From: Pyrinomonadaceae bacterium
Lineage (GTDB): Bacteria; Acidobacteriota; Blastocatellia; Pyrinomonadales; Pyrinomonadaceae
Assembly (NCBI GenBank): GCA_040081025.1
Contig: JBEBGW010000001.1
Location: 1 to 63,491, forward strand
Length of the DNA stretch: 63,491 nt
Reading direction: 5' to 3'
Positions within the stretch are counted from its first letter, which is position 1, and the number at the start of each line of letters is the position of its first letter. Both the position numbers and the translations under genes were made by a program. The notes beneath the pieces were generated by a model, which was given only the letters and a program-made list of their open reading frames with translations, was not told where the DNA came from and searched no databases. Below, in pieces: positions 1 to 63,491 of this stretch.

Positions 1-197
1 AGTCGTTTGTCGAATTCGTCAGTTCTCACGACAAACTTTTCGTCATCGAACAAAACCGCGATGCCCAGTTCCGAACACTTATGATGGCTGAGTTAGGTGT
101 CGACGCGGCAAAGATCGTATCCGTCCTAAACTACGACGGTATGCCGATAACGGCGGATAATATTTGCCGGCAAATTAAGAGTAAAATAGAAAACTAA
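1..197 (+). CDS. 2-oxoacid:ferredoxin oxidoreductase alpha subunit (KorA-like), 3' fragment; 5' end outside window
   Basis: The frame is open from the window edge (codon phase from nt 3) and ends ...DNICRQIKSKIEN. Its TAA at 195-197 overlaps the ATG of the next gene (TAATG coupling). The call rests mainly on coupling to the KorB-like gene. Confidence 0.5.
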   Translation, partial: SFVEFVSSHDKLFVIEQNRDAQFRTLMMAELGVDAAKIVSVLNYDGMPITADNICRQIKSKIEN

Positions 198-1249
198 TGA
201 CCTACATTAGATCCACATTCCGACATCCTGCATTACCGAAGAATGAGCTCGGCTACACGGTCGATTATTACGAGGGCAGCTTGAGCACGCTGTGTGCGGG
301 TTGTGGACATGACTCCATCAACGCCGCGATCGTGCAGGCTTGTTGGGAGATGAACATCGAGCCGCACAAGGTGGCGAAGCTATCAGGCATCGGGTGTTCG
401 TCGAAGTCGCCCGCTTATTTCTTATCGAACTCGCACGGGTTCAACTCCGTTCACGGACGCATGCCGTCGGTGGCGACGGGTGCGAATCTGGCTAACCGCG
501 AACTGATCTACTTTGGCGTGTCGGGTGACGGCGATACGGCTTCGATCGGGATGGGCCAGTTCGTTCACGTCGTCAGACGAAACCTGAATATGGTTTATCT
601 GGTGATGAACAACGGCTGTTACGGCCTGACCAAGGGACAGGATTCCGCGACCGCCGATGCCGGTTCGAAGAGTAAAGCCGGATCCGTCAATCTTTTCGAG
701 GCGATCGATCTTTCTTCACTTGCGATCGAGCTTGGGGCAACGTTTGTCGGACAGAGTTTCTCGGGCGACAAAGAACAACTCGTCCCGTTGCTCAAGGCCG
801 CAATGCATCACAAAGGCTTCGCTTTCCTCAATGTCATTTCGCCGTGTGTCACCTTCAACAACAATCCCGGTTCCACCAAGTCGTACGACTATGTCCGTGA
901 ACACGTTGAGATCACCGGAACGATGGACTTCGCTCCGATGATGACCGAGATCACGACCACCTATGAAGCTGGCTCGGTCAATGATCTGGTAATGCACGAC
1001 GGCATGACGATCCGCCTTCACAAGCTTGCCAAGGATTGGGATCCGTTCGATCGCATATCGGCAGCGAGCGCGATGCAGAAGGCGAAAGCCAGCGGCGAGA
1101 TCCTGACGGGACTGCTCTACATCGATCGAGATTCTACTCCTCTCCACGAGACCCTGGCTGTCAGCGAGCATCCGTTGAACTCACTTTCCGAGAGCGTGCT
1201 TTGCCCGGGAAGTTCGGCCCTCGACAAACTGAACACCAGCCTTCGTTAA
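197..1249 (+). CDS. korB: 2-oxoglutarate/2-oxoacid:ferredoxin oxidoreductase beta subunit (TPP-binding)
   Basis: 350-aa ORF. It has the N-terminal CAGCGHDS cysteine motif and the thiamine-PP signature GDGD...NNGCYGLTKGQ typical of OFOR beta subunits. Confidence 0.8.
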   Translation: MTYIRSTFRHPALPKNELGYTVDYYEGSLSTLCAGCGHDSINAAIVQACWEMNIEPHKVAKLSGIGCSSKSPAYFLSNSHGFNSVHGRMPSVATGANLANRELIYFGVSGDGDTASIGMGQFVHVVRRNLNMVYLVMNNGCYGLTKGQDSATADAGSKSKAGSVNLFEAIDLSSLAIELGATFVGQSFSGDKEQLVPLLKAAMHHKGFAFLNVISPCVTFNNNPGSTKSYDYVREHVEITGTMDFAPMMTEITTTYEAGSVNDLVMHDGMTIRLHKLAKDWDPFDRISAASAMQKAKASGEILTGLLYIDRDSTPLHETLAVSEHPLNSLSESVLCPGSSALDKLNTSLR

Positions 1250-1299
1250 CACATCCGACACAAATTCCTCTTGCAATCGCTAGATGTGTATGTTATTAA

Positions 1300-1311
1300 G
1301 TTAACGTTAAC
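1300..1311. promoter_or_regulatory. Perfect 12-bp palindrome GTTAACGTTAAC, candidate LacI-family operator (autoregulation)
   Basis: Read directly from the sequence. It has a CG centre and lies ~20 bp upstream of the LacI-family gene start (TTG 1329 / ATG 1332). Confidence 0.5.
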
Positions 1312-1328
1312 ATCCTCTCCGGTAGTTT

Positions 1329-2393
1329 TTGATGAGCCGAAATATTAGACGAAAACCCGCGACGCTTAGCGACGTCGCAGCGACGATCGGAGTTGCTCCG
1401 ATGACCGTGTCGCGCGTCATCAACGGCAACGGCTACGTCAGCGAAGAGACCCGCGAAAAGGTCCTTGAGGCGGTCAAGAAGATGAACTATCGCCGCAATG
1501 GACTCGCGCGCAATCTCAAGCGCCAGAGAACCGACACGGTCGGGCTTGTGATCGGCGATATCTCGAATCCTTTCTCGACCGAATTAGCTAACGCGGTGCG
1601 TGAAAGCCTGTCCGCACGGGGTTACAACCTCTTTATCTGCATTAGCGAGCATAGTGCAAAGGAGGACATCGCCGCGTTCGAATCCTTTGTCGATCACAAC
1701 ATTGACGGAATCATTGTAGCCACGCGTTCGAACGAAGAGGGCGACGAACGGTTAAACGAGATCGCAGACAGCGGCGTGCCGATCGTCGTGGTTGGGCGCG
1801 ATTTTCGTCATGAGTCTGTCGATTCGATTTCGGCGGATAACTTCACCGGAGGGTTCGAGGCGACTCAACATCTGATCGATCTCGGGCACAATCGGATCGG
1901 TTTTATTGGTGCCGGATTCGAAAATCGCTCACGCCTCAAGCGTCTTCAGGGATACCTGAGTGCCCTGACGAAACATGGAATTCAGATCGATGAGAGGTTG
2001 ATAACCGGAAGGCGGGACTCTTCTCGCGATACGCCGGGATATTCGACTGAGGCGATCGGGTATGAAGGTATGAAGCGGCTTTTGTCATTACCGATTCGGC
2101 CGACGGCAGTGTTTGCTCGTAATGACTTCACGGCTGTTGGAGCGATCTCCGCGGCCAAGGAAGCCGGGCTGAGAATCCCGCAAGATATTGCAATTGTTGG
2201 GTTTGACGATACTCCGCTTGCGGTTCACACTACGCCGCCGCTGACGACGGTTCGTCAACCGATGAAGCTTCAGGGCCAGTTGGCCGCGGAGATGCTGCTT
2301 CGACGGATCTCCGGTGAGGCAGAAGACACTACTGAGAAACGCATCCTTGATTGCGAGCTAATAATCCGCGAATCGACCGTCGCGCAAAGTTAG
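1329..2393 (+). CDS. LacI-family transcriptional regulator
   Basis: N-terminal HTH ATLSDVAATIGVAPMTVSRVINGNGYVSEETREKV followed by a periplasmic-binding-fold sugar domain. ATG at 1332 is the more likely start. Confidence 0.9.
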   Translation: MMSRNIRRKPATLSDVAATIGVAPMTVSRVINGNGYVSEETREKVLEAVKKMNYRRNGLARNLKRQRTDTVGLVIGDISNPFSTELANAVRESLSARGYNLFICISEHSAKEDIAAFESFVDHNIDGIIVATRSNEEGDERLNEIADSGVPIVVVGRDFRHESVDSISADNFTGGFEATQHLIDLGHNRIGFIGAGFENRSRLKRLQGYLSALTKHGIQIDERLITGRRDSSRDTPGYSTEAIGYEGMKRLLSLPIRPTAVFARNDFTAVGAISAAKEAGLRIPQDIAIVGFDDTPLAVHTTPPLTTVRQPMKLQGQLAAEMLLRRISGEAEDTTEKRILDCELIIRESTVAQS

Positions 2394-2423
2394 AGCGATA
2401 GAAGGTAAGATGACCCGGTTCCT

Positions 2424-4655
2424 ATGACCATGCCTGTTAACGTTACCAGAGAATCACATACGCGTTGCTTTGCGATCGCGGTGGTCTTGTGTGTAGTTGC
2501 GTTTGCCGGGGTCGATCTATCTGCACAGGAGATTCGTCCCTTTGAAGAGTTACTCGCGAGACCGGTTTCATTAAAGAAAGGGAACGCCGGCGTACATCCA
2601 CGACTCTTCTTCAGTGCGGCGGATATTTCGGGAATGCGGGAGAAGGCGAAGGGTGAAGGTAAAGAGCTTTGGGCGACGACTCTCAAAGACATACAAACTT
2701 TGCGGCGTGCGGTGCCGGATCCGAGGGATGAAGACCTGTACAAGAGCGGCCTCGACAAACGTAAACCCGGAAGCATCGCTCAATACGGTTTTGCGTTTCA
2801 GATCACGCAGACGAGCCTTGCGTATGTGATCGAGCAAGACGAGCGATATTTAGAAGCCGCTAAGGAATGGACGCTGGCGGCCTGCGATATGCCGCTTTGG
2901 GGTTACACATACAACAAGCCGAACGTCGATCTGCCGCCCGCACATCTACTTTACGCGGTTGCGTTCGCCTACGACGTTCTTCACGACAAGCTGACCGCTG
3001 CCGAGAAGGAAACGATCCGGAACAAACTCGTGAAGCAGGGCCGGCTGATGTACGACTATTTCAAGTACAAACCGGGCAAGCGTTACACGTACACGCAGAA
3101 TCACACATGGATCCCGATGGCGGGCCTTGCTATCGCGGCCTACGCGATCATGGACGAGGTTCCGGAAGCAGCCGAATGGGCAAAGCTATCTAGGGCTGTA
3201 TTCGGCCGAACGATGGTCGCGTTCGGCACCGATGGCTACTTCTACGAGAGCTTTCATTACTTCGGCTTCGCGTTTCGCTGGATGATCCGATACTTCGACG
3301 CGCATCTTTCCGTTACCGGCGAGAACCTTTACGGGGTGATGAAGCCGAAGTTCGACGGGATGAAGTATTTCGCGATGCACTCGGTCTTACCGGATGGCGA
3401 GAACGTGTTCGATTTCGCGGACGTTGGCGACGGATCGCTGAATCGGAACGGGACGAGCAAGCGGGAAAGCACCTATTCGGAGTACGACATTCTTTATCGC
3501 TTCGCTTCGGTTTATAAGGACTCGCAGGCCCAGGCGATAGCCGACTTTCTTCGCACCGAAACAAAGCTCGAGACTCGCGAACCGATGTGGGCATTTCTCT
3601 CTCGTGATCCATCGCTAAAGGCGTCGGCCCTTTCGGAGATACCGCTTCAGTACCACTTCAAAGATAACGACACGGTCTTTTGGCGTTCGGCGTGGACAAA
3701 GGATGCGACCGCATTCGCGTTCAGATGTGCGCCTCCCGAGGGACATCACGCTGCGCGGCTGAATTCGAAGATCAAGGATTGGCGGCAGAACACCGGACAC
3801 GCTCACCCGGACGCGAACTCGTTCATCATCTGGGCGAACGGCCGATATCTGACTGGTGACACAGGCTATCTCGGCATCAAGCAAACTGACGATCACAACA
3901 CGATCCTCGTAAATGGACGCGGCCAGGAGAAGGACGGCGTTTACGAGATGTTCAAAGAAGTGCCGAACGAACGGCTCGATAAGATCCGTCTTGCCGAGGT
4001 CGATGCAGGCTCCGGATATCTATACGCTCGCGGCGAAGCGGCGTCCGGATACTACGCCGACCTCGGCATTCAAAAGTTCGATCGCCATTTCATATACGTC
4101 GAGCCCGGATATTTCGTTGTTTGGGATGAACTCCAAACCTCGAAGCCCTCAACATTCACATTTCTCTTGAATGCGGACAGAGAGATCATCGGCAAGGATG
4201 CAAAGTTTGAACTGATCAATGGTGACGCTCGGTTGCTTGTAGAGCGGCTTGATCCGATCGCCGCGTCGTCGGAGATCACTGATCAGAAGGTACAGGCCCG
4301 CGGGCTGCCGGGAAGTGTCGACAAGGGAGACAGCGAGATACGCGGTCGGCAGCTTCGCGTAACCACGACATCTGAAACGACGAATGGCGGTTTTCTGCAT
4401 GTGCTGGTACCGGCAAAGGTCGGGGCTTCGCCAGTTGCCGGAATCGACAGGATCGATGGCGGGCTTCGAGTTCGGCTCGCGAATGGCCGCTCCGACACGA
4501 TATGTCTTGGTGGTCCTTGCAACGGCCTGAAGAGTATTCCAGGACGGGTCGTCATCCACCGCGGCGACTCCGCGTCGGCTCTGGTCTTCCAGCGGCCACA
4601 AAGCGCAACGGCAAAAAATTTTGAGGATCGAGAAAATTGGTCAATCCAATTTTGA
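2424..4655 (+). CDS. Heparinase II/III-like polysaccharide lyase (secreted)
   Basis: 743 aa with a signal-like segment CFAIAVVLCVVAFAGVDLSAQ. It is a full-length paralogue of 12600-14585, sharing the blocks WGYTYNKPNVDL, QNHTWIP, GHAHPDANSFIIW and DDHNTI. I recognise these blocks from heparinase II/III-type lyases. Confidence 0.75.
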   Translation: MTMPVNVTRESHTRCFAIAVVLCVVAFAGVDLSAQEIRPFEELLARPVSLKKGNAGVHPRLFFSAADISGMREKAKGEGKELWATTLKDIQTLRRAVPDPRDEDLYKSGLDKRKPGSIAQYGFAFQITQTSLAYVIEQDERYLEAAKEWTLAACDMPLWGYTYNKPNVDLPPAHLLYAVAFAYDVLHDKLTAAEKETIRNKLVKQGRLMYDYFKYKPGKRYTYTQNHTWIPMAGLAIAAYAIMDEVPEAAEWAKLSRAVFGRTMVAFGTDGYFYESFHYFGFAFRWMIRYFDAHLSVTGENLYGVMKPKFDGMKYFAMHSVLPDGENVFDFADVGDGSLNRNGTSKRESTYSEYDILYRFASVYKDSQAQAIADFLRTETKLETREPMWAFLSRDPSLKASALSEIPLQYHFKDNDTVFWRSAWTKDATAFAFRCAPPEGHHAARLNSKIKDWRQNTGHAHPDANSFIIWANGRYLTGDTGYLGIKQTDDHNTILVNGRGQEKDGVYEMFKEVPNERLDKIRLAEVDAGSGYLYARGEAASGYYADLGIQKFDRHFIYVEPGYFVVWDELQTSKPSTFTFLLNADREIIGKDAKFELINGDARLLVERLDPIAASSEITDQKVQARGLPGSVDKGDSEIRGRQLRVTTTSETTNGGFLHVLVPAKVGASPVAGIDRIDGGLRVRLANGRSDTICLGGPCNGLKSIPGRVVIHRGDSASALVFQRPQSATAKNFEDRENWSIQF
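2434..2449. promoter_or_regulatory. Near-palindrome CTGTTAACGTTACCAG, second copy of the GTTAACGTT operator-like core
   Basis: 14 of 16 positions are self-complementary. It shares the core with the 1300-1311 palindrome and overlaps the first codons of the lyase gene. Confidence 0.4.
4633..4653. promoter_or_regulatory. Inverted repeat AAAATTGG-TCAAT-CCAATTTT (operator motif A, site 1)
   Basis: Perfect 8-bp arms, 8 bp upstream of the ExuT-like start codon, overlapping the last codons and first stop-codon base of the upstream lyase gene. The same ATTGG-N5-CCAA core recurs at 14765, 39468 and 55865. Confidence 0.5.
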
Positions 4656-4660
4656 ATTGA

Positions 4661-6004
4661 ATGGCAAATAGCACGTCACAAAACAGCTTCAAGGTGCGCG
4701 GACTTCGGTGGGTCATTATCGGGCTCGTCTTCTTTGCGACGCTGATCAATTACATTGATCGGCTTACGATCTCGGTCCTGGCTCCTTTGATCACCAAGGA
4801 ACTCAACCTAACGAACACCGAGTTCGGCGGCATTGCAACCTGGTTTCTCTTCGCCTATACGATCAGTCAGGCACTTTCAGGAAAGCTGTACGACCGGATC
4901 GGCATTAAGAAAGGTTTTACGGTCTCGATAATCGTATGGTCACTTGCGGCGATGGCCCATGCGTTTTCGATCGGTATCAAATCGCTTAGTGCATTCCGAT
5001 TCATGCTTGGTCTAGGCGAGGCAGGAAATTGGCCGGGAGCTGCGAAAACGGTATCCGAATGGTTCCCGGCGCGTCAGCGTGCGTTGGGCATGGCGATCTT
5101 CAACAGCGGTGCCGCGATCGGGTCGATCGTCGCGCCGCCGATCATCGTCGGGATCACGGCCTACTTCGGCCACTGGCAGCAGACGTTCATTGTCACCGGT
5201 GCGCTCGGATTCGCGTGGTTGATCGCCTGGTATCTCATCTACGACTCGCCAGAGAATCACAAGTGGATCACTCCCGAAGAATATCGCCTGATCAAGGAAC
5301 AGGACGACCATTTTGAAGCAGTCGCTCCGCCCGAAACGACTATCGCCGAGGAAGTGGCCGTAACACTACCTGAAGAGCGGGCAATTGGCTGGTTCGAGCT
5401 GCTGACGTACCGCCAAACATGGGCGATCATTCTTGCACGACTACTCGTCGATCCAGTGTGGTGGCTATACATCACCTGGCTGCCGCTATACCTGAGTCAG
5501 GTTCACGGATTCGATCTGAAGCAGATCGGTTTGTTCGCATGGGTGCCGTTCGTTGCTGCGGACGCTGGAAGCCTGTTCGGCGGCTGGCTATCCGGTCATT
5601 TGATCAGCCGAGGATGGTCGGTAAATTCAGCTCGGAAGATCGTGATCGCATTTGCCGCGTGTTTGATGCCCGCCGGGATCATTGCCGCATTTACGGCGAG
5701 TGCGATGCTTGCGCTCGTTATGATCGCGATCGTCCTTTTCGGATTTCAAGTTTGGATCAACAACGTGCAGACGCTGCCGAGCGACATGTTCCCGTCAAAA
5801 GCCGTCGGATCGGTTGCAGGTCTCGGCGGAACCGGAGCGGGTATCGGATCGATGATATTTACGTTTACGACCGGCTGGGTGACCGACCACTTTTCATACG
5901 CACCGATCCTTATTGCCGCTGGACTGCTGGCGCCGATCGGCACCGTGGTGCTGTTTACGCTCGCGGGAAATATCAAACGGGTTACATTGGCGACGCCAAG
6001 ATAA
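4661..6004 (+). CDS. exuT: MFS hexuronate transporter (ExuT-like, ACS family)
   Basis: 447 aa and multi-TM. It is collinear from memory with E. coli ExuT (LRW..I.L...... segment, SEWFPARQRA, GAAIGSIVAPPI, blocks around ...PEEY). Confidence 0.8.
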   Translation: MANSTSQNSFKVRGLRWVIIGLVFFATLINYIDRLTISVLAPLITKELNLTNTEFGGIATWFLFAYTISQALSGKLYDRIGIKKGFTVSIIVWSLAAMAHAFSIGIKSLSAFRFMLGLGEAGNWPGAAKTVSEWFPARQRALGMAIFNSGAAIGSIVAPPIIVGITAYFGHWQQTFIVTGALGFAWLIAWYLIYDSPENHKWITPEEYRLIKEQDDHFEAVAPPETTIAEEVAVTLPEERAIGWFELLTYRQTWAIILARLLVDPVWWLYITWLPLYLSQVHGFDLKQIGLFAWVPFVAADAGSLFGGWLSGHLISRGWSVNSARKIVIAFAACLMPAGIIAAFTASAMLALVMIAIVLFGFQVWINNVQTLPSDMFPSKAVGSVAGLGGTGAGIGSMIFTFTTGWVTDHFSYAPILIAAGLLAPIGTVVLFTLAGNIKRVTLATPR

Positions 6005-6034
6005 GACATTTTACAATTTTAGGAGTTACAGATT

Positions 6035-6853
6035 ATGAAGAACTTTTTCGATTTCACGGGCAAGGTGGTACTCGTCACCGGAGCCTCGAGCGGCATTGGC
6101 CGGGCAACGGCCGAGCTGTTCGGGCAATGCGGAGCATCGGTCGCGATCAGTTATCTGAAGAACAAGGTCGGAGCAGACGAGGCTGTTGCGGCGATCTCGG
6201 CTAACGGTCACGGACGTTTTGTCGGCAATGCCGACGGATCGGCTGTCGGAACCGTAACGGTTGCGGCGAAGGCCTTTCAGGCGGACGTAACGACGAACGA
6301 AGCCGTCGTGAAGCTCGTTCGCGAAGTAGAGGAAAACTTCGGCGGCATCGACATTCTCGTCAACAACGCCGGTTCGCTGGTTGAGCGTCTCCGCACGCAG
6401 GAGCTGACCGAGACACGTTGGAACGAAGTCTTTCAGCTCAACTCGACGAGTGCGTTCTTTGCGGCGCAAGCGGCGATCCCGAAGATGCTCGAGAAGGGTG
6501 GCGGAGCGATCGTCAACGTCACCTCGATCGCGGCACGCAACGGCGGAGCTCCGGGTTCGATCCACTATTCATCGGCAAAGGCCGCAATGCTCACGATGAC
6601 GAAAGGTCTAGCCAAGGAGTACGCGAATCAGGGCATCCGAGTGAATGCGGTTTCGCCGGGTGTGATCGATACGCCGTACCACGAAACCTTCACGGCTCGC
6701 GACGTGTGGAACAACATGAGCAACATGATCCCAATGGGCAGGGTCGGCAGAGCCGCCGAGGTTGCGAGCGTGATCGCTTTCCTCGCGTCGGACGCCGCCG
6801 CCTACATATGCGGCGAGACGATAGAGATCAATGGGGGAATGTTAATGGACTAA
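6035..6853 (+). CDS. SDR-family oxidoreductase (KduD/FabG-like)
   Basis: TGASSGIG Rossmann motif, NNAG, and catalytic S...YSSAK. It carries an atypical ~20-aa insert before the QADVT strand. Confidence 0.85.
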   Translation: MKNFFDFTGKVVLVTGASSGIGRATAELFGQCGASVAISYLKNKVGADEAVAAISANGHGRFVGNADGSAVGTVTVAAKAFQADVTTNEAVVKLVREVEENFGGIDILVNNAGSLVERLRTQELTETRWNEVFQLNSTSAFFAAQAAIPKMLEKGGGAIVNVTSIAARNGGAPGSIHYSSAKAAMLTMTKGLAKEYANQGIRVNAVSPGVIDTPYHETFTARDVWNNMSNMIPMGRVGRAAEVASVIAFLASDAAAYICGETIEINGGMLMD

Positions 6854-6870
6854 CTGTCCCGGAGAAAACG

Positions 6871-9800
6871 ATGAAAAGAATCAATCAGATACTTACGACT
6901 AGCTTCATTATCGCCTCCTTCGCGATCATCGCTTCGGCACAAAGCTTCCGGGCTACCCTCGTTGGCCGCGTCACAGATCCGAGCGGAGCGACGGTCGCTG
7001 GAGCGAACGTAACCGTGACGCAGAACGGAACAAACTTCACCAGAACCGTTACGACGAATGGCGACGGCGAGTACGTAGTTTCAGAGATCCAGCCGGGCGG
7101 ATACACCGTAAAGATCGACGCGAACGGCTTCAAAGGTGCGATCAATCAGAACGTGATCCTTGAGACCGATCAGACACGTCGCTTCGACGTCAAACTGGAC
7201 GTCGGCAGTGTAAATGAAACTGTCACGGTCGAGGCAGAGCCGCCTACGATCAACTCGGAAACTCCCGAAAAGGGTGACGTGATCGTGCAGCGTCAGGTTC
7301 AGGAACTGCCGCTTAACGTTCGAGACTTTGTGGATCTCGCAAAGCTGGTTCCCGGGATCTATCAACGTCCGAGCGACGACGATCAGGGCCAGGGCCTCGC
7401 GTCGGCTGGAACGCGAACCGATTCGACAAACTTCATTCTTGATGGCGTCGGGAACCGCGATGACCGCAACGGCGGTGTCGGGGTGAACACGTCAGTGGAT
7501 TCGATCCAGGAGTTCAAGGTATCAACGTCGACTTACGGCGCAGAATACGGTCGACTCGCCGGAGCGCAGATCAGCGTTGTATCCAAGTCGGGTACGAACA
7601 GATTCTCGGGTTCGTTGTTCGAGTTTGTTCGGAACGATTTCTTTGACGCGAACAACGTATTTACTCCGGCTGGTCAAGGGAAGACCCTGAGGCGTCATCA
7701 ATTCGGCGGATCGCTGGGCGGCCCGCTGCCGTTCTTTAATTTCGGCGAGAACGATAAGATCTTCGACAGCGGGAAGGACAAGATGTTCTTCTTCACAAGC
7801 TTCGAGCAGCTTCGTGAAGTCAGGTCACAGGCCGCGAGCAGCCTTGCTCCGACCGTTCCGTGGGCAAACGGGGATTTCCGTGACGTCCGCGGAGCAGGGA
7901 CCGACGGAATCCTGGGGAATGCCGACGACACAAATCGCGTGATGTGTCTTCGACGGAGTTCGAATCCGTTGCGTCCGACGCGAGTGGAGTGTCCGACGCC
8001 GAATGTGATCCCACTCGCCCCGGTGGCCGGCGATCCAAACCTTCTATACGCAAGCCCGGTTTCGCTGGCGATCCTCGGTTTCTTCCCGCGTGCCGACGAT
8101 GCAAGCGGATTTGCAAGGTTTGCGAATATCGCGAACACACTTCCACGCAATCTTTTCTCGGTCAAGATCGATCGAAAGCTCAGTGAAAAGAACAGCTTCT
8201 ATTTCCGTTACTCCCTCGACAATCGTAAGGCGTACCAGCCGCAGGCCGGACGCATCAACTATCCCGGATTCCTGCGGAACTGGGATTATCAGCAGTCGTC
8301 CTATGCGTTCGGCGATACGCACACTTTCACGCCGACGCTCATTAACGATTTCCGTATCGGATTGCTCGATCAGGATCGAAAGACCCTCAACGAAAATAAC
8401 GACACGGACTACATTGGACTGTTCGGAATTCCCGGACTTCCGACCGGGCAAGAGGCACAGTGGCAGGGATTTCCGGCGATCCGAATCGATGGATTTCCTG
8501 ACAGCGGCGACAGTGCGAACACGCCGTTCAATTACGTCTACAAAGGATTCTCAGTCAGCGATACGGTGACCTGGGTCACGGGAAGTCATTCATTCAAGTT
8601 TGGTGTCGATATAAATCGACCGAACTATATTGAGAGCGACATTCGGAACGTTCGAGGTGATTTCCGATTCCGCGGGCGGTTCACCAATCCGGCGAACGCG
8701 GTTGCAACTGGGTTCCGATCGTTTGCCGATTTCATCTACGGTATACCTGATTCGACCCAGCGTCAGATCGGGGCAGATGCTGCTGATCTTCAGGCTTGGC
8801 AATCGGCATTCTTTGTTCAGGATAGTTGGCGCGCAGCATCGTGGCTGACGCTGACTATGGGTGTTCGCTATGATTACACACCCTATCTGTACGAGAAGAA
8901 TGATCGCATTTCGAACTTCATGCCGGAGCTCGGACTAGCCGCGTGTTCCAGCGGAGAATTCCGCACTCCGGCGGGTGCGTTGGTCTGCGTCGACCGCGAT
9001 ACGCTCGGCCTGCCGAGAGCATTGGTCGAAACGGACAAGAACAACCTTGCCCCGCGTTTCGGCTTCGCGTTGAAGCCCTTCAAGAATGACAAGACCGTGA
9101 TCCGTGGTGGAGCCGGGATCTTCTACAGCACCGAGACGATCAATCCGGCTCGACAGATGCTTGCGTTGAATTATCCCTACCTTGCTCGCGAACAATTCAG
9201 CCGGGCATCGACGGCGGACATTCTGCAGCTGACCTGGGCAGATCCGTTCCCGTCAAATCGCTCGGCCCTCCAAGGGGTCGATACGCCGCAGGGAATCCCG
9301 ACCGACGCACAGACGCCGGAGGTATACCAGTTCAACCTCACGCTCGAACACGAACTAACTAAAGATCTCGGACTCGAGATCGGCTACGTCGGATCGCAAG
9401 GGCGGCATCTGGGAATGCGATACAACCTCAACTACCAGTATCCGACCGGTGCGATCGGCTCAAACGGATTGCCCTTAACCGCTCGCGCGTTTCCGACCTA
9501 CGGCGATATCACGTACCAGTCGCAGGAAGTGAACTCGAACTACAACGCTCTGCAGGTCGCGGTCCGACGAAGATCGAGGGCCGGCCTAACCTTGCTTGCG
9601 TCGTATACGTTCGGCAAGGCGATGGACCAAAACTCGAACACGAACAATTCGACCACCGGTTCGCAGCGGAGTCCGCAGGATATCAAGGACTTTGCGAACG
9701 AATGGGCGTTGGCCGATTACCACAGAACTCATCAGTTCTCTGGAAGCTTCAACTACGATCTTCCTTTCGGCCGCGGCAAGGCGTTCTTTAGTGGAGCACG

Positions 9801-10299
9801 CGGATTGGCGGATGCGATCGTCGGCGGATGGCAGTTGAACGGTATTGTTACCCTGCTGTCCGGTCGTCCGATCACACCGGTTTTTACGTCGGCTGATACG
9901 GCCAGCGGCCGCCCTGACTTGATCTCCGATCCTATGGAGAACATTCCCGACGGTCTGTACTTCAACCCATACGCCTTCCGCCGTCCTCAGGCCACAGCGG
10001 ACGATGCAACCCTGTTCGGAAACGCGGGACGTAACATTCTGATCGGGCCAGGGTTTCAGAACGTCGACCTATCATTGTTCAAGAACATTCGGCTCGCGGA
10101 AAAGACCAAACTGCAGCTCAGATGGGAAGTGTTCAACGTTCTGAACCGTGCGAATTTCCAGGTTCCGGGCTTTCTACTTCCGACCGACATCGCAACGATC
10201 AGTCTCTCGGATCTGATGCGTACTACCAGCGTAGGACGGTCTTCGTTGACATCGAACGAAGCCCGCGAGATGCAGTTCGCGGTTCGGCTGACGTTCTAG
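6871..10299 (+). CDS. TonB-dependent receptor with CarboxypepD_reg-like N-domain
   Basis: The ORF track starts at 6418 but overlaps the SDR gene. ATG 6871 has a GGAG RBS and gives a signal peptide MKRINQILTTSFIIASFAIIASAQS. This is followed by GRVTDPSGATVAGANVTV, plug-type motifs and a C-terminal ...RLTF barrel signal. Confidence 0.85.
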   Translation: MKRINQILTTSFIIASFAIIASAQSFRATLVGRVTDPSGATVAGANVTVTQNGTNFTRTVTTNGDGEYVVSEIQPGGYTVKIDANGFKGAINQNVILETDQTRRFDVKLDVGSVNETVTVEAEPPTINSETPEKGDVIVQRQVQELPLNVRDFVDLAKLVPGIYQRPSDDDQGQGLASAGTRTDSTNFILDGVGNRDDRNGGVGVNTSVDSIQEFKVSTSTYGAEYGRLAGAQISVVSKSGTNRFSGSLFEFVRNDFFDANNVFTPAGQGKTLRRHQFGGSLGGPLPFFNFGENDKIFDSGKDKMFFFTSFEQLREVRSQAASSLAPTVPWANGDFRDVRGAGTDGILGNADDTNRVMCLRRSSNPLRPTRVECPTPNVIPLAPVAGDPNLLYASPVSLAILGFFPRADDASGFARFANIANTLPRNLFSVKIDRKLSEKNSFYFRYSLDNRKAYQPQAGRINYPGFLRNWDYQQSSYAFGDTHTFTPTLINDFRIGLLDQDRKTLNENNDTDYIGLFGIPGLPTGQEAQWQGFPAIRIDGFPDSGDSANTPFNYVYKGFSVSDTVTWVTGSHSFKFGVDINRPNYIESDIRNVRGDFRFRGRFTNPANAVATGFRSFADFIYGIPDSTQRQIGADAADLQAWQSAFFVQDSWRAASWLTLTMGVRYDYTPYLYEKNDRISNFMPELGLAACSSGEFRTPAGALVCVDRDTLGLPRALVETDKNNLAPRFGFALKPFKNDKTVIRGGAGIFYSTETINPARQMLALNYPYLAREQFSRASTADILQLTWADPFPSNRSALQGVDTPQGIPTDAQTPEVYQFNLTLEHELTKDLGLEIGYVGSQGRHLGMRYNLNYQYPTGAIGSNGLPLTARAFPTYGDITYQSQEVNSNYNALQVAVRRRSRAGLTLLASYTFGKAMDQNSNTNNSTTGSQRSPQDIKDFANEWALADYHRTHQFSGSFNYDLPFGRGKAFFSGARGLADAIVGGWQLNGIVTLLSGRPITPVFTSADTASGRPDLISDPMENIPDGLYFNPYAFRRPQATADDATLFGNAGRNILIGPGFQNVDLSLFKNIRLAEKTKLQLRWEVFNVLNRANFQVPGFLLPTDIATISLSDLMRTTSVGRSSLTSNEAREMQFAVRLTF

Positions 10300-10313
10300 C
10301 TCACAACACGATT

Positions 10314-10336
10314 GGCGGGAGGCGATGTCTCCCGCC
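10314..10336 (+). terminator. Hairpin GGCGGGAG-gcgatgt-CTCCCGCC downstream of the receptor gene
   Basis: Perfect 8-bp GC-rich stem 15 nt after the stop, followed by ATAATTT. The U-tail is weak, so it could be an attenuator or partial terminator. Confidence 0.45.
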
Positions 10337-10348
10337 ATAATTTCGAAC

Positions 10349-11662
10349 ATGAGAAACAAACTTTCCGCATCGTTACTTTTCGTTCTCTCGGTATGCCTGG
10401 CTGTCTCCGCGCAGGACTCGATCGGCACGTATCAGGTTCGCGTGTCGCTTGACCGGGCTGACTGGACTTACGAGCTCAATCGTCCCGCGAAGTTTTCGAT
10501 TACGACGACGCTCAACAACTCACAGACTTCCGGCCTTCCGGTGAAGTATTCATGCGGGCCCGAGATGATGCCGCCGGTCGTCGAGAAAACGGTAACCTCA
10601 ACCGATCAGCCGATCGTCATCGACGCTCCGGGGATGAAGGCGCCTGGATTCTATCGATGCATCGCGACAGTCGAGAAGGATGGGAGGACATATCGCGGGC
10701 TCGCTACCGCGGGATATCGGCCCGACCAGATCAAACCGGTCGTGACCGAGCCTGCTGACTTCGACAAGTTCTGGAACGACGGCAAAGCGGCGCTCGCGCG
10801 CGTTCCGATGGACGCGAAGATGGAGTTGCTTCCGTCGCTCAGCACTTCGAAAGCCGATGTCTATCACGTAAGTTTTCAGAACGTCGGTATGGGTATCAGC
10901 CGAGTCAGCCGGATCTACGGGATCTTGTGTGTTCCAAAAGACGCCACCAAAAAGTATCCCGCCGTGCTTCGTGTTCCCGGTGCCGGCGTTAGACCGTACA
11001 CCGGGCAAATTGCTCTGGCTGAAACCGGATTGATCACACTCGAGATTGGCATCCACGGGTTTCCTGTGAACCTTCCGCTTGAGGTTTACGATCAGCTTCG
11101 GGCCGGAGCGCTCAACCGGTACATGCTTTACAATCTCGACGATCGAGACGAGTACTACTATCGCCGGGTATTTCTGGGCGTCGTTCGCTCGAATGATTTT
11201 CTCACTAGCCTTCCTCAGTATGATGGCAAGAACCTTGGCGTGATCGGCGGAAGTCAGGGCGGCGTGCTATCGATCGTCACTGCTGCACTTGACCCTCGCG
11301 TGAAGGGGCTCGTCGCTTCGTACCCGGCAATGTCGGACATGGCTGGCTACACGGTGAATCGCGCCGGTGGCTGGCCGCACATGTTCCGCGACGCGAAGAA
11401 CCGCTCGAAAGAAAATCTAGAAACGGCCGCCTACTACGACGCTGTAAATTTCGCTCGCCGATTGAAAATTCCGGGCATCTATTCCTGGGGCTTTAACGAC
11501 GAAACGTGTCCGCCGACCTCGACCTATGCGGCTTACAATTCGATCACGGCGCCTAAGACACTGCTGCTCGGCCTCGAGATGGGCCACGCGAATTCGGCCG
11601 AACAGAACGACCGGCTCAACACATGGATAGAGAAGTTTCTCAAGGAGGGGAAAGCACAGTAG
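10349..11662 (+). CDS. Acetyl esterase, CE7-like (acetylxylan esterase/cephalosporin-C deacetylase family)
   Basis: The start was moved to MRNKLSASLLFVLSVCLAVSAQ (signal peptide), because the 10325 ATG lies in the hairpin loop. It has the GGSQGG nucleophile elbow in an alpha/beta-hydrolase C-domain after an N-terminal beta-rich domain. Confidence 0.7.
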   Translation: MRNKLSASLLFVLSVCLAVSAQDSIGTYQVRVSLDRADWTYELNRPAKFSITTTLNNSQTSGLPVKYSCGPEMMPPVVEKTVTSTDQPIVIDAPGMKAPGFYRCIATVEKDGRTYRGLATAGYRPDQIKPVVTEPADFDKFWNDGKAALARVPMDAKMELLPSLSTSKADVYHVSFQNVGMGISRVSRIYGILCVPKDATKKYPAVLRVPGAGVRPYTGQIALAETGLITLEIGIHGFPVNLPLEVYDQLRAGALNRYMLYNLDDRDEYYYRRVFLGVVRSNDFLTSLPQYDGKNLGVIGGSQGGVLSIVTAALDPRVKGLVASYPAMSDMAGYTVNRAGGWPHMFRDAKNRSKENLETAAYYDAVNFARRLKIPGIYSWGFNDETCPPTSTYAAYNSITAPKTLLLGLEMGHANSAEQNDRLNTWIEKFLKEGKAQ

Positions 11663-12589
11663 ATGAGATCTTTGTTGTCATCGGTATTGATCACCATTGT
11701 TCTTTCGTTCGCGGTTTTAGCACAGGAAGACGAAGCTCCGAAGGCGGCTCCACAAAAGCCGACGCCAAACTTAGCTAACGGTAAGTACGGCTCGCTCGAA
11801 CGGAACGTTTTCGACCTTTGGACGCCCAAGACGAAGAAGGCATCGCCGCTCGTCGTATACATCCACGGCGGTGGTTTTGTGAACGGCGACAAGGACAAAC
11901 TCTCGGCAAATCTTCTAAAGCGTCTTCTCGAGAACGGCATTGCTGTGATGGCGATCAACTACAGCCTGATGCCGCAGCACCTATATCCACAGGCCTACAA
12001 AGATGCTGCCCGCGCCATACAGTTCGCACGCTCCAACGCGAAAGCATGGAATCTCGACAAGACGAAAGTCTCAACAATGGGAAGCTCCGCTGGGGGACTT
12101 ACTTCTCTCTGGATCGGGTTTCACGACGACCTTGCGGATCCAAAGTCGCAAGACCCCGTGCTTCGCGAATCGACCCGATTGAGTTCGATGGCGGTTTGGT
12201 CGGCGCAGACGACGCTCGTTGCGGACATTGTGGGTCCGCGAGTCGGGACGACGACGTTAAAGCACAGTTTCTACACCGGACGGTTCTTCGGATTGAAGCA
12301 GGCAGATATGGAGACCGGGAAGGGTAAGCAGCTTACGCGAGACGCGTCGCCGCTTTCGAATCTAACGAAAGATGATCCGCCGGTCTGGGCCTATTACAGC
12401 ATTGCCGATAAGCCCCAGACCGACGCGACGACCGTCAGCGAAGCGATCCATCATCCGTACTTCGGCAAGGTAATGAAGGAAGAGATGGACAAGCTAAAGA
12501 TCGAATGCAAGATCCGGCATAAGGATGACGGAAAAACCGTCAATGACGATGTCGTCAATTTCATCATCAAACATTTCAACGGTAAGTAA
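11663..12589 (+). CDS. Secreted alpha/beta-hydrolase esterase
   Basis: Signal-like N-terminus, an HGGGF oxyanion motif and a GSSAGG nucleophile elbow. Confidence 0.7.
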   Translation: MRSLLSSVLITIVLSFAVLAQEDEAPKAAPQKPTPNLANGKYGSLERNVFDLWTPKTKKASPLVVYIHGGGFVNGDKDKLSANLLKRLLENGIAVMAINYSLMPQHLYPQAYKDAARAIQFARSNAKAWNLDKTKVSTMGSSAGGLTSLWIGFHDDLADPKSQDPVLRESTRLSSMAVWSAQTTLVADIVGPRVGTTTLKHSFYTGRFFGLKQADMETGKGKQLTRDASPLSNLTKDDPPVWAYYSIADKPQTDATTVSEAIHHPYFGKVMKEEMDKLKIECKIRHKDDGKTVNDDVVNFIIKHFNGK

Positions 12590-12599
12590 CGCTCACAAG

Positions 12600-14585
12600 A
12601 TGTACAAAAAGGTCGCTCAAATCGTAACGCTAGTCTTCGCACTGTCGATGTTGGGAGTTGCACAGGACGCACAAGAGCTGAAGGCAGAGAAGGAAGCCGA
12701 CGCCCGGCTGAAGGGCGAGCATCCGCTTGTGCAGATCGCCAAGTCAAAGCCGTCGTCGCTTCGCAAGGAACTCGTCGGCGTTCACCCGCGCGTTTTCATG
12801 ACACAAGGCGATATCGATCAACTGAAAGAAAAAGCGAAGTCTAAGAAAGAGCTTTGGGCAACCGCACTTTCACGCGTTCGAGCGATGACGGACGAACCCG
12901 CACCCGCACCCGCACAGGAGCGTCGAGTGCAGAACGAAGTCGGGCTTGGGATCGCCGAAGCCGCGTTCGTCTACAAGATGACGGGCGATAGGAAGTATTT
13001 TGACGCCGCGATGAAATATATCGACGCGGGGATTAGCTACGACGTTTGGGGATACACCTACAACAAACCCAACGTCGATCTCGCCGCCGGACACCTCCTC
13101 TACGGGATGGGCTGGGGATACGATCTGCTCTACAACGACCTAACTCCCGCACAACGAACCCGGATCAAAGAAAAGTTAGTGAAGCATGCTCGTCTTCTTC
13201 ATGAGTTCTTCAAGCCGAAGTCGGGCAAATCATACGCCTATAGCCAGAACCACACGTTCATTCCGATCTCGGGACTCGCGGTTGCGGCGTATGCGTTGAT
13301 GGACGAGGTTCCTGAGGCGAAAGAGTGGGCGGCGACATCGCGTGCGATCTTCGACCGAGTGCTTGCGACCTACAGCGAGGACGGATATTTCTACGAGAGC
13401 ATGGAGTACTGGATCTTCTCGATGCCGTGGATCGTCCACTATATGGATGCACACGCCAAATCGACCGGCGAGGATCTGTACAAGGGAATGACCGGCCTCG
13501 AGAACGCACACAAGTATGTCGCCCACATCACGCTTCCGGGCGGCGAGTTCAATTTCGATTACGGCGATATATACGCCGGTCCGGTGACCCGTGCCCGGAA
13601 AGGAAACGACTACGAACGTGAGCGGATCAACGGAAAGTTCCGGACTAACTACAACATCCTCTATAATCTCGCGACGCGATACGGCAACGGCGAGGCTCAG
13701 GGCGTTGCGGACTGGGTGAGATCGAAAGGGCAAGTGAACGCTGAAGAATACTGGTCGTTCATCTGGTACAACCCGAAGATCAAGGCCGTGTCGATCAACG
13801 ATCAGCCGAAGCATCATTACTTCAAAGATCACGGCGTCGTTTTCTGGCGATCGTCGTGGGATGACAACGCGACCGCGTGGTCGTTCAAAGCCGGACCACC
13901 AGAAGGACATTCGACTACAGCGAAGGTTAAGGCGTTTCCCGATTGGCGGCTGTCGAGCGGACACGCTCATCCTGACGCTGGCGGGTTCATCATTTGGTCG
14001 AAGGGACGATATCTGACCGGCGACTCGGGCTATGCAGGCGTGCCGATGACGGAGCATCACAACACGATCACGTTCGACGGCATTGGCCAGGGTAAGGAAG
14101 GCAAGGGACACGACGCGTTTGCCGAAGTTTCGTACGATCTGATGAACCAGATCCGACTGACCGAGGTGAAGTTTCAAGGATCGACGGCAGTCATTACGGC
14201 AGACCTCCGACCGGCGTATGAACCTGAGGTTGGTGTCGAGAAGTTCATTCGTCGGTTCACGTTTACGGATCCCGGCGTCTTCCTAGTTGAGGACGAGATC
14301 AAAACATCTAAGCCGCGGAAGATCATTTCGTACTTGCATAGCGATAACGAGATTGCGAAGAGCGGAGCCGGGTTCGAATTCGAGCCGGGTAAGCCGAGCC
14401 TGCTGGTCGAGCTGATCGAGCCTTCGGGTCTCGACGCGATCATCGAGAAGAACATTCTCACGGCACCGGGGCGGCCCGGAAGCGTTGATAAAGGCGAGCG
14501 GGAAGAGCGCGGAGTCAGGCTGGCGATCTCGCCGAAGAAGGCAACAGCAGAAATCGCATTGAAGACGCGTTTGACGATCCGCTAG
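12600..14585 (+). CDS. Heparinase II/III-like polysaccharide lyase (paralogue 2)
   Basis: The start was moved to MYKKVAQIVTLVFALSMLGVAQ. Shared blocks with 2424-4655 are WGYTYNKPNVDL, QNHTFIP, GHAHPDAGGFIIW and EHHNTI. Confidence 0.75.
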   Translation: MYKKVAQIVTLVFALSMLGVAQDAQELKAEKEADARLKGEHPLVQIAKSKPSSLRKELVGVHPRVFMTQGDIDQLKEKAKSKKELWATALSRVRAMTDEPAPAPAQERRVQNEVGLGIAEAAFVYKMTGDRKYFDAAMKYIDAGISYDVWGYTYNKPNVDLAAGHLLYGMGWGYDLLYNDLTPAQRTRIKEKLVKHARLLHEFFKPKSGKSYAYSQNHTFIPISGLAVAAYALMDEVPEAKEWAATSRAIFDRVLATYSEDGYFYESMEYWIFSMPWIVHYMDAHAKSTGEDLYKGMTGLENAHKYVAHITLPGGEFNFDYGDIYAGPVTRARKGNDYERERINGKFRTNYNILYNLATRYGNGEAQGVADWVRSKGQVNAEEYWSFIWYNPKIKAVSINDQPKHHYFKDHGVVFWRSSWDDNATAWSFKAGPPEGHSTTAKVKAFPDWRLSSGHAHPDAGGFIIWSKGRYLTGDSGYAGVPMTEHHNTITFDGIGQGKEGKGHDAFAEVSYDLMNQIRLTEVKFQGSTAVITADLRPAYEPEVGVEKFIRRFTFTDPGVFLVEDEIKTSKPRKIISYLHSDNEIAKSGAGFEFEPGKPSLLVELIEPSGLDAIIEKNILTAPGRPGSVDKGEREERGVRLAISPKKATAEIALKTRLTIR

Positions 14586-14764
14586 CGGGACGGCCCGTAA
14601 GGCATTTTCGCAGGATCTATCGCGGGTATATGAGCGTGACGATTGTAGTACGCGAAAACGCGTCATCGCAGGTCGACGCGGGTGCCGGTAATATTCCGCG
14701 GAAAAAACGCGTTGCGGGGTGCGCATTTCCGCCAGCAACGGAAAACCACCTCCTAACCAATGTT

Positions 14765-14781
14765 AATTGGTCGTACCAATT
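14765..14781. promoter_or_regulatory. Inverted repeat AATTGGT-CGT-ACCAATT (operator motif A, site 2)
   Basis: 7-bp perfect arms, with an extra ACCAAT half-site at 14756-14761. It lies in the 400-bp intergenic region upstream of the ROK regulator gene. Confidence 0.45.
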
Positions 14782-14808
14782 ATTTTGCGACGAATTCCCA
14801 CTTTTCAG

Positions 14809-14836
14809 TTGACAGCGAAATAAATCACTGTATTAT
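14809..14836 (+). promoter_or_regulatory. Sigma-70-like promoter TTGACA-N16-TATTAT
   Basis: A consensus -35 and a near-consensus -10, read directly from the sequence. It would give a ~140-nt leader before the ROK gene. Confidence 0.4.
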
Positions 14837-14984
14837 GTCAAAGGCTTTTACAAATTAACTAAACCCTAATCCGGATCATCGTTGAAATGCCTGTAAAGTA
14901 GCTAATTCGACCGAACTACTGTCCTGCAGGGAAAGGATCGAGCCGGAAGGTCAGCTTAATTTGTCAAAGGACTAAACAAAAGAC

Positions 14985-16211
14985 TTGCGGAAGATAAACC
15001 CAAACAACTTCAAACTTGCGACGCGTGGAACGTCCAGAGAGATCAATCGTCAGATAGCGCTGACGCTTATCCGTACGCATCAGCCGGTGTCGAGGGCAGA
15101 CCTTTCGCGGCTAATGGAAACGAACCGGGCTAGCATCACGCTGCTTGTCAATGAGTTTCTCGAGGAGGGCTTGGTTCGCGAAGAGGCGCAGAGCGAGCCT
15201 AACAAGCGCGGCCGCAAGCCGACCTCGCTTTTTCTCAACTCCCTTAACAGCCTCGCGGTCGCCATCGACGTGCGTGCCACGCGGACGTTCCTTATGCTGA
15301 CCGATTCAACCGGTAAGCAGATGGGCGAAGTGATCAGTTTTCCGACCAAGCTCGATCCAAATGATTTTGTACAGTCGCTTGCGTGGCAGGTTCGAAAAGC
15401 TCTCGGCGGAAAGCTGGATGCTGCGACGTGTGGCGGCATCGGCGTCGTCGTGCCCGGCATGCTCGACCTTAAGAACGGAACGGTGGTCCACTCGCCGACT
15501 CTTCGCTGGCGCAATGTGGAGCTTCTGGACCTGATGGAAACGGAATTCGGCGACATCGAGATCCACCTGGAGAACTCCGGTAAGGCCTGCGCACTATCAC
15601 AGATCTGGTCGGTTCGCGGTGACGGCAGCGGACACAACGACATCGTTTTCGTCAGCGTCTCGGACGGCGTCGGGGTTGGGATCGTGGTCAACGGCGAGCT
15701 CGTCCGCGGGCGACATAATACCGCGGGCGAGTTTGGCCACGTACCGCTCAGCATCGACGGTCCGCCGTGTGCTTGCGGAGCGAACGGATGTTGGGAAGCG
15801 TATATATCCAACATCGCGACGCTCTCGCGGTACTTCGGGACGAGCGCCGGGAATCGGAAGCCGCAACCGCTAGAGCACGCGGAGTTCACGATCGAAGAGC
15901 TGATCGCAAAGGCTCGAGCAAATGACGGGAAGGCGTTGACCGCACTTCAGTCAACGGCCCGATACCTCGGCCTCGGACTCGCATCGATCATTAACGTGAT
16001 CGATCCGTCACGGATCTATATCGGTGGGGAAATAACGGAAGCCTGGGACCTGCTGGAGCCAACCGTACGGGACGCGATCAAAGAACGCGTCCTCAGCTCG
16101 GAACTCGGCGAAGCGTCGATCCGCATCGTCCCGGCAATTGAATATCCGCGCCTTAGGGGCGCAGCGGCGCTCATCACGGCGCCTGCATTCGCGGCCCCGA
16201 AGGTCGCTTAG
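14985..16211 (+). CDS. ROK-family transcriptional regulator
   Basis: TTG start. N-terminal winged-helix segment (INRQIALTLIRTHQPVSRADLSRLMETNRASITLLVNEFLEEGLV) plus a ROK sugar-kinase fold with the zinc motif GHV...C.CG..GCWE. Confidence 0.85.
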   Translation: MRKINPNNFKLATRGTSREINRQIALTLIRTHQPVSRADLSRLMETNRASITLLVNEFLEEGLVREEAQSEPNKRGRKPTSLFLNSLNSLAVAIDVRATRTFLMLTDSTGKQMGEVISFPTKLDPNDFVQSLAWQVRKALGGKLDAATCGGIGVVVPGMLDLKNGTVVHSPTLRWRNVELLDLMETEFGDIEIHLENSGKACALSQIWSVRGDGSGHNDIVFVSVSDGVGVGIVVNGELVRGRHNTAGEFGHVPLSIDGPPCACGANGCWEAYISNIATLSRYFGTSAGNRKPQPLEHAEFTIEELIAKARANDGKALTALQSTARYLGLGLASIINVIDPSRIYIGGEITEAWDLLEPTVRDAIKERVLSSELGEASIRIVPAIEYPRLRGAAALITAPAFAAPKVA

Positions 16212-16289
16212 ACATCTCCGGACGCTTTTTGAAAGCCGACCGGCCACCTACCAAGCGGGTAAGTTTCGATAACGAAGGAGAGGATTAAA

Positions 16290-19200
16290 ATGAAACTCAT
16301 ACAGTCAGCCATAGCTCTAATTAAGCCAATTAGACGTGCCCAAAATTTAGGATTACTTGCCGTCTTAGCGGCTGTACTCATCCTTCCGGTCGCAGGAATT
16401 GCTCAGATCACGACCGCAACGTTCGTCGGAACGATCTCCGATCCCAGTGGTTCAGCTGTTCCGAATGCTAGTGTGACAGCCAAGAACATTGACACGGGGC
16501 TTACTCGAACCGTTACGACCGGAGACGATGGAAGTTTTCGAATTGAATTCTTGCCCGTCGGCAATTACACGATCGAGATTGCAGCGGCCTCCGGATTCAA
16601 AAAGGCTTTTCGTGAGGGGATAGTTTTGCGGGTCAATGACACGGCACGCATGGATTTCGCTCTTGAGGTTGGAAGCGTTGACGAGCAGGTAACCGTCACC
16701 AGCGCGCCACCCGAGATCAACACAAGCTCAGCCGAACTCGGCCGCACGGTTCAAACGCAGGAGATCGAAAATCTTCCGCTTGTTGAACGAAATGTCTATT
16801 CTCTTTTGGACCTAACTCCGGGCGTTCAGTCGAACAACGGCGGTGTCGGTAGTATCGCGACTGCCTCGGCCGCGACGAGCAATCTAAGCCTTGGCTTTCC
16901 CGAACAACGAACACTTATTAATGGCGGCACCGACGGCGGGACGGGCTCGGTGAACTATTTCCTCGACGGAGGTACGAATATGACGAACCTCCGCAACACC
17001 GGCAACATTCTTCCGAGTCCGGATGCGATCCAGGAGTTTCGTGTGCAGACAAACGCATACAACGCCGAATACGGCCGATTTGCAAACGGCATCGTTAACG
17101 TTCTTACCAAATCGGGCACGAACAGTTTCCGCGGTTCACTATACGAGTTCGTTCGAAACGATGCCTTCAACGCCAACGAATGGGGTGCGGTCGTAGATAA
17201 GGCTCCATATCGTCGAAATCAGTTTGGCGGCACCCTCGGCGGTCCGATCATTAAAGATAAGACGTTCTTTTTCTTTTCTTACGCAGGCCTGCGGCAGACG
17301 ACAAGTACGTTCCTGAACGGCGCGATCGTACCCACGGCATTGGAGCGTTCGGGCGATTTCAGATCGTCCGGACTTACCACACTTCCTAGAGATCCGGCGA
17401 CTGGGACGACCCTCGCAAATGCCTCGACCTTCACCTGTGCTGGCAATGCCGGAGTCATCTGTCCGAATCGGATCGATCCCGTGGCAGCGAAAATCCTCGC
17501 CGACTACATTCCAGTGGCGAATCTACCGGGCAACCGATGGCAGGGGAACGTTCCGAATCCTTATAACACCGACGAGTTCCTTGGCAAGGTGGACCATCAG
17601 CTTACCGATGACCATCGGCTGACATTTTCTTATTTCAATACGGCGGGAACCACGACCGTTTTTCCCGGCAGCGGGAATCTTCCCTGGGCCACTCAGGATT
17701 TCACCTGGCGGCAGCACAACCTGAACATTAGCGATGTGTGGGTTATCAGTCCTGATAAGGTCAATCAAGTTTGGCTAACGTACACGCGAAACTTCGGTGG
17801 ACGCGTGAACGTGCCTGACACCTCGCTCAGAGATCTCGGATCTTCGTTCTATCCGCAAGGTACTCCCTCGCTACCGCAAATAACGGTCACCGGATATTTC
17901 ACCCTGACGAATGCGATCGGCGGACCGCGCGCCGGTACGAATCTGTACTCGATCAGGGACGTTTTCAGTTGGAACAAGGGTCGTCACGCGATCAAGATCG
18001 GGGGTGAGTTGACGTTGAACAAGGATGTCCAGGAAACTCTTCTCAATAATTACGGTGTGTTCACATTCAATAACACTTCGACAGGAAATGCCTTTGCCGA
18101 CTTTCTCGTCGGTATTCCGAGTGCGATCACGCAGGATGCACCGGTGACGGCGTACACCGACAGTTGGTATTCAGCTCTTTTTGTTCAGGACGATTTTCGT
18201 GTACATCCGCGGGTGACCCTAAATCTCGGCCTCCGATGGGATGTCCAGACTCCGCCGACCGATCCGGAAAACCGTGTGGCAAACTACATCCCCGGACAGA
18301 AATCGGGGGTCAACCTGGCCGCTCCTGTCGGATTGTTGTTTTACGGTGACCCGGGTGTTGAGCGTGGTGGAATTCCAGTGGACTACAGCCACTTTTCACC
18401 GCGGTTTGGCATTGCGTGGGATCCGTTCGGAGATGGTAAGACCTCTCTCCGCGGAGCCGCGGGCATATTCTACGGAAGTATCTCCGGGAACGAATGGAAC
18501 ACGCAAACTAATACCCAGCCGTTCTCAACCCGATTGGCGTTCACTAATACAAACCGGCGGGCGAGTTCGACTACATTGTTGCCACTAGGTGCATCGCTCA
18601 GTAATCCGTATAACGCATTTGTTGGCGGGGCACCATTCCCGTACACGGGAGCGTTCGTAAACGGCGGCGGCGTCTTCGCGGTGGCGACCGACTTCAGCTG
18701 GCCGCGAACTTTTCAGACTAACGTCTCGATACAGAGACAGATTACAAAGGACTTTATGGTCGGTGCCGCATACGTTGGTACCCGCAGCAGCAATCTGCCG
18801 TTCGGACGAGATATCAATTACCCCGTGCTTACGCCTACGGCAACATCGGCCGCGGCGAACGTTCTATCACGACGACCGAATCCGTTATTTGGTGCTGTTA
18901 CGCTTCTGGATTCGGACCAAAAGGCATCGTACGACGGAATGCAGCTCACGACCGCAGGTCGGTTCAGCAAGATCCTCACGTTCAATGCATTCTATGTATT
19001 TAGCAAGACCCTGAGCAGTGTTCAGCTTCACAACAATACGACGCAGGGCCTGTCGCAGAACGCCAGCATGCTTGAATTAGACAAAGGGCGTGCGGATACA
19101 GACCAGCGACACGTGTTCAGTCTGAGCATGAACTTCCAACCGAATTTTTACGGCGGAGACAATCGTTTTGCTAAAGCTATTCTCAACGGATGGAGCATCT

Positions 19201-19652
19201 CTCCGATCGTAAAATTGCGAAGCGGCCGACCGTTTACGGTTGTGAATGGAAACGTCGACGCCAATCTCGATGGTGTCGCAAACACTGACCGTGCTGAGTT
19301 GATCGGCGATCCGTTTTTGGAAAACCCGACCGCAGATAGGTGGTTCAATATTGCCGCTTTTTCCCGGAATCTTGCCGTCACTGGCGTTGCAAAGAATGGA
19401 TCCTCGCCTCGCAACTTACTTGACGGACCCGGCTTCAAAGTCGTTGATCTGGCCCTATCTCGAGACTTCCGGTTTGGCGAACGGTACAAGCTCCGTTTGC
19501 GTGCCGAAGGAACAAATGTCTTCAATATGGTGAACTATGACCAGCCGAATGGTTCCGTTCCGGCAAACATTGCGAACCCTGGCAACTTCGGTAGGATCAC
19601 AGGCGCGGGAGCAATGCGGAAGCTGCAGTTCGGAGCTCGGTTTACGTTCTAG
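16290..19652 (+). CDS. TonB-dependent receptor with CarboxypepD_reg-like N-domain
   Basis: GGAGAGG RBS, signal peptide, GTISDPSGSAVPNASVTA, a plug region and a C-terminal ...ARFTF. Confidence 0.85.
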   Translation: MKLIQSAIALIKPIRRAQNLGLLAVLAAVLILPVAGIAQITTATFVGTISDPSGSAVPNASVTAKNIDTGLTRTVTTGDDGSFRIEFLPVGNYTIEIAAASGFKKAFREGIVLRVNDTARMDFALEVGSVDEQVTVTSAPPEINTSSAELGRTVQTQEIENLPLVERNVYSLLDLTPGVQSNNGGVGSIATASAATSNLSLGFPEQRTLINGGTDGGTGSVNYFLDGGTNMTNLRNTGNILPSPDAIQEFRVQTNAYNAEYGRFANGIVNVLTKSGTNSFRGSLYEFVRNDAFNANEWGAVVDKAPYRRNQFGGTLGGPIIKDKTFFFFSYAGLRQTTSTFLNGAIVPTALERSGDFRSSGLTTLPRDPATGTTLANASTFTCAGNAGVICPNRIDPVAAKILADYIPVANLPGNRWQGNVPNPYNTDEFLGKVDHQLTDDHRLTFSYFNTAGTTTVFPGSGNLPWATQDFTWRQHNLNISDVWVISPDKVNQVWLTYTRNFGGRVNVPDTSLRDLGSSFYPQGTPSLPQITVTGYFTLTNAIGGPRAGTNLYSIRDVFSWNKGRHAIKIGGELTLNKDVQETLLNNYGVFTFNNTSTGNAFADFLVGIPSAITQDAPVTAYTDSWYSALFVQDDFRVHPRVTLNLGLRWDVQTPPTDPENRVANYIPGQKSGVNLAAPVGLLFYGDPGVERGGIPVDYSHFSPRFGIAWDPFGDGKTSLRGAAGIFYGSISGNEWNTQTNTQPFSTRLAFTNTNRRASSTTLLPLGASLSNPYNAFVGGAPFPYTGAFVNGGGVFAVATDFSWPRTFQTNVSIQRQITKDFMVGAAYVGTRSSNLPFGRDINYPVLTPTATSAAANVLSRRPNPLFGAVTLLDSDQKASYDGMQLTTAGRFSKILTFNAFYVFSKTLSSVQLHNNTTQGLSQNASMLELDKGRADTDQRHVFSLSMNFQPNFYGGDNRFAKAILNGWSISPIVKLRSGRPFTVVNGNVDANLDGVANTDRAELIGDPFLENPTADRWFNIAAFSRNLAVTGVAKNGSSPRNLLDGPGFKVVDLALSRDFRFGERYKLRLRAEGTNVFNMVNYDQPNGSVPANIANPGNFGRITGAGAMRKLQFGARFTF

Positions 19653-19667
19653 GTTGATTCAATAATG

Positions 19668-19698
19668 GAGTTCGATCGGACCTTTTCTGGTCGAACTC
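19668..19698 (+). terminator. Rho-independent-like hairpin GAGTTCGA...TCGAACTC followed by TATTTTCATTT
   Basis: 8-bp outer stem plus an inner CC/GG pair, with a T-rich tail, 16 nt after the receptor stop codon. Confidence 0.45.
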
Positions 19699-19729
19699 TA
19701 TTTTCATTTCTTCCACTATCTATCCATCA

Positions 19730-21631
19730 ATGACGAGGTTCAAACGAACAACTCGGTCTGTGGCAACGCTCATTGCGTTTGCGATCGGCGTGACGCCGCT
19801 ATTGGCGGCGATGGGCGTTCGATCGCAATCTCCGGCGAAGAGCACCGTTTCCTCACAAATTCTGGCGACGGAGACGCGCGATTTTCTGGCGAAGGAAATT
19901 GCCGCGCACTTTGGGAATATTAAGTCGCTTCAACCGCCTCCCGATCGAGTATTCAATGCGCTAACGGTCGGGGAGTTCTCGTGGGGAAGTTTCGCTCGGG
20001 CGCTTGCGGCTCAGGCGGATCTTGGCGGCAGCAGAACGATCGCTGGGAAGGATACGGCGAGAGCGATCGCGGAGATGGGACTGCACGAATCGCGCGCGGG
20101 CGGCAAGGCATTCTCGCAGCTTTACTCGACGCTCGCGTTGAGGCACTACGGAACCGATCTCTCCAAGAACACTGTTTGGCAGAGCATGAACGATGCCGAA
20201 CGTAAGGAGTGGCAGGCTCTTCTCGATCCCGGCAGATTCTACGACAAAGAGAAGCGAGAGGTCATCAACCTTCCGGAAAACTATCTCGGCGTTGCGGCCA
20301 GGATCGCGGCGATGAGCTGGCAGATGGGTGCGTTGAAGGATCGGCCGTTGGTCGATTCGGTGGTCGAACGAGCGGCGAAGCAGTTCCTCGACGGTGCCGT
20401 CTATGCCGACGACAATCTTCCGACCGGCCGCTACGACCGATACTCGAACGAGTACGCTCGATTCTGCTGGGATGCCGCTGATGTCGCAGGCCGTCAAGAC
20501 ATCAAAGAAAAGCTGAAGCCTTCGCTCAAGCATCAGATGAAGATCTGGTGGGATCTGGTATCGCCGGAGGGCTACGGCTACAACTGGGGCCGCAGTCAGG
20601 GACTCGTGAGCTATCTCGACACGCTGGAGATAGTCGCATTCCTCGGCGAAAACCCTGAGTTCCGGCCTGCTTCCATGACCGAACTCGCCGCGCTTTACAA
20701 TCAGGCCTGGCGTTGGATCCGAGCCGACTACAACGATGAGACGCATATGTTTCGCGTGTTCGATTACGGCCGTGGCAACTACGCATACATCAATCCACGG
20801 CGCGAATGGCAGCAGACTGGCACGGGGTTCGGCAAGATAATTCTTGCGAATCACTCGTTCATTCAAACATTGGAGCGTGAGAAGATAGCGCAGTTTCCAT
20901 CTGCTCCGACCCTGCCGGATGTTGGGCGTTTCGATTTCTTCTTGAAGGGTAAGGATCGACAGTACGGCGTCTGGCTCGTGCGCCGCGGAAATTTGCAGTT
21001 TGCGTTGCCAATAACGGTCGGAACCAAGCCGGGCATCGCGGATTATCTGCCGACGCCCTATGGCTTGACTGGTTTCTCGGCACCTGTTGAGCAGGTTTAT
21101 CCATCGCTCACGCCGTTTTGGACGCTCACCGATGGCTCGGTCTATTCGGCGTCGGATGGAGCCGACGAGATCCGTCCCGGAGCGGACGCGATGTCGCTGG
21201 CTACGGTAAACTCTAAGTGGGCGAAGATCGGAAGTCCGTCCGGGACAAATTTCGCGAACGGGCTGCGGAGCGAGGTCGAATGGCGGCTCGACGGACGGAA
21301 GTTGACGCGCCGCGAGACGGTTACAGCGACCGCGGATGTATCCGTAAAGGACTGGAAGTTCGTTGCCCCGTCGACCGCCACATCAGTCGAAAGACGCTCG
21401 GTTTCCGGATTTGAGTTGTTTGACCTCGTCGGTTCTGGTTGGACGCTGCGGACGGGGATCAAGCCGATGCCGGATACGAAGTTTCGCATCGTCGCAGCCG
21501 GGAACGGCCCTCTGTCAAAGGGCGTACTTAGTGCGATCCCGATCCATATAGTGGCTGAACGCAGAGCATTTACATTGAAAAAAGGCGAAGGTGTTTCATG
21601 GGAATTAACATTGGAACTGCAAGATCGATAG
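19730..21631 (+). CDS. Secreted hypothetical protein (candidate novel polysaccharide-active enzyme)
   Basis: 633-aa ORF with a signal-like N-terminus (VATLIAFAIGVTPLLAAMGV). I recognise no family motif. Its codon usage resembles the neighbouring genes and it is embedded in the polysaccharide locus. Confidence 0.6.
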   Translation: MTRFKRTTRSVATLIAFAIGVTPLLAAMGVRSQSPAKSTVSSQILATETRDFLAKEIAAHFGNIKSLQPPPDRVFNALTVGEFSWGSFARALAAQADLGGSRTIAGKDTARAIAEMGLHESRAGGKAFSQLYSTLALRHYGTDLSKNTVWQSMNDAERKEWQALLDPGRFYDKEKREVINLPENYLGVAARIAAMSWQMGALKDRPLVDSVVERAAKQFLDGAVYADDNLPTGRYDRYSNEYARFCWDAADVAGRQDIKEKLKPSLKHQMKIWWDLVSPEGYGYNWGRSQGLVSYLDTLEIVAFLGENPEFRPASMTELAALYNQAWRWIRADYNDETHMFRVFDYGRGNYAYINPRREWQQTGTGFGKIILANHSFIQTLEREKIAQFPSAPTLPDVGRFDFFLKGKDRQYGVWLVRRGNLQFALPITVGTKPGIADYLPTPYGLTGFSAPVEQVYPSLTPFWTLTDGSVYSASDGADEIRPGADAMSLATVNSKWAKIGSPSGTNFANGLRSEVEWRLDGRKLTRRETVTATADVSVKDWKFVAPSTATSVERRSVSGFELFDLVGSGWTLRTGIKPMPDTKFRIVAAGNGPLSKGVLSAIPIHIVAERRAFTLKKGEGVSWELTLELQDR

Positions 21632-21638
21632 GGAGTAT

Positions 21639-22025
21639 ATGATCACTCAGAAATCTGCGACATCAGCACTTGTGACCGATTGGAGCCGGATCAAAAAGGA
21701 GAAACCGGCTCCAGGGATCCAACGGCAAATGGTGGTTGGCGAAAACGTGATGATGGTTCGGTTCACGTTCGAGCCGTTCCTCGTTACGCCTGAACACACC
21801 CATCCGCACGAGCAGATGACTCTCGTCGTGCAGGGCAAGGTGAAATTCTTCATCGAAGGCGAGGTGAAGATAGTCTCCCCCGGCGACGTGCTCCATTTCC
21901 CTCCGCACAATCGCCACGGTGCGACTATGCTCGATGAAGAGGTCGTACTGATCGATATTTTTTCCCCGATCCGCGAGGATTTTTTAACCGCTCTCGCGAC
22001 TAACGGAAGTAAGTCGAGTAAATGA
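21639..22025 (+). CDS. Cupin-domain protein, KdgF-like
   Basis: 128 aa with the cupin metal motif (PEHTHPHEQ ... HFPPHNRHG). Its size and its position beside lyase and KduI genes match KdgF-type unsaturated-uronate-processing cupins. Confidence 0.65.
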   Translation: MITQKSATSALVTDWSRIKKEKPAPGIQRQMVVGENVMMVRFTFEPFLVTPEHTHPHEQMTLVVQGKVKFFIEGEVKIVSPGDVLHFPPHNRHGATMLDEEVVLIDIFSPIREDFLTALATNGSKSSK

Positions 22026-23221
22026 GGAACGCGATCGCAGCAGTTTTGGCGACGTTGCTCTTCGCGTTTGCCGCGGCCGCTCAGTCGGCGCCGAAGCTGC
22101 TGGTACTTGATGGCTCGCTGCTCGAACGACATCGCTCGGAGTATGCAGCCGGCAAGAGCGCACGGAGTGGTGAGATCGCTGAGCTGGTCAAAACGGCGGA
22201 CAAGATCCTCAAGGCCGGCCGAACATTCTCGGTCACCAAGAAATCCCAGACGCCGCCGAGCGGAAGCAAGAATGATTACATGAGCCTGGGCCCATACTGG
22301 TGGCCCGACCCGACCAAGCCGAACGGCCTGCCGTACGTTCGTCGAGACGGCGAGCGTAACCCCGAGATCAATAGCATTCCGGACGACACCGAGTATAACG
22401 ATATGCTCGAAGATTCCGAGGCTCTCGCACTCGCGTACTTTTTCACTCGTGATGAAAAGTACGGGAAGCACGCCGCGACTGTTCTGCGAACGTGGTTCCT
22501 CGATCCGAAAACACGGATGAATCCGAATCTGAATTTCGGCCAGGGCATTCCGGGGATTTCGCCGGGCCGCGGCATCGGGATGATCGAGACTCGAAATATG
22601 TTTCGAGCTATCGACGCCGCAATAATTCTGCAGTCCAGCCAGTCATGGCCGGCGAGCGATCACGCCGCGTTGAAGAGATGGTTTCGCGATTTTCTGAAAT
22701 GGTCGATCGAAAGTCCGCTGGGGAAAGATGAGGCGGATGAGCGGAACAATCACGGAACGTTCTATGACGTTCAGGTGATCGCGTACGCGATATTCACCGA
22801 TCAGATCGATGTTGCGAAGAAACAGCTTGAGGTAACCCAATCTCGCATCGCATCGCAGATCGAACCGGACGGCAGCCAGCCGCACGAACTTGCCCGTACG
22901 CTTAGCTGGGGCTACGTAAATATGAACGCGTACGGATTCGTTCTTCTCGCCAGGCTCGGCGAGTCTGCGGGCGTTGATCTGTGGCACTACCGCACCAAGG
23001 ACGGCCGCGGCGTCCGCGAAGTTCTGGAGTGGATCGTACCGTATGCATCGGGCGAGAAAGAATGGTCATACAAGCAGATCAAACCGCGAGGTTTTGATCT
23101 GACGGTTCCCTTACTCGAGATCGCGGCGGTAAAGTATAAGAAACCTGAGTACTCGACACTTGCCGCAAGGCTGCGAAACACGAGCAACAAAGAAACGTTT
23201 CGATACCTTGGCATTTATTAA
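22022..23221 (+). CDS. Alginate-lyase-fold (alpha/alpha toroid) polysaccharide lyase family protein
   Basis: Signal peptide, then YWWPDP, YVRRDGERNPE and RNNHGTFYD blocks. These resemble the NNH(S)YW-type motif of alginate lyase family proteins. Confidence 0.6.
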   Translation: MRNAIAAVLATLLFAFAAAAQSAPKLLVLDGSLLERHRSEYAAGKSARSGEIAELVKTADKILKAGRTFSVTKKSQTPPSGSKNDYMSLGPYWWPDPTKPNGLPYVRRDGERNPEINSIPDDTEYNDMLEDSEALALAYFFTRDEKYGKHAATVLRTWFLDPKTRMNPNLNFGQGIPGISPGRGIGMIETRNMFRAIDAAIILQSSQSWPASDHAALKRWFRDFLKWSIESPLGKDEADERNNHGTFYDVQVIAYAIFTDQIDVAKKQLEVTQSRIASQIEPDGSQPHELARTLSWGYVNMNAYGFVLLARLGESAGVDLWHYRTKDGRGVREVLEWIVPYASGEKEWSYKQIKPRGFDLTVPLLEIAAVKYKKPEYSTLAARLRNTSNKETFRYLGIY

Positions 23222-23224
23222 CCT

Positions 23225-24067
23225 ATGTTCAGAAAGACCTACTACGCAACGAGTCCGAAGAATCTTGTCGGAGCCTCCAACGACGATCTCCGCGAAGATT
23301 ATCTGATAAGCGATCTCTTCGCCGACGGTGAGATCAGATTGAGCTATCTCCATTATGAGCGATTCGTGATCGGCGGCGCGGCTCCGACAGATAAGCCGAT
23401 CTCGCTGCCGCGGCAGACTGAACCCGAATCGGCAAAAGGGAATCCCTTTCTTGAACGTCGCGAACTTGGCGTCGTTAATGTCGGTTCGTCGGATGGGCGC
23501 GTCACTGTCGATGGTGAGGCACTCATACTCAAGCCCAAGGATGGCCTTTATATTCCGATGGGAAGTGAAGAGGTGTCGTTTGAATCCGTAGGCGAACCGA
23601 CGCACTTTTATCTCGCATCGACTCCGGCCCATGCTCGCTTTGAGCTGAAGCACATCTCGATCGACCAGGCCGTTCCGCTCGAACTCGGTGGAACCGAGAA
23701 CGCCAACGAACGCACGGTGTATCAGTACGTTGTGCCCGCCGTTTGTCAGTCTTCGCAGCTACTGCTTGGCCTGACCGCGATGAAGCCCGGGAGCGTTTGG
23801 AACACGTGCCCGCCGCATCTGCACGATCGTCGGTCTGAGATCTATTTCTATTTCGACCTCAAAGAGAAGCAGCGGATCATGCATTTTATGGGTGAGCCGG
23901 ACAGACTGCGACACATCGCGATCGACAACAATTCGGCAGTCGCGTCGCCGCCGTGGTCGATCCATATGGGCGTCGGGACGACGAACTACACGTTCATCTG
24001 GGCGATGGGCGGCGAAAATCTCGATTACAAGGACATGAACGTTTTGGACATCTGCCAACTGAAATAA
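23225..24067 (+). CDS. kduI: 5-dehydro-4-deoxy-D-glucuronate isomerase
   Basis: 280 aa, collinear from memory with E. coli KduI ([53 protein letters not shown]). Confidence 0.9.
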
Positions 24068-24068
24068 C

Positions 24069-25163
24069 ATGAAACGAATTGTCTCGCTTATCTTTCTCGG
24101 CATTGTTTTATCGATGACCGTTTTTGCTCAATCAGCCGATATCTTCAAGCGTAAGGAGATCGAGCGGCGTATGTTGTCGGTCGCGCAATGGCAGCTTGCG
24201 AATCCCAAGCACGAACTGTACGACTGGACGAACGGAGCTTTCTACGCCGGCGTTTTTGCTGCGTATGAGACGACGAAGTCGAAAGAGATCTGGGATGCGA
24301 TGCTTGCGATGGGCGAGAAGAACAGTTGGGGGCCGGGAAAGCGATTCGACCACGCCGACGACATCGTGATCAACCAGACGTATCTGGATATGTACCGCAT
24401 CTCGAAAGATAGGAAGATGCTGCAGCCTACGATTGATGTCGTTGCGAAGATCAAGGCGGACGGAGCAAAAGGCCGCGAGGTCGAGCGTCATGGGATCATC
24501 TGGTGGTGGTGCGACGCACTGTTCATGGCTCCGCCAACGCTTGCGAAGCTTGCTGCGATCACCGGAGATAAATCTTATCTTGAGCTTAACGACAAGTACT
24601 TTCGCGAGACATACGATCTCCTCTATAACAAGGAAGAACGACTCTATGCCCGCGACGCATCGTTCCTGATCAACGAGAAAGGCGAAGGGAAGTTGGAATC
24701 GAACGGTAAGAAGATCTTCTGGAGCCGCGGCAACGGTTGGGTGATGGGCGGGCTGGTTCGGCTGTTGAAAGAACTGCCGAAGGATCATCCGAGCCGTGAG
24801 TTTTATTTGAAGCAATATCGCGACATGGCCGACCGCGTTGTCGAACTTCAGCAGCCGGACGGACTCTGGCGTTCGAGTCTGCTCGATCCAGCGGCATATC
24901 CCGGCGGCGAGAGCAGCGGAACCGGTTTTTATACATACGCACTAGCTTGGGGCATCAACAACAAATTGCTCGATCGGAAGAAGTTTACGCTGGTCGTGAA
25001 GAAAGCTTGGACGGGGCTGAACACGCTGATCCATCCGGACGGAAAGGTCGGTTGGACACAGCCGATCGGAGCCGACCCGAGGCGCAACTTCAATGCTGAT
25101 AGTTGGGAAGTCTACGGTGCAGGAGCGTATCTGCTCGCCGGATCGGAGATAGTGAAACTCTAG
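24069..25163 (+). CDS. Unsaturated rhamnogalacturonyl/glucuronyl hydrolase (GH105/GH88 fold)
   Basis: Signal peptide and YteR-like blocks (YDWTNGAFYAG, HADD, WWWCDALFMAPP, FWSRGNGW). Confidence 0.75.
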   Translation: MKRIVSLIFLGIVLSMTVFAQSADIFKRKEIERRMLSVAQWQLANPKHELYDWTNGAFYAGVFAAYETTKSKEIWDAMLAMGEKNSWGPGKRFDHADDIVINQTYLDMYRISKDRKMLQPTIDVVAKIKADGAKGREVERHGIIWWWCDALFMAPPTLAKLAAITGDKSYLELNDKYFRETYDLLYNKEERLYARDASFLINEKGEGKLESNGKKIFWSRGNGWVMGGLVRLLKELPKDHPSREFYLKQYRDMADRVVELQQPDGLWRSSLLDPAAYPGGESSGTGFYTYALAWGINNKLLDRKKFTLVVKKAWTGLNTLIHPDGKVGWTQPIGADPRRNFNADSWEVYGAGAYLLAGSEIVKL

Positions 25164-26170
25164 TGCTTTTGTCGCGGCGGGGCGGTTGAACCGCGCGTGA
25201 TGAGGTAAGTCGGGATCTTGATCTCGACGCCTTGCTGGTGTGGGCGGTCGACGGTAAGCAGCAGAGCTTCGACTGCTCGACGTCCGATCTCGACTCGGGG
25301 TGAGCAGACGGTTGTTAACGCGGGTTCGGAAAGGCTTGCGAACGAAATATCGTCAAAGCCGATGATCGAAATGTCGCCGGGAATGCTGAGTCCGGCAGCC
25401 TTAAATTCCTGCATCGCGCCAAGCGCCATCATGTCGTTTGCAACGACGACTCCTGTGGGCCGTTTCTTCTCCGCAAGTATTCTGCGTGCCGCGTGCCGAC
25501 CGCCTTCGAATCTGAAATCACCTTCGTAGATCCTGGCCTTCCCCGCCGAGCGAACGAACTTCTTCATCGCAGCCTTAAAAGCATTTTCGCGAATGATCGC
25601 CGAATATATCTCGTGCGACCCGGCGATGTGCGCGATCTCGGTGTGGCCGAGGGACACGAGATGCTGAACTGCCTCGGTGATGCCGACTTCGTAGTCCACG
25701 ATGATCGTGCTCATCTTTTCGCCGACGATATGCTGATCGTGGAATACGATGCTGGTTTTCTTAAGGCTGGCGGCTTTCACAAGGCGTTGATCGAATTCGG
25801 CACTCATTAAAATAATGCCGGCAACGCGCATCTGGATCAGCCGATGGACGTACTCGACCGCTCGGTTCGTGTCGTAATCGGTATTGAGCAGGATGAGCGA
25901 ATATCCGTTCGCGAAAACGGCCGACTCGACGCTTTTTATTATCTCGGGGAAGAATGGGTTGGCGATGTCGGATACGAGCAATCCGATCATCTTGCTCCTC
26001 CCGAGGGCAAGACTTTGGGCGTGGGTGTTCGGATGATAATCGAACTTCTTTATCGCTTTTTGGACTTTTACCCGCGTGTCGTCAGAAACATATTTTGTAT
26101 TGTTTATGACGTGCGAGACGGTCGCCGTGGAGACGCCCGCCTCTTTTGCGATGTCTTTTATTCGCATCAT
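25160..26170 (-). CDS. LacI-family transcriptional regulator (candidate rhamnose/rhamnogalacturonan regulator)
   Basis: HTH MRIKDIAKEAGVSTATVSHVINNTKYVSDDTRVKV plus a sugar-binding fold. It sits at the promoter-distal end of the rhamnose block. Confidence 0.9.
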   Translation of the reverse strand: MMRIKDIAKEAGVSTATVSHVINNTKYVSDDTRVKVQKAIKKFDYHPNTHAQSLALGRSKMIGLLVSDIANPFFPEIIKSVESAVFANGYSLILLNTDYDTNRAVEYVHRLIQMRVAGIILMSAEFDQRLVKAASLKKTSIVFHDQHIVGEKMSTIIVDYEVGITEAVQHLVSLGHTEIAHIAGSHEIYSAIIRENAFKAAMKKFVRSAGKARIYEGDFRFEGGRHAARRILAEKKRPTGVVVANDMMALGAMQEFKAAGLSIPGDISIIGFDDISFASLSEPALTTVCSPRVEIGRRAVEALLLTVDRPHQQGVEIKIPTYLITRGSTAPPRQKH

Positions 26171-26199
26171 TTAGACGGTAGTTCAATACCGCCCAAAAA

Positions 26200-28296
26200 T
26201 CAAAAATCGAATTGGTCTACGTTGTCCTTATTGAAGATGAAAGGCTTGCCCAGACGGACCTCGTCGCCGACGATCTCGATGTTCCCGAGACGGCCGGCCG
26301 TGATGCTTCGGTCGCCCGCTTTCATCTTTGAGTCGCTCAAAGCGTTGGCCGCGTATACGGTTAGGTAGCCCAGATCACCGGTGTTCCAGAGGACGATGCT
26401 GTCGATGATGCCTTCTTTGATGTACGGCTTACACATATTTGGAAGTGAAAGGCCGGTTACTTTGACATCCGTTCGCCCTGACTGTTTGACGGCCTCGGCC
26501 ACACCGGGAACCGCGGGGGCAGCAATGCCCATCACGAGCTTCACGTTCGGATAGACCTTAAGGACGTTCTGAGTTTCCTGAAAGGCGCGGTCGCGGTCGC
26601 CGTCGCTGGGTTGAGTAGCGACTAACTTAATATCGGGATATTTTTCTTCAAGCCGCTGTTTGATGAACTTGATCCATTCGTTTTGATTAGCGGCGGTGAG
26701 GCTTGCAGTAATGATCGCAAATTCGCCTTTGCCGCCAAGGATGCGGGCGGCTTCGTCGGCGAGAGTTTCACCGATGCCTTGTGGGGTCGCTTGATTGATG
26801 AGAAAGTCGCGAGCGTCCTTTTCGGCGTCAGCGTCCCACGTTACTACCTTGATGCCCTTTGCCTTCGCTTTGCGAAGCACTGTCGAGATCGCTTCCTTGT
26901 TTTCGACGCTTACGGCGATGGCGCTGACGCCCCGAGTGATCCATGCCTCGACGACCTCGTTTTGCTTCGCAGGGTCGAGATCGGTAGGCCCGTCCCAGAG
27001 GAGTTCGGCGCCAAGTTCTTTCGCCGCTTCTTCAGCACCTTTACGGCAGCTGATGAAGTAAGGGTCACCCTTCGCCTTCGGCATCATCGCGATCACATGC
27101 TTCGCTCCGGATGTCGGCGAGGTCATCGACTGATTCGACGGCGTTGTTGCGGTTGAGGTGTTCGATCCATCCTTAATCGAGCGAACCAGAACCCAATTAG
27201 TTCCCGCCACGATCAACGCGGCCGCCAAGATGACGCCGCTGAGTAAGCCAACTTGCCAATTCTTCACTTCAAATTCCTCCTCTGCCTTCACGGACGTTCT
27301 TTCACGTCCGATCCGAGCCATTCGATCGATCAATATAGTGCCCAGCAGTAAAGCTCCGGTCATTACGCCGCCAAGTTCACCGGGCAGGCCGCTTAGGCGA
27401 AGGCCGTTCTGCAGGACGACGATCGCGAACAGGCCGAGCACGGTGCCCAGGACGGTTCCGCGTCCGCCGAAGATCGAAGCTCCTCCGAGTACGACCGCTG
27501 CGATCGCTGTCAATTCGTAGCCGGTTCCCGCATCTGACTTTGCCTGGCCGAGATGGGCAACGTAAATGATTCCGGCAAGACTCGCGCCAAGACCGGAAAG
27601 GCAGTAAATAAGATTCAGGCGCCGGCGAACCTTTATCCCTGCGTATCGGGCAGCTTCTTGCGAGAAGCCGATCGCGTAGAAGCTTCTGCCGAATCCAGTT
27701 CGATGGAGCCACCACCAGACCGCCGCGAGGGCCGGTACGAATATGAAAAGCTGGGTCGGGACGATTCCCCAGACGTATCCTTGTCCCAGAAACAAGAACT
27801 CCTGAGGGAAGCCGGAATAGTTCTCAATGCCTCGCGTCAGCCCCTCGGCAATCCCGCGAAACAGCGAGAACGTTCCGAGCGTGACGATCAGGGGCGGCGC
27901 CTTCAGCTTCGTGATCATCGCGGCGTTCAGTGCGCCGCCGGCAAGTCCGACAAAGAGAGTAAGTACGATCGCTATCGGTAAGGAAACTCCTCCATCGCGC
28001 CAGAGCGATCCCATTACGACCGCGGAAAGACCCATCATCGAGCCGACGGAGAGATCGATACCGCCGGTAATAATGATCGGCGTCATCACAAGTGCGAGCA
28101 GGCCGACCTCGACCGCGAGCCGCGTGATCTCAAATCCGTTTGCTCCGGTGAAAAAGTTGCTGCCGGAAAACGCGAAGATCGCGAACTCGAGGGCGAGTAC
28201 TACAAGCAGGATCCACTCGTTATTAGGAAACAGCCGGGCGGCCCAGCTTTCTTCCGTTTCAAGCGGTCGCTGAGGCTGTGTTTCCGGCTCTGCCAT
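26200..28296 (-). CDS. ABC sugar permease (RbsC/RhaQ-like) fused to a periplasmic rhamnose-type binding protein (RhaS-like)
   Basis: 698 aa. The N-terminal ~330 aa are a multi-TM permease (TGGIDLSVGS motif). An extra TM helix follows (WQVGLLSGVILAAALIVAGTNWVLV), then a Ser/Thr-rich linker. The C-terminal ~300 aa are a type-I binding-protein fold (KGDPYF..., VTWDAD). Confidence 0.75.
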   Translation of the reverse strand: MAEPETQPQRPLETEESWAARLFPNNEWILLVVLALEFAIFAFSGSNFFTGANGFEITRLAVEVGLLALVMTPIIITGGIDLSVGSMMGLSAVVMGSLWRDGGVSLPIAIVLTLFVGLAGGALNAAMITKLKAPPLIVTLGTFSLFRGIAEGLTRGIENYSGFPQEFLFLGQGYVWGIVPTQLFIFVPALAAVWWWLHRTGFGRSFYAIGFSQEAARYAGIKVRRRLNLIYCLSGLGASLAGIIYVAHLGQAKSDAGTGYELTAIAAVVLGGASIFGGRGTVLGTVLGLFAIVVLQNGLRLSGLPGELGGVMTGALLLGTILIDRMARIGRERTSVKAEEEFEVKNWQVGLLSGVILAAALIVAGTNWVLVRSIKDGSNTSTATTPSNQSMTSPTSGAKHVIAMMPKAKGDPYFISCRKGAEEAAKELGAELLWDGPTDLDPAKQNEVVEAWITRGVSAIAVSVENKEAISTVLRKAKAKGIKVVTWDADAEKDARDFLINQATPQGIGETLADEAARILGGKGEFAIITASLTAANQNEWIKFIKQRLEEKYPDIKLVATQPSDGDRDRAFQETQNVLKVYPNVKLVMGIAAPAVPGVAEAVKQSGRTDVKVTGLSLPNMCKPYIKEGIIDSIVLWNTGDLGYLTVYAANALSDSKMKAGDRSITAGRLGNIEIVGDEVRLGKPFIFNKDNVDQFDF

Positions 28297-29230
28297 TCTT
28301 TTCCAAACGTCCCAACGCTACATCGGCGATCAGGGCGGCGAGGATGATCGCTCCCTGGATCGCTTTTTCCCAAAACGGATTGATCCCCAAAAAAGTAAGC
28401 GCCGTGCCGATCGTCCCGAGCAGGGCAACGCCAATGAATGTTCCTAACAATCGGCCCCGTCCGCCGGAAATCGCCGCTCCGCCAACGACAACCGCAGCGA
28501 TCGCTTTTAACTCGAATCCGATACCGGCGTTGCCGGGAATTGCATTGAACCGAACTGCATTAAGCAAGGCCGCGAGGCCCGTCAACGCTCCGAGTAGGAC
28601 GAAGACGGATGCCGTTACCCATCGTGCATCGATGCCTGTGAGCCGGGCCGCCTCCGCGTCAGAGCCGACAGCATATACATTTCGGCCGGATGCGAGATTC
28701 GCTAGTGCGAATGCAGCGGCCGCGAAAATTGCAAGAACGATCAGGACCATCAGCAGTTCGCCATTGCTCTGCGACAGGCCGAACCACTGGAAATTCTCCG
28801 GCAGCCCTTGAACCCAGGCACCTTCCGTCAGCCAACGGAGAGCATCGCGAAGGATAACCAGCATTGCGAGCGTGACGACGATCGAGGGCAGGCGAAGGTA
28901 GCCGACGAGATATCCGTTCAAGCTGCCGAGCAATCCGCCGATAAGAAGCATCACAAGGAAAAGGACCGGCATCGGCACACCTGTTTTCGCGAGCATGCCG
29001 CAAACGATGCTGCAGACGGCGAACTGCGACCCGACGGAAATGTCTATCTGACCGGTAAGGATCACGAACGTCATGCCGATCGCGATCAGCATGATCGGGG
29101 CGTTGTTGATCACGAGGTCGCGGATATTCGAGAAGCTGAAGAACTCGGGAGAGACGACGCCGACGACTATCAACAAGGCCGCGAATGCAATGAGAGCCGA
29201 GAGCTCTTGTTTGTTGAGCCGAAACTTCAA
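28259..29230 (-). CDS. ABC sugar permease (RbsC/RhaP-like)
   Basis: 323 aa, multi-TM, with a TGQIDISVGS motif. It has a 4-nt overlap with the ATPase gene. Confidence 0.85.
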   Translation of the reverse strand: MKFRLNKQELSALIAFAALLIVVGVVSPEFFSFSNIRDLVINNAPIMLIAIGMTFVILTGQIDISVGSQFAVCSIVCGMLAKTGVPMPVLFLVMLLIGGLLGSLNGYLVGYLRLPSIVVTLAMLVILRDALRWLTEGAWVQGLPENFQWFGLSQSNGELLMVLIVLAIFAAAAFALANLASGRNVYAVGSDAEAARLTGIDARWVTASVFVLLGALTGLAALLNAVRFNAIPGNAGIGFELKAIAAVVVGGAAISGGRGRLLGTFIGVALLGTIGTALTFLGINPFWEKAIQGAIILAALIADVALGRLEKNGRAGNTASATA

Positions 29231-30735
29231 TTCGCCTCCATGTCGTGACCGAGAGCGGTGGCAAGGATCGCATCCTGCGTGGCTTCCGAGCGGTCGAATA
29301 TTTTTACGATCGTTCCGCGATTCATGACTGCTATCCGGTCGCTCATGCCCAGGATCTCGGGCAGTTCCGACGAGATCAGCACGATCGCTACGCCCTTTTC
29401 GGCGAGCTCCATCATTAGTTCATGGATCTCCGATTTTGCTCCGACGTCGATGCCCTGGGTAGGTTCATCGAGGATGAGCACGGTAGGCTCGGTCATCAAC
29501 CAACGACTCAATGCGACCTTTTGCTGATTGCCGCCCGAGAGCGTGGACACCGAGTTGTGAATGTCATTCGTTTTCACGCCAAGGCGGCGAGTGTACTCAG
29601 CGGCGATCTTTTTCTCGCGCGCAAAGCTGAATGACATCCCTCTGAGACTCGTAAGATTCTTGAGAGAAGCAAGCGTAATGTTCGCCGCGATCGGAAGATC
29701 GAGAACGACGCCATGACGCCGCCGGTCTTCGGGGAGATACGCAATGCCGTGACTGATCGCTTCGATCGGATGGCCAATTGAAACCTTTATTCCGTCCTTC
29801 AAGATCTCGCCGGAATCCCTCGGTTCGATCCCGAAGATCACTTTCGCGAGTTGTGTACGTCCGGCCCCGACGATCCCCGCCACGCCGACGATCTCACCTG
29901 CTCGGACGGTTAGATTCACGTTCGCGATCCCCGCTGATCGCGACGCGAGATTCCTTATCTCAAATGTGATCTCACCCTTCTTAACCTCACGCTTGGGGAA
30001 GACGGCGGATAGTTCGCGACCGACCATTAGACGGACGAGTTCTTCAGGCGTGACACCGTCGATCGATTTGGTTTCGATCGTTCGGCCGTCGCGCAATACA
30101 GTGACCCGATCAGCGATTATCGGCAGTTCCTCGAGTCGATGCGAGATGTATATGATGCCTGCGCCTGAAGCCTTAAGTCCGCGAATAACGTCGAAGAGGT
30201 TTCGCGTGTCTTCTTCTGACAGGGACGCCGTAGGTTCGTCGAAGATGAAGAGTTTCGCATCCGAACCCAGCGCTCGGGCGATCTCGACGAGTTGCTGCTG
30301 CGGCATCGAGAGTTCGGATGCCGTCACGTCAACATCGATCCGCGCGCCAATGCGACTGAGAAGTTCTTTCGAGATCGCTCGCCGTTCATTCCAATCGATC
30401 AATCCGAGGAATCCGGTATGGCTACCGAAAGTGAGATTCTCGGCAACGCTGAGTTCGGGAAATAGCGACGGTTGTTGATAGATCGGTGCGATGCCGAGCT
30501 TTTTCGAGATCGCAGGAGAGTTTTCAGTGATCGTGCTGCCGTCGAAATGAATGGAGCCTTCGTCGTTGAGAACGGCTCCGGTGATTATCTTTATAAGCGT
30601 CGACTTACCAGCGCCGTTCTCTCCGACGATCGCGTGCACCTCGCCTCGGTTTACCGAAAACGATGCATCGCTCAGCGCTCGGACGCCGGCATAGGATTTT
30701 GATATCCCGTTTACTGAAAGGAGCGGTTCGCTCAT
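29227..30735 (-). CDS. Sugar ABC transporter ATP-binding protein (two fused ABC domains, RhaT/RbsA-like)
   Basis: Walker A GENGAGKST, signature LSGGNQQK and a duplicated ABC cassette. Confidence 0.9.
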   Translation of the reverse strand: MSEPLLSVNGISKSYAGVRALSDASFSVNRGEVHAIVGENGAGKSTLIKIITGAVLNDEGSIHFDGSTITENSPAISKKLGIAPIYQQPSLFPELSVAENLTFGSHTGFLGLIDWNERRAISKELLSRIGARIDVDVTASELSMPQQQLVEIARALGSDAKLFIFDEPTASLSEEDTRNLFDVIRGLKASGAGIIYISHRLEELPIIADRVTVLRDGRTIETKSIDGVTPEELVRLMVGRELSAVFPKREVKKGEITFEIRNLASRSAGIANVNLTVRAGEIVGVAGIVGAGRTQLAKVIFGIEPRDSGEILKDGIKVSIGHPIEAISHGIAYLPEDRRRHGVVLDLPIAANITLASLKNLTSLRGMSFSFAREKKIAAEYTRRLGVKTNDIHNSVSTLSGGNQQKVALSRWLMTEPTVLILDEPTQGIDVGAKSEIHELMMELAEKGVAIVLISSELPEILGMSDRIAVMNRGTIVKIFDRSEATQDAILATALGHDMEAN

Positions 30736-30736
30736 A

Positions 30737-31378
30737 TCAATCGATCAATATGACGATCAGTCGTTTCGGCCCGTGAACCCCGATCGCGAGAGTAAGCTCG
30801 ATATCCGACGTACGCGAAGGTCCTGTGATGAACGTGATCGTCGGATCGATCTTGCTCGAGAGTTCCTCGAGCACATCACTCATCGACAATTTGATGTTCG
30901 CGGTGTTCAGCACGCAGATGTGAACCGGTGGTACTAGCGATACCAGCCGGTGCGTTTCCATCGACGATCGCAGCACCAACGTTCCAGTTTCGGCTATCGC
31001 GAGTTGGGCAGTGCTAATGCCGGCGTCAACGGCAAACAATTCCTCGCGTGACGGATCTTGAATCAGGTCAATGCCCTCGAATGCCTTACTTTCGCGTAAA
31101 GACATATCCGAGATAGCTACTCTCTTCGCCCCGATCTCTCCAAGGGTTCCAGTTATCAAGTCGATCGCCTGTTCCTCGTTGCTAGACCGATAGACCTCAC
31201 CACCAACAGCTGAGAGTTCCGTCGCGAATTGGTCGGCCAGATCTGTGCTAGAAACGTTTGACACGGATGGCTTCTGCAGCCGAGTCGATGGCTGAAGATG
31301 GTGGTATAAAGCTTCAAACGGAGCACTCTTTGCCAGGTTCGAACGAATATCCGCGAGCATCGCAGTACGGGCGCTCAT
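30737..31378 (-). CDS. lutC: Lactate utilisation protein C (LUD domain)
   Basis: 213 aa in the third position of a LutA-LutB-LutC gene order. The call relies partly on this context. Confidence 0.75.
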   Translation of the reverse strand: MSARTAMLADIRSNLAKSAPFEALYHHLQPSTRLQKPSVSNVSSTDLADQFATELSAVGGEVYRSSNEEQAIDLITGTLGEIGAKRVAISDMSLRESKAFEGIDLIQDPSREELFAVDAGISTAQLAIAETGTLVLRSSMETHRLVSLVPPVHICVLNTANIKLSMSDVLEELSSKIDPTITFITGPSRTSDIELTLAIGVHGPKRLIVILID

Positions 31379-32853
31379 TGCGAATTACCTCCGTTCTTCA
31401 ACTCGCGTTTCCAAAGTTCTCGAAACGATTCCGGAGCGACAGCCGGAGCGTCACGCCATGCTGTCCAAGCGCCTAACGGCGGAGCGACCGAAGCAAGCAG
31501 GCCGCTCACAGATCCAACCTTTCCATCCCGAACGACTAAACGCTGTGTCGCTCGCGCAATCTTCAGCAGAAATCGGTACCGCCCCGGAGTCTTCCAGAAA
31601 CTCCCATACAGTTTGAACGCCAACCTCTCGCCGACCCCGCGGCCGACCTTCTCATCTGCGGCGACGCCGTTTGCAGTTCCTTCGGTTATTTCAGCCCGCA
31701 GGTGAAGAAGCAGCTCGGGAATGTCGATCTTTACGGGGCAGACTTCGCGACAGGCTCCGCAAAGGCTGGAGGCATAGGGAAGCTGTTTCGCTTTCGCGAG
31801 CCCTTCGAGCTGCGGAGTGATCACCGCCCCAATAGGGCCGGGATATACGGCTCCGTATGCGTGGCCGCCAACCGACTGATAGACAGGGCACGCGTTCAAA
31901 CACGCTCCGCATCGGATGCACGCAAGACTCTGTCGCGTCACCGGATGGGCGAGCATCTTCGACCGGCCGTTATCGACGAGCACGATGTGAAGTTCATCGG
32001 GACCTTCATTACTCTCGGTCTTTTTTGTTCCGGTGATGATCGACTGATATGCCGTAAGCCGCTGTCCGGTTCCGGAACGAGGCAGCAGCTCCAGAAACAC
32101 CGCAAGATCAGTGAACCGTGGCAGGAGCTTTTCGATCCCCATCACGGCGATGTGCGTTTTCGGTAGGCTTGTCGTCAAGCGAACATTACCTTCGTTCTCG
32201 AGGATCAGAATGCTGCCGGATTCGGCGATGCCGAAGTTCACGCCGCTGATCCCGACCGTAGCCTCCGCAAACTTTTGACGCAGGATCCGCCGAGCGGTCG
32301 CAGTTAGTTCATCGACGCCAGCCTCTCGATCGGTGCCAACCTTTTCCGCAAAAAGTTCAGCGATCTGGGCTTTTGTCTTGTGGATCGCCGGTACGACGAT
32401 GTGCGATGGTGTCTCGCCTGCGAGCTGGATGATCCATTCACCAAGATCGGTCTCAACAGGTTCTATGCCTTCGGCTTCGAGCGCCGCATTGAGGTGGATC
32501 TCCTCGGTCAGCATGCTCTTGGACTTGACCACCATCTCGACTCCTCGTTCTTTCACAAGAGCGATGACTATCGAGCATGCCTCTTTCGCGTCGCGAGCCC
32601 AGTGGATCCTGGCGCCGTTTGCCTCAGCGTTGTCGGCGAAGGCGACAAGGTACTCGTCGAGTTGACCGAGCACTTCGGCCTTGATCGAGCGTGCGGATTC
32701 CCGTGATGCCTCCCAATCGGGAACGGTCGCGATCGCAGCTTTCCTGCGAGTCCCGAACGTCGTCGCGAGATTCTGCAGCGCGCCTTGAAGTACCGGGTCA
32801 TCGATCGCCGCCCGTGCATTCTTGTCGAAGTTTTCAGCTGTCTGAGCCTGCAT
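31375..32853 (-). CDS. lutB: Lactate utilisation iron-sulfur protein B
   Basis: 4Fe-4S motifs CIRCGACLNACPVY and CGACREVCPV, with a LUD-type N-domain. Confidence 0.85.
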   Translation of the reverse strand: MQAQTAENFDKNARAAIDDPVLQGALQNLATTFGTRRKAAIATVPDWEASRESARSIKAEVLGQLDEYLVAFADNAEANGARIHWARDAKEACSIVIALVKERGVEMVVKSKSMLTEEIHLNAALEAEGIEPVETDLGEWIIQLAGETPSHIVVPAIHKTKAQIAELFAEKVGTDREAGVDELTATARRILRQKFAEATVGISGVNFGIAESGSILILENEGNVRLTTSLPKTHIAVMGIEKLLPRFTDLAVFLELLPRSGTGQRLTAYQSIITGTKKTESNEGPDELHIVLVDNGRSKMLAHPVTRQSLACIRCGACLNACPVYQSVGGHAYGAVYPGPIGAVITPQLEGLAKAKQLPYASSLCGACREVCPVKIDIPELLLHLRAEITEGTANGVAADEKVGRGVGERLAFKLYGSFWKTPGRYRFLLKIARATQRLVVRDGKVGSVSGLLASVAPPLGAWTAWRDAPAVAPESFRELWKRELKNGGNSQ

Positions 32854-33579
32854 CTATTCGTGCGAATCGAGTATCTCCGCGAGGTGCATCGCTTTCACTT
32901 TCGAACCATTCCGCGAAAGTCTGCCGCCGATCTGCATCAGGCAGCTTGAGTCACATGACACAATGCATCGCAGGTCGGCTTCCTCGATCGACTTGATCTT
33001 GCGGTCTACCATCTCGACGGAAATTTCCGGATACTTCACCGAGAACGTTCCGCCGAATCCGCAGCAAACTTCCGAATCCGGCAGCTCCACCAACTCCGCT
33101 TTGTCGACATTCCCGAGCAATTCTCGAGGTTGCTGTTTGATCCCGAGATCGCGAAGTCCGTGGCACGCATCGTGAAATCCGATACGGCCTTCGAACGCCG
33201 CACCTGTATCTTCAACTCCGAGCACATTTACAAGGAATGATCCAAGCTCGTGGGTTTTGTCCGCTAACTTCTCAGCCCGATGTCTCCATTCTTCATCTTC
33301 CGGAAAGAGTTCGTGAAAGTGTTTGACCATCGCCGTACACGATCCGGACGGCGAGACGATCGCCTCCGAATCAGAATTTTCGAAGATCTCGATAAATCGT
33401 TCAGCAAACCCGCGTGCTTCGTGCCTATAGCCGCTATTGAAAGCAGGCTGTCCACAGCATGTCTGCCGGTCGTCAAACTCGACCTCGCAGCCTGCCCTTC
33501 GCAGTACATTGACAGTAGACTCACCAACTTTCGGAAAAAGCTGGTCAACAATGCAGGTTACGAAGAGCGATACTTTCAC
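32854..33579 (-). CDS. lutA: Lactate utilisation protein A ((Fe-S) oxidoreductase, CCG domains)
   Basis: MKVSLFVTCIVDQ...CCGQPAFNSGY, closely matching the B. subtilis LutA N-terminus from memory. Confidence 0.85.
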   Translation of the reverse strand: MKVSLFVTCIVDQLFPKVGESTVNVLRRAGCEVEFDDRQTCCGQPAFNSGYRHEARGFAERFIEIFENSDSEAIVSPSGSCTAMVKHFHELFPEDEEWRHRAEKLADKTHELGSFLVNVLGVEDTGAAFEGRIGFHDACHGLRDLGIKQQPRELLGNVDKAELVELPDSEVCCGFGGTFSVKYPEISVEMVDRKIKSIEEADLRCIVSCDSSCLMQIGGRLSRNGSKVKAMHLAEILDSHE

Positions 33580-33599
33580 TTAAGGTTAGTGGAGTTACG

Positions 33600-34400
33600 T
33601 TAACGCTTCGCTAAGAATCTGTCTATCTTCAGCCGCTTGATCTTACGAAGCCCTTCGACCACCGACTCTGCATTGACACGCGCTCCTGCGAGCGATGTGT
33701 GCGTGTTATCGATCTTAGTGAAATAGTCGGCGTCAACTTTCGCCGAGCCGTCTTTTTCATACTTCCGAGCCGTGATCTCGTTCAGGTCAAGGAAGTAAGA
33801 CGAGGTCTCTTTCGCGATCGCCTTTGACCAGCCGCCGTAAGTTTCCGCTGCCCGCTCGACCTTATTCTCAGTCCATCTATTTCTCGGCACTGGAGAAAGG
33901 AGCACAACGATCGCTCCTTTTGCCTTTGCGTCAGCGACGTAGGTGCGAAGGTACGAGCCGAATGTGCGGACGGTTTCTTTCTTCTGCGTCGACTCTACGG
34001 TCGCCTCTTGGGTTTCGCTGCCGATACCTTTTAGCGATCCTCTTGCGCGATCCTTGTCGATCGGACCGCCGTCATTGTGGCCGAACTGAATGAGAACGAT
34101 GTCGCCTTTCGCGAGTGTCGGCTTGATCTGATCCCAAAGGCCTTCTGTAATAAACGTTCGACTGCTTCGGCCTCCGCGAGCCCTGTTGATGACGTCGATC
34201 TTTGCCGGATCGAAAGACTCACCGATAATATTGCCCCAGCCTCGAAAATCACCGGAGGAGTTGTTCACCGTCGAGTCACCAATGAGTACCAGTTTAGGGA
34301 TCGCCTGCGCAACCGATACATGTCCGGCGAAGAATACGATCGCCAGGATCACGATCGCTCGAGCGAATTGTTTATGAAAAGCGTTTTTCGATTTCCGCAT
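33600..34400 (-). CDS. SGNH/GDSL esterase, rhamnogalacturonan acetylesterase-like (CE12)
   Basis: The start was moved to the internal MRKSKNAF... (signal peptide). SGNH blocks are GDSTV, RGGRSS, GHNDG and DNTHTS. Even so, it overlaps the rhaB stop by ~29 nt. Confidence 0.7.
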   Translation of the reverse strand: MRKSKNAFHKQFARAIVILAIVFFAGHVSVAQAIPKLVLIGDSTVNNSSGDFRGWGNIIGESFDPAKIDVINRARGGRSSRTFITEGLWDQIKPTLAKGDIVLIQFGHNDGGPIDKDRARGSLKGIGSETQEATVESTQKKETVRTFGSYLRTYVADAKAKGAIVVLLSPVPRNRWTENKVERAAETYGGWSKAIAKETSSYFLDLNEITARKYEKDGSAKVDADYFTKIDNTHTSLAGARVNAESVVEGLRKIKRLKIDRFLAKR

Positions 34401-35820
34401 AATGGGTATGCAGCGCTGGATCGATCTCAAGTGGAACAAACTCTTCAAAGTCGGTCACTTCCTCTATATGACTGCGGGCGTCGGAAATTCCTTTGAACTG
34501 ACCGGCCGCGATCGCCTGTACTGCCGCGTTTCCGACAACTGTCGCCTCAAACAGTCCTGCTCGAACCGTGACGCCGGTCGCGTTTGCCGTCATCTGGTTC
34601 AAATAGCGATTGCGTCCACCACCGCCCAGCACCTCGACTCGCGAAATTTGAATCTGTGTTAGTTCGCCAGCCGTTCTCAGAACCGAAGCGTATCTAAAGG
34701 CTAGAGAATCGAATATCAACCTCGCGACCGTAACGGGATCGTCATCGAACTGCTGTCCGGTCTCGATGAGCTGAACTCGGATCGCATCGAGCATGCTCTT
34801 CGGATTCACGAACCGGGGATCATCCGGGTAGATCAATGACTCGGATTCTGTTCTGCGGAATGCGGCCTCGACCAAGTCATCGTAATTTGTTCCGATCCCG
34901 CGGGCACTCCACTCTACTCTGCACCTCTCCAGAAGCCAGAGGCCCATCACATTCTTTAGAAAACGCGTCGTACGGTCGACTCCGCCTTCGTTTGTGAAAT
35001 TTGCTTTTGAAACCTCGTCATTTACGAGGGGGTGTTGGAGTTCAACCCCGACAAGCGACCATGTACCGGACGAGATATAAGCTGAATTCGGTGTGAGTGG
35101 CGCCGCAGCGACTGCGCTCGCGGTATCGTGGCTCGCCACGGAGACCACCTTCAATGTTCCGTCCGCAAACGTTCCCCGGACGGTCGCCGGTTCAACGATC
35201 TCGGGAAATATCGAAGTGTCGAGGTCGAGTCTGCTCAGCATCTCGCTGTCCCAACCACGACCGATTACATTCAACATCTGCGTGGTGGTCGCGTTGGTGA
35301 ATTCGGCGGCCCTTGTTCCGCAAAGGCGATTGTTGATCAGATCGGGAAGGAGCAGAAACGTCGCAACCTCAGATAGTCGCTCGCGATCTGCGTAGAGTTG
35401 ATAAAGTGTGTTGAAATCAAGGAACTGGATGCCTGTACGATTGAAGATGTCCGACTTCGAGACTCGTTCGAAGACCTCGTCTAGGACGCTCTCGGTCCGC
35501 CTGTCGCGATAACATGCCGGATCGGAAACGAGTCGACCATCGCTGTCGAGCAATCCGTAATCAACCCCCCAGCTATCGACGCCAACACTTACTAAGTCTC
35601 CGTCGATACGTCCAGCGCGGTCAACCGCTTCTTTGATGCCGAGCGATACGTTTTCAAAGATCAAATTGAAGTCCCAAGAAAGGCGGCCGTCTACGATTCG
35701 GGGCGGGTAATGGAATCGACGAATCTCTTCTAAAAACAGCCGATCGATCTCAAACGAAACAAGGAAAACCCGACCGCTTCCCGCTCCGAGGTCGACTGAA
35801 ATGTAGAGTGGTGCCCCCAT
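34372..35820 (-). CDS. rhaB: Rhamnulokinase (FGGY family)
   Basis: FGGY kinase blocks (DLGAGSGR, GVDSWGVDYGLLD), located next to the rhamnose isomerase gene. Confidence 0.8.
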   Translation of the reverse strand: MGAPLYISVDLGAGSGRVFLVSFEIDRLFLEEIRRFHYPPRIVDGRLSWDFNLIFENVSLGIKEAVDRAGRIDGDLVSVGVDSWGVDYGLLDSDGRLVSDPACYRDRRTESVLDEVFERVSKSDIFNRTGIQFLDFNTLYQLYADRERLSEVATFLLLPDLINNRLCGTRAAEFTNATTTQMLNVIGRGWDSEMLSRLDLDTSIFPEIVEPATVRGTFADGTLKVVSVASHDTASAVAAAPLTPNSAYISSGTWSLVGVELQHPLVNDEVSKANFTNEGGVDRTTRFLKNVMGLWLLERCRVEWSARGIGTNYDDLVEAAFRRTESESLIYPDDPRFVNPKSMLDAIRVQLIETGQQFDDDPVTVARLIFDSLAFRYASVLRTAGELTQIQISRVEVLGGGGRNRYLNQMTANATGVTVRAGLFEATVVGNAAVQAIAAGQFKGISDARSHIEEVTDFEEFVPLEIDPALHTHYAEIEKRFS

Positions 35821-35836
35821 TTACGAGGTCAGAAAC

Positions 35837-37135
35837 TTATACGATGCCCGCCGAAAGTCCAAGGGTCGCCGGTCGCTCACTCGCTTTGCGATCGCGATAT
35901 CCGCTAGCACGGTAAACGCCGATCGGGTCGATCGCTCCGCCTGAACGTTCGCGCGCCGCCGCGAGGATGCACGAAACGTCCGTGACGAATGCTTCCTTCA
36001 GTGTGCTTAAAGCGACGATCGGATCGGTTACTATTTGTGCCTCTGCGAGCTTCTCACGGTCGACCAACAGTGCCTGCACGAATGCGCGCGATATCTCGAT
36101 CGAACTCACGATGAGCGACTCGATCGGGTCGGTCACATTGTGCGACTGATCGAGCATGTATGCCGGAGCGAAGCCAGGAACATTGCTCAACTCGGCGTCT
36201 ACGAGTTCGTTGAAGATAAGGAACAGCTGGAACGGCTTAACCGAGCCTGTGTCCAGGTCGTCATCGCCGTACTTACTGTCGTTAAAGTGAAATCCGCCAA
36301 GCTTGCCGAACTGGATAAGTCTCGACACGATCTGCTCGATGTTGACGTTAGGAGCGTGGTGTCCAAGGTCGACGAGGCAGGCGGCTTTTTCACCCAATTC
36401 GCGGGCGCAATGATAACTCGTCCCCCAGTCGCTAATGACGCTTGAGTAGAATGCTGGCTCGAACATTTTGTGCTCGAGGTACAGTTTCCAATCATCAGGG
36501 ACGGCGGCGTAAAGCACTTTCAGCGATTCGAGATATCGCTCTAATGCGTGTCGAAAATTTGATTGCCCAGCGAAGTTGCTTCCGTCGCCAACCCAAACCG
36601 TCAGAGCCTTAGAGCCGATAGCTTTTCCGATCTCAATACATTCAAGGTTATGCTCGATCGCCTGCTGTCGAATGGCCTTGTCAGGATGCGTGAGACTGCC
36701 GTATTTGTACGAATGCGCTTGGCCAAGCTGGTCCTGAAACGTGTTCGAGTTCATCGCGTCGAACTCTAGCTCAAGTTCGGCCGCTGCATTAAGCAATGTT
36801 GTCAAATCCTCGGGCTTGTCCCACGGAATATGGAGGGAAACGGCAGGTGTTGTGCGAACGAGCTTGTTGATCGTCGAACAGTCGTCGAGCTTCTCGAAGA
36901 CATTTCGCGGCTCGCCCTTGCCGGCAAACCGTGCGAAGCGGGTTCCGCCGGTGCCGACACCCCATGAGGGCACGGCGACCTTGAGACGAGCGGCCCGATC
37001 GATCACATCATCGATCTCTATACCGCGTCGCTGGAGCTTTCTCGACAGGTAGTCAAGGTCTTCCCCAAGCAAGGCCTTTCGAGCCTTGTTGTCTTCGTCG
37101 ATCACGTTCTGTTCGATCAGGAATCTCGCAGCCAT
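35837..37135 (-). CDS. rhaI: L-rhamnose isomerase (TIM-barrel, P. stutzeri/actinobacterial RhaI type)
   Basis: 432 aa of xylose-isomerase-like fold. It differs from E. coli RhaA but is typical of RhaI-type genes adjacent to RhaEW. Confidence 0.8.
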   Translation of the reverse strand: MAARFLIEQNVIDEDNKARKALLGEDLDYLSRKLQRRGIEIDDVIDRAARLKVAVPSWGVGTGGTRFARFAGKGEPRNVFEKLDDCSTINKLVRTTPAVSLHIPWDKPEDLTTLLNAAAELELEFDAMNSNTFQDQLGQAHSYKYGSLTHPDKAIRQQAIEHNLECIEIGKAIGSKALTVWVGDGSNFAGQSNFRHALERYLESLKVLYAAVPDDWKLYLEHKMFEPAFYSSVISDWGTSYHCARELGEKAACLVDLGHHAPNVNIEQIVSRLIQFGKLGGFHFNDSKYGDDDLDTGSVKPFQLFLIFNELVDAELSNVPGFAPAYMLDQSHNVTDPIESLIVSSIEISRAFVQALLVDREKLAEAQIVTDPIVALSTLKEAFVTDVSCILAAARERSGGAIDPIGVYRASGYRDRKASERPATLGLSAGIV

Positions 37136-37158
37136 TTTTAGCCGATCTCCGTCAGATC

Positions 37159-39363
37159 TTAACGCATGAAACCATCTTGTAGTCCGCCGTCAACCGGGAT
37201 GATGTGTCCGGTTGTTTTTGCCAGTCGTTTCGTCAAAAACAGGTAGATCGCCTCTGCCTGATCGGACGGTTCGATCGGCGTCTGAGTCAGCGAACGCTTC
37301 GCGTAGAAACCCGACAGCTTTTCGGTCAGGGCGTCTGTCTCCTCACTTTCTTCAAACGGGATATCGTACTTCGTCAAGGATGCGATCACGCGGTCTCGCG
37401 GGAACATCGTGCTGCCTTTGACCACAGTCGCCGGTGCGACGGCATTGACGCGAACAAGAGGTGCCATCTCGATCGCCAATTCACGGACAAGGTGGTTGGC
37501 GGCCGCTTTGCTCGTATCGTATGCGAGGCTGCCCTTCTTCGCAACGACCGCGTTTGCGCTCGTGGTTAGAATGACGTTGCCTTGCAAGCCTTGCTCCTTA
37601 AAGATCGTGTTCGCCTCATCAGCGACGATGTAAGCTCCCTTCACATTAATTCCGAAAGTGAAGTCCCACATCTTGTCATCGATCCTTCCGGACTTGTCGG
37701 GCGGAACGAATACGCCCGCGGTGACAATGACCGCGTCGATCCCGCCGTACGCGAGGATGACTTTCTTGAAAAGCTCTCGGACTGATTCGCGATCGGTCAT
37801 GTCGCAGCCGAGCCCAATCGCAACGCCCGCGTTCGAAATTCCTGTACCCGAGACTCCGATTCCTGGCCCGTATTTGGCAATTATCTCGTCAGCCGTAGCT
37901 TTCGCAGTCGCTTCGTCCTTATCGACGCAAACAACGTGAGCACCTTCCCTGACGACCCGATGTGCGGTTTCCTTGCCGATACCTGCTCCGGCACCGATGA
38001 TCACGTGGATCTGCCGGTCGAGTTCCTTTTCGGGCGGCATACGTTGAAGCTTCGCCTCTTCAAGCGGCCAGTATTCGATGTCGAATGCTTCCTGCTGATC
38101 CATCGCCTCATATTCGTCGATGGCCTCAGCACCGCGCATCACTTCGATCGCGCAATTATAAAATTCGCCGGTGACGCGTGACTCGCTCTTGTTCTTACCC
38201 CATGCGATCATTCCGAGACCTGGGATCAGGACGACGGTCGGGTTCGGATCGCGCATCGCCGGCGAGTCAGGCCGCTTGCATCGCTCATAGTAGGCAGCGT
38301 AATCCTTTCGGTATTGTTCGATTCCTTCAGTGATCGCGACCTTCAGAGTGTCGATGTCGCCCGACGCGGGATCCCAATTAACGAACAGAGGCTTGATCTT
38401 GGTTCGGAGGAAGTGGTCGGGGCAGGACGTTCCGAGTTCCGCGAGCCGCGGCCCGTCGACACTATTTACGAATCGAAGCATTTTCGGATCGTCCTGAACG
38501 GTTCCGACGAATCGCTTGTACGACGAGACCTTTCCGCGGATGAACGGAATGATCGCGATCTGCAGAGACTGCCGCGTAGCTTCGTCGAGTTCCTGATGTT
38601 TAGGACCACCGAAGGTAGCGTCACCCTTATCGTGAGATTCGATGTAACGTGAGGCCCGGTCGATGATCTCCAGCGCCGTTTCGTAGCAGGTCTTGTCGTC
38701 GTTGTCCCACGAACTCATGCCATGGTGGCCGAGCAAAATACCTTTTGCCTGCGGATTGTCTTTGATAAGCTGTTCGATCTGCAGTCCGATATCGAATCCT
38801 GGCCGCTGCCAGGGCACGTAGACGACATCTTCGCCATAGATCTCTTTCGCGAGCCGTTCCTGATTTACCGACGCGGCGATCGCGATCACGGAATTCGGAT
38901 GCAGGTGATCTACGTGCTTGAAGGGAACCAGCGTGTGAAGCGGAGTATCGATCGAGCACGCACGCGGGTTGAGGTTATAAACGCAGTGCGAGTACATCGG
39001 GTACATCGCATCTTCGATCGGCGTCTTCGGTCCGTTGTTCGGATCATTGACGTACAGCGGCTTCATTGCCCGAACCTTGTCGAGATAAAGCGATGCAAAT
39101 CCGTCGCGTTTGGCGGTTCGAAGGTCACCGCCCGAGCCCTTTAACCAAAGAACCTCGACATCCTCACCCGTGAGTGGGTCTTTCTCCTGCAGCTTCGACG
39201 ACGTGTTGCCGCCGCCCGTGTTCGTGAGCGTCAGATCTTCGCCGAGCTTGTTCGATCGGTATACGAGCCGGTCGACGCCTTCGAGACCGCCCACTTCGTC
39301 ATCATTCCAGAGATATTTGACGTACTTATATTCCAATTCAGGTCGTGCTTGATTACTCATCAC
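37159..39363 (-). CDS. rhaEW: Bifunctional rhamnulose-1-phosphate aldolase / lactaldehyde dehydrogenase (class II aldolase + SDR)
   Basis: 734 aa. N-terminal YLWNDDE...LVYRSNKLGEDLTLTNTGGGNTSSK and a C-terminal SDR domain (GAGAGIGKE, Y..SK). Confidence 0.85.
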   Translation of the reverse strand: MMSNQARPELEYKYVKYLWNDDEVGGLEGVDRLVYRSNKLGEDLTLTNTGGGNTSSKLQEKDPLTGEDVEVLWLKGSGGDLRTAKRDGFASLYLDKVRAMKPLYVNDPNNGPKTPIEDAMYPMYSHCVYNLNPRACSIDTPLHTLVPFKHVDHLHPNSVIAIAASVNQERLAKEIYGEDVVYVPWQRPGFDIGLQIEQLIKDNPQAKGILLGHHGMSSWDNDDKTCYETALEIIDRASRYIESHDKGDATFGGPKHQELDEATRQSLQIAIIPFIRGKVSSYKRFVGTVQDDPKMLRFVNSVDGPRLAELGTSCPDHFLRTKIKPLFVNWDPASGDIDTLKVAITEGIEQYRKDYAAYYERCKRPDSPAMRDPNPTVVLIPGLGMIAWGKNKSESRVTGEFYNCAIEVMRGAEAIDEYEAMDQQEAFDIEYWPLEEAKLQRMPPEKELDRQIHVIIGAGAGIGKETAHRVVREGAHVVCVDKDEATAKATADEIIAKYGPGIGVSGTGISNAGVAIGLGCDMTDRESVRELFKKVILAYGGIDAVIVTAGVFVPPDKSGRIDDKMWDFTFGINVKGAYIVADEANTIFKEQGLQGNVILTTSANAVVAKKGSLAYDTSKAAANHLVRELAIEMAPLVRVNAVAPATVVKGSTMFPRDRVIASLTKYDIPFEESEETDALTEKLSGFYAKRSLTQTPIEPSDQAEAIYLFLTKRLAKTTGHIIPVDGGLQDGFMR

Positions 39364-39399
39364 TGTCGATATTTTATAAAAATGCGTGCCTATCTAGTA

Positions 39400-39420
39400 G
39401 GTTAGAAAACCGCTTAACCA
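39400..39420. promoter_or_regulatory. Operator motif B, site 1 (GGTTAGAAAACCGCTTAACCA; core AAAAC-CG-CTTAA)
   Basis: LacI-type AAnCGnTT core, ~40 bp upstream of the rhaEW start. Related sites lie at 43236, 55922 and 59505. Confidence 0.4.
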
Positions 39421-39467
39421 GTGTATTTTCCGAGCATATCAACATTCCCTTCGAAAGGCAACATCTT

Positions 39468-39483
39468 AATTGGTCAGTCCAAT
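39468..39483. promoter_or_regulatory. Operator motif A, site 3 (AATTGGTCAGTCCAAT)
   Basis: ATTGG-N5-CCAAT inverted repeat between the galK stop and the rhaEW start. Confidence 0.4.
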
Positions 39484-39487
39484 CATC

Positions 39488-40621
39488 TTAGGCGCTGACC
39501 TCCAAGGCACCTTGGGTCGCGGTGCACTGATAGATCGCCGGTACAATGGTCGTCGAACGGGCGTATTCGGCCTCGATCCGAGCGCTGATCTGATGTAGAT
39601 CTGCGTTGCCGTCGCAAATGCTGATCGTACATCCGCCAAAGCCGCCGCCCATCATTCTGGAGCCGAGTATCTCGGGTTGCGATCGGCAGATCTCCGCCAT
39701 GATGTCCAATTCGCGGCAGCTTACTTCGAACTCATCTCGGAGGCTCGCATGAGATTCATTCATCAGCTTGCCAACTGTTGACAAGTCACCGGATCGGAGA
39801 GCTTCGACGGCCGACAGTACGCGAAGATTCTCGGTCACAACGTGCCTTGCGCGTTTCGCGAGCGCTGTTGGCAGGGTGCCGACCTCGTCGATGTCCGCAT
39901 CTCTAAGCGATCTCTTACCAAGACTCGCGGCCGCCGATTCACACTCGGCTCGCCGCGTGTTGTATTCGCTTTCGGCGAGTGAATGCTTGGTTCGCGTGTC
40001 GCAGATGAGAAACGACGCATCACCGAGCGGGATGTGCTGCCATTCAAGCGAGCGGCAGTCTAGAAACAACGTGTGGCCGGCCTTGCCGAGAACCGACGCC
40101 ATCTGGTCCATGATGCCGCTGTTTACTCCGGCAAATTCGTTTTCCGCTGCCTGCCCGATCTTTGCGATCTAGACGTCGGAAAGATCCAGATCGAACAACT
40201 TTGCCAACGCCGTCGCGATCCCGATTTCGAGGGCGGCGGATGAACTTAGCCCGGCTCCCGATGGGATGTCGCTTGTGATCAGAAGATCGGCTCCGCGGAG
40301 CACATGTCCTGCTCGCTGGATCAACGAGAGAACGCCGTACGGATACTTGGTCCAACCTTTCGCGACGGCCTTGCCATCCAGGTCACCCAGACTGACTTCC
40401 AAAATTTCCGCAAAATCGGTCGAGGCAACCGTTAAACGACCGTCATCTCTTGGCGAGGCTGCGACATACACCGCCTTCTCGATCGCAAACGGCATTACGA
40501 AGCCTTCGTTGTAATCTGTGTGCTCGCCGATCAGATTGACGCGTGCGGGAGCGCGGAAGATCCGCGGCTCGCGGCCGAAGCGTTCGATGAAATCTTGTTG
40601 TAATCGGGAGATATCGATCAC
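39488..40621 (-). pseudogene. galK: Galactokinase interrupted by a single in-frame TAG (complement of 40169-40171)
   Basis: ORFs 40169-40621 and 39488-40111 are in the same frame (the 510-nt offset between their 5' ends, 40621 and 40111, is divisible by 3). The read-through translation ...LFDLDLSDV*IAKIGQAAENEFAGVNSGIMDQMASV restores the conserved GalK motif. The GHMP motif PSGAGLSSSAA lies in the N-terminal part. Confidence 0.7.
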
Positions 40622-41661
40622 GTTGAGTAGTGAACCTCGCTCAGACCTCGTAGCCGCTCGGCGGCCTGCTCCGGAGTAAGATCGCGTTGCGGACTGCCGA
40701 GAAGTTCGAAGCCGACGAGGAACTTTCGAATGGTCGCTGATCGCAGCAGCGGCGGATAGAAGTGCGCGTGAAAGTGAGATCCTTCGTGCGGCCTGGCATC
40801 GGTTGGCGACTGGTGAAATCCCATCGAGTAGGGAAACGGTGTTGTAAAGAGGTTGTCGTATCTGGTCGTCACGCGTCGGAGCATATCAGCCATCGAATCG
40901 CGTTCATTGTCGTCGAGTTCAGAGATCGAACCGCTGTGGCGTTTCCCGAGCAGGAGGATCTCGAACGGATACACCGCCCAGAATGGAACGAGTGCCGCGA
41001 AGTCGTCGTTCTCGCAAACTATCCGCTCGCCGCTGCTCAATTCGATCCGCAGATAATCGCAGAGCAGACAGGCACCCGTGCGTAAATGATGCTCGGCCTG
41101 GCGAGCGAGTTCTTTAGCAGGCTCATTCGGTATCGATTCAGTCGCCCAGATCTGACAATGCGGATGCGGGTTGCTCGCGCCCATCATCTCGCCGCGATTC
41201 TCAAATATCTGAACGTGGTCGATGTACGGCATCGACCCGAGCTCGTCGTATTGCCGAGCCCATTCGTCGATGACCTTACGAATGTCAACAACATCCATCC
41301 GAGCGAGGGTCAAACTGTGATCGGACGAAAAGCATACGACGCGGCTCGTACCCCGTTCGCGATGGCTGACGAGCAGGTCGTTGGAATCAGCATCCGTCGT
41401 CTCGTCAGATGTCAGCGCAGCAAAGTCGTTATCGAAAACGAACACCCCGTCGTAATCAGGATTTCGGTGGCCGCCAGCCCGTTCGTTGCCGGGGCATAGA
41501 TAGCATTCGGGATCATATGCAGCGAGTGACGGCACCGCCGAACTCTCAGTCTGTCCTTGCCAGGGCCGTTTTGTACGGTGCGGCGAGACGATCACCCATT
41601 CGCCGGTCAACTGATTGAGCCTGCGATGAGAATGCTCGGTTGGATCGAACTTCACGGTCAT
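40618..41661 (-). CDS. galT: Galactose-1-phosphate uridylyltransferase (HIT type)
   Basis: CYLCPGNERAGG zinc motif and the HPHCQIW active site. It has a 4-nt overlap with galK. Confidence 0.9.
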   Translation of the reverse strand: MTVKFDPTEHSHRRLNQLTGEWVIVSPHRTKRPWQGQTESSAVPSLAAYDPECYLCPGNERAGGHRNPDYDGVFVFDNDFAALTSDETTDADSNDLLVSHRERGTSRVVCFSSDHSLTLARMDVVDIRKVIDEWARQYDELGSMPYIDHVQIFENRGEMMGASNPHPHCQIWATESIPNEPAKELARQAEHHLRTGACLLCDYLRIELSSGERIVCENDDFAALVPFWAVYPFEILLLGKRHSGSISELDDNERDSMADMLRRVTTRYDNLFTTPFPYSMGFHQSPTDARPHEGSHFHAHFYPPLLRSATIRKFLVGFELLGSPQRDLTPEQAAERLRGLSEVHYST

Positions 41662-43199
41662 CGTTGTCCAGCAGTTGGATCGGGCCAGTTGTCCGTGCGG
41701 AACGGCGAAGCGGGAAGGCCTGAATCGTTGGTAAGGTTCGGGTTCTTCGGATTCAGGTTGAACGCGTATCGCGCCGCTTGCGGATCGGTCACGGCAGACG
41801 ACGAGAGCTCGATCCGGTCCTTGCCGACGATCTTAGCCTCTGCCCAATACCATTTGCGGTCGGCTCCGGCGATAGCGAATTCTTCCAGCTTATCGCCGGA
41901 CCTCAGCTTCAAGCCGGCTCCGATGTCCTTGAATGTCAGATAGACCTTACCGTTACTGACATGATGAGAAACCAACGTCGGAGCTTCCATCACTCGTCGT
42001 CCATAAACGTTTCGCAAGGCCCAGATCGACATTCGCTTGCCGACATCGAGCTTGTTCTTTGGGTGAATGTCGCTTGCTTCGCCGATGTCGATCGTGACGA
42101 TCAGGCCATTGTGCTTGTCGGCTATTGCGGTACGGCGTTGATATTCGCGGAGGTGCGACCAGGCACTGTCCTCAGGTTCGGCGTTCTGACGGCGATAGTT
42201 TGGCAGTTGGATGATGCCGAAAGGCATCGCGGGCGATCCCCAACGTTCACGCCATGAACGAATCATCACCGGCAGCAAGATTGCGTATTGTTCTGCTCGT
42301 GCCTCGTTCGATTCGCCCTGATACCACACGGCCCCGCGAATGGCGAAGGGGATCAGGGGTTCGATCATTCCGTCGTATATCGACGATGCGATGCGGTAAT
42401 CGCGAAGAGCGTCGGGCACGCCGGGCGAGGGTGACGGACGAACTCCCGATGCTCGGGCCTTGTCCGAATCTTCCCGCCATTTCTTGATCGCCTCGGCATA
42501 ATCGACACGGACCTTCTCGCGTTCGGCGGCCCAAACTTGAGTACGGTCGACTGCTGGTTTGAGATCGGGCGAGGCGTTCAGATACGAGACCGGCGTCCAC
42601 GCCTCGGCCTGCGATCCGCCGTAGGACGAATTGATGATCCCAACCGGAACCTTCAGATCTTTTTGCAGCTCCAGGGCGAAGAAGTAACCCGCACCCGAAA
42701 AATCTTTCACGTTCTCCGGCGTGGTGGGCAACCACGTCGCGAGCGGGCCTTGCTTCTTTTTGAACGCGACCTCGCGGCTCACATTGAACAGCCGGATGTT
42801 AGGATGGTTCGCCGCCGCGATCGCCGCTTCACCGCCGGTCGATTCGACAACACGCCACTGCATATTCGATTGCCCCGAAACCAGCCAAACCTCGCCGACG
42901 AGGATGTCTTTCAGCTCGATGGCATTCTTACCAGCGATCGTCATCGATCTCGGCCCGGCCGACGCTTCGAACTTGCCTATATCGACACGCCATTTTCCAT
43001 CGGCTCCGGCCACGACGGTTTTCTTCTTTCCCGCAAACGTCACCGTAACCGATTCGCCCGCGTCCGCCGTTCCCCAGATCGGGATCGCCTGCCCCTGCTG
43101 AAGCACCATCGAACTCGCAATAACATCCGGAACCTTAACCTCGGCCACAGCCGACGACGCAGCGACGGCCGAGATCAGTGCTATAAGGAAGATCTTCAT
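41658..43199 (-). CDS. Sialate O-acetylesterase-family carbohydrate esterase (SASA/DUF303)
   Basis: Signal peptide and the GEVWLVSGQSNMQW catalytic block typical of SASA esterases. Confidence 0.8.
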   Translation of the reverse strand: MKIFLIALISAVAASSAVAEVKVPDVIASSMVLQQGQAIPIWGTADAGESVTVTFAGKKKTVVAGADGKWRVDIGKFEASAGPRSMTIAGKNAIELKDILVGEVWLVSGQSNMQWRVVESTGGEAAIAAANHPNIRLFNVSREVAFKKKQGPLATWLPTTPENVKDFSGAGYFFALELQKDLKVPVGIINSSYGGSQAEAWTPVSYLNASPDLKPAVDRTQVWAAEREKVRVDYAEAIKKWREDSDKARASGVRPSPSPGVPDALRDYRIASSIYDGMIEPLIPFAIRGAVWYQGESNEARAEQYAILLPVMIRSWRERWGSPAMPFGIIQLPNYRRQNAEPEDSAWSHLREYQRRTAIADKHNGLIVTIDIGEASDIHPKNKLDVGKRMSIWALRNVYGRRVMEAPTLVSHHVSNGKVYLTFKDIGAGLKLRSGDKLEEFAIAGADRKWYWAEAKIVGKDRIELSSSAVTDPQAARYAFNLNPKNPNLTNDSGLPASPFRTDNWPDPTAGQR

Positions 43200-43235
43200 A
43201 ACAACAGCATAAAATCGCGTCCCCTAATGTAGCAT

Positions 43236-43250
43236 TTAACCGTTTAACCG
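43236..43250. promoter_or_regulatory. Operator motif B, site 2 (TTAACCGTTTAACCG)
   Basis: TTAAC-CG-TTTAA core, 37 bp upstream of the SASA-galT-galK operon start. Confidence 0.4.
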
Positions 43251-43310
43251 AAAAACAGGCCGTCGTTCCGGAGCATTCACCACTCACCACTTACCGTTCA
43301 CCGCTCATCC

Positions 43311-43368
43311 CTGTAAGTATGATGGAAAAAAGAAAGAGTGAGGTCTATGCGCTTTAGTATTCAAACAT
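43311..43368 (-). repeat. Truncated relic of the 5' end of the adjacent 167-aa gene (tandem partial duplication)
   Basis: On the minus strand, ATGTTTGA... directly abuts the TAG of the 43369-43872 gene. 43311-43357 matches 43775-43821 at 42 of 47 positions. The relic lacks ~40 nt present in the intact gene. Confidence 0.6.
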
Positions 43369-43872
43369 CTACGCCGCCTTGCCTTTACCTTTTTCTTTCC
43401 GCCAGAGTTCGTCGTGCAGGCCGAGATGTTCCCGCTCGAAGTCCCTGACCTTATCTAACAGTTCGATGGAGTAGCTTACTGTCGAAAAGAAGCCAACCGT
43501 CGTCCGAAACGCGTCCCGTGCGATCTCGCTGGGCTCGACATCGCCCATCAGTTCTTTGATCTGTTCGTTGCTGATCCGCAGATCGCACGAAACCCATCGC
43601 CACCGAATTTGCGTATCGCGTTTAGTATAATTGCTGATATCTTGTGCACTCATAGGGACACGAGAATACTGCACATGCAACGCTGTCGCAAGCACGCGAA
43701 CACGGAAGTCGGCAAGCCTCGTAAAGTCAAAGAGTTGCCGACGCACGATGGACCAATAGACGCCATCAGCCTTGCTGTAAGGCTGATGGAAAAAAGAAAG
43801 AGCGAGGTCTATGCTTTTTAGCAGGGAGAGTGGTTTCAAGTCTGGGTGCCTATTGCTAAGATGGTCGAACAT
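43369..43872 (-). CDS. Hypothetical protein (167 aa), first gene of the low-GC island
   Basis: An ORF with no motif I recognise and a Lys-rich C-terminus (WRKEKGKGKAA). It is divergent from the DUF262 gene with only a 29-bp spacer. Confidence 0.55.
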   Translation of the reverse strand: MFDHLSNRHPDLKPLSLLKSIDLALSFFHQPYSKADGVYWSIVRRQLFDFTRLADFRVRVLATALHVQYSRVPMSAQDISNYTKRDTQIRWRWVSCDLRISNEQIKELMGDVEPSEIARDAFRTTVGFFSTVSYSIELLDKVRDFEREHLGLHDELWRKEKGKGKAA

Positions 43873-43901
43873 CCAGATTTCCGAAGACCTCCAATAACCC
43901 T

Positions 43902-44993
43902 ATGAGTGATGACAAGATTAAGGATTTGAACGACGTTGAAACCCGTACTTTCTTAGAGGAAGATGAACCTTCGATTCCACCTTCCGATGTGATTGCGTAT
44001 AACGAGCTCAGATCCTGTGCCGACTTATTCCGTATGTATGTGGATGGAATTCTTGAGATTCAACCTTCGTACCAGCGAGAAGTGGTGTGGAAGAATCCAG
44101 CGCAGACGCGGTTCATTGATTCCTTGATTAAACAGCTACCTATTCCGTCGATGTGCTTTAGCTATGATTACCACCTTCAGAAATGGCAGGTTATAGATGG
44201 ATTGCAGAGGATGACAAGCATAATTAACTTTTTATCTGGCGGAACTGGTAAATTGTCGAAGCTCGACGATATAGACACTCAAATATCTGGGCAGCCGGTA
44301 AAAAAATTCAAGAATCGTGATTCACCTCTCTATAAGTATTACAGACGAGTAGAAAACCTTAGCCTACCGATTAATGTCCTGCGCTGCGATCTCACAAAGG
44401 ACAGCCATACAAGTTACATTTTTTCAATCTTTCATCGTCTAAATTCTGGCGGCACAAAGCTTAACAACCAGGAAATTCGCAACTGCATCTTCAGTGGGCC
44501 GTTCAATGAACTTCTCAACGATCTGAACGGCAATGAGGATTGGCTGAAAATCAACCTGATGGAAAAACCCTACGGCTATCGCTTTGTAAAACAGGAACTG
44601 ATCTTGAGAATGTTCGCTTTCAACGAAGGTCTGAAGTCGTATGACGGGCATCTTGCGAAATTCCTCAATACCTATATGAAACAAAATAGGATGATGAGCG
44701 AAAGCGCATTAGCCTCGAAACGAGCGATGTTCGAATCTGCGGTAAGAATTATCTCCGGCAAAATCCTTGTCCAACCTACCAAGCTCGGTACTTCGGTTTT
44801 GGAAGGATTGCTCGTTGGGGTCGCTTCAAACCTCAAAAATCTCCGAACTAAAAGTTCCAACGAGCTGCAATCACTTTACCGTCAGCTCCTGAAAAGTCCG
44901 GAATACTTACCAACTGCCCTTCTTGAGGGACTTGCTAGGAAGGAGCGCGTGACTAAGCGGCTTCAGAGGGCCCGCACCATTTTCAGCAAGTGA
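43902..44993 (+). CDS. DUF262 (ParB-like/GmrSD N-terminal) domain protein lacking a fused DUF1524 nuclease
   Basis: YQREVVW, IDGLQRMTSI and FHRLNSGGTKLNNQEIRN blocks typical of DUF262. I see no His-Me/HNH-type motif in the C-terminal ~150 aa. Confidence 0.8.
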   Translation: MSDDKIKDLNDVETRTFLEEDEPSIPPSDVIAYNELRSCADLFRMYVDGILEIQPSYQREVVWKNPAQTRFIDSLIKQLPIPSMCFSYDYHLQKWQVIDGLQRMTSIINFLSGGTGKLSKLDDIDTQISGQPVKKFKNRDSPLYKYYRRVENLSLPINVLRCDLTKDSHTSYIFSIFHRLNSGGTKLNNQEIRNCIFSGPFNELLNDLNGNEDWLKINLMEKPYGYRFVKQELILRMFAFNEGLKSYDGHLAKFLNTYMKQNRMMSESALASKRAMFESAVRIISGKILVQPTKLGTSVLEGLLVGVASNLKNLRTKSSNELQSLYRQLLKSPEYLPTALLEGLARKERVTKRLQRARTIFSK

Positions 44994-45502
44994 TGCTTTC
45001 GAACGCCTCGATACTTACAACTTTGATTCACATCGAAGGGCAGTACAACGCTGCTATCGCTCCTATGGACAATTTCTACTCCAAGCTTGCCATTCTCGAG
45101 GCTTGTGGCTGGATAGAGGAAGCAATGGATGATGTTCTCGAGCGGTCAATGAACTACAAGATTAAGAAGTCAAAGGACGTAGATTTCGTCTCAAAAAAGA
45201 TTCTAGAAAACTACGGGTTCGATTATTCGGGTAATTTTAGAAAGGTACTTACCTATATTCTCGGGCTTTGGAATATTGGGAAGATGGAACGTCGACTCGA
45301 TCCATTGAAGTTTGCCCGGCTGGTCTCGCAACTTGGAAATCTAAAGCAGGTAAGGGACTCAGCGGCACACACGCACGTGCAAGTGGGAATCACACAATAT
45401 TACGACGGCCCATCTGTTACGCGACAACGACTACTTCATGTTACTGATGGCTTAGCTGATATTGAGCAGGTGCTCATCAGCATGAAACTCACTAAACTCT
45501 AA
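44993..45502 (+). CDS. Small HEPN-like protein (R-x4-H motif)
   Basis: ATG 44993 overlaps the TGA of the DUF262 gene (TGATG); the track's GTG 44990 is an alternative start. It has a single RDSAAH motif (R codon 45353, H codon 45368) in a helical-looking ~170-aa protein. Confidence 0.55.
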   Translation: MLSNASILTTLIHIEGQYNAAIAPMDNFYSKLAILEACGWIEEAMDDVLERSMNYKIKKSKDVDFVSKKILENYGFDYSGNFRKVLTYILGLWNIGKMERRLDPLKFARLVSQLGNLKQVRDSAAHTHVQVGITQYYDGPSVTRQRLLHVTDGLADIEQVLISMKLTKL

Positions 45503-45548
45503 CATGCTGTCCATATTGCCACTGGTGACGACGTTGCGATGCGACCGT

Positions 45549-45577
45549 TTGTTCAGCATCTTTAGAGCCGTTATATT
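45549..45577 (+). promoter_or_regulatory. Candidate promoter TTGTTC-N17-TATATT for the vsr/R-M operon
   Basis: Read directly in the 99-nt gap between the HEPN-like gene and vsr. Confidence 0.35.
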
Positions 45578-45601
45578 TAGGGGAAAGTTAATGCTGCTCC
45601 T

Positions 45602-46015
45602 ATGATAGAACCACCTACAAAAAGTCGCAGCTTCAACATGCGTCAAGTTCGATCAAAGCACACGAAGCCAGAACTACTAGTGCGACGAATGCTCTTCGAA
45701 CGCGGCTTTCGATTCCGACTGCACGACAGGCGCCTTCCAGGTAACCCGGATATCGTTTTGCCTAAGTATAGAGCTGTAATCCTTGTTAACGGCTGCTTCT
45801 GGCATCAACATCCGGGATGCAAACGAGCAACCATGCCAGTGCGAAACGCAGATTTTTGGGAAGAAAAGTTAGCAGCGAACACGGCAAGAGACTCTGCTAC
45901 TAGGCGAAGACTCCACGAACTCAATTGGAATGTCCTTGTAGTTTGGGAGTGTGAGGCTTACGGCGATCCAGAAGGCGTTCTAATCCGACTCATTCGCGAA
46001 ATTACCATGGATTGA
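45602..46015 (+). CDS. vsr: Very-short-patch repair endonuclease
   Basis: 137 aa, collinear from memory with E. coli Vsr (RSFNMRQVRSKHTKPE, LPGNPDIVLPKYR.VI.VNGCFWH.H, WNVLVVWECE). Confidence 0.9.
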   Translation: MIEPPTKSRSFNMRQVRSKHTKPELLVRRMLFERGFRFRLHDRRLPGNPDIVLPKYRAVILVNGCFWHQHPGCKRATMPVRNADFWEEKLAANTARDSATRRRLHELNWNVLVVWECEAYGDPEGVLIRLIREITMD

Positions 46016-46031
46016 ACGATGAGTTTTCATT

Positions 46032-47219
46032 ATGACGAATTATTCAGATAAACCATTTACGACCTGGGACGTTGTCGATTTTTTTTCCGGATGCGGTGGC
46101 ATGTCGTACGGCTTTCACACAGTCGGAGAGCAAACCGGCCAATTCCGTATGGTGGCGGCGTTCGATAATGATCGCCATGCAAACGCGACCTATCGGAGAA
46201 ATTTAGGTATTCAACCGTTTGCAACTGATATTGCGAATGCTGAAATCAATGAGATTGAGAGGCTAATGGTTCTTGGCGGGAGGAAGAAACAGAACCCGCT
46301 GATCGTGATCGGATGCGCCCCGTGTCAAGGATTTTCCTCGCATCGGAAAAAGGATCCAAGGAAAGATGGCAGAAACTCTCTCGTCGGTAAGTTTGGTGAG
46401 ATTGCCGTTGGACTCAGGCCCGACGCGATAATCATGGAAAACGTTCCGGACTTACTCGCAAGGAAGCATTGGAGTCATTATCAAAATTTTCTAAATATCC
46501 TAAATGACAATGGTTATAAGATTTCTTCCGGAATCTTGAACTTCGCGGAATTCGGCGTGCCTCAGGAAAGGCATCGGGCTGTGGTTATAGCCGCAAAAGG
46601 TTTCCAGCCATCAATGCCGTCCGGATTTTTAGGGAGGGATGCATTCCGGACCGTTCGCGATGCAATCGGCAGCCTCCCTCCATTGAAAGCAGGTGAAACA
46701 AGCGTCGTGGACGTGATGCATCAAACCTCTAACCACCGGCCCAGTACGCTAGAAATCATTCGGACTGTACCAAAGAATGGTGGCTCACGGCCCGCCGGCG
46801 TTGGACCTGCATGTTTAGACCGAGTTAAAGGCTTTTATGACGTTTACGGCAGGTTACGTTGGGATCGCCCGGCGGTGACAATTACGGCCCGGTGCCGAAC
46901 TCCATCTTGCGGTAGGTTTGTACATCCGGAACAAGATCGTGGTCTGTCGGTTCGCGAAGCTGGGTTACTCCAAGGTTTTCCGTCAGACTTCGAATTTGAA
47001 GGACCATTTGACGATAAGTTTAAACAGGTCGGCAACGCGGTTTCGCCCATCTTTTCAAAAAGGTTGGCTGGTCATGTTCTGGAAATACTTTCTGGCAAAG
47101 GACGTACTGTCGAACAGACTAAACAAACGCTCGAAAGACCAACTTTCAAGTCGTACAGTGGCTCAATAGCCCGTCTTAAGTTAAAGGATCCCGACAAAGT
47201 CGAACTTATTGCCGAATGA
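46032..47219 (+). CDS. DNA (cytosine-5)-methyltransferase, M1
   Basis: m5C motifs I FSGCGGMSYGF, IV GCAPCQGFS, VI ENV, VIII QERHR and X GNAVSP. Confidence 0.9.
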   Translation: MTNYSDKPFTTWDVVDFFSGCGGMSYGFHTVGEQTGQFRMVAAFDNDRHANATYRRNLGIQPFATDIANAEINEIERLMVLGGRKKQNPLIVIGCAPCQGFSSHRKKDPRKDGRNSLVGKFGEIAVGLRPDAIIMENVPDLLARKHWSHYQNFLNILNDNGYKISSGILNFAEFGVPQERHRAVVIAAKGFQPSMPSGFLGRDAFRTVRDAIGSLPPLKAGETSVVDVMHQTSNHRPSTLEIIRTVPKNGGSRPAGVGPACLDRVKGFYDVYGRLRWDRPAVTITARCRTPSCGRFVHPEQDRGLSVREAGLLQGFPSDFEFEGPFDDKFKQVGNAVSPIFSKRLAGHVLEILSGKGRTVEQTKQTLERPTFKSYSGSIARLKLKDPDKVELIAE

Positions 47220-48244
47220 GTCCTCGAATCCTCACTGCAATAGATTGTTTCTCAGGGGCCGGCGGTCTTTCAATTGGATTCGTCGACGCCGGGTTCGATA
47301 TCAGATATGCTTTCGATCTGGATTCCACGAGCATAGACACATACCGCCAGAATATCGGCCCGCACGCAGAAGTTTCTTCAATCTATGACGTTTCAAGGCT
47401 GTCCATGGAGAAATTTCTCGGAGAGACACTAGGCGAAATAGATGTGGTATTCGGTGGGCCACCATGTCAGGGATTTAGCGTTCAGCGTCGTGGATCTGAC
47501 GTAGACAGCCGAAATGACCTTGTAATGGAATTCGCGAGGCTTGTGTTTGATATTCGCCCGCGATTCTTCGTGATGGAAAACGTCGGAGGGCTTCTTGCAC
47601 CAAGGGGAGTGGACGTAATGCGTGAACTCCGAGCGGCATGCGAAAGCCAGGGGTATTACCTGCATATTAAGAAACTGGACGCCTCACTTTACGGTGTCCC
47701 TCAGTTCCGAAAACGAGTTTTTATCGTGGGAGAGCGCTGGGAGAGCGGTCTTTTAAGATTTACCTTTCCAGAGCCTTACGTTAGCAACGGAAATGTCACG
47801 ACGGTGCGCGATGCAATCGAGGACCTTACTGACCGTTCGGAAGGAGATGTCCCGAATCATCGTTCGGACAAATTGTCTCCTATAAATATAGAACGCATTC
47901 GATGGGTAAAAGAAGGACAAGGACGGGATTCTCTTCCGGATCACCTCCAACTTAACTGCCATAGAACAAATTCCCGACACAGACATCTCGATGTCTATGG
48001 TCGGATGTCATGGGATAAACCCGCCCCTACAATCACTGCAAGGTTTGACAGTTTTTCCCGGGGACGGTTTGGTCACCCGGTGCTTGATCGGACCATTACG
48101 CTTCGAGAAGGAGCTCGTTTGCAGACCTTTAAGGATGATTTTATCTTCCAAGGAACGAAGACCGAGGTAGCAAAGCAGATCGGTAATGCTGTCCCTCCAA
48201 TTTTGGCTCGGGCCTTAGCTGAACGGATCAAAAACTGTATTTAG
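47216..48244 (+). CDS. DNA (cytosine-5)-methyltransferase, M2
   Basis: m5C motifs FSGAGGLSIGF, GGPPCQGFS, ENV, QFRKR and GNAVPP. It has a 4-nt overlap (ATGA) with M1. Confidence 0.9.
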   Translation: MSPRILTAIDCFSGAGGLSIGFVDAGFDIRYAFDLDSTSIDTYRQNIGPHAEVSSIYDVSRLSMEKFLGETLGEIDVVFGGPPCQGFSVQRRGSDVDSRNDLVMEFARLVFDIRPRFFVMENVGGLLAPRGVDVMRELRAACESQGYYLHIKKLDASLYGVPQFRKRVFIVGERWESGLLRFTFPEPYVSNGNVTTVRDAIEDLTDRSEGDVPNHRSDKLSPINIERIRWVKEGQGRDSLPDHLQLNCHRTNSRHRHLDVYGRMSWDKPAPTITARFDSFSRGRFGHPVLDRTITLREGARLQTFKDDFIFQGTKTEVAKQIGNAVPPILARALAERIKNCI

Positions 48245-48246
48245 GT

Positions 48247-50409
48247 ATGGAACAAGAAATTGATGACATTGGCTCAGTCGAAGATGGGACGTTCGGTGAG
48301 GGCAGCAGCACGGGCAACCCGCTGAATAGTTGGCCGAGCGGAACCCGGGATGTTACAGAGTTTCCTACCTTCGTGTTCGATGGGACTTCGACGAACGTGG
48401 AACTAGTTTCACCGAAAGCTCACCTTAAAGCCTTTCTTGCTCTCGATGGCGTCGACGCAACAGACTATCCGCGCCAGCTGTCAGGAGGTGGCCTAGGCAA
48501 TTCTGATCAGCGAGCGAGGTCCTACCGAAAATTGTATGAACGTCTCGGTCTTATCTTTCGCGACGGCGAAAAAATTCGCCTATCTGAAATAGGACTCGGA
48601 CTTCGGGACTTTCCAGCCACTCTACCGGAGACTCTTGAAAATTATGCGGAGGGCGAAAAGCAAAGGTTCGTTCAGAACTTCCGCTCCAAAGCTATCCGGA
48701 TTCTCGCGAAAGATCAGCTCGATAATCCGACGGAGATACAGCGACATAGATTACCTCCAGGCTGCGATGTCTTCCCTTTCAGATGCATCTGGCAAGCAAT
48801 GTTGGAGTTGGATAATAAGCTTCACTATGAAGAGGTAAATCGTTGTCTACTTTATGTAATGAAAATGGCCGACCTTCCAGCGGCAATCGATCGAATTAGA
48901 ACTGCAAGAAACCAGACTGAGTCGTACGCCGAAGCGAGTACCGATGAACTGAGTGAATCGCTGGGGCTTCCAGTATTTGAGGATCAAGCATCCGCTCGAG
49001 TGTCTTCGTGGTTTAGTCTGGCGGGCTGGGGAGGCCTGATCATCGAGCAAGGAAACCAAACTGATGGTTTCCGACATTTAGTGCCAGAGGCAATCCCTTT
49101 GATTCGTGACGAGCTGTCAAAGCCACCTACGTTTTATTCGGCGCAGGACGAAGTGGACTGGTTTGATCATTACCTTAGGACTGTTATTCCGCGGGACACG
49201 ATGGACGCCACGCCGTCGGAATTTATCGAAGCTTTCAAAACGGATCTTCTGGTCGCGGGACTGCAATTCGATGAGGAAACAACAAACCGGTTTGTTGCAA
49301 GCTGCCAGACGAAGGCGTTTGTAATCCTCACCGGCTTGTCCGGAGCGGGCAAAACGAAACTAGCTCAAGCATTTGCTCGATGGCTTTCACCAAGGGATGG
49401 CTCACCTCGCTACGAAATTATCGCGGTAGGGCCAGACTGGACGAGCAAGGATTACGTTTTGGGTTACCCAGACGCGCTAGACTCGACAAAGTATGTCCGC
49501 ACGCAAGTATTGAACATGATTCTGCGGGCGGCAGGAGAGAGCCGATCCCCGTTCGTACTCGTTTTCGACGAGATGAATCTGTCGCACGTAGAACGCTATT
49601 TCGCCGATATTCTTTCCAGCCTTGAGTCGAACGAAGCGATCTGTCTGCACAACGATTTGACTGATCGCGACGGTATTCCTGCCCGGATTAGCTCCCTTCC
49701 TCCCAACCTGTTCATTATTGGGACGGTGAATGTTGACGACACAACCTACATGTTTTCGCCTAAAGTTCTCGACCGCGCAAATGTTATCGAGTTCAGGGTT
49801 GATTCTTCATCGATGCGAAGTTTTCTTGATGGATCGAGTTCAGTCAGTCTTGAAAATCTTGATGGGAAAGGTGCCATTTATGCCCGAAGCTTTGTCGAAA
49901 GTTGTAAAAAAATTCCCTCGCTCGAAGACGAAGAAATATCGATTGTAACTGAGGAAATAATGCTAGTGTTCCGAATTCTCGAGTACTTCGGCTATGAGTT
50001 CGGATACAGGACCGCCTCTGAAATGAAGAACTTTATTGCGTTTCACAAAGCGCTCACGCCGACCACTTGGCGGATATCGGCGGCCATCGATGCTCAGGTC
50101 TTCCAAAAGGTTTTGCCGAAATTACACGGATCAAGACGAAAGATCGAGCCGCTCCTAACTAGCTTGGCAATCGCGTGTCATTCGAGCCGAAAGTGGGCCG
50201 ATGATGCAGCTGGCTTTTTGAGCGATGAGGTCTTTCAAAAGGCTATTGGCGCCGATTCGTCATCGCATCCAAGTGACCCTCTTGAAACCGATGAAAAAGG
50301 TAGACTTCTTATGTCTTATCAGACAGCGATTTATCCGCTGAGTCTCGCAAAATTGCAGCGAATGTTACGCGGTTTAGAAGATGGTTTTACAAGCTTTGCT
50401 GAGGCTTAA
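48247..50409 (+). CDS. McrB-like AAA+ (GTPase-type) restriction subunit with an uncharacterised ~330-aa N-terminal domain (R1)
   Basis: Walker A GLSGAGKTK, the McrB-type Walker B block FVLVFDEMNLSHVERYFADILSSLE, and IIGTVNVDD...LDRANVIEF. Confidence 0.8.
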   Translation: MEQEIDDIGSVEDGTFGEGSSTGNPLNSWPSGTRDVTEFPTFVFDGTSTNVELVSPKAHLKAFLALDGVDATDYPRQLSGGGLGNSDQRARSYRKLYERLGLIFRDGEKIRLSEIGLGLRDFPATLPETLENYAEGEKQRFVQNFRSKAIRILAKDQLDNPTEIQRHRLPPGCDVFPFRCIWQAMLELDNKLHYEEVNRCLLYVMKMADLPAAIDRIRTARNQTESYAEASTDELSESLGLPVFEDQASARVSSWFSLAGWGGLIIEQGNQTDGFRHLVPEAIPLIRDELSKPPTFYSAQDEVDWFDHYLRTVIPRDTMDATPSEFIEAFKTDLLVAGLQFDEETTNRFVASCQTKAFVILTGLSGAGKTKLAQAFARWLSPRDGSPRYEIIAVGPDWTSKDYVLGYPDALDSTKYVRTQVLNMILRAAGESRSPFVLVFDEMNLSHVERYFADILSSLESNEAICLHNDLTDRDGIPARISSLPPNLFIIGTVNVDDTTYMFSPKVLDRANVIEFRVDSSSMRSFLDGSSSVSLENLDGKGAIYARSFVESCKKIPSLEDEEISIVTEEIMLVFRILEYFGYEFGYRTASEMKNFIAFHKALTPTTWRISAAIDAQVFQKVLPKLHGSRRKIEPLLTSLAIACHSSRKWADDAAGFLSDEVFQKAIGADSSSHPSDPLETDEKGRLLMSYQTAIYPLSLAKLQRMLRGLEDGFTSFAEA

Positions 50410-52267
50410 TTCTGTGGAGGAATCAACTTTAGACTTTCGCGACCGTGACGATCGAACGATCTGCAAGGTAAGGCTTGTTGCAGAGAAGAGCGGCACGCTA
50501 CGGAATATTACTAGAGAAGAAGCGATTGAGTTTTCCGAAGAAACCGTTCAATTGCTGGAGAATGCTTCATACGAATATCAGGTCAATGACCCGGATTTCG
50601 AACTCATGGAATCAGCGGCGATTACAAGAAGTAAACTTGCGGTCGGCGGGCTAGACAGTGGACGTGTCTCCCCCGAGAGCTTCACGGGCATATTACCGCT
50701 TGGAGTGGCTCGGAAAACCGATTCACTCAGAATGATTGCAACTGCTGCGGTTGAGGTTCGCTCACGAAAGCTCAGTTACCGAAAGGACTATCGACATATG
50801 CTGGACGCAATTGCATCCAGGTGCTCTAATTTGCTTCTGGATTTAGCCGCCCCAACCCAGGCGCGATTCTCCCCTGATCCGAATAGATTCCAGGAGGAAC
50901 TTGCTCAACGGTTCGCCTTCATCTCTTCGGTGCTTCATTCAAAGGAATTTCACGACTCGATTGGTAGGGTGATCAGTCGACCTTTCCGACGAGCAACGAC
51001 GACGCACGTCGAACGACGGACCTCCCGAGGCTTTAGGCCATCCAACTCAATACTTCGTCAAATTCCTTCAAAACTTCCTAGAGTTAAAGTTCCCGAACGT
51101 CATCCGCTAAACAATTTACTCTCGAATCCACATTGTTCGGGACCTACCATTCCGGGGAAACTTACAGTTTCAGAATATTCGGAGACGATCGACAATCCTG
51201 AGAATCGATTCATTAAGCACAGTTTACTCGTCTACAGCGATTATCTTTCGAAGGTTGCCCATATAGCGGCGCAGACAAAGCCAGTCGAAAGGTATCGGCG
51301 ACTACGAGGAGAAGTTGCAGAGCTAGCGCGAGAAATCGAAGCAATCCTCGCAGACAATCTTTTCAAGGAGATTTCGAGACCTACTGCCTATTCGTTGGCT
51401 AGTCCGGTGCTGCAAAAAAGGGCTGGTTACCGCGAATTGGTGCAGGTATGGGTCAAGTTCAACCTTGCCTCTCTCCTAACTTGGAAGGGAGGCGAGGACG
51501 TATATGGGTCGGGTAAGCGGAATATGGATGTACTCTATGAGTATTGGCTATTCTTCGAATTACTCGAGATCATCAGTCAGGTCTTTTCACTTCCTAAAGT
51601 CGAATATCGCGAGCTATTCCATATCGAACCGAGCGGTTTCGGGGTTCGTTTGAAATCGGGCAGTAACCTAGTAATCAATAAAGTCACGTCCGTCTACGAT
51701 ACAAATCTCCGCGTTGTTTTTAGTTACAACCGGACATTCAGTCCATCACCGGCATACTCGCGGGAAGGATCTTGGACTCTCCCAATGAGGCCAGATTTCA
51801 CGCTGAGCGTATATCCAGCTGAGCTTTCTGCGGAGCAAGCAGAGTTTGATGAAAAGATTGTGCATCTACATTTCGACTCTAAATACAAGGCTGATCATAT
51901 CGAGGACGTTTTTGAAATTGTCGACAGTCCCGACTCGGTCGATGCTGGAGCGAGAATTCGGAATAGAGCCCGGGCTAAAAATACAGACTTTTTAAAGATG
52001 CATTCGTATCGTGATGCCATCAAACGCTCCTATGGTGCTTATGTACTCTTCCCTGGCACCGACAATCGAAGGTGGCAGACCTTTGGAGAGATTCTCCCTG
52101 GCCTGGGTGCGTTTGCAATGCGCCCTAGCGAAGGGGGCGCGGCTCAAGGCTCTGAGAAGCTTAGGGAATTTCTTGACGATTTAGTAGTTCATCTTTGCGA
52201 GCGCAGTACTAAGCGGTCGTTGCTAGCTCAACACGTCTTTCAGACCTATACCGACGAGCAATCCTAG
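50381..52267 (+). CDS. McrC-like PD-(D/E)xK nuclease subunit (R2)
   Basis: C-terminal RPDFTL ... LHFDSKYK ... YRDAI motif, equivalent to the McrC D...D-x-K-Y-K core. GTG 50414, preceded by GAGG, is an alternative start that removes the overlap with R1. Confidence 0.7.
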   Translation: MVLQALLRLNSVEESTLDFRDRDDRTICKVRLVAEKSGTLRNITREEAIEFSEETVQLLENASYEYQVNDPDFELMESAAITRSKLAVGGLDSGRVSPESFTGILPLGVARKTDSLRMIATAAVEVRSRKLSYRKDYRHMLDAIASRCSNLLLDLAAPTQARFSPDPNRFQEELAQRFAFISSVLHSKEFHDSIGRVISRPFRRATTTHVERRTSRGFRPSNSILRQIPSKLPRVKVPERHPLNNLLSNPHCSGPTIPGKLTVSEYSETIDNPENRFIKHSLLVYSDYLSKVAHIAAQTKPVERYRRLRGEVAELAREIEAILADNLFKEISRPTAYSLASPVLQKRAGYRELVQVWVKFNLASLLTWKGGEDVYGSGKRNMDVLYEYWLFFELLEIISQVFSLPKVEYRELFHIEPSGFGVRLKSGSNLVINKVTSVYDTNLRVVFSYNRTFSPSPAYSREGSWTLPMRPDFTLSVYPAELSAEQAEFDEKIVHLHFDSKYKADHIEDVFEIVDSPDSVDAGARIRNRARAKNTDFLKMHSYRDAIKRSYGAYVLFPGTDNRRWQTFGEILPGLGAFAMRPSEGGAAQGSEKLREFLDDLVVHLCERSTKRSLLAQHVFQTYTDEQS

Positions 52268-52570
52268 TCGCACCCCCAAGGTGGTTGGCCGATTTTTAGG
52301 TTAAATTTTCTTAAAGCCACGCTGGACGTCGAATCCCATCTCCACAACATTCTCCCATCCACACAACACACATCCACACATATGACCAACGATCTAGAAA
52401 TGGGGATACAAGAGAGCGAATAGTGAATAGTGATGAGGACGGACGCTCACGGAAATATGTTGACGTGGCGTTGCATGTGTGGCACTATGGCTAACCCCGG
52501 GGTTTGGCCCCTGATCTTTGAAAGCCGGGGAATTTGAAAAATACACCGGAAACATGAAATTGCGTGTGTG

Positions 52571-52695
52571 TGGGACAGTGGGACACGCAAATGTCGGGAC
52601 ACTTGAACCGCTGATTTTCAGCCGGATTTGCCGATTCGGGACTATCCGAAAAAACGAGCGGTCGCTGGGACGCTGGGACATGGGACACTTGACCC
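52571..52695. repeat. Two clusters of three GGGAC motifs, each ending in GGGACACTTGA(A/C)CC
   Basis: Cluster 1 is 52571-52609 and cluster 2 is 52664-52695, with one extra GGGAC at 52638. The terminal 14-mers (52596-52609 and 52682-52695) match at 13 of 14 positions. Confidence 0.6.
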
Positions 52696-52760
52696 CCATA
52701 AAATGGGCCTCTCAAGCGAATTCCACAGGAAAATCACTTCCAAAATGTCACGATTTTGGG

Positions 52761-52844
52761 GTGCTAAATGGCCCTTCCCGGGCCCTAAATCGACCTCGCG
52801 AGGCCCTAATTCGACGCAATCGTGCCTAATTCGATCACTTTCTC
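52761..52844. repeat. Four degenerate ~21-bp tandem units with core GC(C)CTAA(A/T)T(C)GA
   Basis: CTAAAT/CTAATT cores at 52764, 52785, 52805 and 52826, a spacing of 20-21 bp. The last unit overlaps the stop of the PL22-like gene. Confidence 0.55.
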
Positions 52845-54208
52845 GCCAGCCATTCCCTGGGAACGGGGATGATGCAGATGTTCATCGAGCGGCCGTCGGC
52901 GGAGAGCATGGCGGATTGGATCTGGATCTTGGTTCCGTCGGGGCTCATCGTCGGGTGCGGGTGATCGGCGGCGGTGGTTTTGTGGCCGGCAGAGAGAAGC
53001 ATCATCTCGCTGTCGCGGCGGTCGATGAGGTAGATGCTGCGGGAGAAATCGTCACCGACCGCAAAGCGTCCGTCGGGAGATCCGCTGACGTGCCACAGGC
53101 CGCTTCCTTCTTTGGTTTGGCCGACAATGAGCACTTCGCGAGTGCGAAGGTTTGCAATAGCGAGTCCGGTCGGACGTTCGCGGGTTCCGGACGGACCCCA
53201 AGCGGGTTCCTGTCCCGGGTTCGCTCCGCCGACCGCGGTCGCCTCGCCGACATCCTTGCTGCCGCCCGGTATCCGGCGATGGCCCATGATCGCGAACGCT
53301 ACTTCGTCTTTTCCGATAACGGTTTCGTGCGTGACCCAGTCGCGATCATCCTCGGGGAACACGGGGCGAAGTCCGGAGCCGTCGGCGCGGACGGTCCAGA
53401 TCCGCTGCGGAGATTTGCCGCCCGTCTCCCAGCAGAAGACGATCTCGCCCTCGACCCATGGATTCGTCTGAATGTGGCCGACCTGAAAACCAACCGAGAT
53501 GACGTGCTTCGTCTCGCCGGTCTTGATGTTCATCGCTCCGATGCCCGATGGACCCGCTCCCATGTTCCGCGGGCCGAATGTCGATTCGATCTTGGTGCCT
53601 TCGACCATCCGCCGCTGAGCCTCTTCGCGGCCGATCCGGAAGAACGCCCACTGCTCTGTACCGCCGTCGAGAGTCATGTCGCCGCCCGCTCCGATCTCAG
53701 GCGGAGTCGTTCCGCAGATGCGTTGATAAGCATCGGCGCTCTTGAGCGCGCCGGACTTGCTGTCGGCAAAGAGCCTCTCGAGATCGACCTCGACGATCTG
53801 CATCGATTGCGGTCCGCGAGGAGCTTGCGGGTTGACCGCCTGCCCCGGCCGACGCGACGGATCGCGCATGAAGTAGAGCTTCATCGAATTGCGAGCGATG
53901 TTGAGCATGCCTGTGTAGCCGCCCTCAGTGACCTGGACCATCTCGCCGGACTCTTCGTTCACCGCCATCGCTTCGCCAGCGACGCGGTTCGAGCGGAAGA
54001 TCAGCCACTTGCCATCGGACGTCCATTGGTTGTGCGTCTGATAGATCTTTGAATCTCCATTCGGTGTGCTCGTCAGGAACGTGAGCATCGTGCCGGTCAC
54101 GGGATCTTTGACAACTTGCTTCTCCGAAGGAAATCGGCGACCGATCTGGGCATCGGCGACGGAGACAAGAGTGAGTAGAGCGATGGCCAATGCGGTCTTT
54201 CGGATCAT
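52835..54208 (-). CDS. Oligogalacturonate lyase-like beta-propeller protein (PL22-like)
   Basis: Signal peptide, then FPSEKQVVKDPVTG...LT, SDGKWLIFRSNR and HPHPTMSPDGTKIQ blocks. These resemble oligogalacturonide lyase family proteins from memory, and the pectin context supports the call. Confidence 0.55.
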   Translation of the reverse strand: MIRKTALAIALLTLVSVADAQIGRRFPSEKQVVKDPVTGTMLTFLTSTPNGDSKIYQTHNQWTSDGKWLIFRSNRVAGEAMAVNEESGEMVQVTEGGYTGMLNIARNSMKLYFMRDPSRRPGQAVNPQAPRGPQSMQIVEVDLERLFADSKSGALKSADAYQRICGTTPPEIGAGGDMTLDGGTEQWAFFRIGREEAQRRMVEGTKIESTFGPRNMGAGPSGIGAMNIKTGETKHVISVGFQVGHIQTNPWVEGEIVFCWETGGKSPQRIWTVRADGSGLRPVFPEDDRDWVTHETVIGKDEVAFAIMGHRRIPGGSKDVGEATAVGGANPGQEPAWGPSGTRERPTGLAIANLRTREVLIVGQTKEGSGLWHVSGSPDGRFAVGDDFSRSIYLIDRRDSEMMLLSAGHKTTAADHPHPTMSPDGTKIQIQSAMLSADGRSMNICIIPVPREWLARK

Positions 54209-55839
54209 TATCTTATCCTCCGGCGTTCGACTCGATCGAAACGAACGTCTGCCATTCCGGCGATCTGGAATGCACGGAAGTTCGTTACGTTCCGCAGGTC
54301 GAAAACACTCGCGTCATCCGCGAGCCGTGCTTTAGTGCGATAGAAGGCGACATCTTTTACGTCGTCGAGTATGAACGCGGACCGTTCGTCCGGCTTGTCG
54401 TACGAGACGTCGACGTTGTCGAACGTAATGCCGCGGGCATGCCGCACGTAGAATCCGTACGCCGGGATCACGCCGAACATGCTTGGCTCGGGGTAGCTCT
54501 TTTCGTTCTCGGGAACTATGCGTTCCGCATCGTCCTTCGTTCCGCCGCCTTTGTAACGAATGATGATGTTGCTAAGCGTGACGTCCTCGATGTCACGGCC
54601 GGGAAGTCCGGCGATGATCGACGCGAACTCCGAGTGCGCGTCGGATACGGTGACGTTGCTGATGAGAATGCGTTTGACCGAGCCGATCGGCGTTCCTTCG
54701 GGAGCTCTTTGACGTGCCCCGAGACGGATAAAGATCGGCGATGTCGTAATGTCACGCATCGTCAGATTTGTGACGGTGACATCCTCGATCGTTCCGCCGT
54801 CGACCATCTCGATCGCGAGACCGCGGCTGCGGACGAAGTTGATGTTGCTGATCGCGATGTTTTTGAAACCGCCGTTCGATTCCGTACCGAGCTTGATGCG
54901 TCCGGTGACGCGGTCGCGATCCGGTGCGAACTCCTGGGTCGTCTTGAACGTGCCGTCGAGCATGGTGCCGAGGTCGAAACCCGAGACCTGCGAGTTGGTG
55001 ATCGTGACATGCTCGGTCGCACGTGGAAAGCCGAGTGCGTACGAACTTTTCAGGACGATCGCGTCATCGTTCGGCGTGTTGACGGTGACGTTCGAGATGC
55101 GGACGTTGCGACACGCATCGATGTCGAAACCGTCGCGATTGGTATCGACGCGGAGATTGTCGATCGTCAGGTTATCGACACCCGTAGCGAGCAATGCGAA
55201 GTGTCCGCCGCGGAAGATCGAGAAATCTTTGAGCGTGATGTTCTTTGAAAGCTTCAGCGCGATCGCCTTTGTGCCGAGTCCGTCCATCTCCTTGCGGTCG
55301 GATGTTTCACCCAGCGGGGACGGGTTGTTCGCCATGCTCGACGGAGTTTCTCCGGCAGTTCGAGGTCGACGCGGGCCGGGACTCCGGCGTGAAAGGCCTA
55401 GCCCATCGATGCGCCCCTGGCCCGTGATCGCGAAGTTCTCGATACCAATGCCCCACATCAGCGAATTTTTCCAATGCGAATGGCCGAAGTCCTGATACAT
55501 ATCCCACTCGTTCGGTTCGGGCAGATCGTACTTGCCTTTGTGAATGGCTGGGTCGGCGGCGAGCAGCGTCGCTCCAGAGTCGAGGTGAAGTGTGATGTTG
55601 CTTTTGAGGCGGATCGAGAATGAGAGATATGTTCCCGGGCCAAAGTAAATAGTGCCGCCACCCTTTCCTGCCGCTGTTTGAATAGCCCGGTTTATAGCTG
55701 CGGTGTCGAGGGACTTGCCGTCGCCGCGAGCTCCGAATGTGCGGACATCATAATAGCCGGGCAACCGCTGGGCAGGCGCCAATAGTCCCGCAGAGATAAG
55801 AATGCCAACGAGAAGGAAATTCGAGAGGATTCGTTTCAT
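54208..55839 (-). CDS. GH28 glycoside hydrolase (polygalacturonase/rhamnogalacturonase, pectin-lyase fold)
   Basis: Signal peptide, YDVRTFGARGDGKSLDTAAINRAI, NRDGFDID, NDDAIVLKS and RIKLGTE motifs. Confidence 0.8.
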   Translation of the reverse strand: MKRILSNFLLVGILISAGLLAPAQRLPGYYDVRTFGARGDGKSLDTAAINRAIQTAAGKGGGTIYFGPGTYLSFSIRLKSNITLHLDSGATLLAADPAIHKGKYDLPEPNEWDMYQDFGHSHWKNSLMWGIGIENFAITGQGRIDGLGLSRRSPGPRRPRTAGETPSSMANNPSPLGETSDRKEMDGLGTKAIALKLSKNITLKDFSIFRGGHFALLATGVDNLTIDNLRVDTNRDGFDIDACRNVRISNVTVNTPNDDAIVLKSSYALGFPRATEHVTITNSQVSGFDLGTMLDGTFKTTQEFAPDRDRVTGRIKLGTESNGGFKNIAISNINFVRSRGLAIEMVDGGTIEDVTVTNLTMRDITTSPIFIRLGARQRAPEGTPIGSVKRILISNVTVSDAHSEFASIIAGLPGRDIEDVTLSNIIIRYKGGGTKDDAERIVPENEKSYPEPSMFGVIPAYGFYVRHARGITFDNVDVSYDKPDERSAFILDDVKDVAFYRTKARLADDASVFDLRNVTNFRAFQIAGMADVRFDRVERRRIR

Positions 55840-55864
55840 CGATCGGGATCGCTATCCGGACTTT

Positions 55865-55880
55865 ATTGGTATTACCAAAT
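55865..55880. promoter_or_regulatory. Operator motif A, site 4 (ATTGGTATTACCAAAT)
   Basis: ATTGGT-ATT-ACCAAA inverted repeat in the divergent GH28 / galT2 intergenic region. Confidence 0.4.
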
Positions 55881-55921
55881 TTCTCGACTCTAGCACGAAA
55901 TCGCCTGAGGCCCAAGAATCA

Positions 55922-55936
55922 TTTAACCGATTAACC
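55922..55936. promoter_or_regulatory. Operator motif B, site 3 (TTTAACCGATTAACC)
   Basis: TTAAC-CG-ATTAA core, ~50 bp upstream of the galT2 start. Confidence 0.4.
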
Positions 55937-55988
55937 ACCTTTGATTATTGAGGTTTTGCTAAGATAGAGTTATTGCGTAAATGCCTAT

Positions 55989-57019
<1,031 letters not shown>

Positions 57020-57023
<4 letters not shown>

Positions 57024-58030
57024 ACGATATTCGAGATTTGCTCGAACCTATCCAACGTCTACACCGGATGATCCGTGATCGTGTGGTGGAAGAGTGCGAG
57101 CGGAGTTCAGTAGCGAGCTTGTCGCGAGTGGTTGCTGATGACGAGGGCGACACGATCTTTGCGGTTGATCGGGTGAGTGAAGAACTGCTGGTCGAATTCA
57201 TCGAGCGCGAGATCGCCTCTAAGGTGCCGATTGTTCTTATAGCTGAGGGAATTGAAGGCGGGAAGGTTATCTTGCCCCGAGGCTCCGACGAGCGCGAGGC
57301 TGCGTGGCGAATACTGGTTGACCCGATCGACGGGACTCGCGGGTTGATGTATCAGAAACGGAGCGCGTGGGTGCTCACCGGTGTCGCGGCAAATCGGGGT
57401 GACGCGACCTCGCTTGCAGACATCGAGCTTGCCGTTCAGACAGAGATCCCGCTGGTTAAGCAGCATCTATCGGATATGTTATGGGCGGTTCGCGGAGAGG
57501 GGTTTTCTGTGGAGCGTTTCAACCGGGTCAGCGGCGAAACTTCGGCTGTGCATTTATCGCCGTCGAAAGCCCCGACGATCGAACAGGGTTACGCGACCAT
57601 CTCTCGTTTCTTCCCGGGCTATCGCGGAGAGCTTGCGGCGATAGATGATGAAGTTGTCGCTCGTTCGCTCGGTGCTCCGAAGGAAGGAAAGGCGCAGTGT
57701 TTTGAGGACCAGTACATCTCGACGGGCGGCCAATTGTATGAGCTGATCGCCGGTCACGACCGATTCATTGCCGACTTAAGGCCACTGATGCGTGGGCGAA
57801 GTGCGGCGGGCTATTCGGAGCTGAGTATCTGCTGCCATCCTTACGATCTCGCCACGGAATTGATCGCTCGCGAAGCGGGCGTGATAATCACCGGTGTCGA
57901 TGGCTCTCAGCTTGAGGCTCCACTGAATGTTAAGGCGGATGTTGCCTGGATCGGGTATGCGAATGAGCAGATTCGGCAGCAGATCGAACCGCATCTTGCG
58001 ACGGTGCTGAAAGAAAGAAGGATCGCATAG
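57020..58030 (+). CDS. Inositol monophosphatase/FBPase-superfamily sugar phosphatase-like protein
   Basis: The [13 protein letters not shown] motif (DPIDGT) is typical of the IMPase fold. It has 4-nt overlaps or abutments with both neighbours. Confidence 0.6.
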
Positions 58031-59398
58031 ATGTTTGAGATCGAACCCCGCGATCGTGAAGAATTGTCCGATGTTCGCGGATTCGTTGAGCTCGTTTCGA
58101 CGGGAGCGGGCGGGTTCTCAGGAGATCGCGACATATGGGTCGCACGAGCGCCGGGGCGATTGGATGTAATGGGCGGCATCGCCGATTATTCTGGTTCGCT
58201 GGTTCTTCCGATGCCGATCGCGGAAGCCTGCTTAGCGGGTGTTCAGCGATCGACGGACGGCATTGTCCGCATCGTGAGCGTTGGTGAAGAGCGGCTGCAT
58301 TCCTTCGAGATAGCGGCGGAACGCCTTAGCGAGCTCTTTGATCGCCGTCATCGTGGAAAATGGTATTCATACATCGCGGGTGTTTTCGCGGTCCTCGCAG
58401 ATACGAAAGGTGCTGACTTTTCGAAAGGGGTGCGAGTTCTGGTTCGATCCGATGTCCCGATCGGAAAAGGAGTCAGTTCGTCAGCGTCGCTTGAGGTCAG
58501 CGTGATGAATGCCGTCTGTGCGGCGTTCGGTATCGATATCGAGCCGAGAGAACTCGCGATCCTTTGTCAGCGTGTCGAGAACACGATAGTCGGAGCGGCG
58601 TGCGGCTTGATGGATCAGGTCGCGTCGAATTGCGGCGTCGAAGGTTCGATGTTGTCGCTGGTTTGCCAGTCGGCTGAGATCGGTGAGCCGTTGAAGATCC
58701 CGGACGGGCTGGACGTTTGGGGAATCGATTCCGGTGTTCGGCATTCTGTGTCGGGTTCGGACTATAGCTCTGTCCGGGCGGCGACCTTCATGGGTTATCG
58801 AATGTTACCGAATGCGGCGGGAAACGTCGCGAACTGGAACGGATATCTGGCGAATGTTTCGATCGAAGAGTACGAGTCGTCGTTGGGCGAGGATCTGCCG
58901 GAATCCATGACGGGCGGAGAGTTTCTGGAACGATTTCAGGAACATAACGACACGGTGACGACGATCGATCCAGACACGGCCTACGCCATTCGTGCCTGCG
59001 CCGAACACGCGATCTATGAGAGCGCCCGAGTGAAAGAGTTTGCGAGTTTGCTGGTCCAGGCTTCGCAGCCCAACGTTTGCCAGCGATTGGGTGGCTTGAT
59101 GTTCGAGTCGCACGCGAGCTATCGACGCTGCGGGCTGACCGAAGACGGAACAGACCTGCTCGCATCTTTGGCTGCGGAGCGACGCTCGAATGGTGTTTAC
59201 GGAGCGCGGATAACAGGCGGCGGAAGCGGCGGGACAGTCGCAATCCTCGCAGACTCAAATGCGGGCGATGCAGTTGAAGAGATCGCAAGCGAGTATCAGC
59301 GACGGACGGGCAGGAATCCGAAGATCTTTCACGGATCGTCGCCGGGATGCCATAAGTACGGAGTCGTTCGGTTAGTCCCGAGCAGCCTGGGAAATTAA
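58031..59398 (+). CDS. GHMP-family sugar-1-kinase (galactokinase/arabinokinase-like)
   Basis: APGRLDVMGGIADYSGSLVLPMPI N-terminal signature, the GHMP motif PIGKGVSSSASLEV, and a C-terminal GGGSGGTV. Confidence 0.75.
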   Translation: MFEIEPRDREELSDVRGFVELVSTGAGGFSGDRDIWVARAPGRLDVMGGIADYSGSLVLPMPIAEACLAGVQRSTDGIVRIVSVGEERLHSFEIAAERLSELFDRRHRGKWYSYIAGVFAVLADTKGADFSKGVRVLVRSDVPIGKGVSSSASLEVSVMNAVCAAFGIDIEPRELAILCQRVENTIVGAACGLMDQVASNCGVEGSMLSLVCQSAEIGEPLKIPDGLDVWGIDSGVRHSVSGSDYSSVRAATFMGYRMLPNAAGNVANWNGYLANVSIEEYESSLGEDLPESMTGGEFLERFQEHNDTVTTIDPDTAYAIRACAEHAIYESARVKEFASLLVQASQPNVCQRLGGLMFESHASYRRCGLTEDGTDLLASLAAERRSNGVYGARITGGGSGGTVAILADSNAGDAVEEIASEYQRRTGRNPKIFHGSSPGCHKYGVVRLVPSSLGN

Positions 59399-59504
59399 GC
59401 TTGCTCAACGAGCGGAGTACGGGTTATAGTTCGTCTAATTCCGAACCGATCTCCGGTTTAAGTCTTTTAGCCGCTGCGTCCGCAGTCGAAAGTTTTGATG
59501 ATAG

Positions 59505-59524
59505 AAAAGCGGTTAACCGATCAA
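59505..59524. promoter_or_regulatory. Operator motif B, site 4 (AAAAGCGGTTAACCGATCAA; includes the perfect palindrome CGGTTAACCG)
   Basis: ~70 bp upstream of the ABC binding-protein gene. The core AAAAG-CG-GTTAA resembles the site at 39400. Confidence 0.35.
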
Positions 59525-59589
59525 TGGCGGCTAACGCTGCCGATCGGGTTCCGCGTCCATAATTCTTCGCAATCTTGAGGTTATAAAAT

Positions 59590-60540
59590 ATGAAACTGCG
59601 TCTTTCCGCATTCCTCGTTCTCTCTCTAACCGCGCTTGCGGGCATCGCGTGCCAGCAAGATACAACAAGAGCCGCGTTCGTGACGAATAACGCTTCGGAC
59701 TATTGGACGATCGCCCGGAAGGGCGTCGAAAAAGCGGATGGCGAACTGGCCGACGTGAGTGTTGAATTCAAGCTTCCAGGCGACGGAACGGCGGCTGAGC
59801 AGAAACGGATTATTGACGATCTCATCTCGACCGGTGTGAAGGCGATCGCGATCAGCCCGGTCGACCCGGACAACCAGACGCAGTTGATCAATGACACGGC
59901 GAAAAAAGCGCTCGTGCTTACCCAGGATTCGGACGCTCCAAACAGCGACCGTGCACTATACATCGGAACCGACAACGTTGCCGCAGGACGGCAGGCAGGC
60001 GAACTGATCAAGGAAGCATTACCCGAAGGCGGAAAGATCATGGTGTTCGTCGGCAAGAGCGACGCTCGAAATGCGGCGGAACGGCTGCAGGGAATCAAGG
60101 AAGCGTTGGCGGGCAGCAAGGTCGAGATCCTGGACATACGAACCGATGACACCGATCGCGCTCGAGCAAAGTCGAACGCAGCCGACACACTCGTGAAGCA
60201 CCCGGATGTCGCTGCACTTGTCGGGCTTTGGAGCTATAACGGACCCGCGATCTTGAACGCCGTGAAGGATGCCGGAAAGACCGGGCAGGTGAAGATCGTT
60301 TGCTTTGACGAAGAGGATGAAACTCTAGCGGGCGTAAAGGCTGGAGCGATCTTCGCGACGGTCGTGCAGCAGCCGTACGAGTTCGGATATCAATCGGTCA
60401 AGATAATGGCTCAGATCCTAAAGGGTGATAAATCTGCAATTCCTGCCAACAAACAGATCAACGTTCCTACCCTGGTCATCAAGAAGGACGGCGTGGATGC
60501 GTTCGTCAAGAAGGTCAACGAACTTCGCGGACGCAGCTAA
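59590..60540 (+). CDS. Sugar ABC transporter substrate-binding protein (RbsB-like)
   Basis: Signal peptide ending ...LAGIAC, followed by a type-I periplasmic binding fold. Confidence 0.85.
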   Translation: MKLRLSAFLVLSLTALAGIACQQDTTRAAFVTNNASDYWTIARKGVEKADGELADVSVEFKLPGDGTAAEQKRIIDDLISTGVKAIAISPVDPDNQTQLINDTAKKALVLTQDSDAPNSDRALYIGTDNVAAGRQAGELIKEALPEGGKIMVFVGKSDARNAAERLQGIKEALAGSKVEILDIRTDDTDRARAKSNAADTLVKHPDVAALVGLWSYNGPAILNAVKDAGKTGQVKIVCFDEEDETLAGVKAGAIFATVVQQPYEFGYQSVKIMAQILKGDKSAIPANKQINVPTLVIKKDGVDAFVKKVNELRGRS

Positions 60541-60551
60541 ACATTCGTTCA

Positions 60552-62048
60552 ATGGATCAACCCGCACTCCAAATGAAAGGCATCGCGAAGCGGTTCCCCG
60601 GCGTGGTCGCGCTCGATACCGTTCATCTTGAAGTCTGTACTGGCGAGGTCGTCGCTCTCGCCGGAGAGAACGGTGCGGGCAAGAGCACGCTGATGAAGAT
60701 CCTCGGCGGCGTCTATCAACCGGATGACGGCGAGATCCTGATCAACGGAGCCAGGATGCAGATCAAGTCTGTTGGGGACGCAAGCCGACTCGGTATCGGC
60801 TTCGTGCATCAGGAGCTGAACGTACTCGATAACCTTACGGTGGCGGACAACGTGCTTCTCGGGCGCGAGCCACGATTCGCCGGATACCTTATTGATCGCC
60901 GCCGTTTGAACGACGAAGCCGCTAAGCACCTAGCCCGCGTGGGGCTCGACGTTGCTCCCGAGACGCCGCTTTCGAAGCTCTCAATCGCACAACAGCAGCT
61001 CGTAGAGATCGCGAAGGCCCTTTCGCAAAACGCACGGATCTTAATTCTCGACGAACCGACCTCCAGCCTCACGCTGACTGAAACCGACTGTCTGCTCGCG
61101 ATCATCAAGGAACTTCGAAGCGAAGGCGTAAGCATCGTCTATATTTCGCACCGATTGGGTGAGATCGGTGAGATCGCTGATCGCGTGGTCGTGCTGCGAG
61201 ACGGTAAGAATGCCGGCATCCTACAGAAGGATCAGATCTCACACGACGCGATCGTCTCGCTGATGGTCGGGCGCGATATTCAGAAACGGGCTCGGGCCGC
61301 AGGGGTATCGGAGAACGCGATTGCCGTTGAGATCCGAGACCTACGGACATCGCGATTTCCAGAACGCCCGGTGTCGTTCGACGTTAGACAAGGTGAGATC
61401 CTCGGCGTTGCGGGCCTTGTGGGTTCGGGCCGGTCGGAGGCCGCCCAGGCCATCTTCGGAGTCGACCCAGCGCTTGGCGGAACCGTAACGGTTCGCGGAA
61501 AGTCGGTGCGCGTCGGGAATGTTCGCGAAGCTATTAACCGCGGCATATTTCTTGTCCCCGAAGACCGCCGCAATTCCGGCCTGATCGTCGACAGCCCGAT
61601 TCGTTTCAACATCACGCTGCCGTCGCTCGATCGGTTGTCATCGGGTGGATTGGTGAAGTCGAAAGCAGAGAAAGCGAAGGCTTCGGAGATGTGCGAACGG
61701 TTGAGGGTAAAAACCCCGAATACCGAAACGATCGCGAAGAATCTTAGCGGCGGAAATCAGCAGAAGGTCGTGTTGGCAAAGTGGCTCGCGCTCGAACCGA
61801 AGCTGATGATATTCGATGAGCCGACGCGCGGGATCGATGTCGGGGCAAAATCAGAGATCTACCAACTGATGCGCGATCTCGCTGCTACAGGCGTTTCGAT
61901 CCTGATGATCTCGAGCGATATGGAAGAGATCCTGAATGAAAGCGACCGGATCGCGGTGATGCACGAAGGCCGGATCACGGGTACGCTCGCGGCGAGCGAC
62001 GCGACCGAGGAGTCGGTGATGAAACTTGCGGTCGGAAGTGATAACTGA
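60552..62048 (+). CDS. Sugar ABC transporter ATP-binding protein (duplicated ABC cassette)
   Basis: Walker A GENGAGKST and signature LSGGNQQK. Confidence 0.9.
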   Translation: MDQPALQMKGIAKRFPGVVALDTVHLEVCTGEVVALAGENGAGKSTLMKILGGVYQPDDGEILINGARMQIKSVGDASRLGIGFVHQELNVLDNLTVADNVLLGREPRFAGYLIDRRRLNDEAAKHLARVGLDVAPETPLSKLSIAQQQLVEIAKALSQNARILILDEPTSSLTLTETDCLLAIIKELRSEGVSIVYISHRLGEIGEIADRVVVLRDGKNAGILQKDQISHDAIVSLMVGRDIQKRARAAGVSENAIAVEIRDLRTSRFPERPVSFDVRQGEILGVAGLVGSGRSEAAQAIFGVDPALGGTVTVRGKSVRVGNVREAINRGIFLVPEDRRNSGLIVDSPIRFNITLPSLDRLSSGGLVKSKAEKAKASEMCERLRVKTPNTETIAKNLSGGNQQKVVLAKWLALEPKLMIFDEPTRGIDVGAKSEIYQLMRDLAATGVSILMISSDMEEILNESDRIAVMHEGRITGTLAASDATEESVMKLAVGSDN

Positions 62049-62998
62049 TGCGAAAAGACCTTGGTACATTCGTATTGTTGGTAGTGCTCTGCGTCGTTCT
62101 CGCCGTGCTCAACCCGAGCTTCCTTGGCGGTGCGAATCTGCAGAATCTCGCCCGGCTGATAGGTATCTACGGCATCTTCAGCCTCGGCCTCGGGTTCGTG
62201 ATCATCACCGGCGGCATCGATCTTTCAGTCGGTTCGGTGTTCGCACTGCTCGGCGTTTTGCTGTCGATCTTTCTGGTTGATTGGCATTGGCCGGCGGCCC
62301 TCGCCGTTATCGCGATCGTCCTGATCGCCACAATGCTTGGGCTCATCAACGGCCTTCTCGTCACGAAAGTACGAGTGCAGCCCTTCATCGTTACGCTGTG
62401 CGGATTGTTGTTTTATCGCGGATTGGCGAGGTTCGTTGCGAGTGACGAGACTAAAGGCTTTGGAGCGGCCGACGGTTTCGAAACCCTTCAAACACTTGCC
62501 ACCGGAAGTCTGGTCGGAATTCCCACGCCTTTTGTGATCCTCGTCATTATCGCCGTGATCATGTGGGTTGTGCTTCACCGCTCGGTCTTCGGCCGATATC
62601 TTTTCGCTGTTGGTAAGAACGAAGTTGCCGCGAGGTACTCGGGTATCAACGCCGAGATGATAACCGCGAGTGCTTACGTGATCTGCGGCCTTACGACAGC
62701 GATCGCCGGCATCCTGCTGGCCTTCTATACAAACTCCGTCTCGCCGTCATCACACGGAAATTTCTATGAACTTTACGGGATCGCGGCGGCAGTACTGGGC
62801 GGCTGCAGCTTGCGCGGCGGCGAAGGTTCCGTGATCGGAATATTGATCGGAACGGCACTGCTTCAGGTACTCCAGAATCTTGTGAATCTGCTTGGCATTC
62901 CGAGTTCGCTGAACTTTGCGGTGATGGGAGCCGTCATCATGGCAGGCGTCGTTGTTGACCAGATCCTGCGGCAAAGAAAGGGCGAAGAAAAGAATTGA
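62048..62998 (+). CDS. Sugar ABC transporter permease (RbsC-like)
   Basis: 316 aa, multi-TM, with a TGGIDLSVGS motif. Confidence 0.85.
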   Translation: MRKDLGTFVLLVVLCVVLAVLNPSFLGGANLQNLARLIGIYGIFSLGLGFVIITGGIDLSVGSVFALLGVLLSIFLVDWHWPAALAVIAIVLIATMLGLINGLLVTKVRVQPFIVTLCGLLFYRGLARFVASDETKGFGAADGFETLQTLATGSLVGIPTPFVILVIIAVIMWVVLHRSVFGRYLFAVGKNEVAARYSGINAEMITASAYVICGLTTAIAGILLAFYTNSVSPSSHGNFYELYGIAAAVLGGCSLRGGEGSVIGILIGTALLQVLQNLVNLLGIPSSLNFAVMGAVIMAGVVVDQILRQRKGEEKN

Positions 62999-63008
62999 GG
63001 TTGTTGTG

Positions 63009-63491
63009 ATGTGGAGAAGAACCGGGGTTGGAGTGATCACTGTCGTTATCGCGGCGATCTTCACAGCAAATTTGCCGATCTCGTCATTCGGCCAGAAGAA
63101 GCCCGCGAGAAAGTACAACGTACTGTTCGTTATCGCGGACGATCTTCGGCCCGAGACCGGCTCGTATGGAAATCCGCTGATCAAGACGCCGAACATCGAC
63201 CGCATTGCCAAAGGTGCGACGAGATTTGACCGGGCCTACACGCAGTATCCGCTCTGCAATCCGTCGCGCACTTCGTTCCTTTCCGGGCGTTACCCGACGC
63301 AGCACAAGATCTATAACAGCAACGATTATTTTCGGCGCAAGTATCCGGATTGGGTAACGCTGCCACAGTATTTTCAGAAGCACGGTTATGCGACGCTGCG
63401 AAGCGGGAAGATCTTCCACGGCGGCATCGACGATCAGGGGTCGTGGACCGAGGGCGGCGAACCGACCGATCCCGCGATAACCGAGCGCGGT
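63009..63491 (+). CDS. Sulfatase (formylglycine type), 5' fragment running off the window
   Basis: Not in the ORF track because it has no stop within the window. ATG 63009 follows a GAGG. My own translation gives a signal peptide, then VLFVIADDLRPE...YPLCNPSRTSFLSGRYPT with the C-x-P-S-R sulfatase motif. Confidence 0.8.
   Translation, partial: MWRRTGVGVITVVIAAIFTANLPISSFGQKKPARKYNVLFVIADDLRPETGSYGNPLIKTPNIDRIAKGATRFDRAYTQYPLCNPSRTSFLSGRYPTQHKIYNSNDYFRRKYPDWVTLPQYFQKHGYATLRSGKIFHGGIDDQGSWTEGGEPTDPAITERG

Follow-up and report, generated by a model that had tools for sequence, protein, structure and literature searches.

A low-GC defence island at a variable intergenic site in a Pyrinomonadaceae carbohydrate-utilisation locus

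Gene content and composition

A 9.58-kb segment at positions 43255–52834 of the window (the whole 63,491-nucleotide stretch of the Pyrinomonadaceae contig analysed here, from a soil acidobacterium) lies between the SASA operator and the PL22-like stop codon, and contains a PD-T4-2 gene pair, a Vsr-M-M-McrBC-like restriction-modification operon, a 94-aa orphan gene and 567 bp of non-coding DNA. An earlier note on this DNA had described a lower-GC defence island within a sugar locus, lacking a visible mobility gene and containing eight genes (43369–52267) foreign to sugar catabolism. The core of this description is supported: eight ORFs are present in that interval, and domain and PADLOC searches identify none of the eight as a sugar-catabolism gene. 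The flanks are also as described, every gene being on the minus strand: the SASA esterase gene, galT and galK lie to the left of the island, the PL22-like gene and GH28 to its right.

The lower GC, originally estimated from hand counts, is borne out at 0.485 for the island vs 0.557 for the remaining window, and none of 348 same-size windows outside the island has a GC below 0.547. The 1-kb distributions do not overlap, with nine windows inside at no more than 0.506 and 53 outside at 0.523 or above (Mann-Whitney p = 2e-6). The tetranucleotide and codon profiles that the note had proposed alongside sliding GC are likewise strongly unlike the flanks: the correlation of tetranucleotide usage with the host profile is 0.67–0.77 within the island and 0.88–0.95 outside, and GC3 is 0.45–0.51 in seven island genes vs 0.62–0.75 in flanking genes.

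The first defence system is encoded by two plus-strand genes. PD-T4-2 subunit A (43902–44993) is a DUF262/GmrSD_N (ParB-like NTPase) protein with a DGLQR motif, and matches the PADLOC PD-T4-2_A profile over its full length (E 3e-149), Pfam GmrSD_N (7e-26) and phrog_2598 (3e-55). The gene for subunit B (44990–45502) shares its first 4 nt with the end of the subunit A gene; the protein is HEPN-type with an Rx4H motif (RDSAAH) and matches PD-T4-2_B (E 3e-46). The PADLOC search proposed earlier returns both profiles. PD-T4-2 is listed as DUF262 + HEPN (PMC10952713), and the pair resembles PD-T4-2 of E. coli ECOR65 (Vassallo et al. 2022, PMC9519451) in its two-gene DUF262 + HEPN organization and its full-length matches to both profiles; it differs in that the host here is an acidobacterium and the anti-phage role is a predicted one. 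By analogy with other DUF262 systems, subunit A would sense phage DNA in an NTP-dependent manner and subunit B would act as the nuclease effector.

Two 47-nt plus-strand direct repeats, 89% identical and 464 nt apart (copy A, 43311–43357; copy B, 43775–43821), bracket the orphan gene (43369–43653, minus strand). Each contains a mini-ORF ending at a stop codon, reading MMEKRKSEVYAL in copy A and (L)MEKRKSEVYAF in copy B, and the latter copy is preceded by an 11-bp hairpin (43763–43789) and lies 80 nt upstream of PD-T4-2A. The orphan gene is probably only 94 aa long, not the maximal 167 aa (to 43872), the N-terminal extension being unsupported. A word-index search returned only the gene itself, called at 94 aa, and an exhaustive HMMER search returned five small homologues, all starting near Met74; these homologues adjoin serine recombinases or an HTH_17 gene. 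A model of the protein (pLDDT 79) has a ferredoxin/RRM-like fold, with no significant match in the PDB.

At the right end is the 567-bp non-coding stretch (52268–52834), with TGGGAC-type and CA-rich repeats and three copies of CCTAAWTCGA spaced by 20–21 nt beside the PL22-like stop codon. Its earlier description as ~570 bp of repeat-rich DNA is moderately confirmed, in that its repeat load is in the top ~3% of same-length windows, but the repeats are all short (10–16 nt). Its GC is 0.506 vs 0.38–0.41 for host intergenic DNA. Searches gave no Rfam match for the spacer, no Pfam match for its ORFs and no similar sequence among the fetched loci or plasmids, and predicted RNA structure is not in excess (z = -0.05 and -0.72).

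The island site and its variability

The borders are defined by nucleotide alignments with the three closest relatives (L084, L085 and L086; PL22-like protein 89–92% identical in amino acid sequence), which end at 43254 on the left (~43254–43256 for L085) and at 52847, 52837 and 52834, respectively, on the right. The last conserved host DNA on the left is a native minus-strand operator-like site (TTTAACCGTTTAACC, 43235–43249) upstream of SASA and outside the island, the core of which (GTTAAACGGTTAAAT) is invariant across seven aligned SASA upstream regions. The motif TTTAACCGNTTAACC occurs exactly twice in the window vs 0.2 times expected. The second copy (TTTAACCGATTAACC, 55922–55936, plus strand) falls within the divergent GH28/galT2 promoter, at a distance of 3.1 kb from the nearest edge of the island; it is native, belongs to the same regulon and is kept at the equivalent place in six related loci (L012, L016, L026, L090, L108 and L112). 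The operator-like motif reported earlier in both flanks is thus real and conserved in relatives, but its copies mark two promoters rather than the borders of the island. SASA in this lineage has a conserved operator to itself and presumably a separate promoter as well, which places the island between two transcription units, in the intergenic site bounded by the PL22-like 3′ end on one side and the SASA-galT-galK operator/promoter on the other. It does lie inside a sugar-utilisation locus (pectin/galactose), as had been proposed, but no operon is broken by it.

This site is permissive and variable. The earlier note had considered host-like composition, or the same genes in all relatives, as observations contrary to an island; the composition departs from that of the flanks as described above, and island genes are present in 0 of 160 related Pyrinomonadaceae loci. 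The PL22-like gene is directly beside SASA (gap about 30–130 bp) in about 18 of the 160, and elsewhere native GH43, apiosidase, GH97 or PKD genes of host-like GC, or other cargo, lie between the two. Each of the three closest relatives has different cargo at the junction (a Y1 transposase remnant in L084; an antitoxin, a TPR protein and a Y1 transposase in L086; a DAO oxidoreductase in L085), indicating that the site behaves as a variable hotspot. The empty-site comparison suggested earlier thus gives adjacent PL22-like and SASA genes in those 18 or so loci but other cargo in the closest ones, and the relatives compared, none of which is of the same species, include no strict empty-site allele in which 43.25 kb meets 52.83 kb. 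Defence islands at core-gene hotspots are similar in their foreign composition, variable cargo among close relatives and clustered defence systems, and toxin-antitoxin and transposase genes are present in sister alleles of this junction; the differences are that no integrase, tRNA or att repeats are seen here and that the hotspot is inside a carbohydrate-utilisation locus.

The reported lack of an integrase, transposase or tRNA at the borders holds in domain, tblastn and tRNA searches: the window has no tRNA at any position, neither a domain nor a remnant of an integrase or transposase was seen, tblastn searches using resolvase, large serine recombinase and Y1 transposase sequences gave no recombinase remnant, and no repeat of at least 9 nt is common to both island ends. 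We therefore infer the manner of arrival indirectly, the most likely route being that a variable segment was replaced via recombination in the conserved flanks. It is possible, if somewhat unlikely, that the island is instead what remains of a site-specific integrative element (serine-recombinase island, tyrosine-integrase island or prophage fragment) after decay and the loss of recombinase and att sites. In L164–L168, homologues of the 94-aa gene are found directly upstream of serine recombinase genes, and in L169 among HTH_17 excisionase-type small genes; a large serine recombinase comes after the related L082 cassette, PD-T4-2A has a match among phage protein families, the 47-nt direct repeats point to recombination in the past, and the GC of the spacer (0.51) is well above that of host intergenic DNA, as would be expected of decayed coding DNA. 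However, the recombinase, tRNA and terminal-repeat searches were all negative, the spacer has neither translated nor nucleotide similarity to the fetched loci or plasmids, and unrelated cargo at the same junction in three close relatives fits hotspot exchange.

The Vsr-M1-M2-R1-R2 operon

The second system comprises five plus-strand genes spaced by -4 to +16 nt, all encoding proteins with intact motifs. The first gene (45602–46015) codes for a Vsr very-short-patch (T:G mismatch) endonuclease with an NGCFWH motif (Pfam Vsr, 9e-29; TIGR00632, 2e-37, above cutoff). It is followed by two m5C DNA methyltransferase genes that overlap by 4 nt, M1 (46032–47219; motifs FSGCG, APCQ, ENV and QxRxR; Pfam DNA_methylase 4e-51, and a TIGR00675 match) and M2 (47216–48244; FSGAG, PPCQ, ENV and QxRxR; Pfam match 1e-61). 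R1 (48247–50409) is an McrB-family AAA+ GTPase with Walker A GLSGAGKT, Walker B FDEMN and an NxxD motif (NVDD); it matches NCBIfam McrB and Pfam AAA_5, its motor domain matches McrB chains 6ut3, 6hz4 and 7vsr at E of about 1e-6, and its only PADLOC match is the candidate family PDC-M26A. R2 (50381–52267, or from an alternative start at 50414 that gives the 617-aa call P0001) is identified by domain searches as an McrC-type nuclease with DUF2357 (the McrB-activating domain; Pfam 2e-33) and PD-(D/E)xK (RPD...DSK; PDDEXK_7 6e-24) domains, and has no matching model in the PADLOC library. Its residues P471, D472, D499 and K501 are invariant in 23 homologues.

The operon recurs in unrelated metagenome contigs, and methyltransferase-R1-R2 linkage is seen across hosts with GC of 0.35–0.50. 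L174 has Vsr-M-M-R1-R2 in identical order, with M1 and M2 66% and 64% identical to its first and second methyltransferases; L082 has Vsr, a fused M-M, R1 and R2; L177 has M-R1-R2; and L170 and L171 have M-R1-R2-Vsr. The linkage is not universal, as the R1-R2 pair of L175 has no methyltransferase of its own.

The N-terminal DNA-reading domain of R1 (335 aa) is rare, with only four homologues found. Its AlphaFold model, built from a five-sequence alignment, is of moderate quality (mean pLDDT 63; core 70–95) and resembles the recognition domains of N.BspD6I and BpuJI (E 3e-5 to 8e-4, probability 1.0, TM about 0.5), and we therefore assign it provisionally as a putative Type IIS-type reader.

Clades of methyltransferase-associated McrBC have been described (PMC11090510), and two characterized systems are close in architecture. 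PcaI (PcaRCI) of Pectobacterium carotovorum RC5297 (PMC8989522) couples a Dcm-like m5C methyltransferase to a bipartite restriction enzyme composed, by published description, of an McrB-like AAA+ GTPase and a DUF2357/PD-(D/E)xK nuclease, and its genes, too, occupy an accessory region of lower GC that varies between strains and has conserved flanks. PcaI has one methyltransferase and a palindromic site (CCNGG), whereas the window operon has two methyltransferases, a Vsr gene (unmentioned for PcaI) and the rare R1 N-terminal domain. In LlaJI, a system of Lactococcus plasmid pNP40 that restricts unmethylated DNA (PMC1459862), an asymmetric site is served by two co-oriented 5mC methyltransferases, after which come R1, an McrB-like GTPase carrying specificity, and R2, a PD-(D/E)xK nuclease. 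LlaJI differs in that R2.LlaJI belongs to Pfam PF09563 and the window R2 to DUF2357/PF04411, in the absence of Vsr, and in its R1 reader, a B3-type domain compared with the predicted BpuJI/N.BspD6I type here; the window R1 has no sequence match to the LlaJI.R1 N-terminal domain in the PDB.

Given the recurring operon and the predicted Type IIS-like fold of the R1 N-terminal domain, the system most likely operates in the manner of LlaJI or PcaI, its McrBC-like restriction enzyme reading an asymmetric site that methylation protects; both the asymmetry and the restriction of unmethylated DNA are extrapolated. M1 and M2 would each methylate one strand of the site, and R1 would read the unmethylated site through its predicted Type IIS-type domain. 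By precedent from McrBC, LlaJI and PcaI, the McrB-type GTPase ring would then translocate DNA, and R2 would activate the ring and cut. Vsr enzymes repair T:G mismatches arising by m5C deamination, and the Vsr here presumably does the same.

It is rather improbable that R1 and R2 form a classical Type IV enzyme cutting modified foreign DNA, with Vsr, M1 and M2 a separate adjoining orphan module. McrBC systems are generally Type IV, and the E. coli and Thermococcus enzymes share with R1 and R2 the McrB NxxD GTPase motor and the DUF2357 + PD-DxK nuclease of McrC; the L175 pair also fits a stand-alone enzyme. However, McrBC is solitary and reads methylated DNA via ADAM/DUF3578, YTH or EVE domains, whereas R1 and R2 are packed in one operon with methyltransferases, a linkage that recurs in the five loci above, and the predicted R1 reader is like sequence-specific Type IIS readers and unlike modified-base readers. 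An m5C-dependent nuclease beside two m5C methyltransferases would also risk cutting its own DNA, and PcaI and LlaJI show such an architecture restricting unmethylated DNA.

Origin of the island

The reading we favour, with a probability of roughly 0.8, is that 43255–52834 is a horizontally acquired, composite phage-defence island at a hotspot site, carrying PD-T4-2 and a Vsr-M1-M2-R1-R2 operon for a PcaI/LlaJI-like enzyme. The defence island is real but fairly ordinary; the restriction enzyme it encodes belongs to a known type, of which it is an uncommon variant.

It is very improbable that the block is a chimera produced in assembly or binning, with a foreign contig joined into an acidobacterial one: the window does resemble a metagenome-assembled contig with an abrupt change of composition, and independent assembly covers the right junction and not the left, but relatives have these flanking genes as neighbours too, in matching order and orientation, an arrangement not to be expected of a chimeric join, and an independently assembled Logan contig (L081) matches the right junction at 100% identity over 4189 bp, taking in R2, the spacer and the PL22-like gene. 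There is similarly little chance that the lineage carried the genes ancestrally and every sampled relative lost them, with the low GC reflecting only the encoded proteins; the relatives compared include no same-species genome to polarise the event, but the genes would then have had to be lost independently many times among the 160 loci, the deviation extends to GC3 and tetranucleotide usage, neither of which protein sequence dictates, and the nearest cassette homologues are in unrelated hosts (GC 0.35–0.50) at only 40–66% identity.

Composition and borders of the island

The island forms the single sustained GC trough of the 63.5-kb window in a sliding-window profile (~43.3–52.8 kb), with a GC content of 0.485 between its borders at 43255 and 52834 versus 0.557 in the remaining window, and none of 348 windows of the same size outside it falls below 0.547. 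The 1-kb GC distributions are disjoint, with values no higher than 0.506 inside and no lower than 0.523 outside (Mann-Whitney p = 2e-6), strand-symmetrised tetranucleotide usage correlates with the host profile at 0.67–0.77 inside and at 0.88–0.95 outside, and GC3 is 0.45–0.51 in seven island genes versus 0.62–0.75 in neighbouring genes. GC, GC3, and tetranucleotide usage are thus all deviant, as in a horizontally acquired island. The lower-GC segment proposed in an earlier note on this DNA is therefore borne out, and the eight open reading frames and flanking genes match the description given there. Tetranucleotide correlation dips only once more, to 0.756 at 16.5–19.5 kb, at a gene for an outer-membrane protein of the TonB-dependent type (16290–19652; 1120 aa, CarboxypepD_reg plus an outer-membrane β-barrel), just downstream of a ROK-family regulator gene (14985–16211). 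With a gene of this type and normal GC, a second island was ruled out here, and the dip is a protein-composition effect rather than foreign DNA.

Judged by relatives of the SASA esterase, which heads the SASA-galT-galK unit to the left, the window belongs to the Acidobacteriota (class Blastocatellia, family Pyrinomonadaceae). A tblastn search with all island and flanking proteins detected island genes in none of 160 loci (80 genome and 80 metagenome), and in ~18 loci the PL22-like gene, which borders the island on the right, is directly followed by SASA after a gap of ~30–130 bp, in the order GH28, PL22-like, SASA, galT, galK, aldolase/SDR (e.g. L002, L006, L014, L016, L026, L039, L088-L090, L106-L108, L112, and L113). 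The absence of the island from relatives that keep the flanking genes, on which the proposal depended, is thus observed. Other loci have 1–8 kb between the PL22-like gene and SASA; host-like GC together with GH43, apiosidase, GH97, and PKD-domain protein genes identifies these gaps as native CAZyme content, and their interpretation as further islands was rejected for the distant relatives. No same-species empty site was found in the genome or metagenome collections, where the best relatives have ~85% nucleotide identity, and exact-protein look-ups for SASA, the PL22-like protein, and the island proteins R2 and PD-T4-2A returned no record.

In the three closest relatives (L084, L085, and L086) the PL22-like gene has 89–92% amino-acid and ~85% nucleotide identity to that of the window, and the alignments reach window positions 52847, 52837, and 52834, respectively, i.e. 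the PL22-like stop codon; L085 homology resumes at 43254–43150. Seven aligned SASA upstream regions share an invariant core, GTTAAACGGTTAAAT, ~35 nt before the start codon, and none shows conservation upstream of it. This loss of conservation, together with the ends of the relatives' alignments, places the foreign segment at ~43255–52834, almost exactly where the earlier note had drawn it.

A PD-T4-2 pair and a McrBC-like restriction-modification operon

PADLOC recognises at least two defence systems in the island, with matches for both PD-T4-2 subunits (A and B), Vsr, a pair of Type II methyltransferases, and a McrB-like protein, the last of which matches PDC-M26A. PD-T4-2 gene A (43902–44993; PADLOC PD-T4-2_A, 3e-149; Pfam GmrSD_N/DUF262; phrog_2598) codes for a DUF262/ParB-like protein with a DGQQR-type motif, here DGLQR, and overlaps by 4 nt its adjacent HEPN partner, gene B (44990–45502; PADLOC PD-T4-2_B, 3e-46), in which RDSAAH corresponds to the Rx4H HEPN motif. 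The pair agrees with the published DUF262 plus HEPN composition of PD-T4-2 (PMC10952713), a system that guards E. coli ECOR65 against T4 (PMC9519451). PD-T4-2A has no relatives in viral contigs and no match in a PDB sequence search, and on plasmids it finds only distant DUF262 proteins (30% identity).

A 99-nt gap with a terminator-like hairpin separates PD-T4-2 from a tightly packed restriction-modification operon. It consists of Vsr (45602–46015), two m5C methyltransferases with intact m5C motifs, M1 (46032–47219) and M2 (47216–48244), the McrB-family AAA+ GTPase R1 (48247–50409), and the McrC-type nuclease R2, which starts at 50381 or 50414 and ends at 52267. R1 contains the Walker A, Walker B, and NxxD motifs of McrB GTPases and has PDB matches to McrB, and the PDB matches of M1 and M2 give no clue to a target site. 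R2 combines DUF2357 with a PD-(D/E)xK nuclease, its only Pfam matches being DUF2357 (PF09823) and PDDEXK_7 (PF04411); residues P471, D472, D499, and K501 are invariant in 23 homologues, and the nearest non-self homologue is only 46% identical. A PDB sequence search with R2 gave no match, plasmids yielded five distant matches and phages none, and a viral-contig scan with the R2 alignment gave only four distant loci.

The same operon organization occurs elsewhere. L174 has Vsr-M-M-R1-R2 in the identical order, with methyltransferases 66% (M1) and 64% (M2) identical and an R1 N-terminal domain 49% identical to those of the window, and in L082 Vsr is followed by a fused double methyltransferase, R1, and R2, flanked by a full GmrSD gene upstream and by a large serine recombinase gene downstream. 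The order is M-R1-R2 in L177 and M-R1-R2-Vsr in the IMG/VR contigs L170 and L171. The conserved linkage to an m5C methyltransferase at the same locus that is characteristic of the PcaI type is thus seen in all five of these loci; the exception is L175, where R1-R2 lies beside a separate HinfI-type restriction-modification system. Hosts of the methyltransferase-R1-R2 arrangement have GC contents of 0.35 to 0.50. L082 is a 74.5-kb metagenome contig with the cassette region at 1356–14104, and its GmrSD gene (DUF262 + DUF1524 + DUF4268) is directly upstream of Vsr. A DUF262-type gene therefore precedes the cassette in both L082 and the window, which could reflect either a complementary pairing, of a sensor of modified DNA with restriction of unmodified DNA, or coincidence.

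The N-terminal domain of R1 (residues 1–335) has only four homologues among 5.8 billion proteins. Its AlphaFold model (mean pLDDT 63, core 70–95) matches the DNA-recognition domains of the Type IIS enzymes N.BspD6I and BpuJI (E 3e-5 to 8e-4, probability 1.0, TM ~0.5), with no other fold at E < 0.01. The sites read by those domains are asymmetric and unmodified, and a pair of strand-specific methyltransferases likewise points to an asymmetric site; the modelled reader domain of R1 is thus probably of the Type IIS type.

Two characterised systems offer the closest comparisons. In LlaJI, two 5mC methyltransferases accompany a McrB-like R1, which confers specificity, and a PD-(D/E)xK R2, and the system restricts unmethylated GACGC/GCGTC (PMC1459862); PcaI combines a Dcm-like methyltransferase with an AAA+ GTPase and a DUF2357 nuclease, also restricts unmethylated DNA, and is encoded in a low-GC, strain-variable region (PMC8989522). 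The window operon resembles LlaJI in having two m5C methyltransferases upstream of R1-R2 and a McrB-like GTPase with an N-terminal specificity domain, but the LlaJI reader is a B3 domain whereas the window R1 reader is modelled as the BpuJI/N.BspD6I type, and LlaJI R2 belongs to the RE_LlaJI family PF09563 (PMC3424549), to which the window R2 does not belong. It shares with PcaI an AAA+ GTPase subunit and a DUF2357/PD-(D/E)xK nuclease subunit. Judged by domain content, the operon is of the PcaI type within the methyltransferase-associated, McrBC-like group, and its sequence places it outside the LlaJI family. Classical Type IV McrBC, in contrast, has a modified-base reader without a cognate methyltransferase, whereas the window has two methyltransferases and a reader that is Type IIS-like in a model of moderate quality. 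By analogy with LlaJI and PcaI, the operon would restrict unmethylated DNA, with methylation protecting.

We put at roughly 0.45 the probability of a more specific reading, in which R1R2 would be an undescribed McrB-family sub-class that fuses a Type IIS-style multi-winged-helix domain (BpuJI, N.BspD6I, or FokI-like) to a McrB GTPase. The enzyme would be sequence-specific, translocating, and methylation-blocked, recognition of an asymmetric site would call for two strand-specific m5C methyltransferases, the m5C load would be offset by the co-transcribed Vsr, and the five-gene operon would be mobile as a unit between phyla (window, L174, and L082). In broader terms the operon, though uncommon, is recognisably one of the McrBC-like restriction-modification systems, and the island is a genuine defence island, composite and of a familiar kind. 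None of these findings overturns current understanding. The operon provides a clean example of the methyltransferase-associated clades that a 2024 McrBC census flagged as widespread and left for later description (PMC11090510), and its rare, probably Type IIS-type reader domain could serve those studying or engineering restriction enzymes.

The orphan gene, non-coding ends, and route of acquisition

The first open reading frame of the island, called as a 94-aa gene, matches only itself in a word-index search. An exhaustive HMMER search identified five small homologues, all aligned from Met74 of the open reading frame, and the real gene thus corresponds to 43369–43653. The predicted protein structure (pLDDT 79) has a ferredoxin/RRM-like fold, and a fold search gave no significant PDB match. 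The homologues in L164-L168 are preceded by a gene for a PPDK-N/PEP-utilizer/HD protein and followed immediately by a serine recombinase gene, and that in L169 is among small genes including an HTH_17 gene. In L164-L168 they also overlap the large PPDK_N/PEP-utilizer/HD gene by 4 nt and are translationally coupled to it (e.g. L165 3–2255 and 2252–2554; L168 932–1555), and the two look like an uncharacterised mobile two-gene module.

The 94-aa gene is bracketed by a 47-nt direct repeat (43311–43357 and 43775–43821; 89% identical), each copy of which contains a mini-ORF on the plus strand, M(M)EKRKSEVYA(L/F)*. The copies of this mini-ORF differ at three positions, two of them synonymous, too few changes to show coding. 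The second copy is behind a perfect 11-bp hairpin (43763–43789), 80 nt upstream of PD-T4-2A. The repeats have no match in viral contigs; a scar of recombination and duplication of a leader are both possible origins.

At the right end, a 567-bp spacer (52268–52834) has a repeat load in the top ~3% of windows of the same length. Three copies of CCTAAWTCGA (52784–52834), 21 and 20 nt apart, end exactly at the PL22-like stop codon, and their spacing of about two helical turns suggests candidate protein-binding sites; TGGGAC and CA-rich repeats are also present. The spacer has no coding signature or Pfam match, no excess RNA structure when folded on either strand, and no match to plasmids, and together with the left non-coding DNA it matches nothing in all fetched loci in nucleotide and six-frame comparisons. 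Rfam gave no match across 43000–53100. The spacer GC of 0.506 versus 0.38–0.41 in host intergenic DNA is coding-like, and a reasonable guess is that it represents decayed coding DNA, perhaps from a former occupant of the site.

Gene content varies at the junction of the PL22-like gene with SASA, which behaves as a hotspot. In L084 it contains a frameshifted IS200-like Y1 transposase gene (3409–3983), in L085 a DAO-family oxidoreductase gene (4110–5267), and in L086 genes for an Unstab_antitox antitoxin (1357–1590), a TPR protein (1692–2945), and a Y1 transposase (3015–3437), and none of this cargo shares sequence with the window's non-coding ends. Because these close relatives hold different cargo at the same junction, we favour a route in which recombination in the conserved flanks swapped a variable segment. 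The absence of an integrase, transposase, or tRNA at the borders, noted earlier, holds in domain, tblastn, and tRNA searches: there is no tRNA in the window, no integrase or transposase domain, no remnant of a recombinase or transposase by tblastn, and no direct repeat of 9 nt or more shared by the borders. The alternative, a decayed site-specific element, draws support from the recombinase-linked contexts of the 94-aa gene homologues and of the L082 cassette and from the coding-like GC of the spacer, and seems to us somewhat less likely. An assembly artefact is unlikely, since the genes on either side are the neighbours expected from synteny and the 617-aa call of R2 leads to an independent 4.2-kb Logan contig that is identical to the window and spans the right junction at 100% identity.

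The operator motif and the flanking sugar genes

The motif TTTAACCGNTTAACC, an imperfect palindrome of the form TTAA-N-CG-N-TTAA, has exactly two copies in the window (43235–43249 and 55922–55936), with 0.2 expected by chance. It is kept upstream of SASA in every relative in which SASA is the first gene of a separate transcription unit (L003, L005, L007, L009, L012, and L085) and in the divergent promoter between GH28 and galT2 in L012, L016, L026, L090, L108, and L112, and is missing from the tight junctions between the PL22-like gene and SASA in relatives. The two flanking units thus belong to one regulon with a shared operator, as had been proposed, but the island does not split an operon: SASA already had its own operator in this lineage, and the island therefore occupies an intergenic site. 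A horizontally acquired defence island within a sugar locus is supported, with the refinements that the site is intergenic, the junction variable, and the content composite. In a phylum with few studied defence systems, a soil acidobacterium gained predicted anti-phage cargo at a permissive site of a polysaccharide-utilisation locus, leaving a conserved operator undisturbed.

Just downstream of the island, galK (minus strand, 39488–40621) has an in-frame TAG at codon 151 (40169–40171) in an otherwise intact frame. The codon is Leu in three relatives, a single TTG-to-TAG change in the window, which is either a sequencing error or the mark of a very recent nonsense pseudogene; in the latter case the galactokinase step would be inactive. 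Beyond the opposite border, a second galT paralogue and an inositol-monophosphatase-family gene (55989–58030) are divergent from GH28, and the promoter between them holds the second operator copy. This pair is kept in place in many relatives (L011, L013, L016, L090, L108, and L112), such that there are two GalT genes per locus, ~40% identical to each other.

Follow-up and report, generated by a model that had tools for sequence, protein, structure and literature searches.

Positions 43902–45502 of the window, by which we mean the whole stretch of 63,491 nucleotides analysed here from a contig of a Pyrinomonadaceae bacterium, hold two overlapping genes, one for a DUF262 protein (A) and one for a small protein with an HEPN-type motif (B). 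The question that they raise is whether the two make up a new defence system, as was suggested in an earlier note that called them a candidate uncharacterised one, and how a DUF262 protein and a separate HEPN protein would work together. We are nearly certain that this two-gene locus is the anti-phage system PD-T4-2. The pair is a divergent copy of a system that is already known, experimentally validated and catalogued in PADLOC, and since the PADLOC models for PD-T4-2 recognise both proteins, 'uncharacterised' has to be dropped.

Identity of the two-gene locus

Both open reading frames, the TGATG at which they overlap and the peptides quoted in the note are all present in the sequence (Table 1), far more than chance would produce. 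With an in-frame GTG at 44990 as its start, B would have 170 aa, as against 169 aa from the ATG; homologues begin M-[IV]-x-K, in keeping with the ATG. The overlap of the A stop codon with the B start codon points to translational coupling of the two genes. In a promoter/terminator scan of the pair no sigma-70-like promoter was found, and the one terminator-like site past B was at chance level.

Table 1. Positions in the window of the gene pair, its motifs and the genes downstream.
Feature	Position	Strand	Details	Basis or definition
Gene A (PD-T4-2 component A)	43902..44993	+	363 aa, ATG start	ORF, Pfam and PADLOC
DUF262 motif I (QR...W)	44070..44090	+	Y57-Q-R-E-V-V-W63	Sequence; motif defined in PMC12065111
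DUF262 motif II (DGxQR), predicted NTP-binding centre	44196..44210	+	D99-G-L-Q-R103	Defined in PMC10952713 and PMC12065111
DUF262 motif III (FxxxN)	44430..44444	+	F177-H-R-L-N181	Sequence comparison
TGATG	44991..44995	+	A stop codon overlapping B start codon	Read from sequence
Gene B (PD-T4-2 component B)	44993..45502	+	169 aa	PADLOC, alignment with E. coli and model
HEPN R-x4-H motif	45353..45370	+	R121-D-S-A-A-H126	Family consensus R-[N/D]-x-x-A-H-T
Vsr	45602..46015	+	Downstream of B, same strand as pair	
C5 methyltransferase 1	46032..47219	+	Downstream of pair	
C5 methyltransferase 2	47216..48244	+	Downstream of pair	
McrB-like AAA+ protein	48247..50409	+	720 aa, downstream of pair	
DUF2357 + PD-(D/E)xK protein (McrC-like)	50381..52267	+	628 aa, downstream of pair	

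Protein A matched the PADLOC profile PD-T4-2_A (PDLC04027) with an E-value of 3.1e-149 and 495 bits, residues 3–362 of the protein aligning with positions 3–362 of a profile of 363. Protein B matched PD-T4-2_B (PDLC04028) at 3.3e-46, residues 1–164 aligning with positions 1–166 of 168. The runner-up model for A was Menshen NsnA (E 2.9e-54, 183 bits, full length), and a type II REase model was also matched weakly by A (E 3.6e-11). Component profiles of Dazbog gave no PADLOC match for A or B at E ≤ 0.1.

The E. coli counterparts align with the window proteins from end to end, at 53% identity for A (E 4e-136) and, for B, at 34% identity with a protein named 'HEPN domain-containing protein' (E 6e-34); the ECOR65 accession RCO39066.1 is absent from the accessions listed for the E. 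coli cluster, and the copy aligned here may differ from the ECOR65 clone. The top-scoring PADLOC models of the E. coli pair are the same as those of the window pair, with E-values of 2.3e-162 for A and 7.9e-64 for B. With an Erwinia locus as the bridge, the pair was traced to 17 of 5,426 complete E. coli genomes, where RefSeq labels it 'DUF262 domain-containing protein | HEPN domain-containing protein'. The copy in E. coli 2009C-3133 lies inside a P4-like satellite, with psu/ogr-delta on one side and an integrase at ssrA on the other.

PD-T4-2 is entered as 'DUF262, HEPN' in Table S1 of Vassallo et al. (2022; PMC9519451). As described there, it was cloned from E. coli ECOR65 and protects K-12 against T4 as a two-gene clone, and its deletion in the native strain restores T4 plaquing, so that it is needed for T4 resistance in that strain. 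The 10 systems selected with T4, PD-T4-2 among them, were generally protective against T2 and T6 as well. Resistance requiring both genes is reported in that paper for PD-T4-2 in E. coli only. Table S2 places the system on ECOR65 contig QOYX01000002, with RCO39066.1 as CDS 1 and an unannotated CDS 2. The HHpred assignments given in the same paper are DUF262 (99.7%) and DndB (96.7%) for component A, and HEPN_RiboL-PSP (97.8%) and HEPN_MAE_28990 (96.9%) for component B. Two reviews (PMC10952713; PMC12065111) group PD-T4-2 with the DUF262 systems that lack DUF1524, one of them calling it 'largely uncharacterized', and a 2026 preprint (DARNA) mentions it only as one HEPN-containing example. The statement in the note that neither a mechanism nor a phenotype had been described for such a pair can thus be kept only in its first half: protection against T4 is a phenotype, while our literature search found no paper reporting the mechanism, biochemistry or structure of PD-T4-2.

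Domain content and conservation of the two proteins

Protein A belongs to the Pfam family GmrSD_N/DUF262 (PF03235), which it matches over residues 41–197 with an E-value of 6.8e-26 and 92 bits, the cut-off being 33.2. Neither DUF1524 nor any other nuclease family matched A in Pfam at E ≤ 0.1. The protein consists of a DUF262/ParB-like NTPase domain (approximately aa 30–200) followed by an all-helical C-terminal domain (approximately aa 200–363); in the AlphaFold2 model (pLDDT 76.6) the former is an alpha/beta core and the latter is made up of helices, with no strands. A Foldseek comparison of the model with the PDB placed BrxU (7p9k) first, at a probability of 1.0, and next ParB, Noc, KorB and DndB; no nuclease fold was among the PDB matches. 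A is therefore, as the note had it, a DUF262 protein without a DUF1524/His-Me nuclease, and its helical C-terminal half conceals no other nuclease fold that the model or Foldseek would reveal. When the profiles of A and B were used in a sequence search of the PDB, they returned nothing but a marginal match to BrxU (E 0.61). Among PHROGs, A matched phrog_2598, whose function is unknown.

The sequence blocks by which the note had recognised DUF262 lie at aa 57–63 (YQREVVW), aa 98–107 (IDGLQRMTSI) and aa 177–188 (FHRLNSGGTKLN), and they contain the three motifs of the family. Across 22 homologues, Q58 and R59 of motif I are at least 90% conserved and E60, V62 and W63 are invariant, as are D99–R103 of motif II and F177–N181 of motif III. 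The role published for DUF262 in GmrSD, BrxU and SspE is that of an NTP-dependent sensor of DNA or of its modification (PMC10952713; PMC12065111).

Protein B by itself scores only 15.7 bits (E 0.014) with Pfam HEPN_RiboL-PSP (PF18735), where the cut-off is 28.4, and because this match is sub-threshold it was fair to say, as the note did, that the R-x4-H motif was the only recognisable feature of the protein. Individually, 23 of 42 members of the B family match PF18735, the best at 5.2e-09, and no other family recurs; the E. coli orthologue clears the cut-off (31.4 against 28.4 bits). No match to an ABC-ATPase was found in B. The motif, which lies within VRDSAAHTH (aa 120–128), is widely shared: none of 71 B homologues collected by synteny departs from R121 or H126. 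A more diverse sample, the best 150 of 671 family representatives (clusters at 50% identity), retains R121 in 149 of 150 cases, H126 in 148 of 149 and N or D at position 122 in 139 of 150. K31, E36, W40, E42, G91 and P140 are also near-invariant. The note's view that B carries an HEPN-type motif is thus borne out by a family of which many members match an HEPN profile and in which R-x4-H is almost always retained.

The predicted structure of B (pLDDT 87.9) is an all-alpha bundle of seven helices with no strands. Foldseek found nothing significant for it in the PDB; the HEPN protein HI0074 (1jog) came out with the best TM-score (0.43/0.50), and chains of Csx1(-Crn2) HEPN matched weakly. The modelled fold is compatible with HEPN, which is not proof, and the sequence-profile evidence is the stronger. 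From that evidence we regard B as a standalone HEPN-family protein and a predicted RNase effector. B matched nothing among PHROGs, and a tblastn search with it of phage and plasmid collections gave no match.

B diverges much faster than A, and a word-seeded search with B gave three relatives only; homologues of B were therefore gathered by synteny, from loci fetched around genes for relatives of A. There were 2,975 relatives of A at E ≤ 1e-10, the closest being approximately 55–60% identical and about 362 aa long. Of 80 loci encoding such relatives in GTDB species representatives, 79 were usable, and in 78 of the 79 a B homologue lies directly downstream of A, its start falling approximately 35 nt before to 12 nt after the A stop. 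These downstream proteins, mostly of 165–170 aa, were recognised by phmmer at E < 1e-3 in 78 loci and at E < 1e-10 in 77. The same A–B arrangement is found with the closest relative of A, which is 68% identical. The survey of neighbouring genes that the note had suggested thus shows the pair to be conserved as a unit, in loci that span Chloroflexota, Acidobacteriota, Cyanobacteriota, Nitrospirota, Pseudomonadota, Bacteroidota and other groups. Identity to the window proteins across homologues is 46–60% for A, whereas it is 28–44% for B. The 671 representatives of B (at 50% clustering) came from a profile search of 1.84 billion proteins, and among the best 150 almost all are standalone proteins of 160–173 aa. 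Natural A–B fusions were also sought: the candidates, A variants of 467 aa (P0048 and P0092), have an additional domain at the N terminus, which is not B.

Related systems and genomic surroundings

The window pair shares with PD-T4-2 of E. coli the order of the genes, A before B, the lengths of the proteins (approximately 363 aa; 167–169 aa), their domains and conserved motifs, and profile matches over the full length. It differs in being divergent in sequence, in coming from a non-enterobacterial host with about 56% GC, and in being known here from sequence alone. Its setting also differs, since it lies in a chromosomal low-GC island beside a LlaJI-type restriction–modification (R-M) system, whereas the E. 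coli copy occupies a hotspot in a P4-like satellite.

With GmrSD, BrxU and SspE, which are modification-dependent type IV enzymes of the DUF262-DUF1524 kind, protein A has in common an N-terminal DUF262 domain that carries the QR, DGxQR and FxxxN motifs and leads into a helical domain, and BrxU is its best structural match; GmrSD, like PD-T4-2, is active on T-even phages. Unlike these enzymes, A lacks the DUF1524 His-Me (beta-beta-alpha) nuclease, and the putative effector of the pair is a separate HEPN protein, whose predicted target would be RNA and not DNA. A is also similar over its full length to NsnA of Menshen, with its DUF262 and helical 'ParBDB' domains, and the effectors of Menshen are likewise predicted RNases (PMC12065111). 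The locus has, however, neither the ABC-ATPase NsnB nor NsnC (inPIN plus effector): the genes that follow A encode the 169-aa HEPN protein and Vsr. The putative effector at this locus is a standalone HEPN protein, and A scores far higher with PD-T4-2_A than with NsnA (495 against 183 bits).

The B family matches the Ribo L-PSP-HEPN domain (PF18735) and, by the HHpred analysis of Vassallo et al., the MAE_28990 HEPN domain (PF18737). The note had stated that comparative genomics places HEPN families next to DUF262 genes, in agreement with Table 1 of Anantharaman et al. (2013), which lists 'Ribo L-PSP-HEPN ... operon with ParB'. That census is purely computational and makes no defence or mechanistic assignment for this pair. 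Two further systems were considered as relatives and set aside. WonAB of V. cholerae, to which a B homologue named 'endoribonuclease' had drawn attention, consists of an ABC-ATPase and a PD-(D/E)xK nuclease and is unrelated, as is GrwAB, which consists of a DUF262-DUF1524 protein and a DUF262 protein.

The pair occupies the left end of an island of low GC (approximately 43.3–52.5 kb), whose GC content is 0.45–0.50 compared with about 0.56 elsewhere in the window. The genes downstream (Table 1), leaving aside Vsr, are arranged as are the four genes of the LlaJI R-M system (PMC1459862); together with Vsr they are a defence module separate from the pair, and the surroundings of the pair are a defence island. 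As to the borders of the island, there is no tRNA gene in the window and no flanking direct repeat that spans the island. Dcm/Vsr proteins were considered as functional partners of the pair and rejected; we treat them as independent R-M cassettes, with their own endonucleases and variable placement.

How the pair may work

For the locus as a whole we consider one explanation probable, namely that this is a PD-T4-2 pair in which A is an NTP-dependent DNA sensor or switch that controls the HEPN RNase B. A would combine a DUF262 NTPase of the ParB/Srx fold with a DNA-binding domain made up wholly of helices, of the kind present in Menshen NsnA, GmrSD, SspE and DndB, and would act by recognising some feature of the DNA of an invading phage; T4, the target of the E. 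coli system, has glucosyl-hydroxymethylcytosine in its DNA. Binding and hydrolysis of NTP by A would then release or activate B. B would be a minimal HEPN domain that probably forms a dimer with a composite R-x4-H active site and, when active, would cleave RNA, bringing phage gene expression to a stop. The two proteins, translationally coupled as they appear to be, would probably form one complex. The family membership and domains of the two proteins, the lack of a nuclease in A, the conserved NTPase and R-x4-H motifs and the strict co-occurrence follow from the comparisons above; what A senses, that B is an active RNase, which RNA it would cut and whether the cell would survive we infer by analogy with these systems. 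The arrangement is in essence the one that the note had put forward, a DUF262 sensor working in trans with an HEPN RNase, and of the models considered here it appears to be the best supported.

A narrower version, to which we give only tentative credence, likens the pair to type IV restriction: the DUF262 NTP switch would read the chemistry of phage DNA, for example hypermodified cytosine, and would license the HEPN RNase in trans. The sensor–effector model fits poorly at one point: A is better conserved than B, which would be unusual for a fast-evolving sensor. Also counting against the main proposal are the sub-threshold Pfam match of B and the lack of a significant Foldseek match for its model; the host of the window, moreover, is not E. 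coli, and the mechanistic steps are all drawn by analogy.

The conservation of A is among the observations that would suit a toxin–antitoxin or 'guard' system, in which a toxic HEPN RNase, B, is held by stoichiometric A until a phage protein or host shut-off depletes A and abortive infection ensues, with no reading of DNA modification. Systems of this kind typically show the tight translational coupling and strict co-occurrence seen with A and B, and HEPN toxins with protein regulators are well known; the DARNA preprint cites PrrC and HepT/MNT as examples. The NTPase motifs that are invariant in A would, however, be superfluous in a passive antitoxin, and A retains the layout of known DNA sensors, DUF262 together with a helical DNA-binding domain. 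The partner of B is, moreover, not a nucleotidyltransferase of the MNT type: no Pfam nucleotidyltransferase family matched A, and the partner is DUF262. We think this reading unlikely, and more doubtful still is one in which the roles are exchanged, A being the effector, which would attack phage DNA as a ParB-like nuclease or nickase in a type IV-like restriction, and B an accessory HEPN protein that binds RNA or regulates. Anantharaman et al. (2013) do treat the ParB-like domains in such operons as DNases ('operon with a ParB nuclease'), A has its weak PADLOC match to a type II REase, and T-even phages are targeted, as they are by GmrSD. Yet where DUF262 proteins have been characterised, their ParB-like domain serves as the NTPase or sensor and DUF1524 does the cutting, and the model of A has no nuclease fold. 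B itself is presumably an enzyme, since its catalytic R and H are near-invariant.

The neighbourhood of the pair invites one more reading, that A and B form one larger system with their neighbours, namely Vsr, the two m5C methyltransferases and the McrB-like and McrC-like proteins, in which the methyltransferases would mark self DNA for A. All these genes lie side by side on one strand within a single low-GC island, and a C5 methyltransferase is found near 11 of 80 other PD-T4-2 loci. Approximately 69 of the 80 are, however, without such a methyltransferase, and where one is present it has its own NaeI-family or HNH endonuclease, and its side and orientation relative to the pair vary. None of the 80 loci has a homologue of the McrB-like or McrC-like protein of the window. 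The genes beside the pair in the window already make up a complete LlaJI-type module, and the E. coli system is functional as a two-gene clone. We consider a larger system very improbable.

We return to the sensor–effector pair as the preferred reading of PD-T4-2. The residual value of the present locus lies in the distribution that it brings to light, across many phyla and with strict linkage of A and B. The comparison also provides near-invariant targets for mutagenesis: Q58/R59, D99–R103 and F177–N181 in A, and K31, E36, W40, E42, R121 and H126 in B. If A does read the chemistry of phage DNA and license B, PD-T4-2 would couple the recognition of DNA modification to translational shut-down and not to the cutting of DNA.

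Composition of the low-GC island

GC content falls to 0.45–0.50 at window positions ~43300–52500, compared with ~0.55–0.58 in the flanks, and both defence modules, the PD-T4-2 pair and a LlaJI-type restriction-modification (R-M) module, lie within this low-GC island. Because the island has a lower GC content than its flanks, horizontal acquisition is suggested. Neither a tRNA gene nor an integrase was found, and no direct repeat was seen to span the island. By eye, from translations only, galactose-1-phosphate uridylyltransferase-like ORFs flank the island at 40618–41661 (−) and 55989–57023 (+), with a galactokinase-like gene at ~39488–40621.

The LlaJI-type module is complete, includes Vsr and occupies 45602–52267 (+), immediately 3′ of the pair formed by A, the putative DUF262 sensor, and B, the putative HEPN effector. 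The N-terminal half of its McrB-like AAA+ protein is unique.

Features of the island and of two related loci in other genomes
Feature	Position	Strand	Remarks
ORF, 167 aa	43369–43872	−	left island edge; divergent from A/B pair
Vsr	45602–46015	+	LlaJI-type module
C5 cytosine methyltransferase, first of two	46032–47219	+	LlaJI-type module
C5 cytosine methyltransferase, second of two	47216–48244	+	LlaJI-type module
McrB-like AAA+ protein, 720 aa	48247–50409	+	PADLOC PDC-M26A, E 2.4e-46
McrC-like protein, 628 aa	50381–52267	+	DUF2357 + PD-(D/E)xK; LlaJI-type module
ORF after A in L045 (Caldilineaceae MAG)	1914–2390		126 aa; 95-nt gap from A; no match
PD-T4-2 pair of E. coli 2009C-3133 (L081)	NZ_CP013025.1, 3553868–3555503		P4-like satellite

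The left edge

The minus-strand ORF at the left edge has no credible match in Pfam, NCBIfam, PADLOC or PHROGs, its sole NCBIfam match being at chance level (E 0.08), and a homologue is absent from all 80 related loci. This ORF is perhaps an orphan gene of the island, or perhaps no gene. A 47-nt direct repeat (89% identity, spacing 464 nt) has one copy just beyond the stop-codon end of this ORF (43311–43357), while the second copy (43775–43821) falls within the ORF, where the coding region begins; the similarity is confined to these 47 nt, with none beyond.

Divergence of the PD-T4-2 pair

Across phyla, the relatives of A in the 80 loci share 46–60% identity with the window protein, as against 28–44% for B, so that the putative sensor is much more conserved than the putative effector. 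Judged by these identities, the relationship is the reverse of the pattern often expected of sensors and effectors. Two A homologues (P0048 and P0092) are 467 aa long and carry an extra N-terminal domain of ~105 aa before the DUF262 core; the ‘type II’ NsnA proteins of Menshen, with their added sensor domains, resemble these extended forms. Only one of the 79 loci usable for the adjacency count, L045, has no B homologue as the ORF after A, and B may have been lost or have decayed there.

The E. coli pair is bounded by psu/ogr-delta on one side and by an integrase adjoining ssrA on the other. It occupies a mobile defence hotspot, whereas the window pair lies in a chromosomal island.

Restriction-modification cassettes beside the pair

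In eight loci, mostly from alphaproteobacterial genomes (L043, L049, L054, L060, L064, L070, L076 and L080), the PD-T4-2 pair is adjoined by a NaeI-family type II R-M cassette consisting of a C5 methyltransferase and a NaeI-like endonuclease, with Vsr also present in the first four. The cassette is found on either side of the pair and in either orientation. In two further loci, L062 and L079, an HNH endonuclease and a methyltransferase take its place. The PD-T4-2 pair with a neighbouring R-M cassette looks like a recurrent two-system island.
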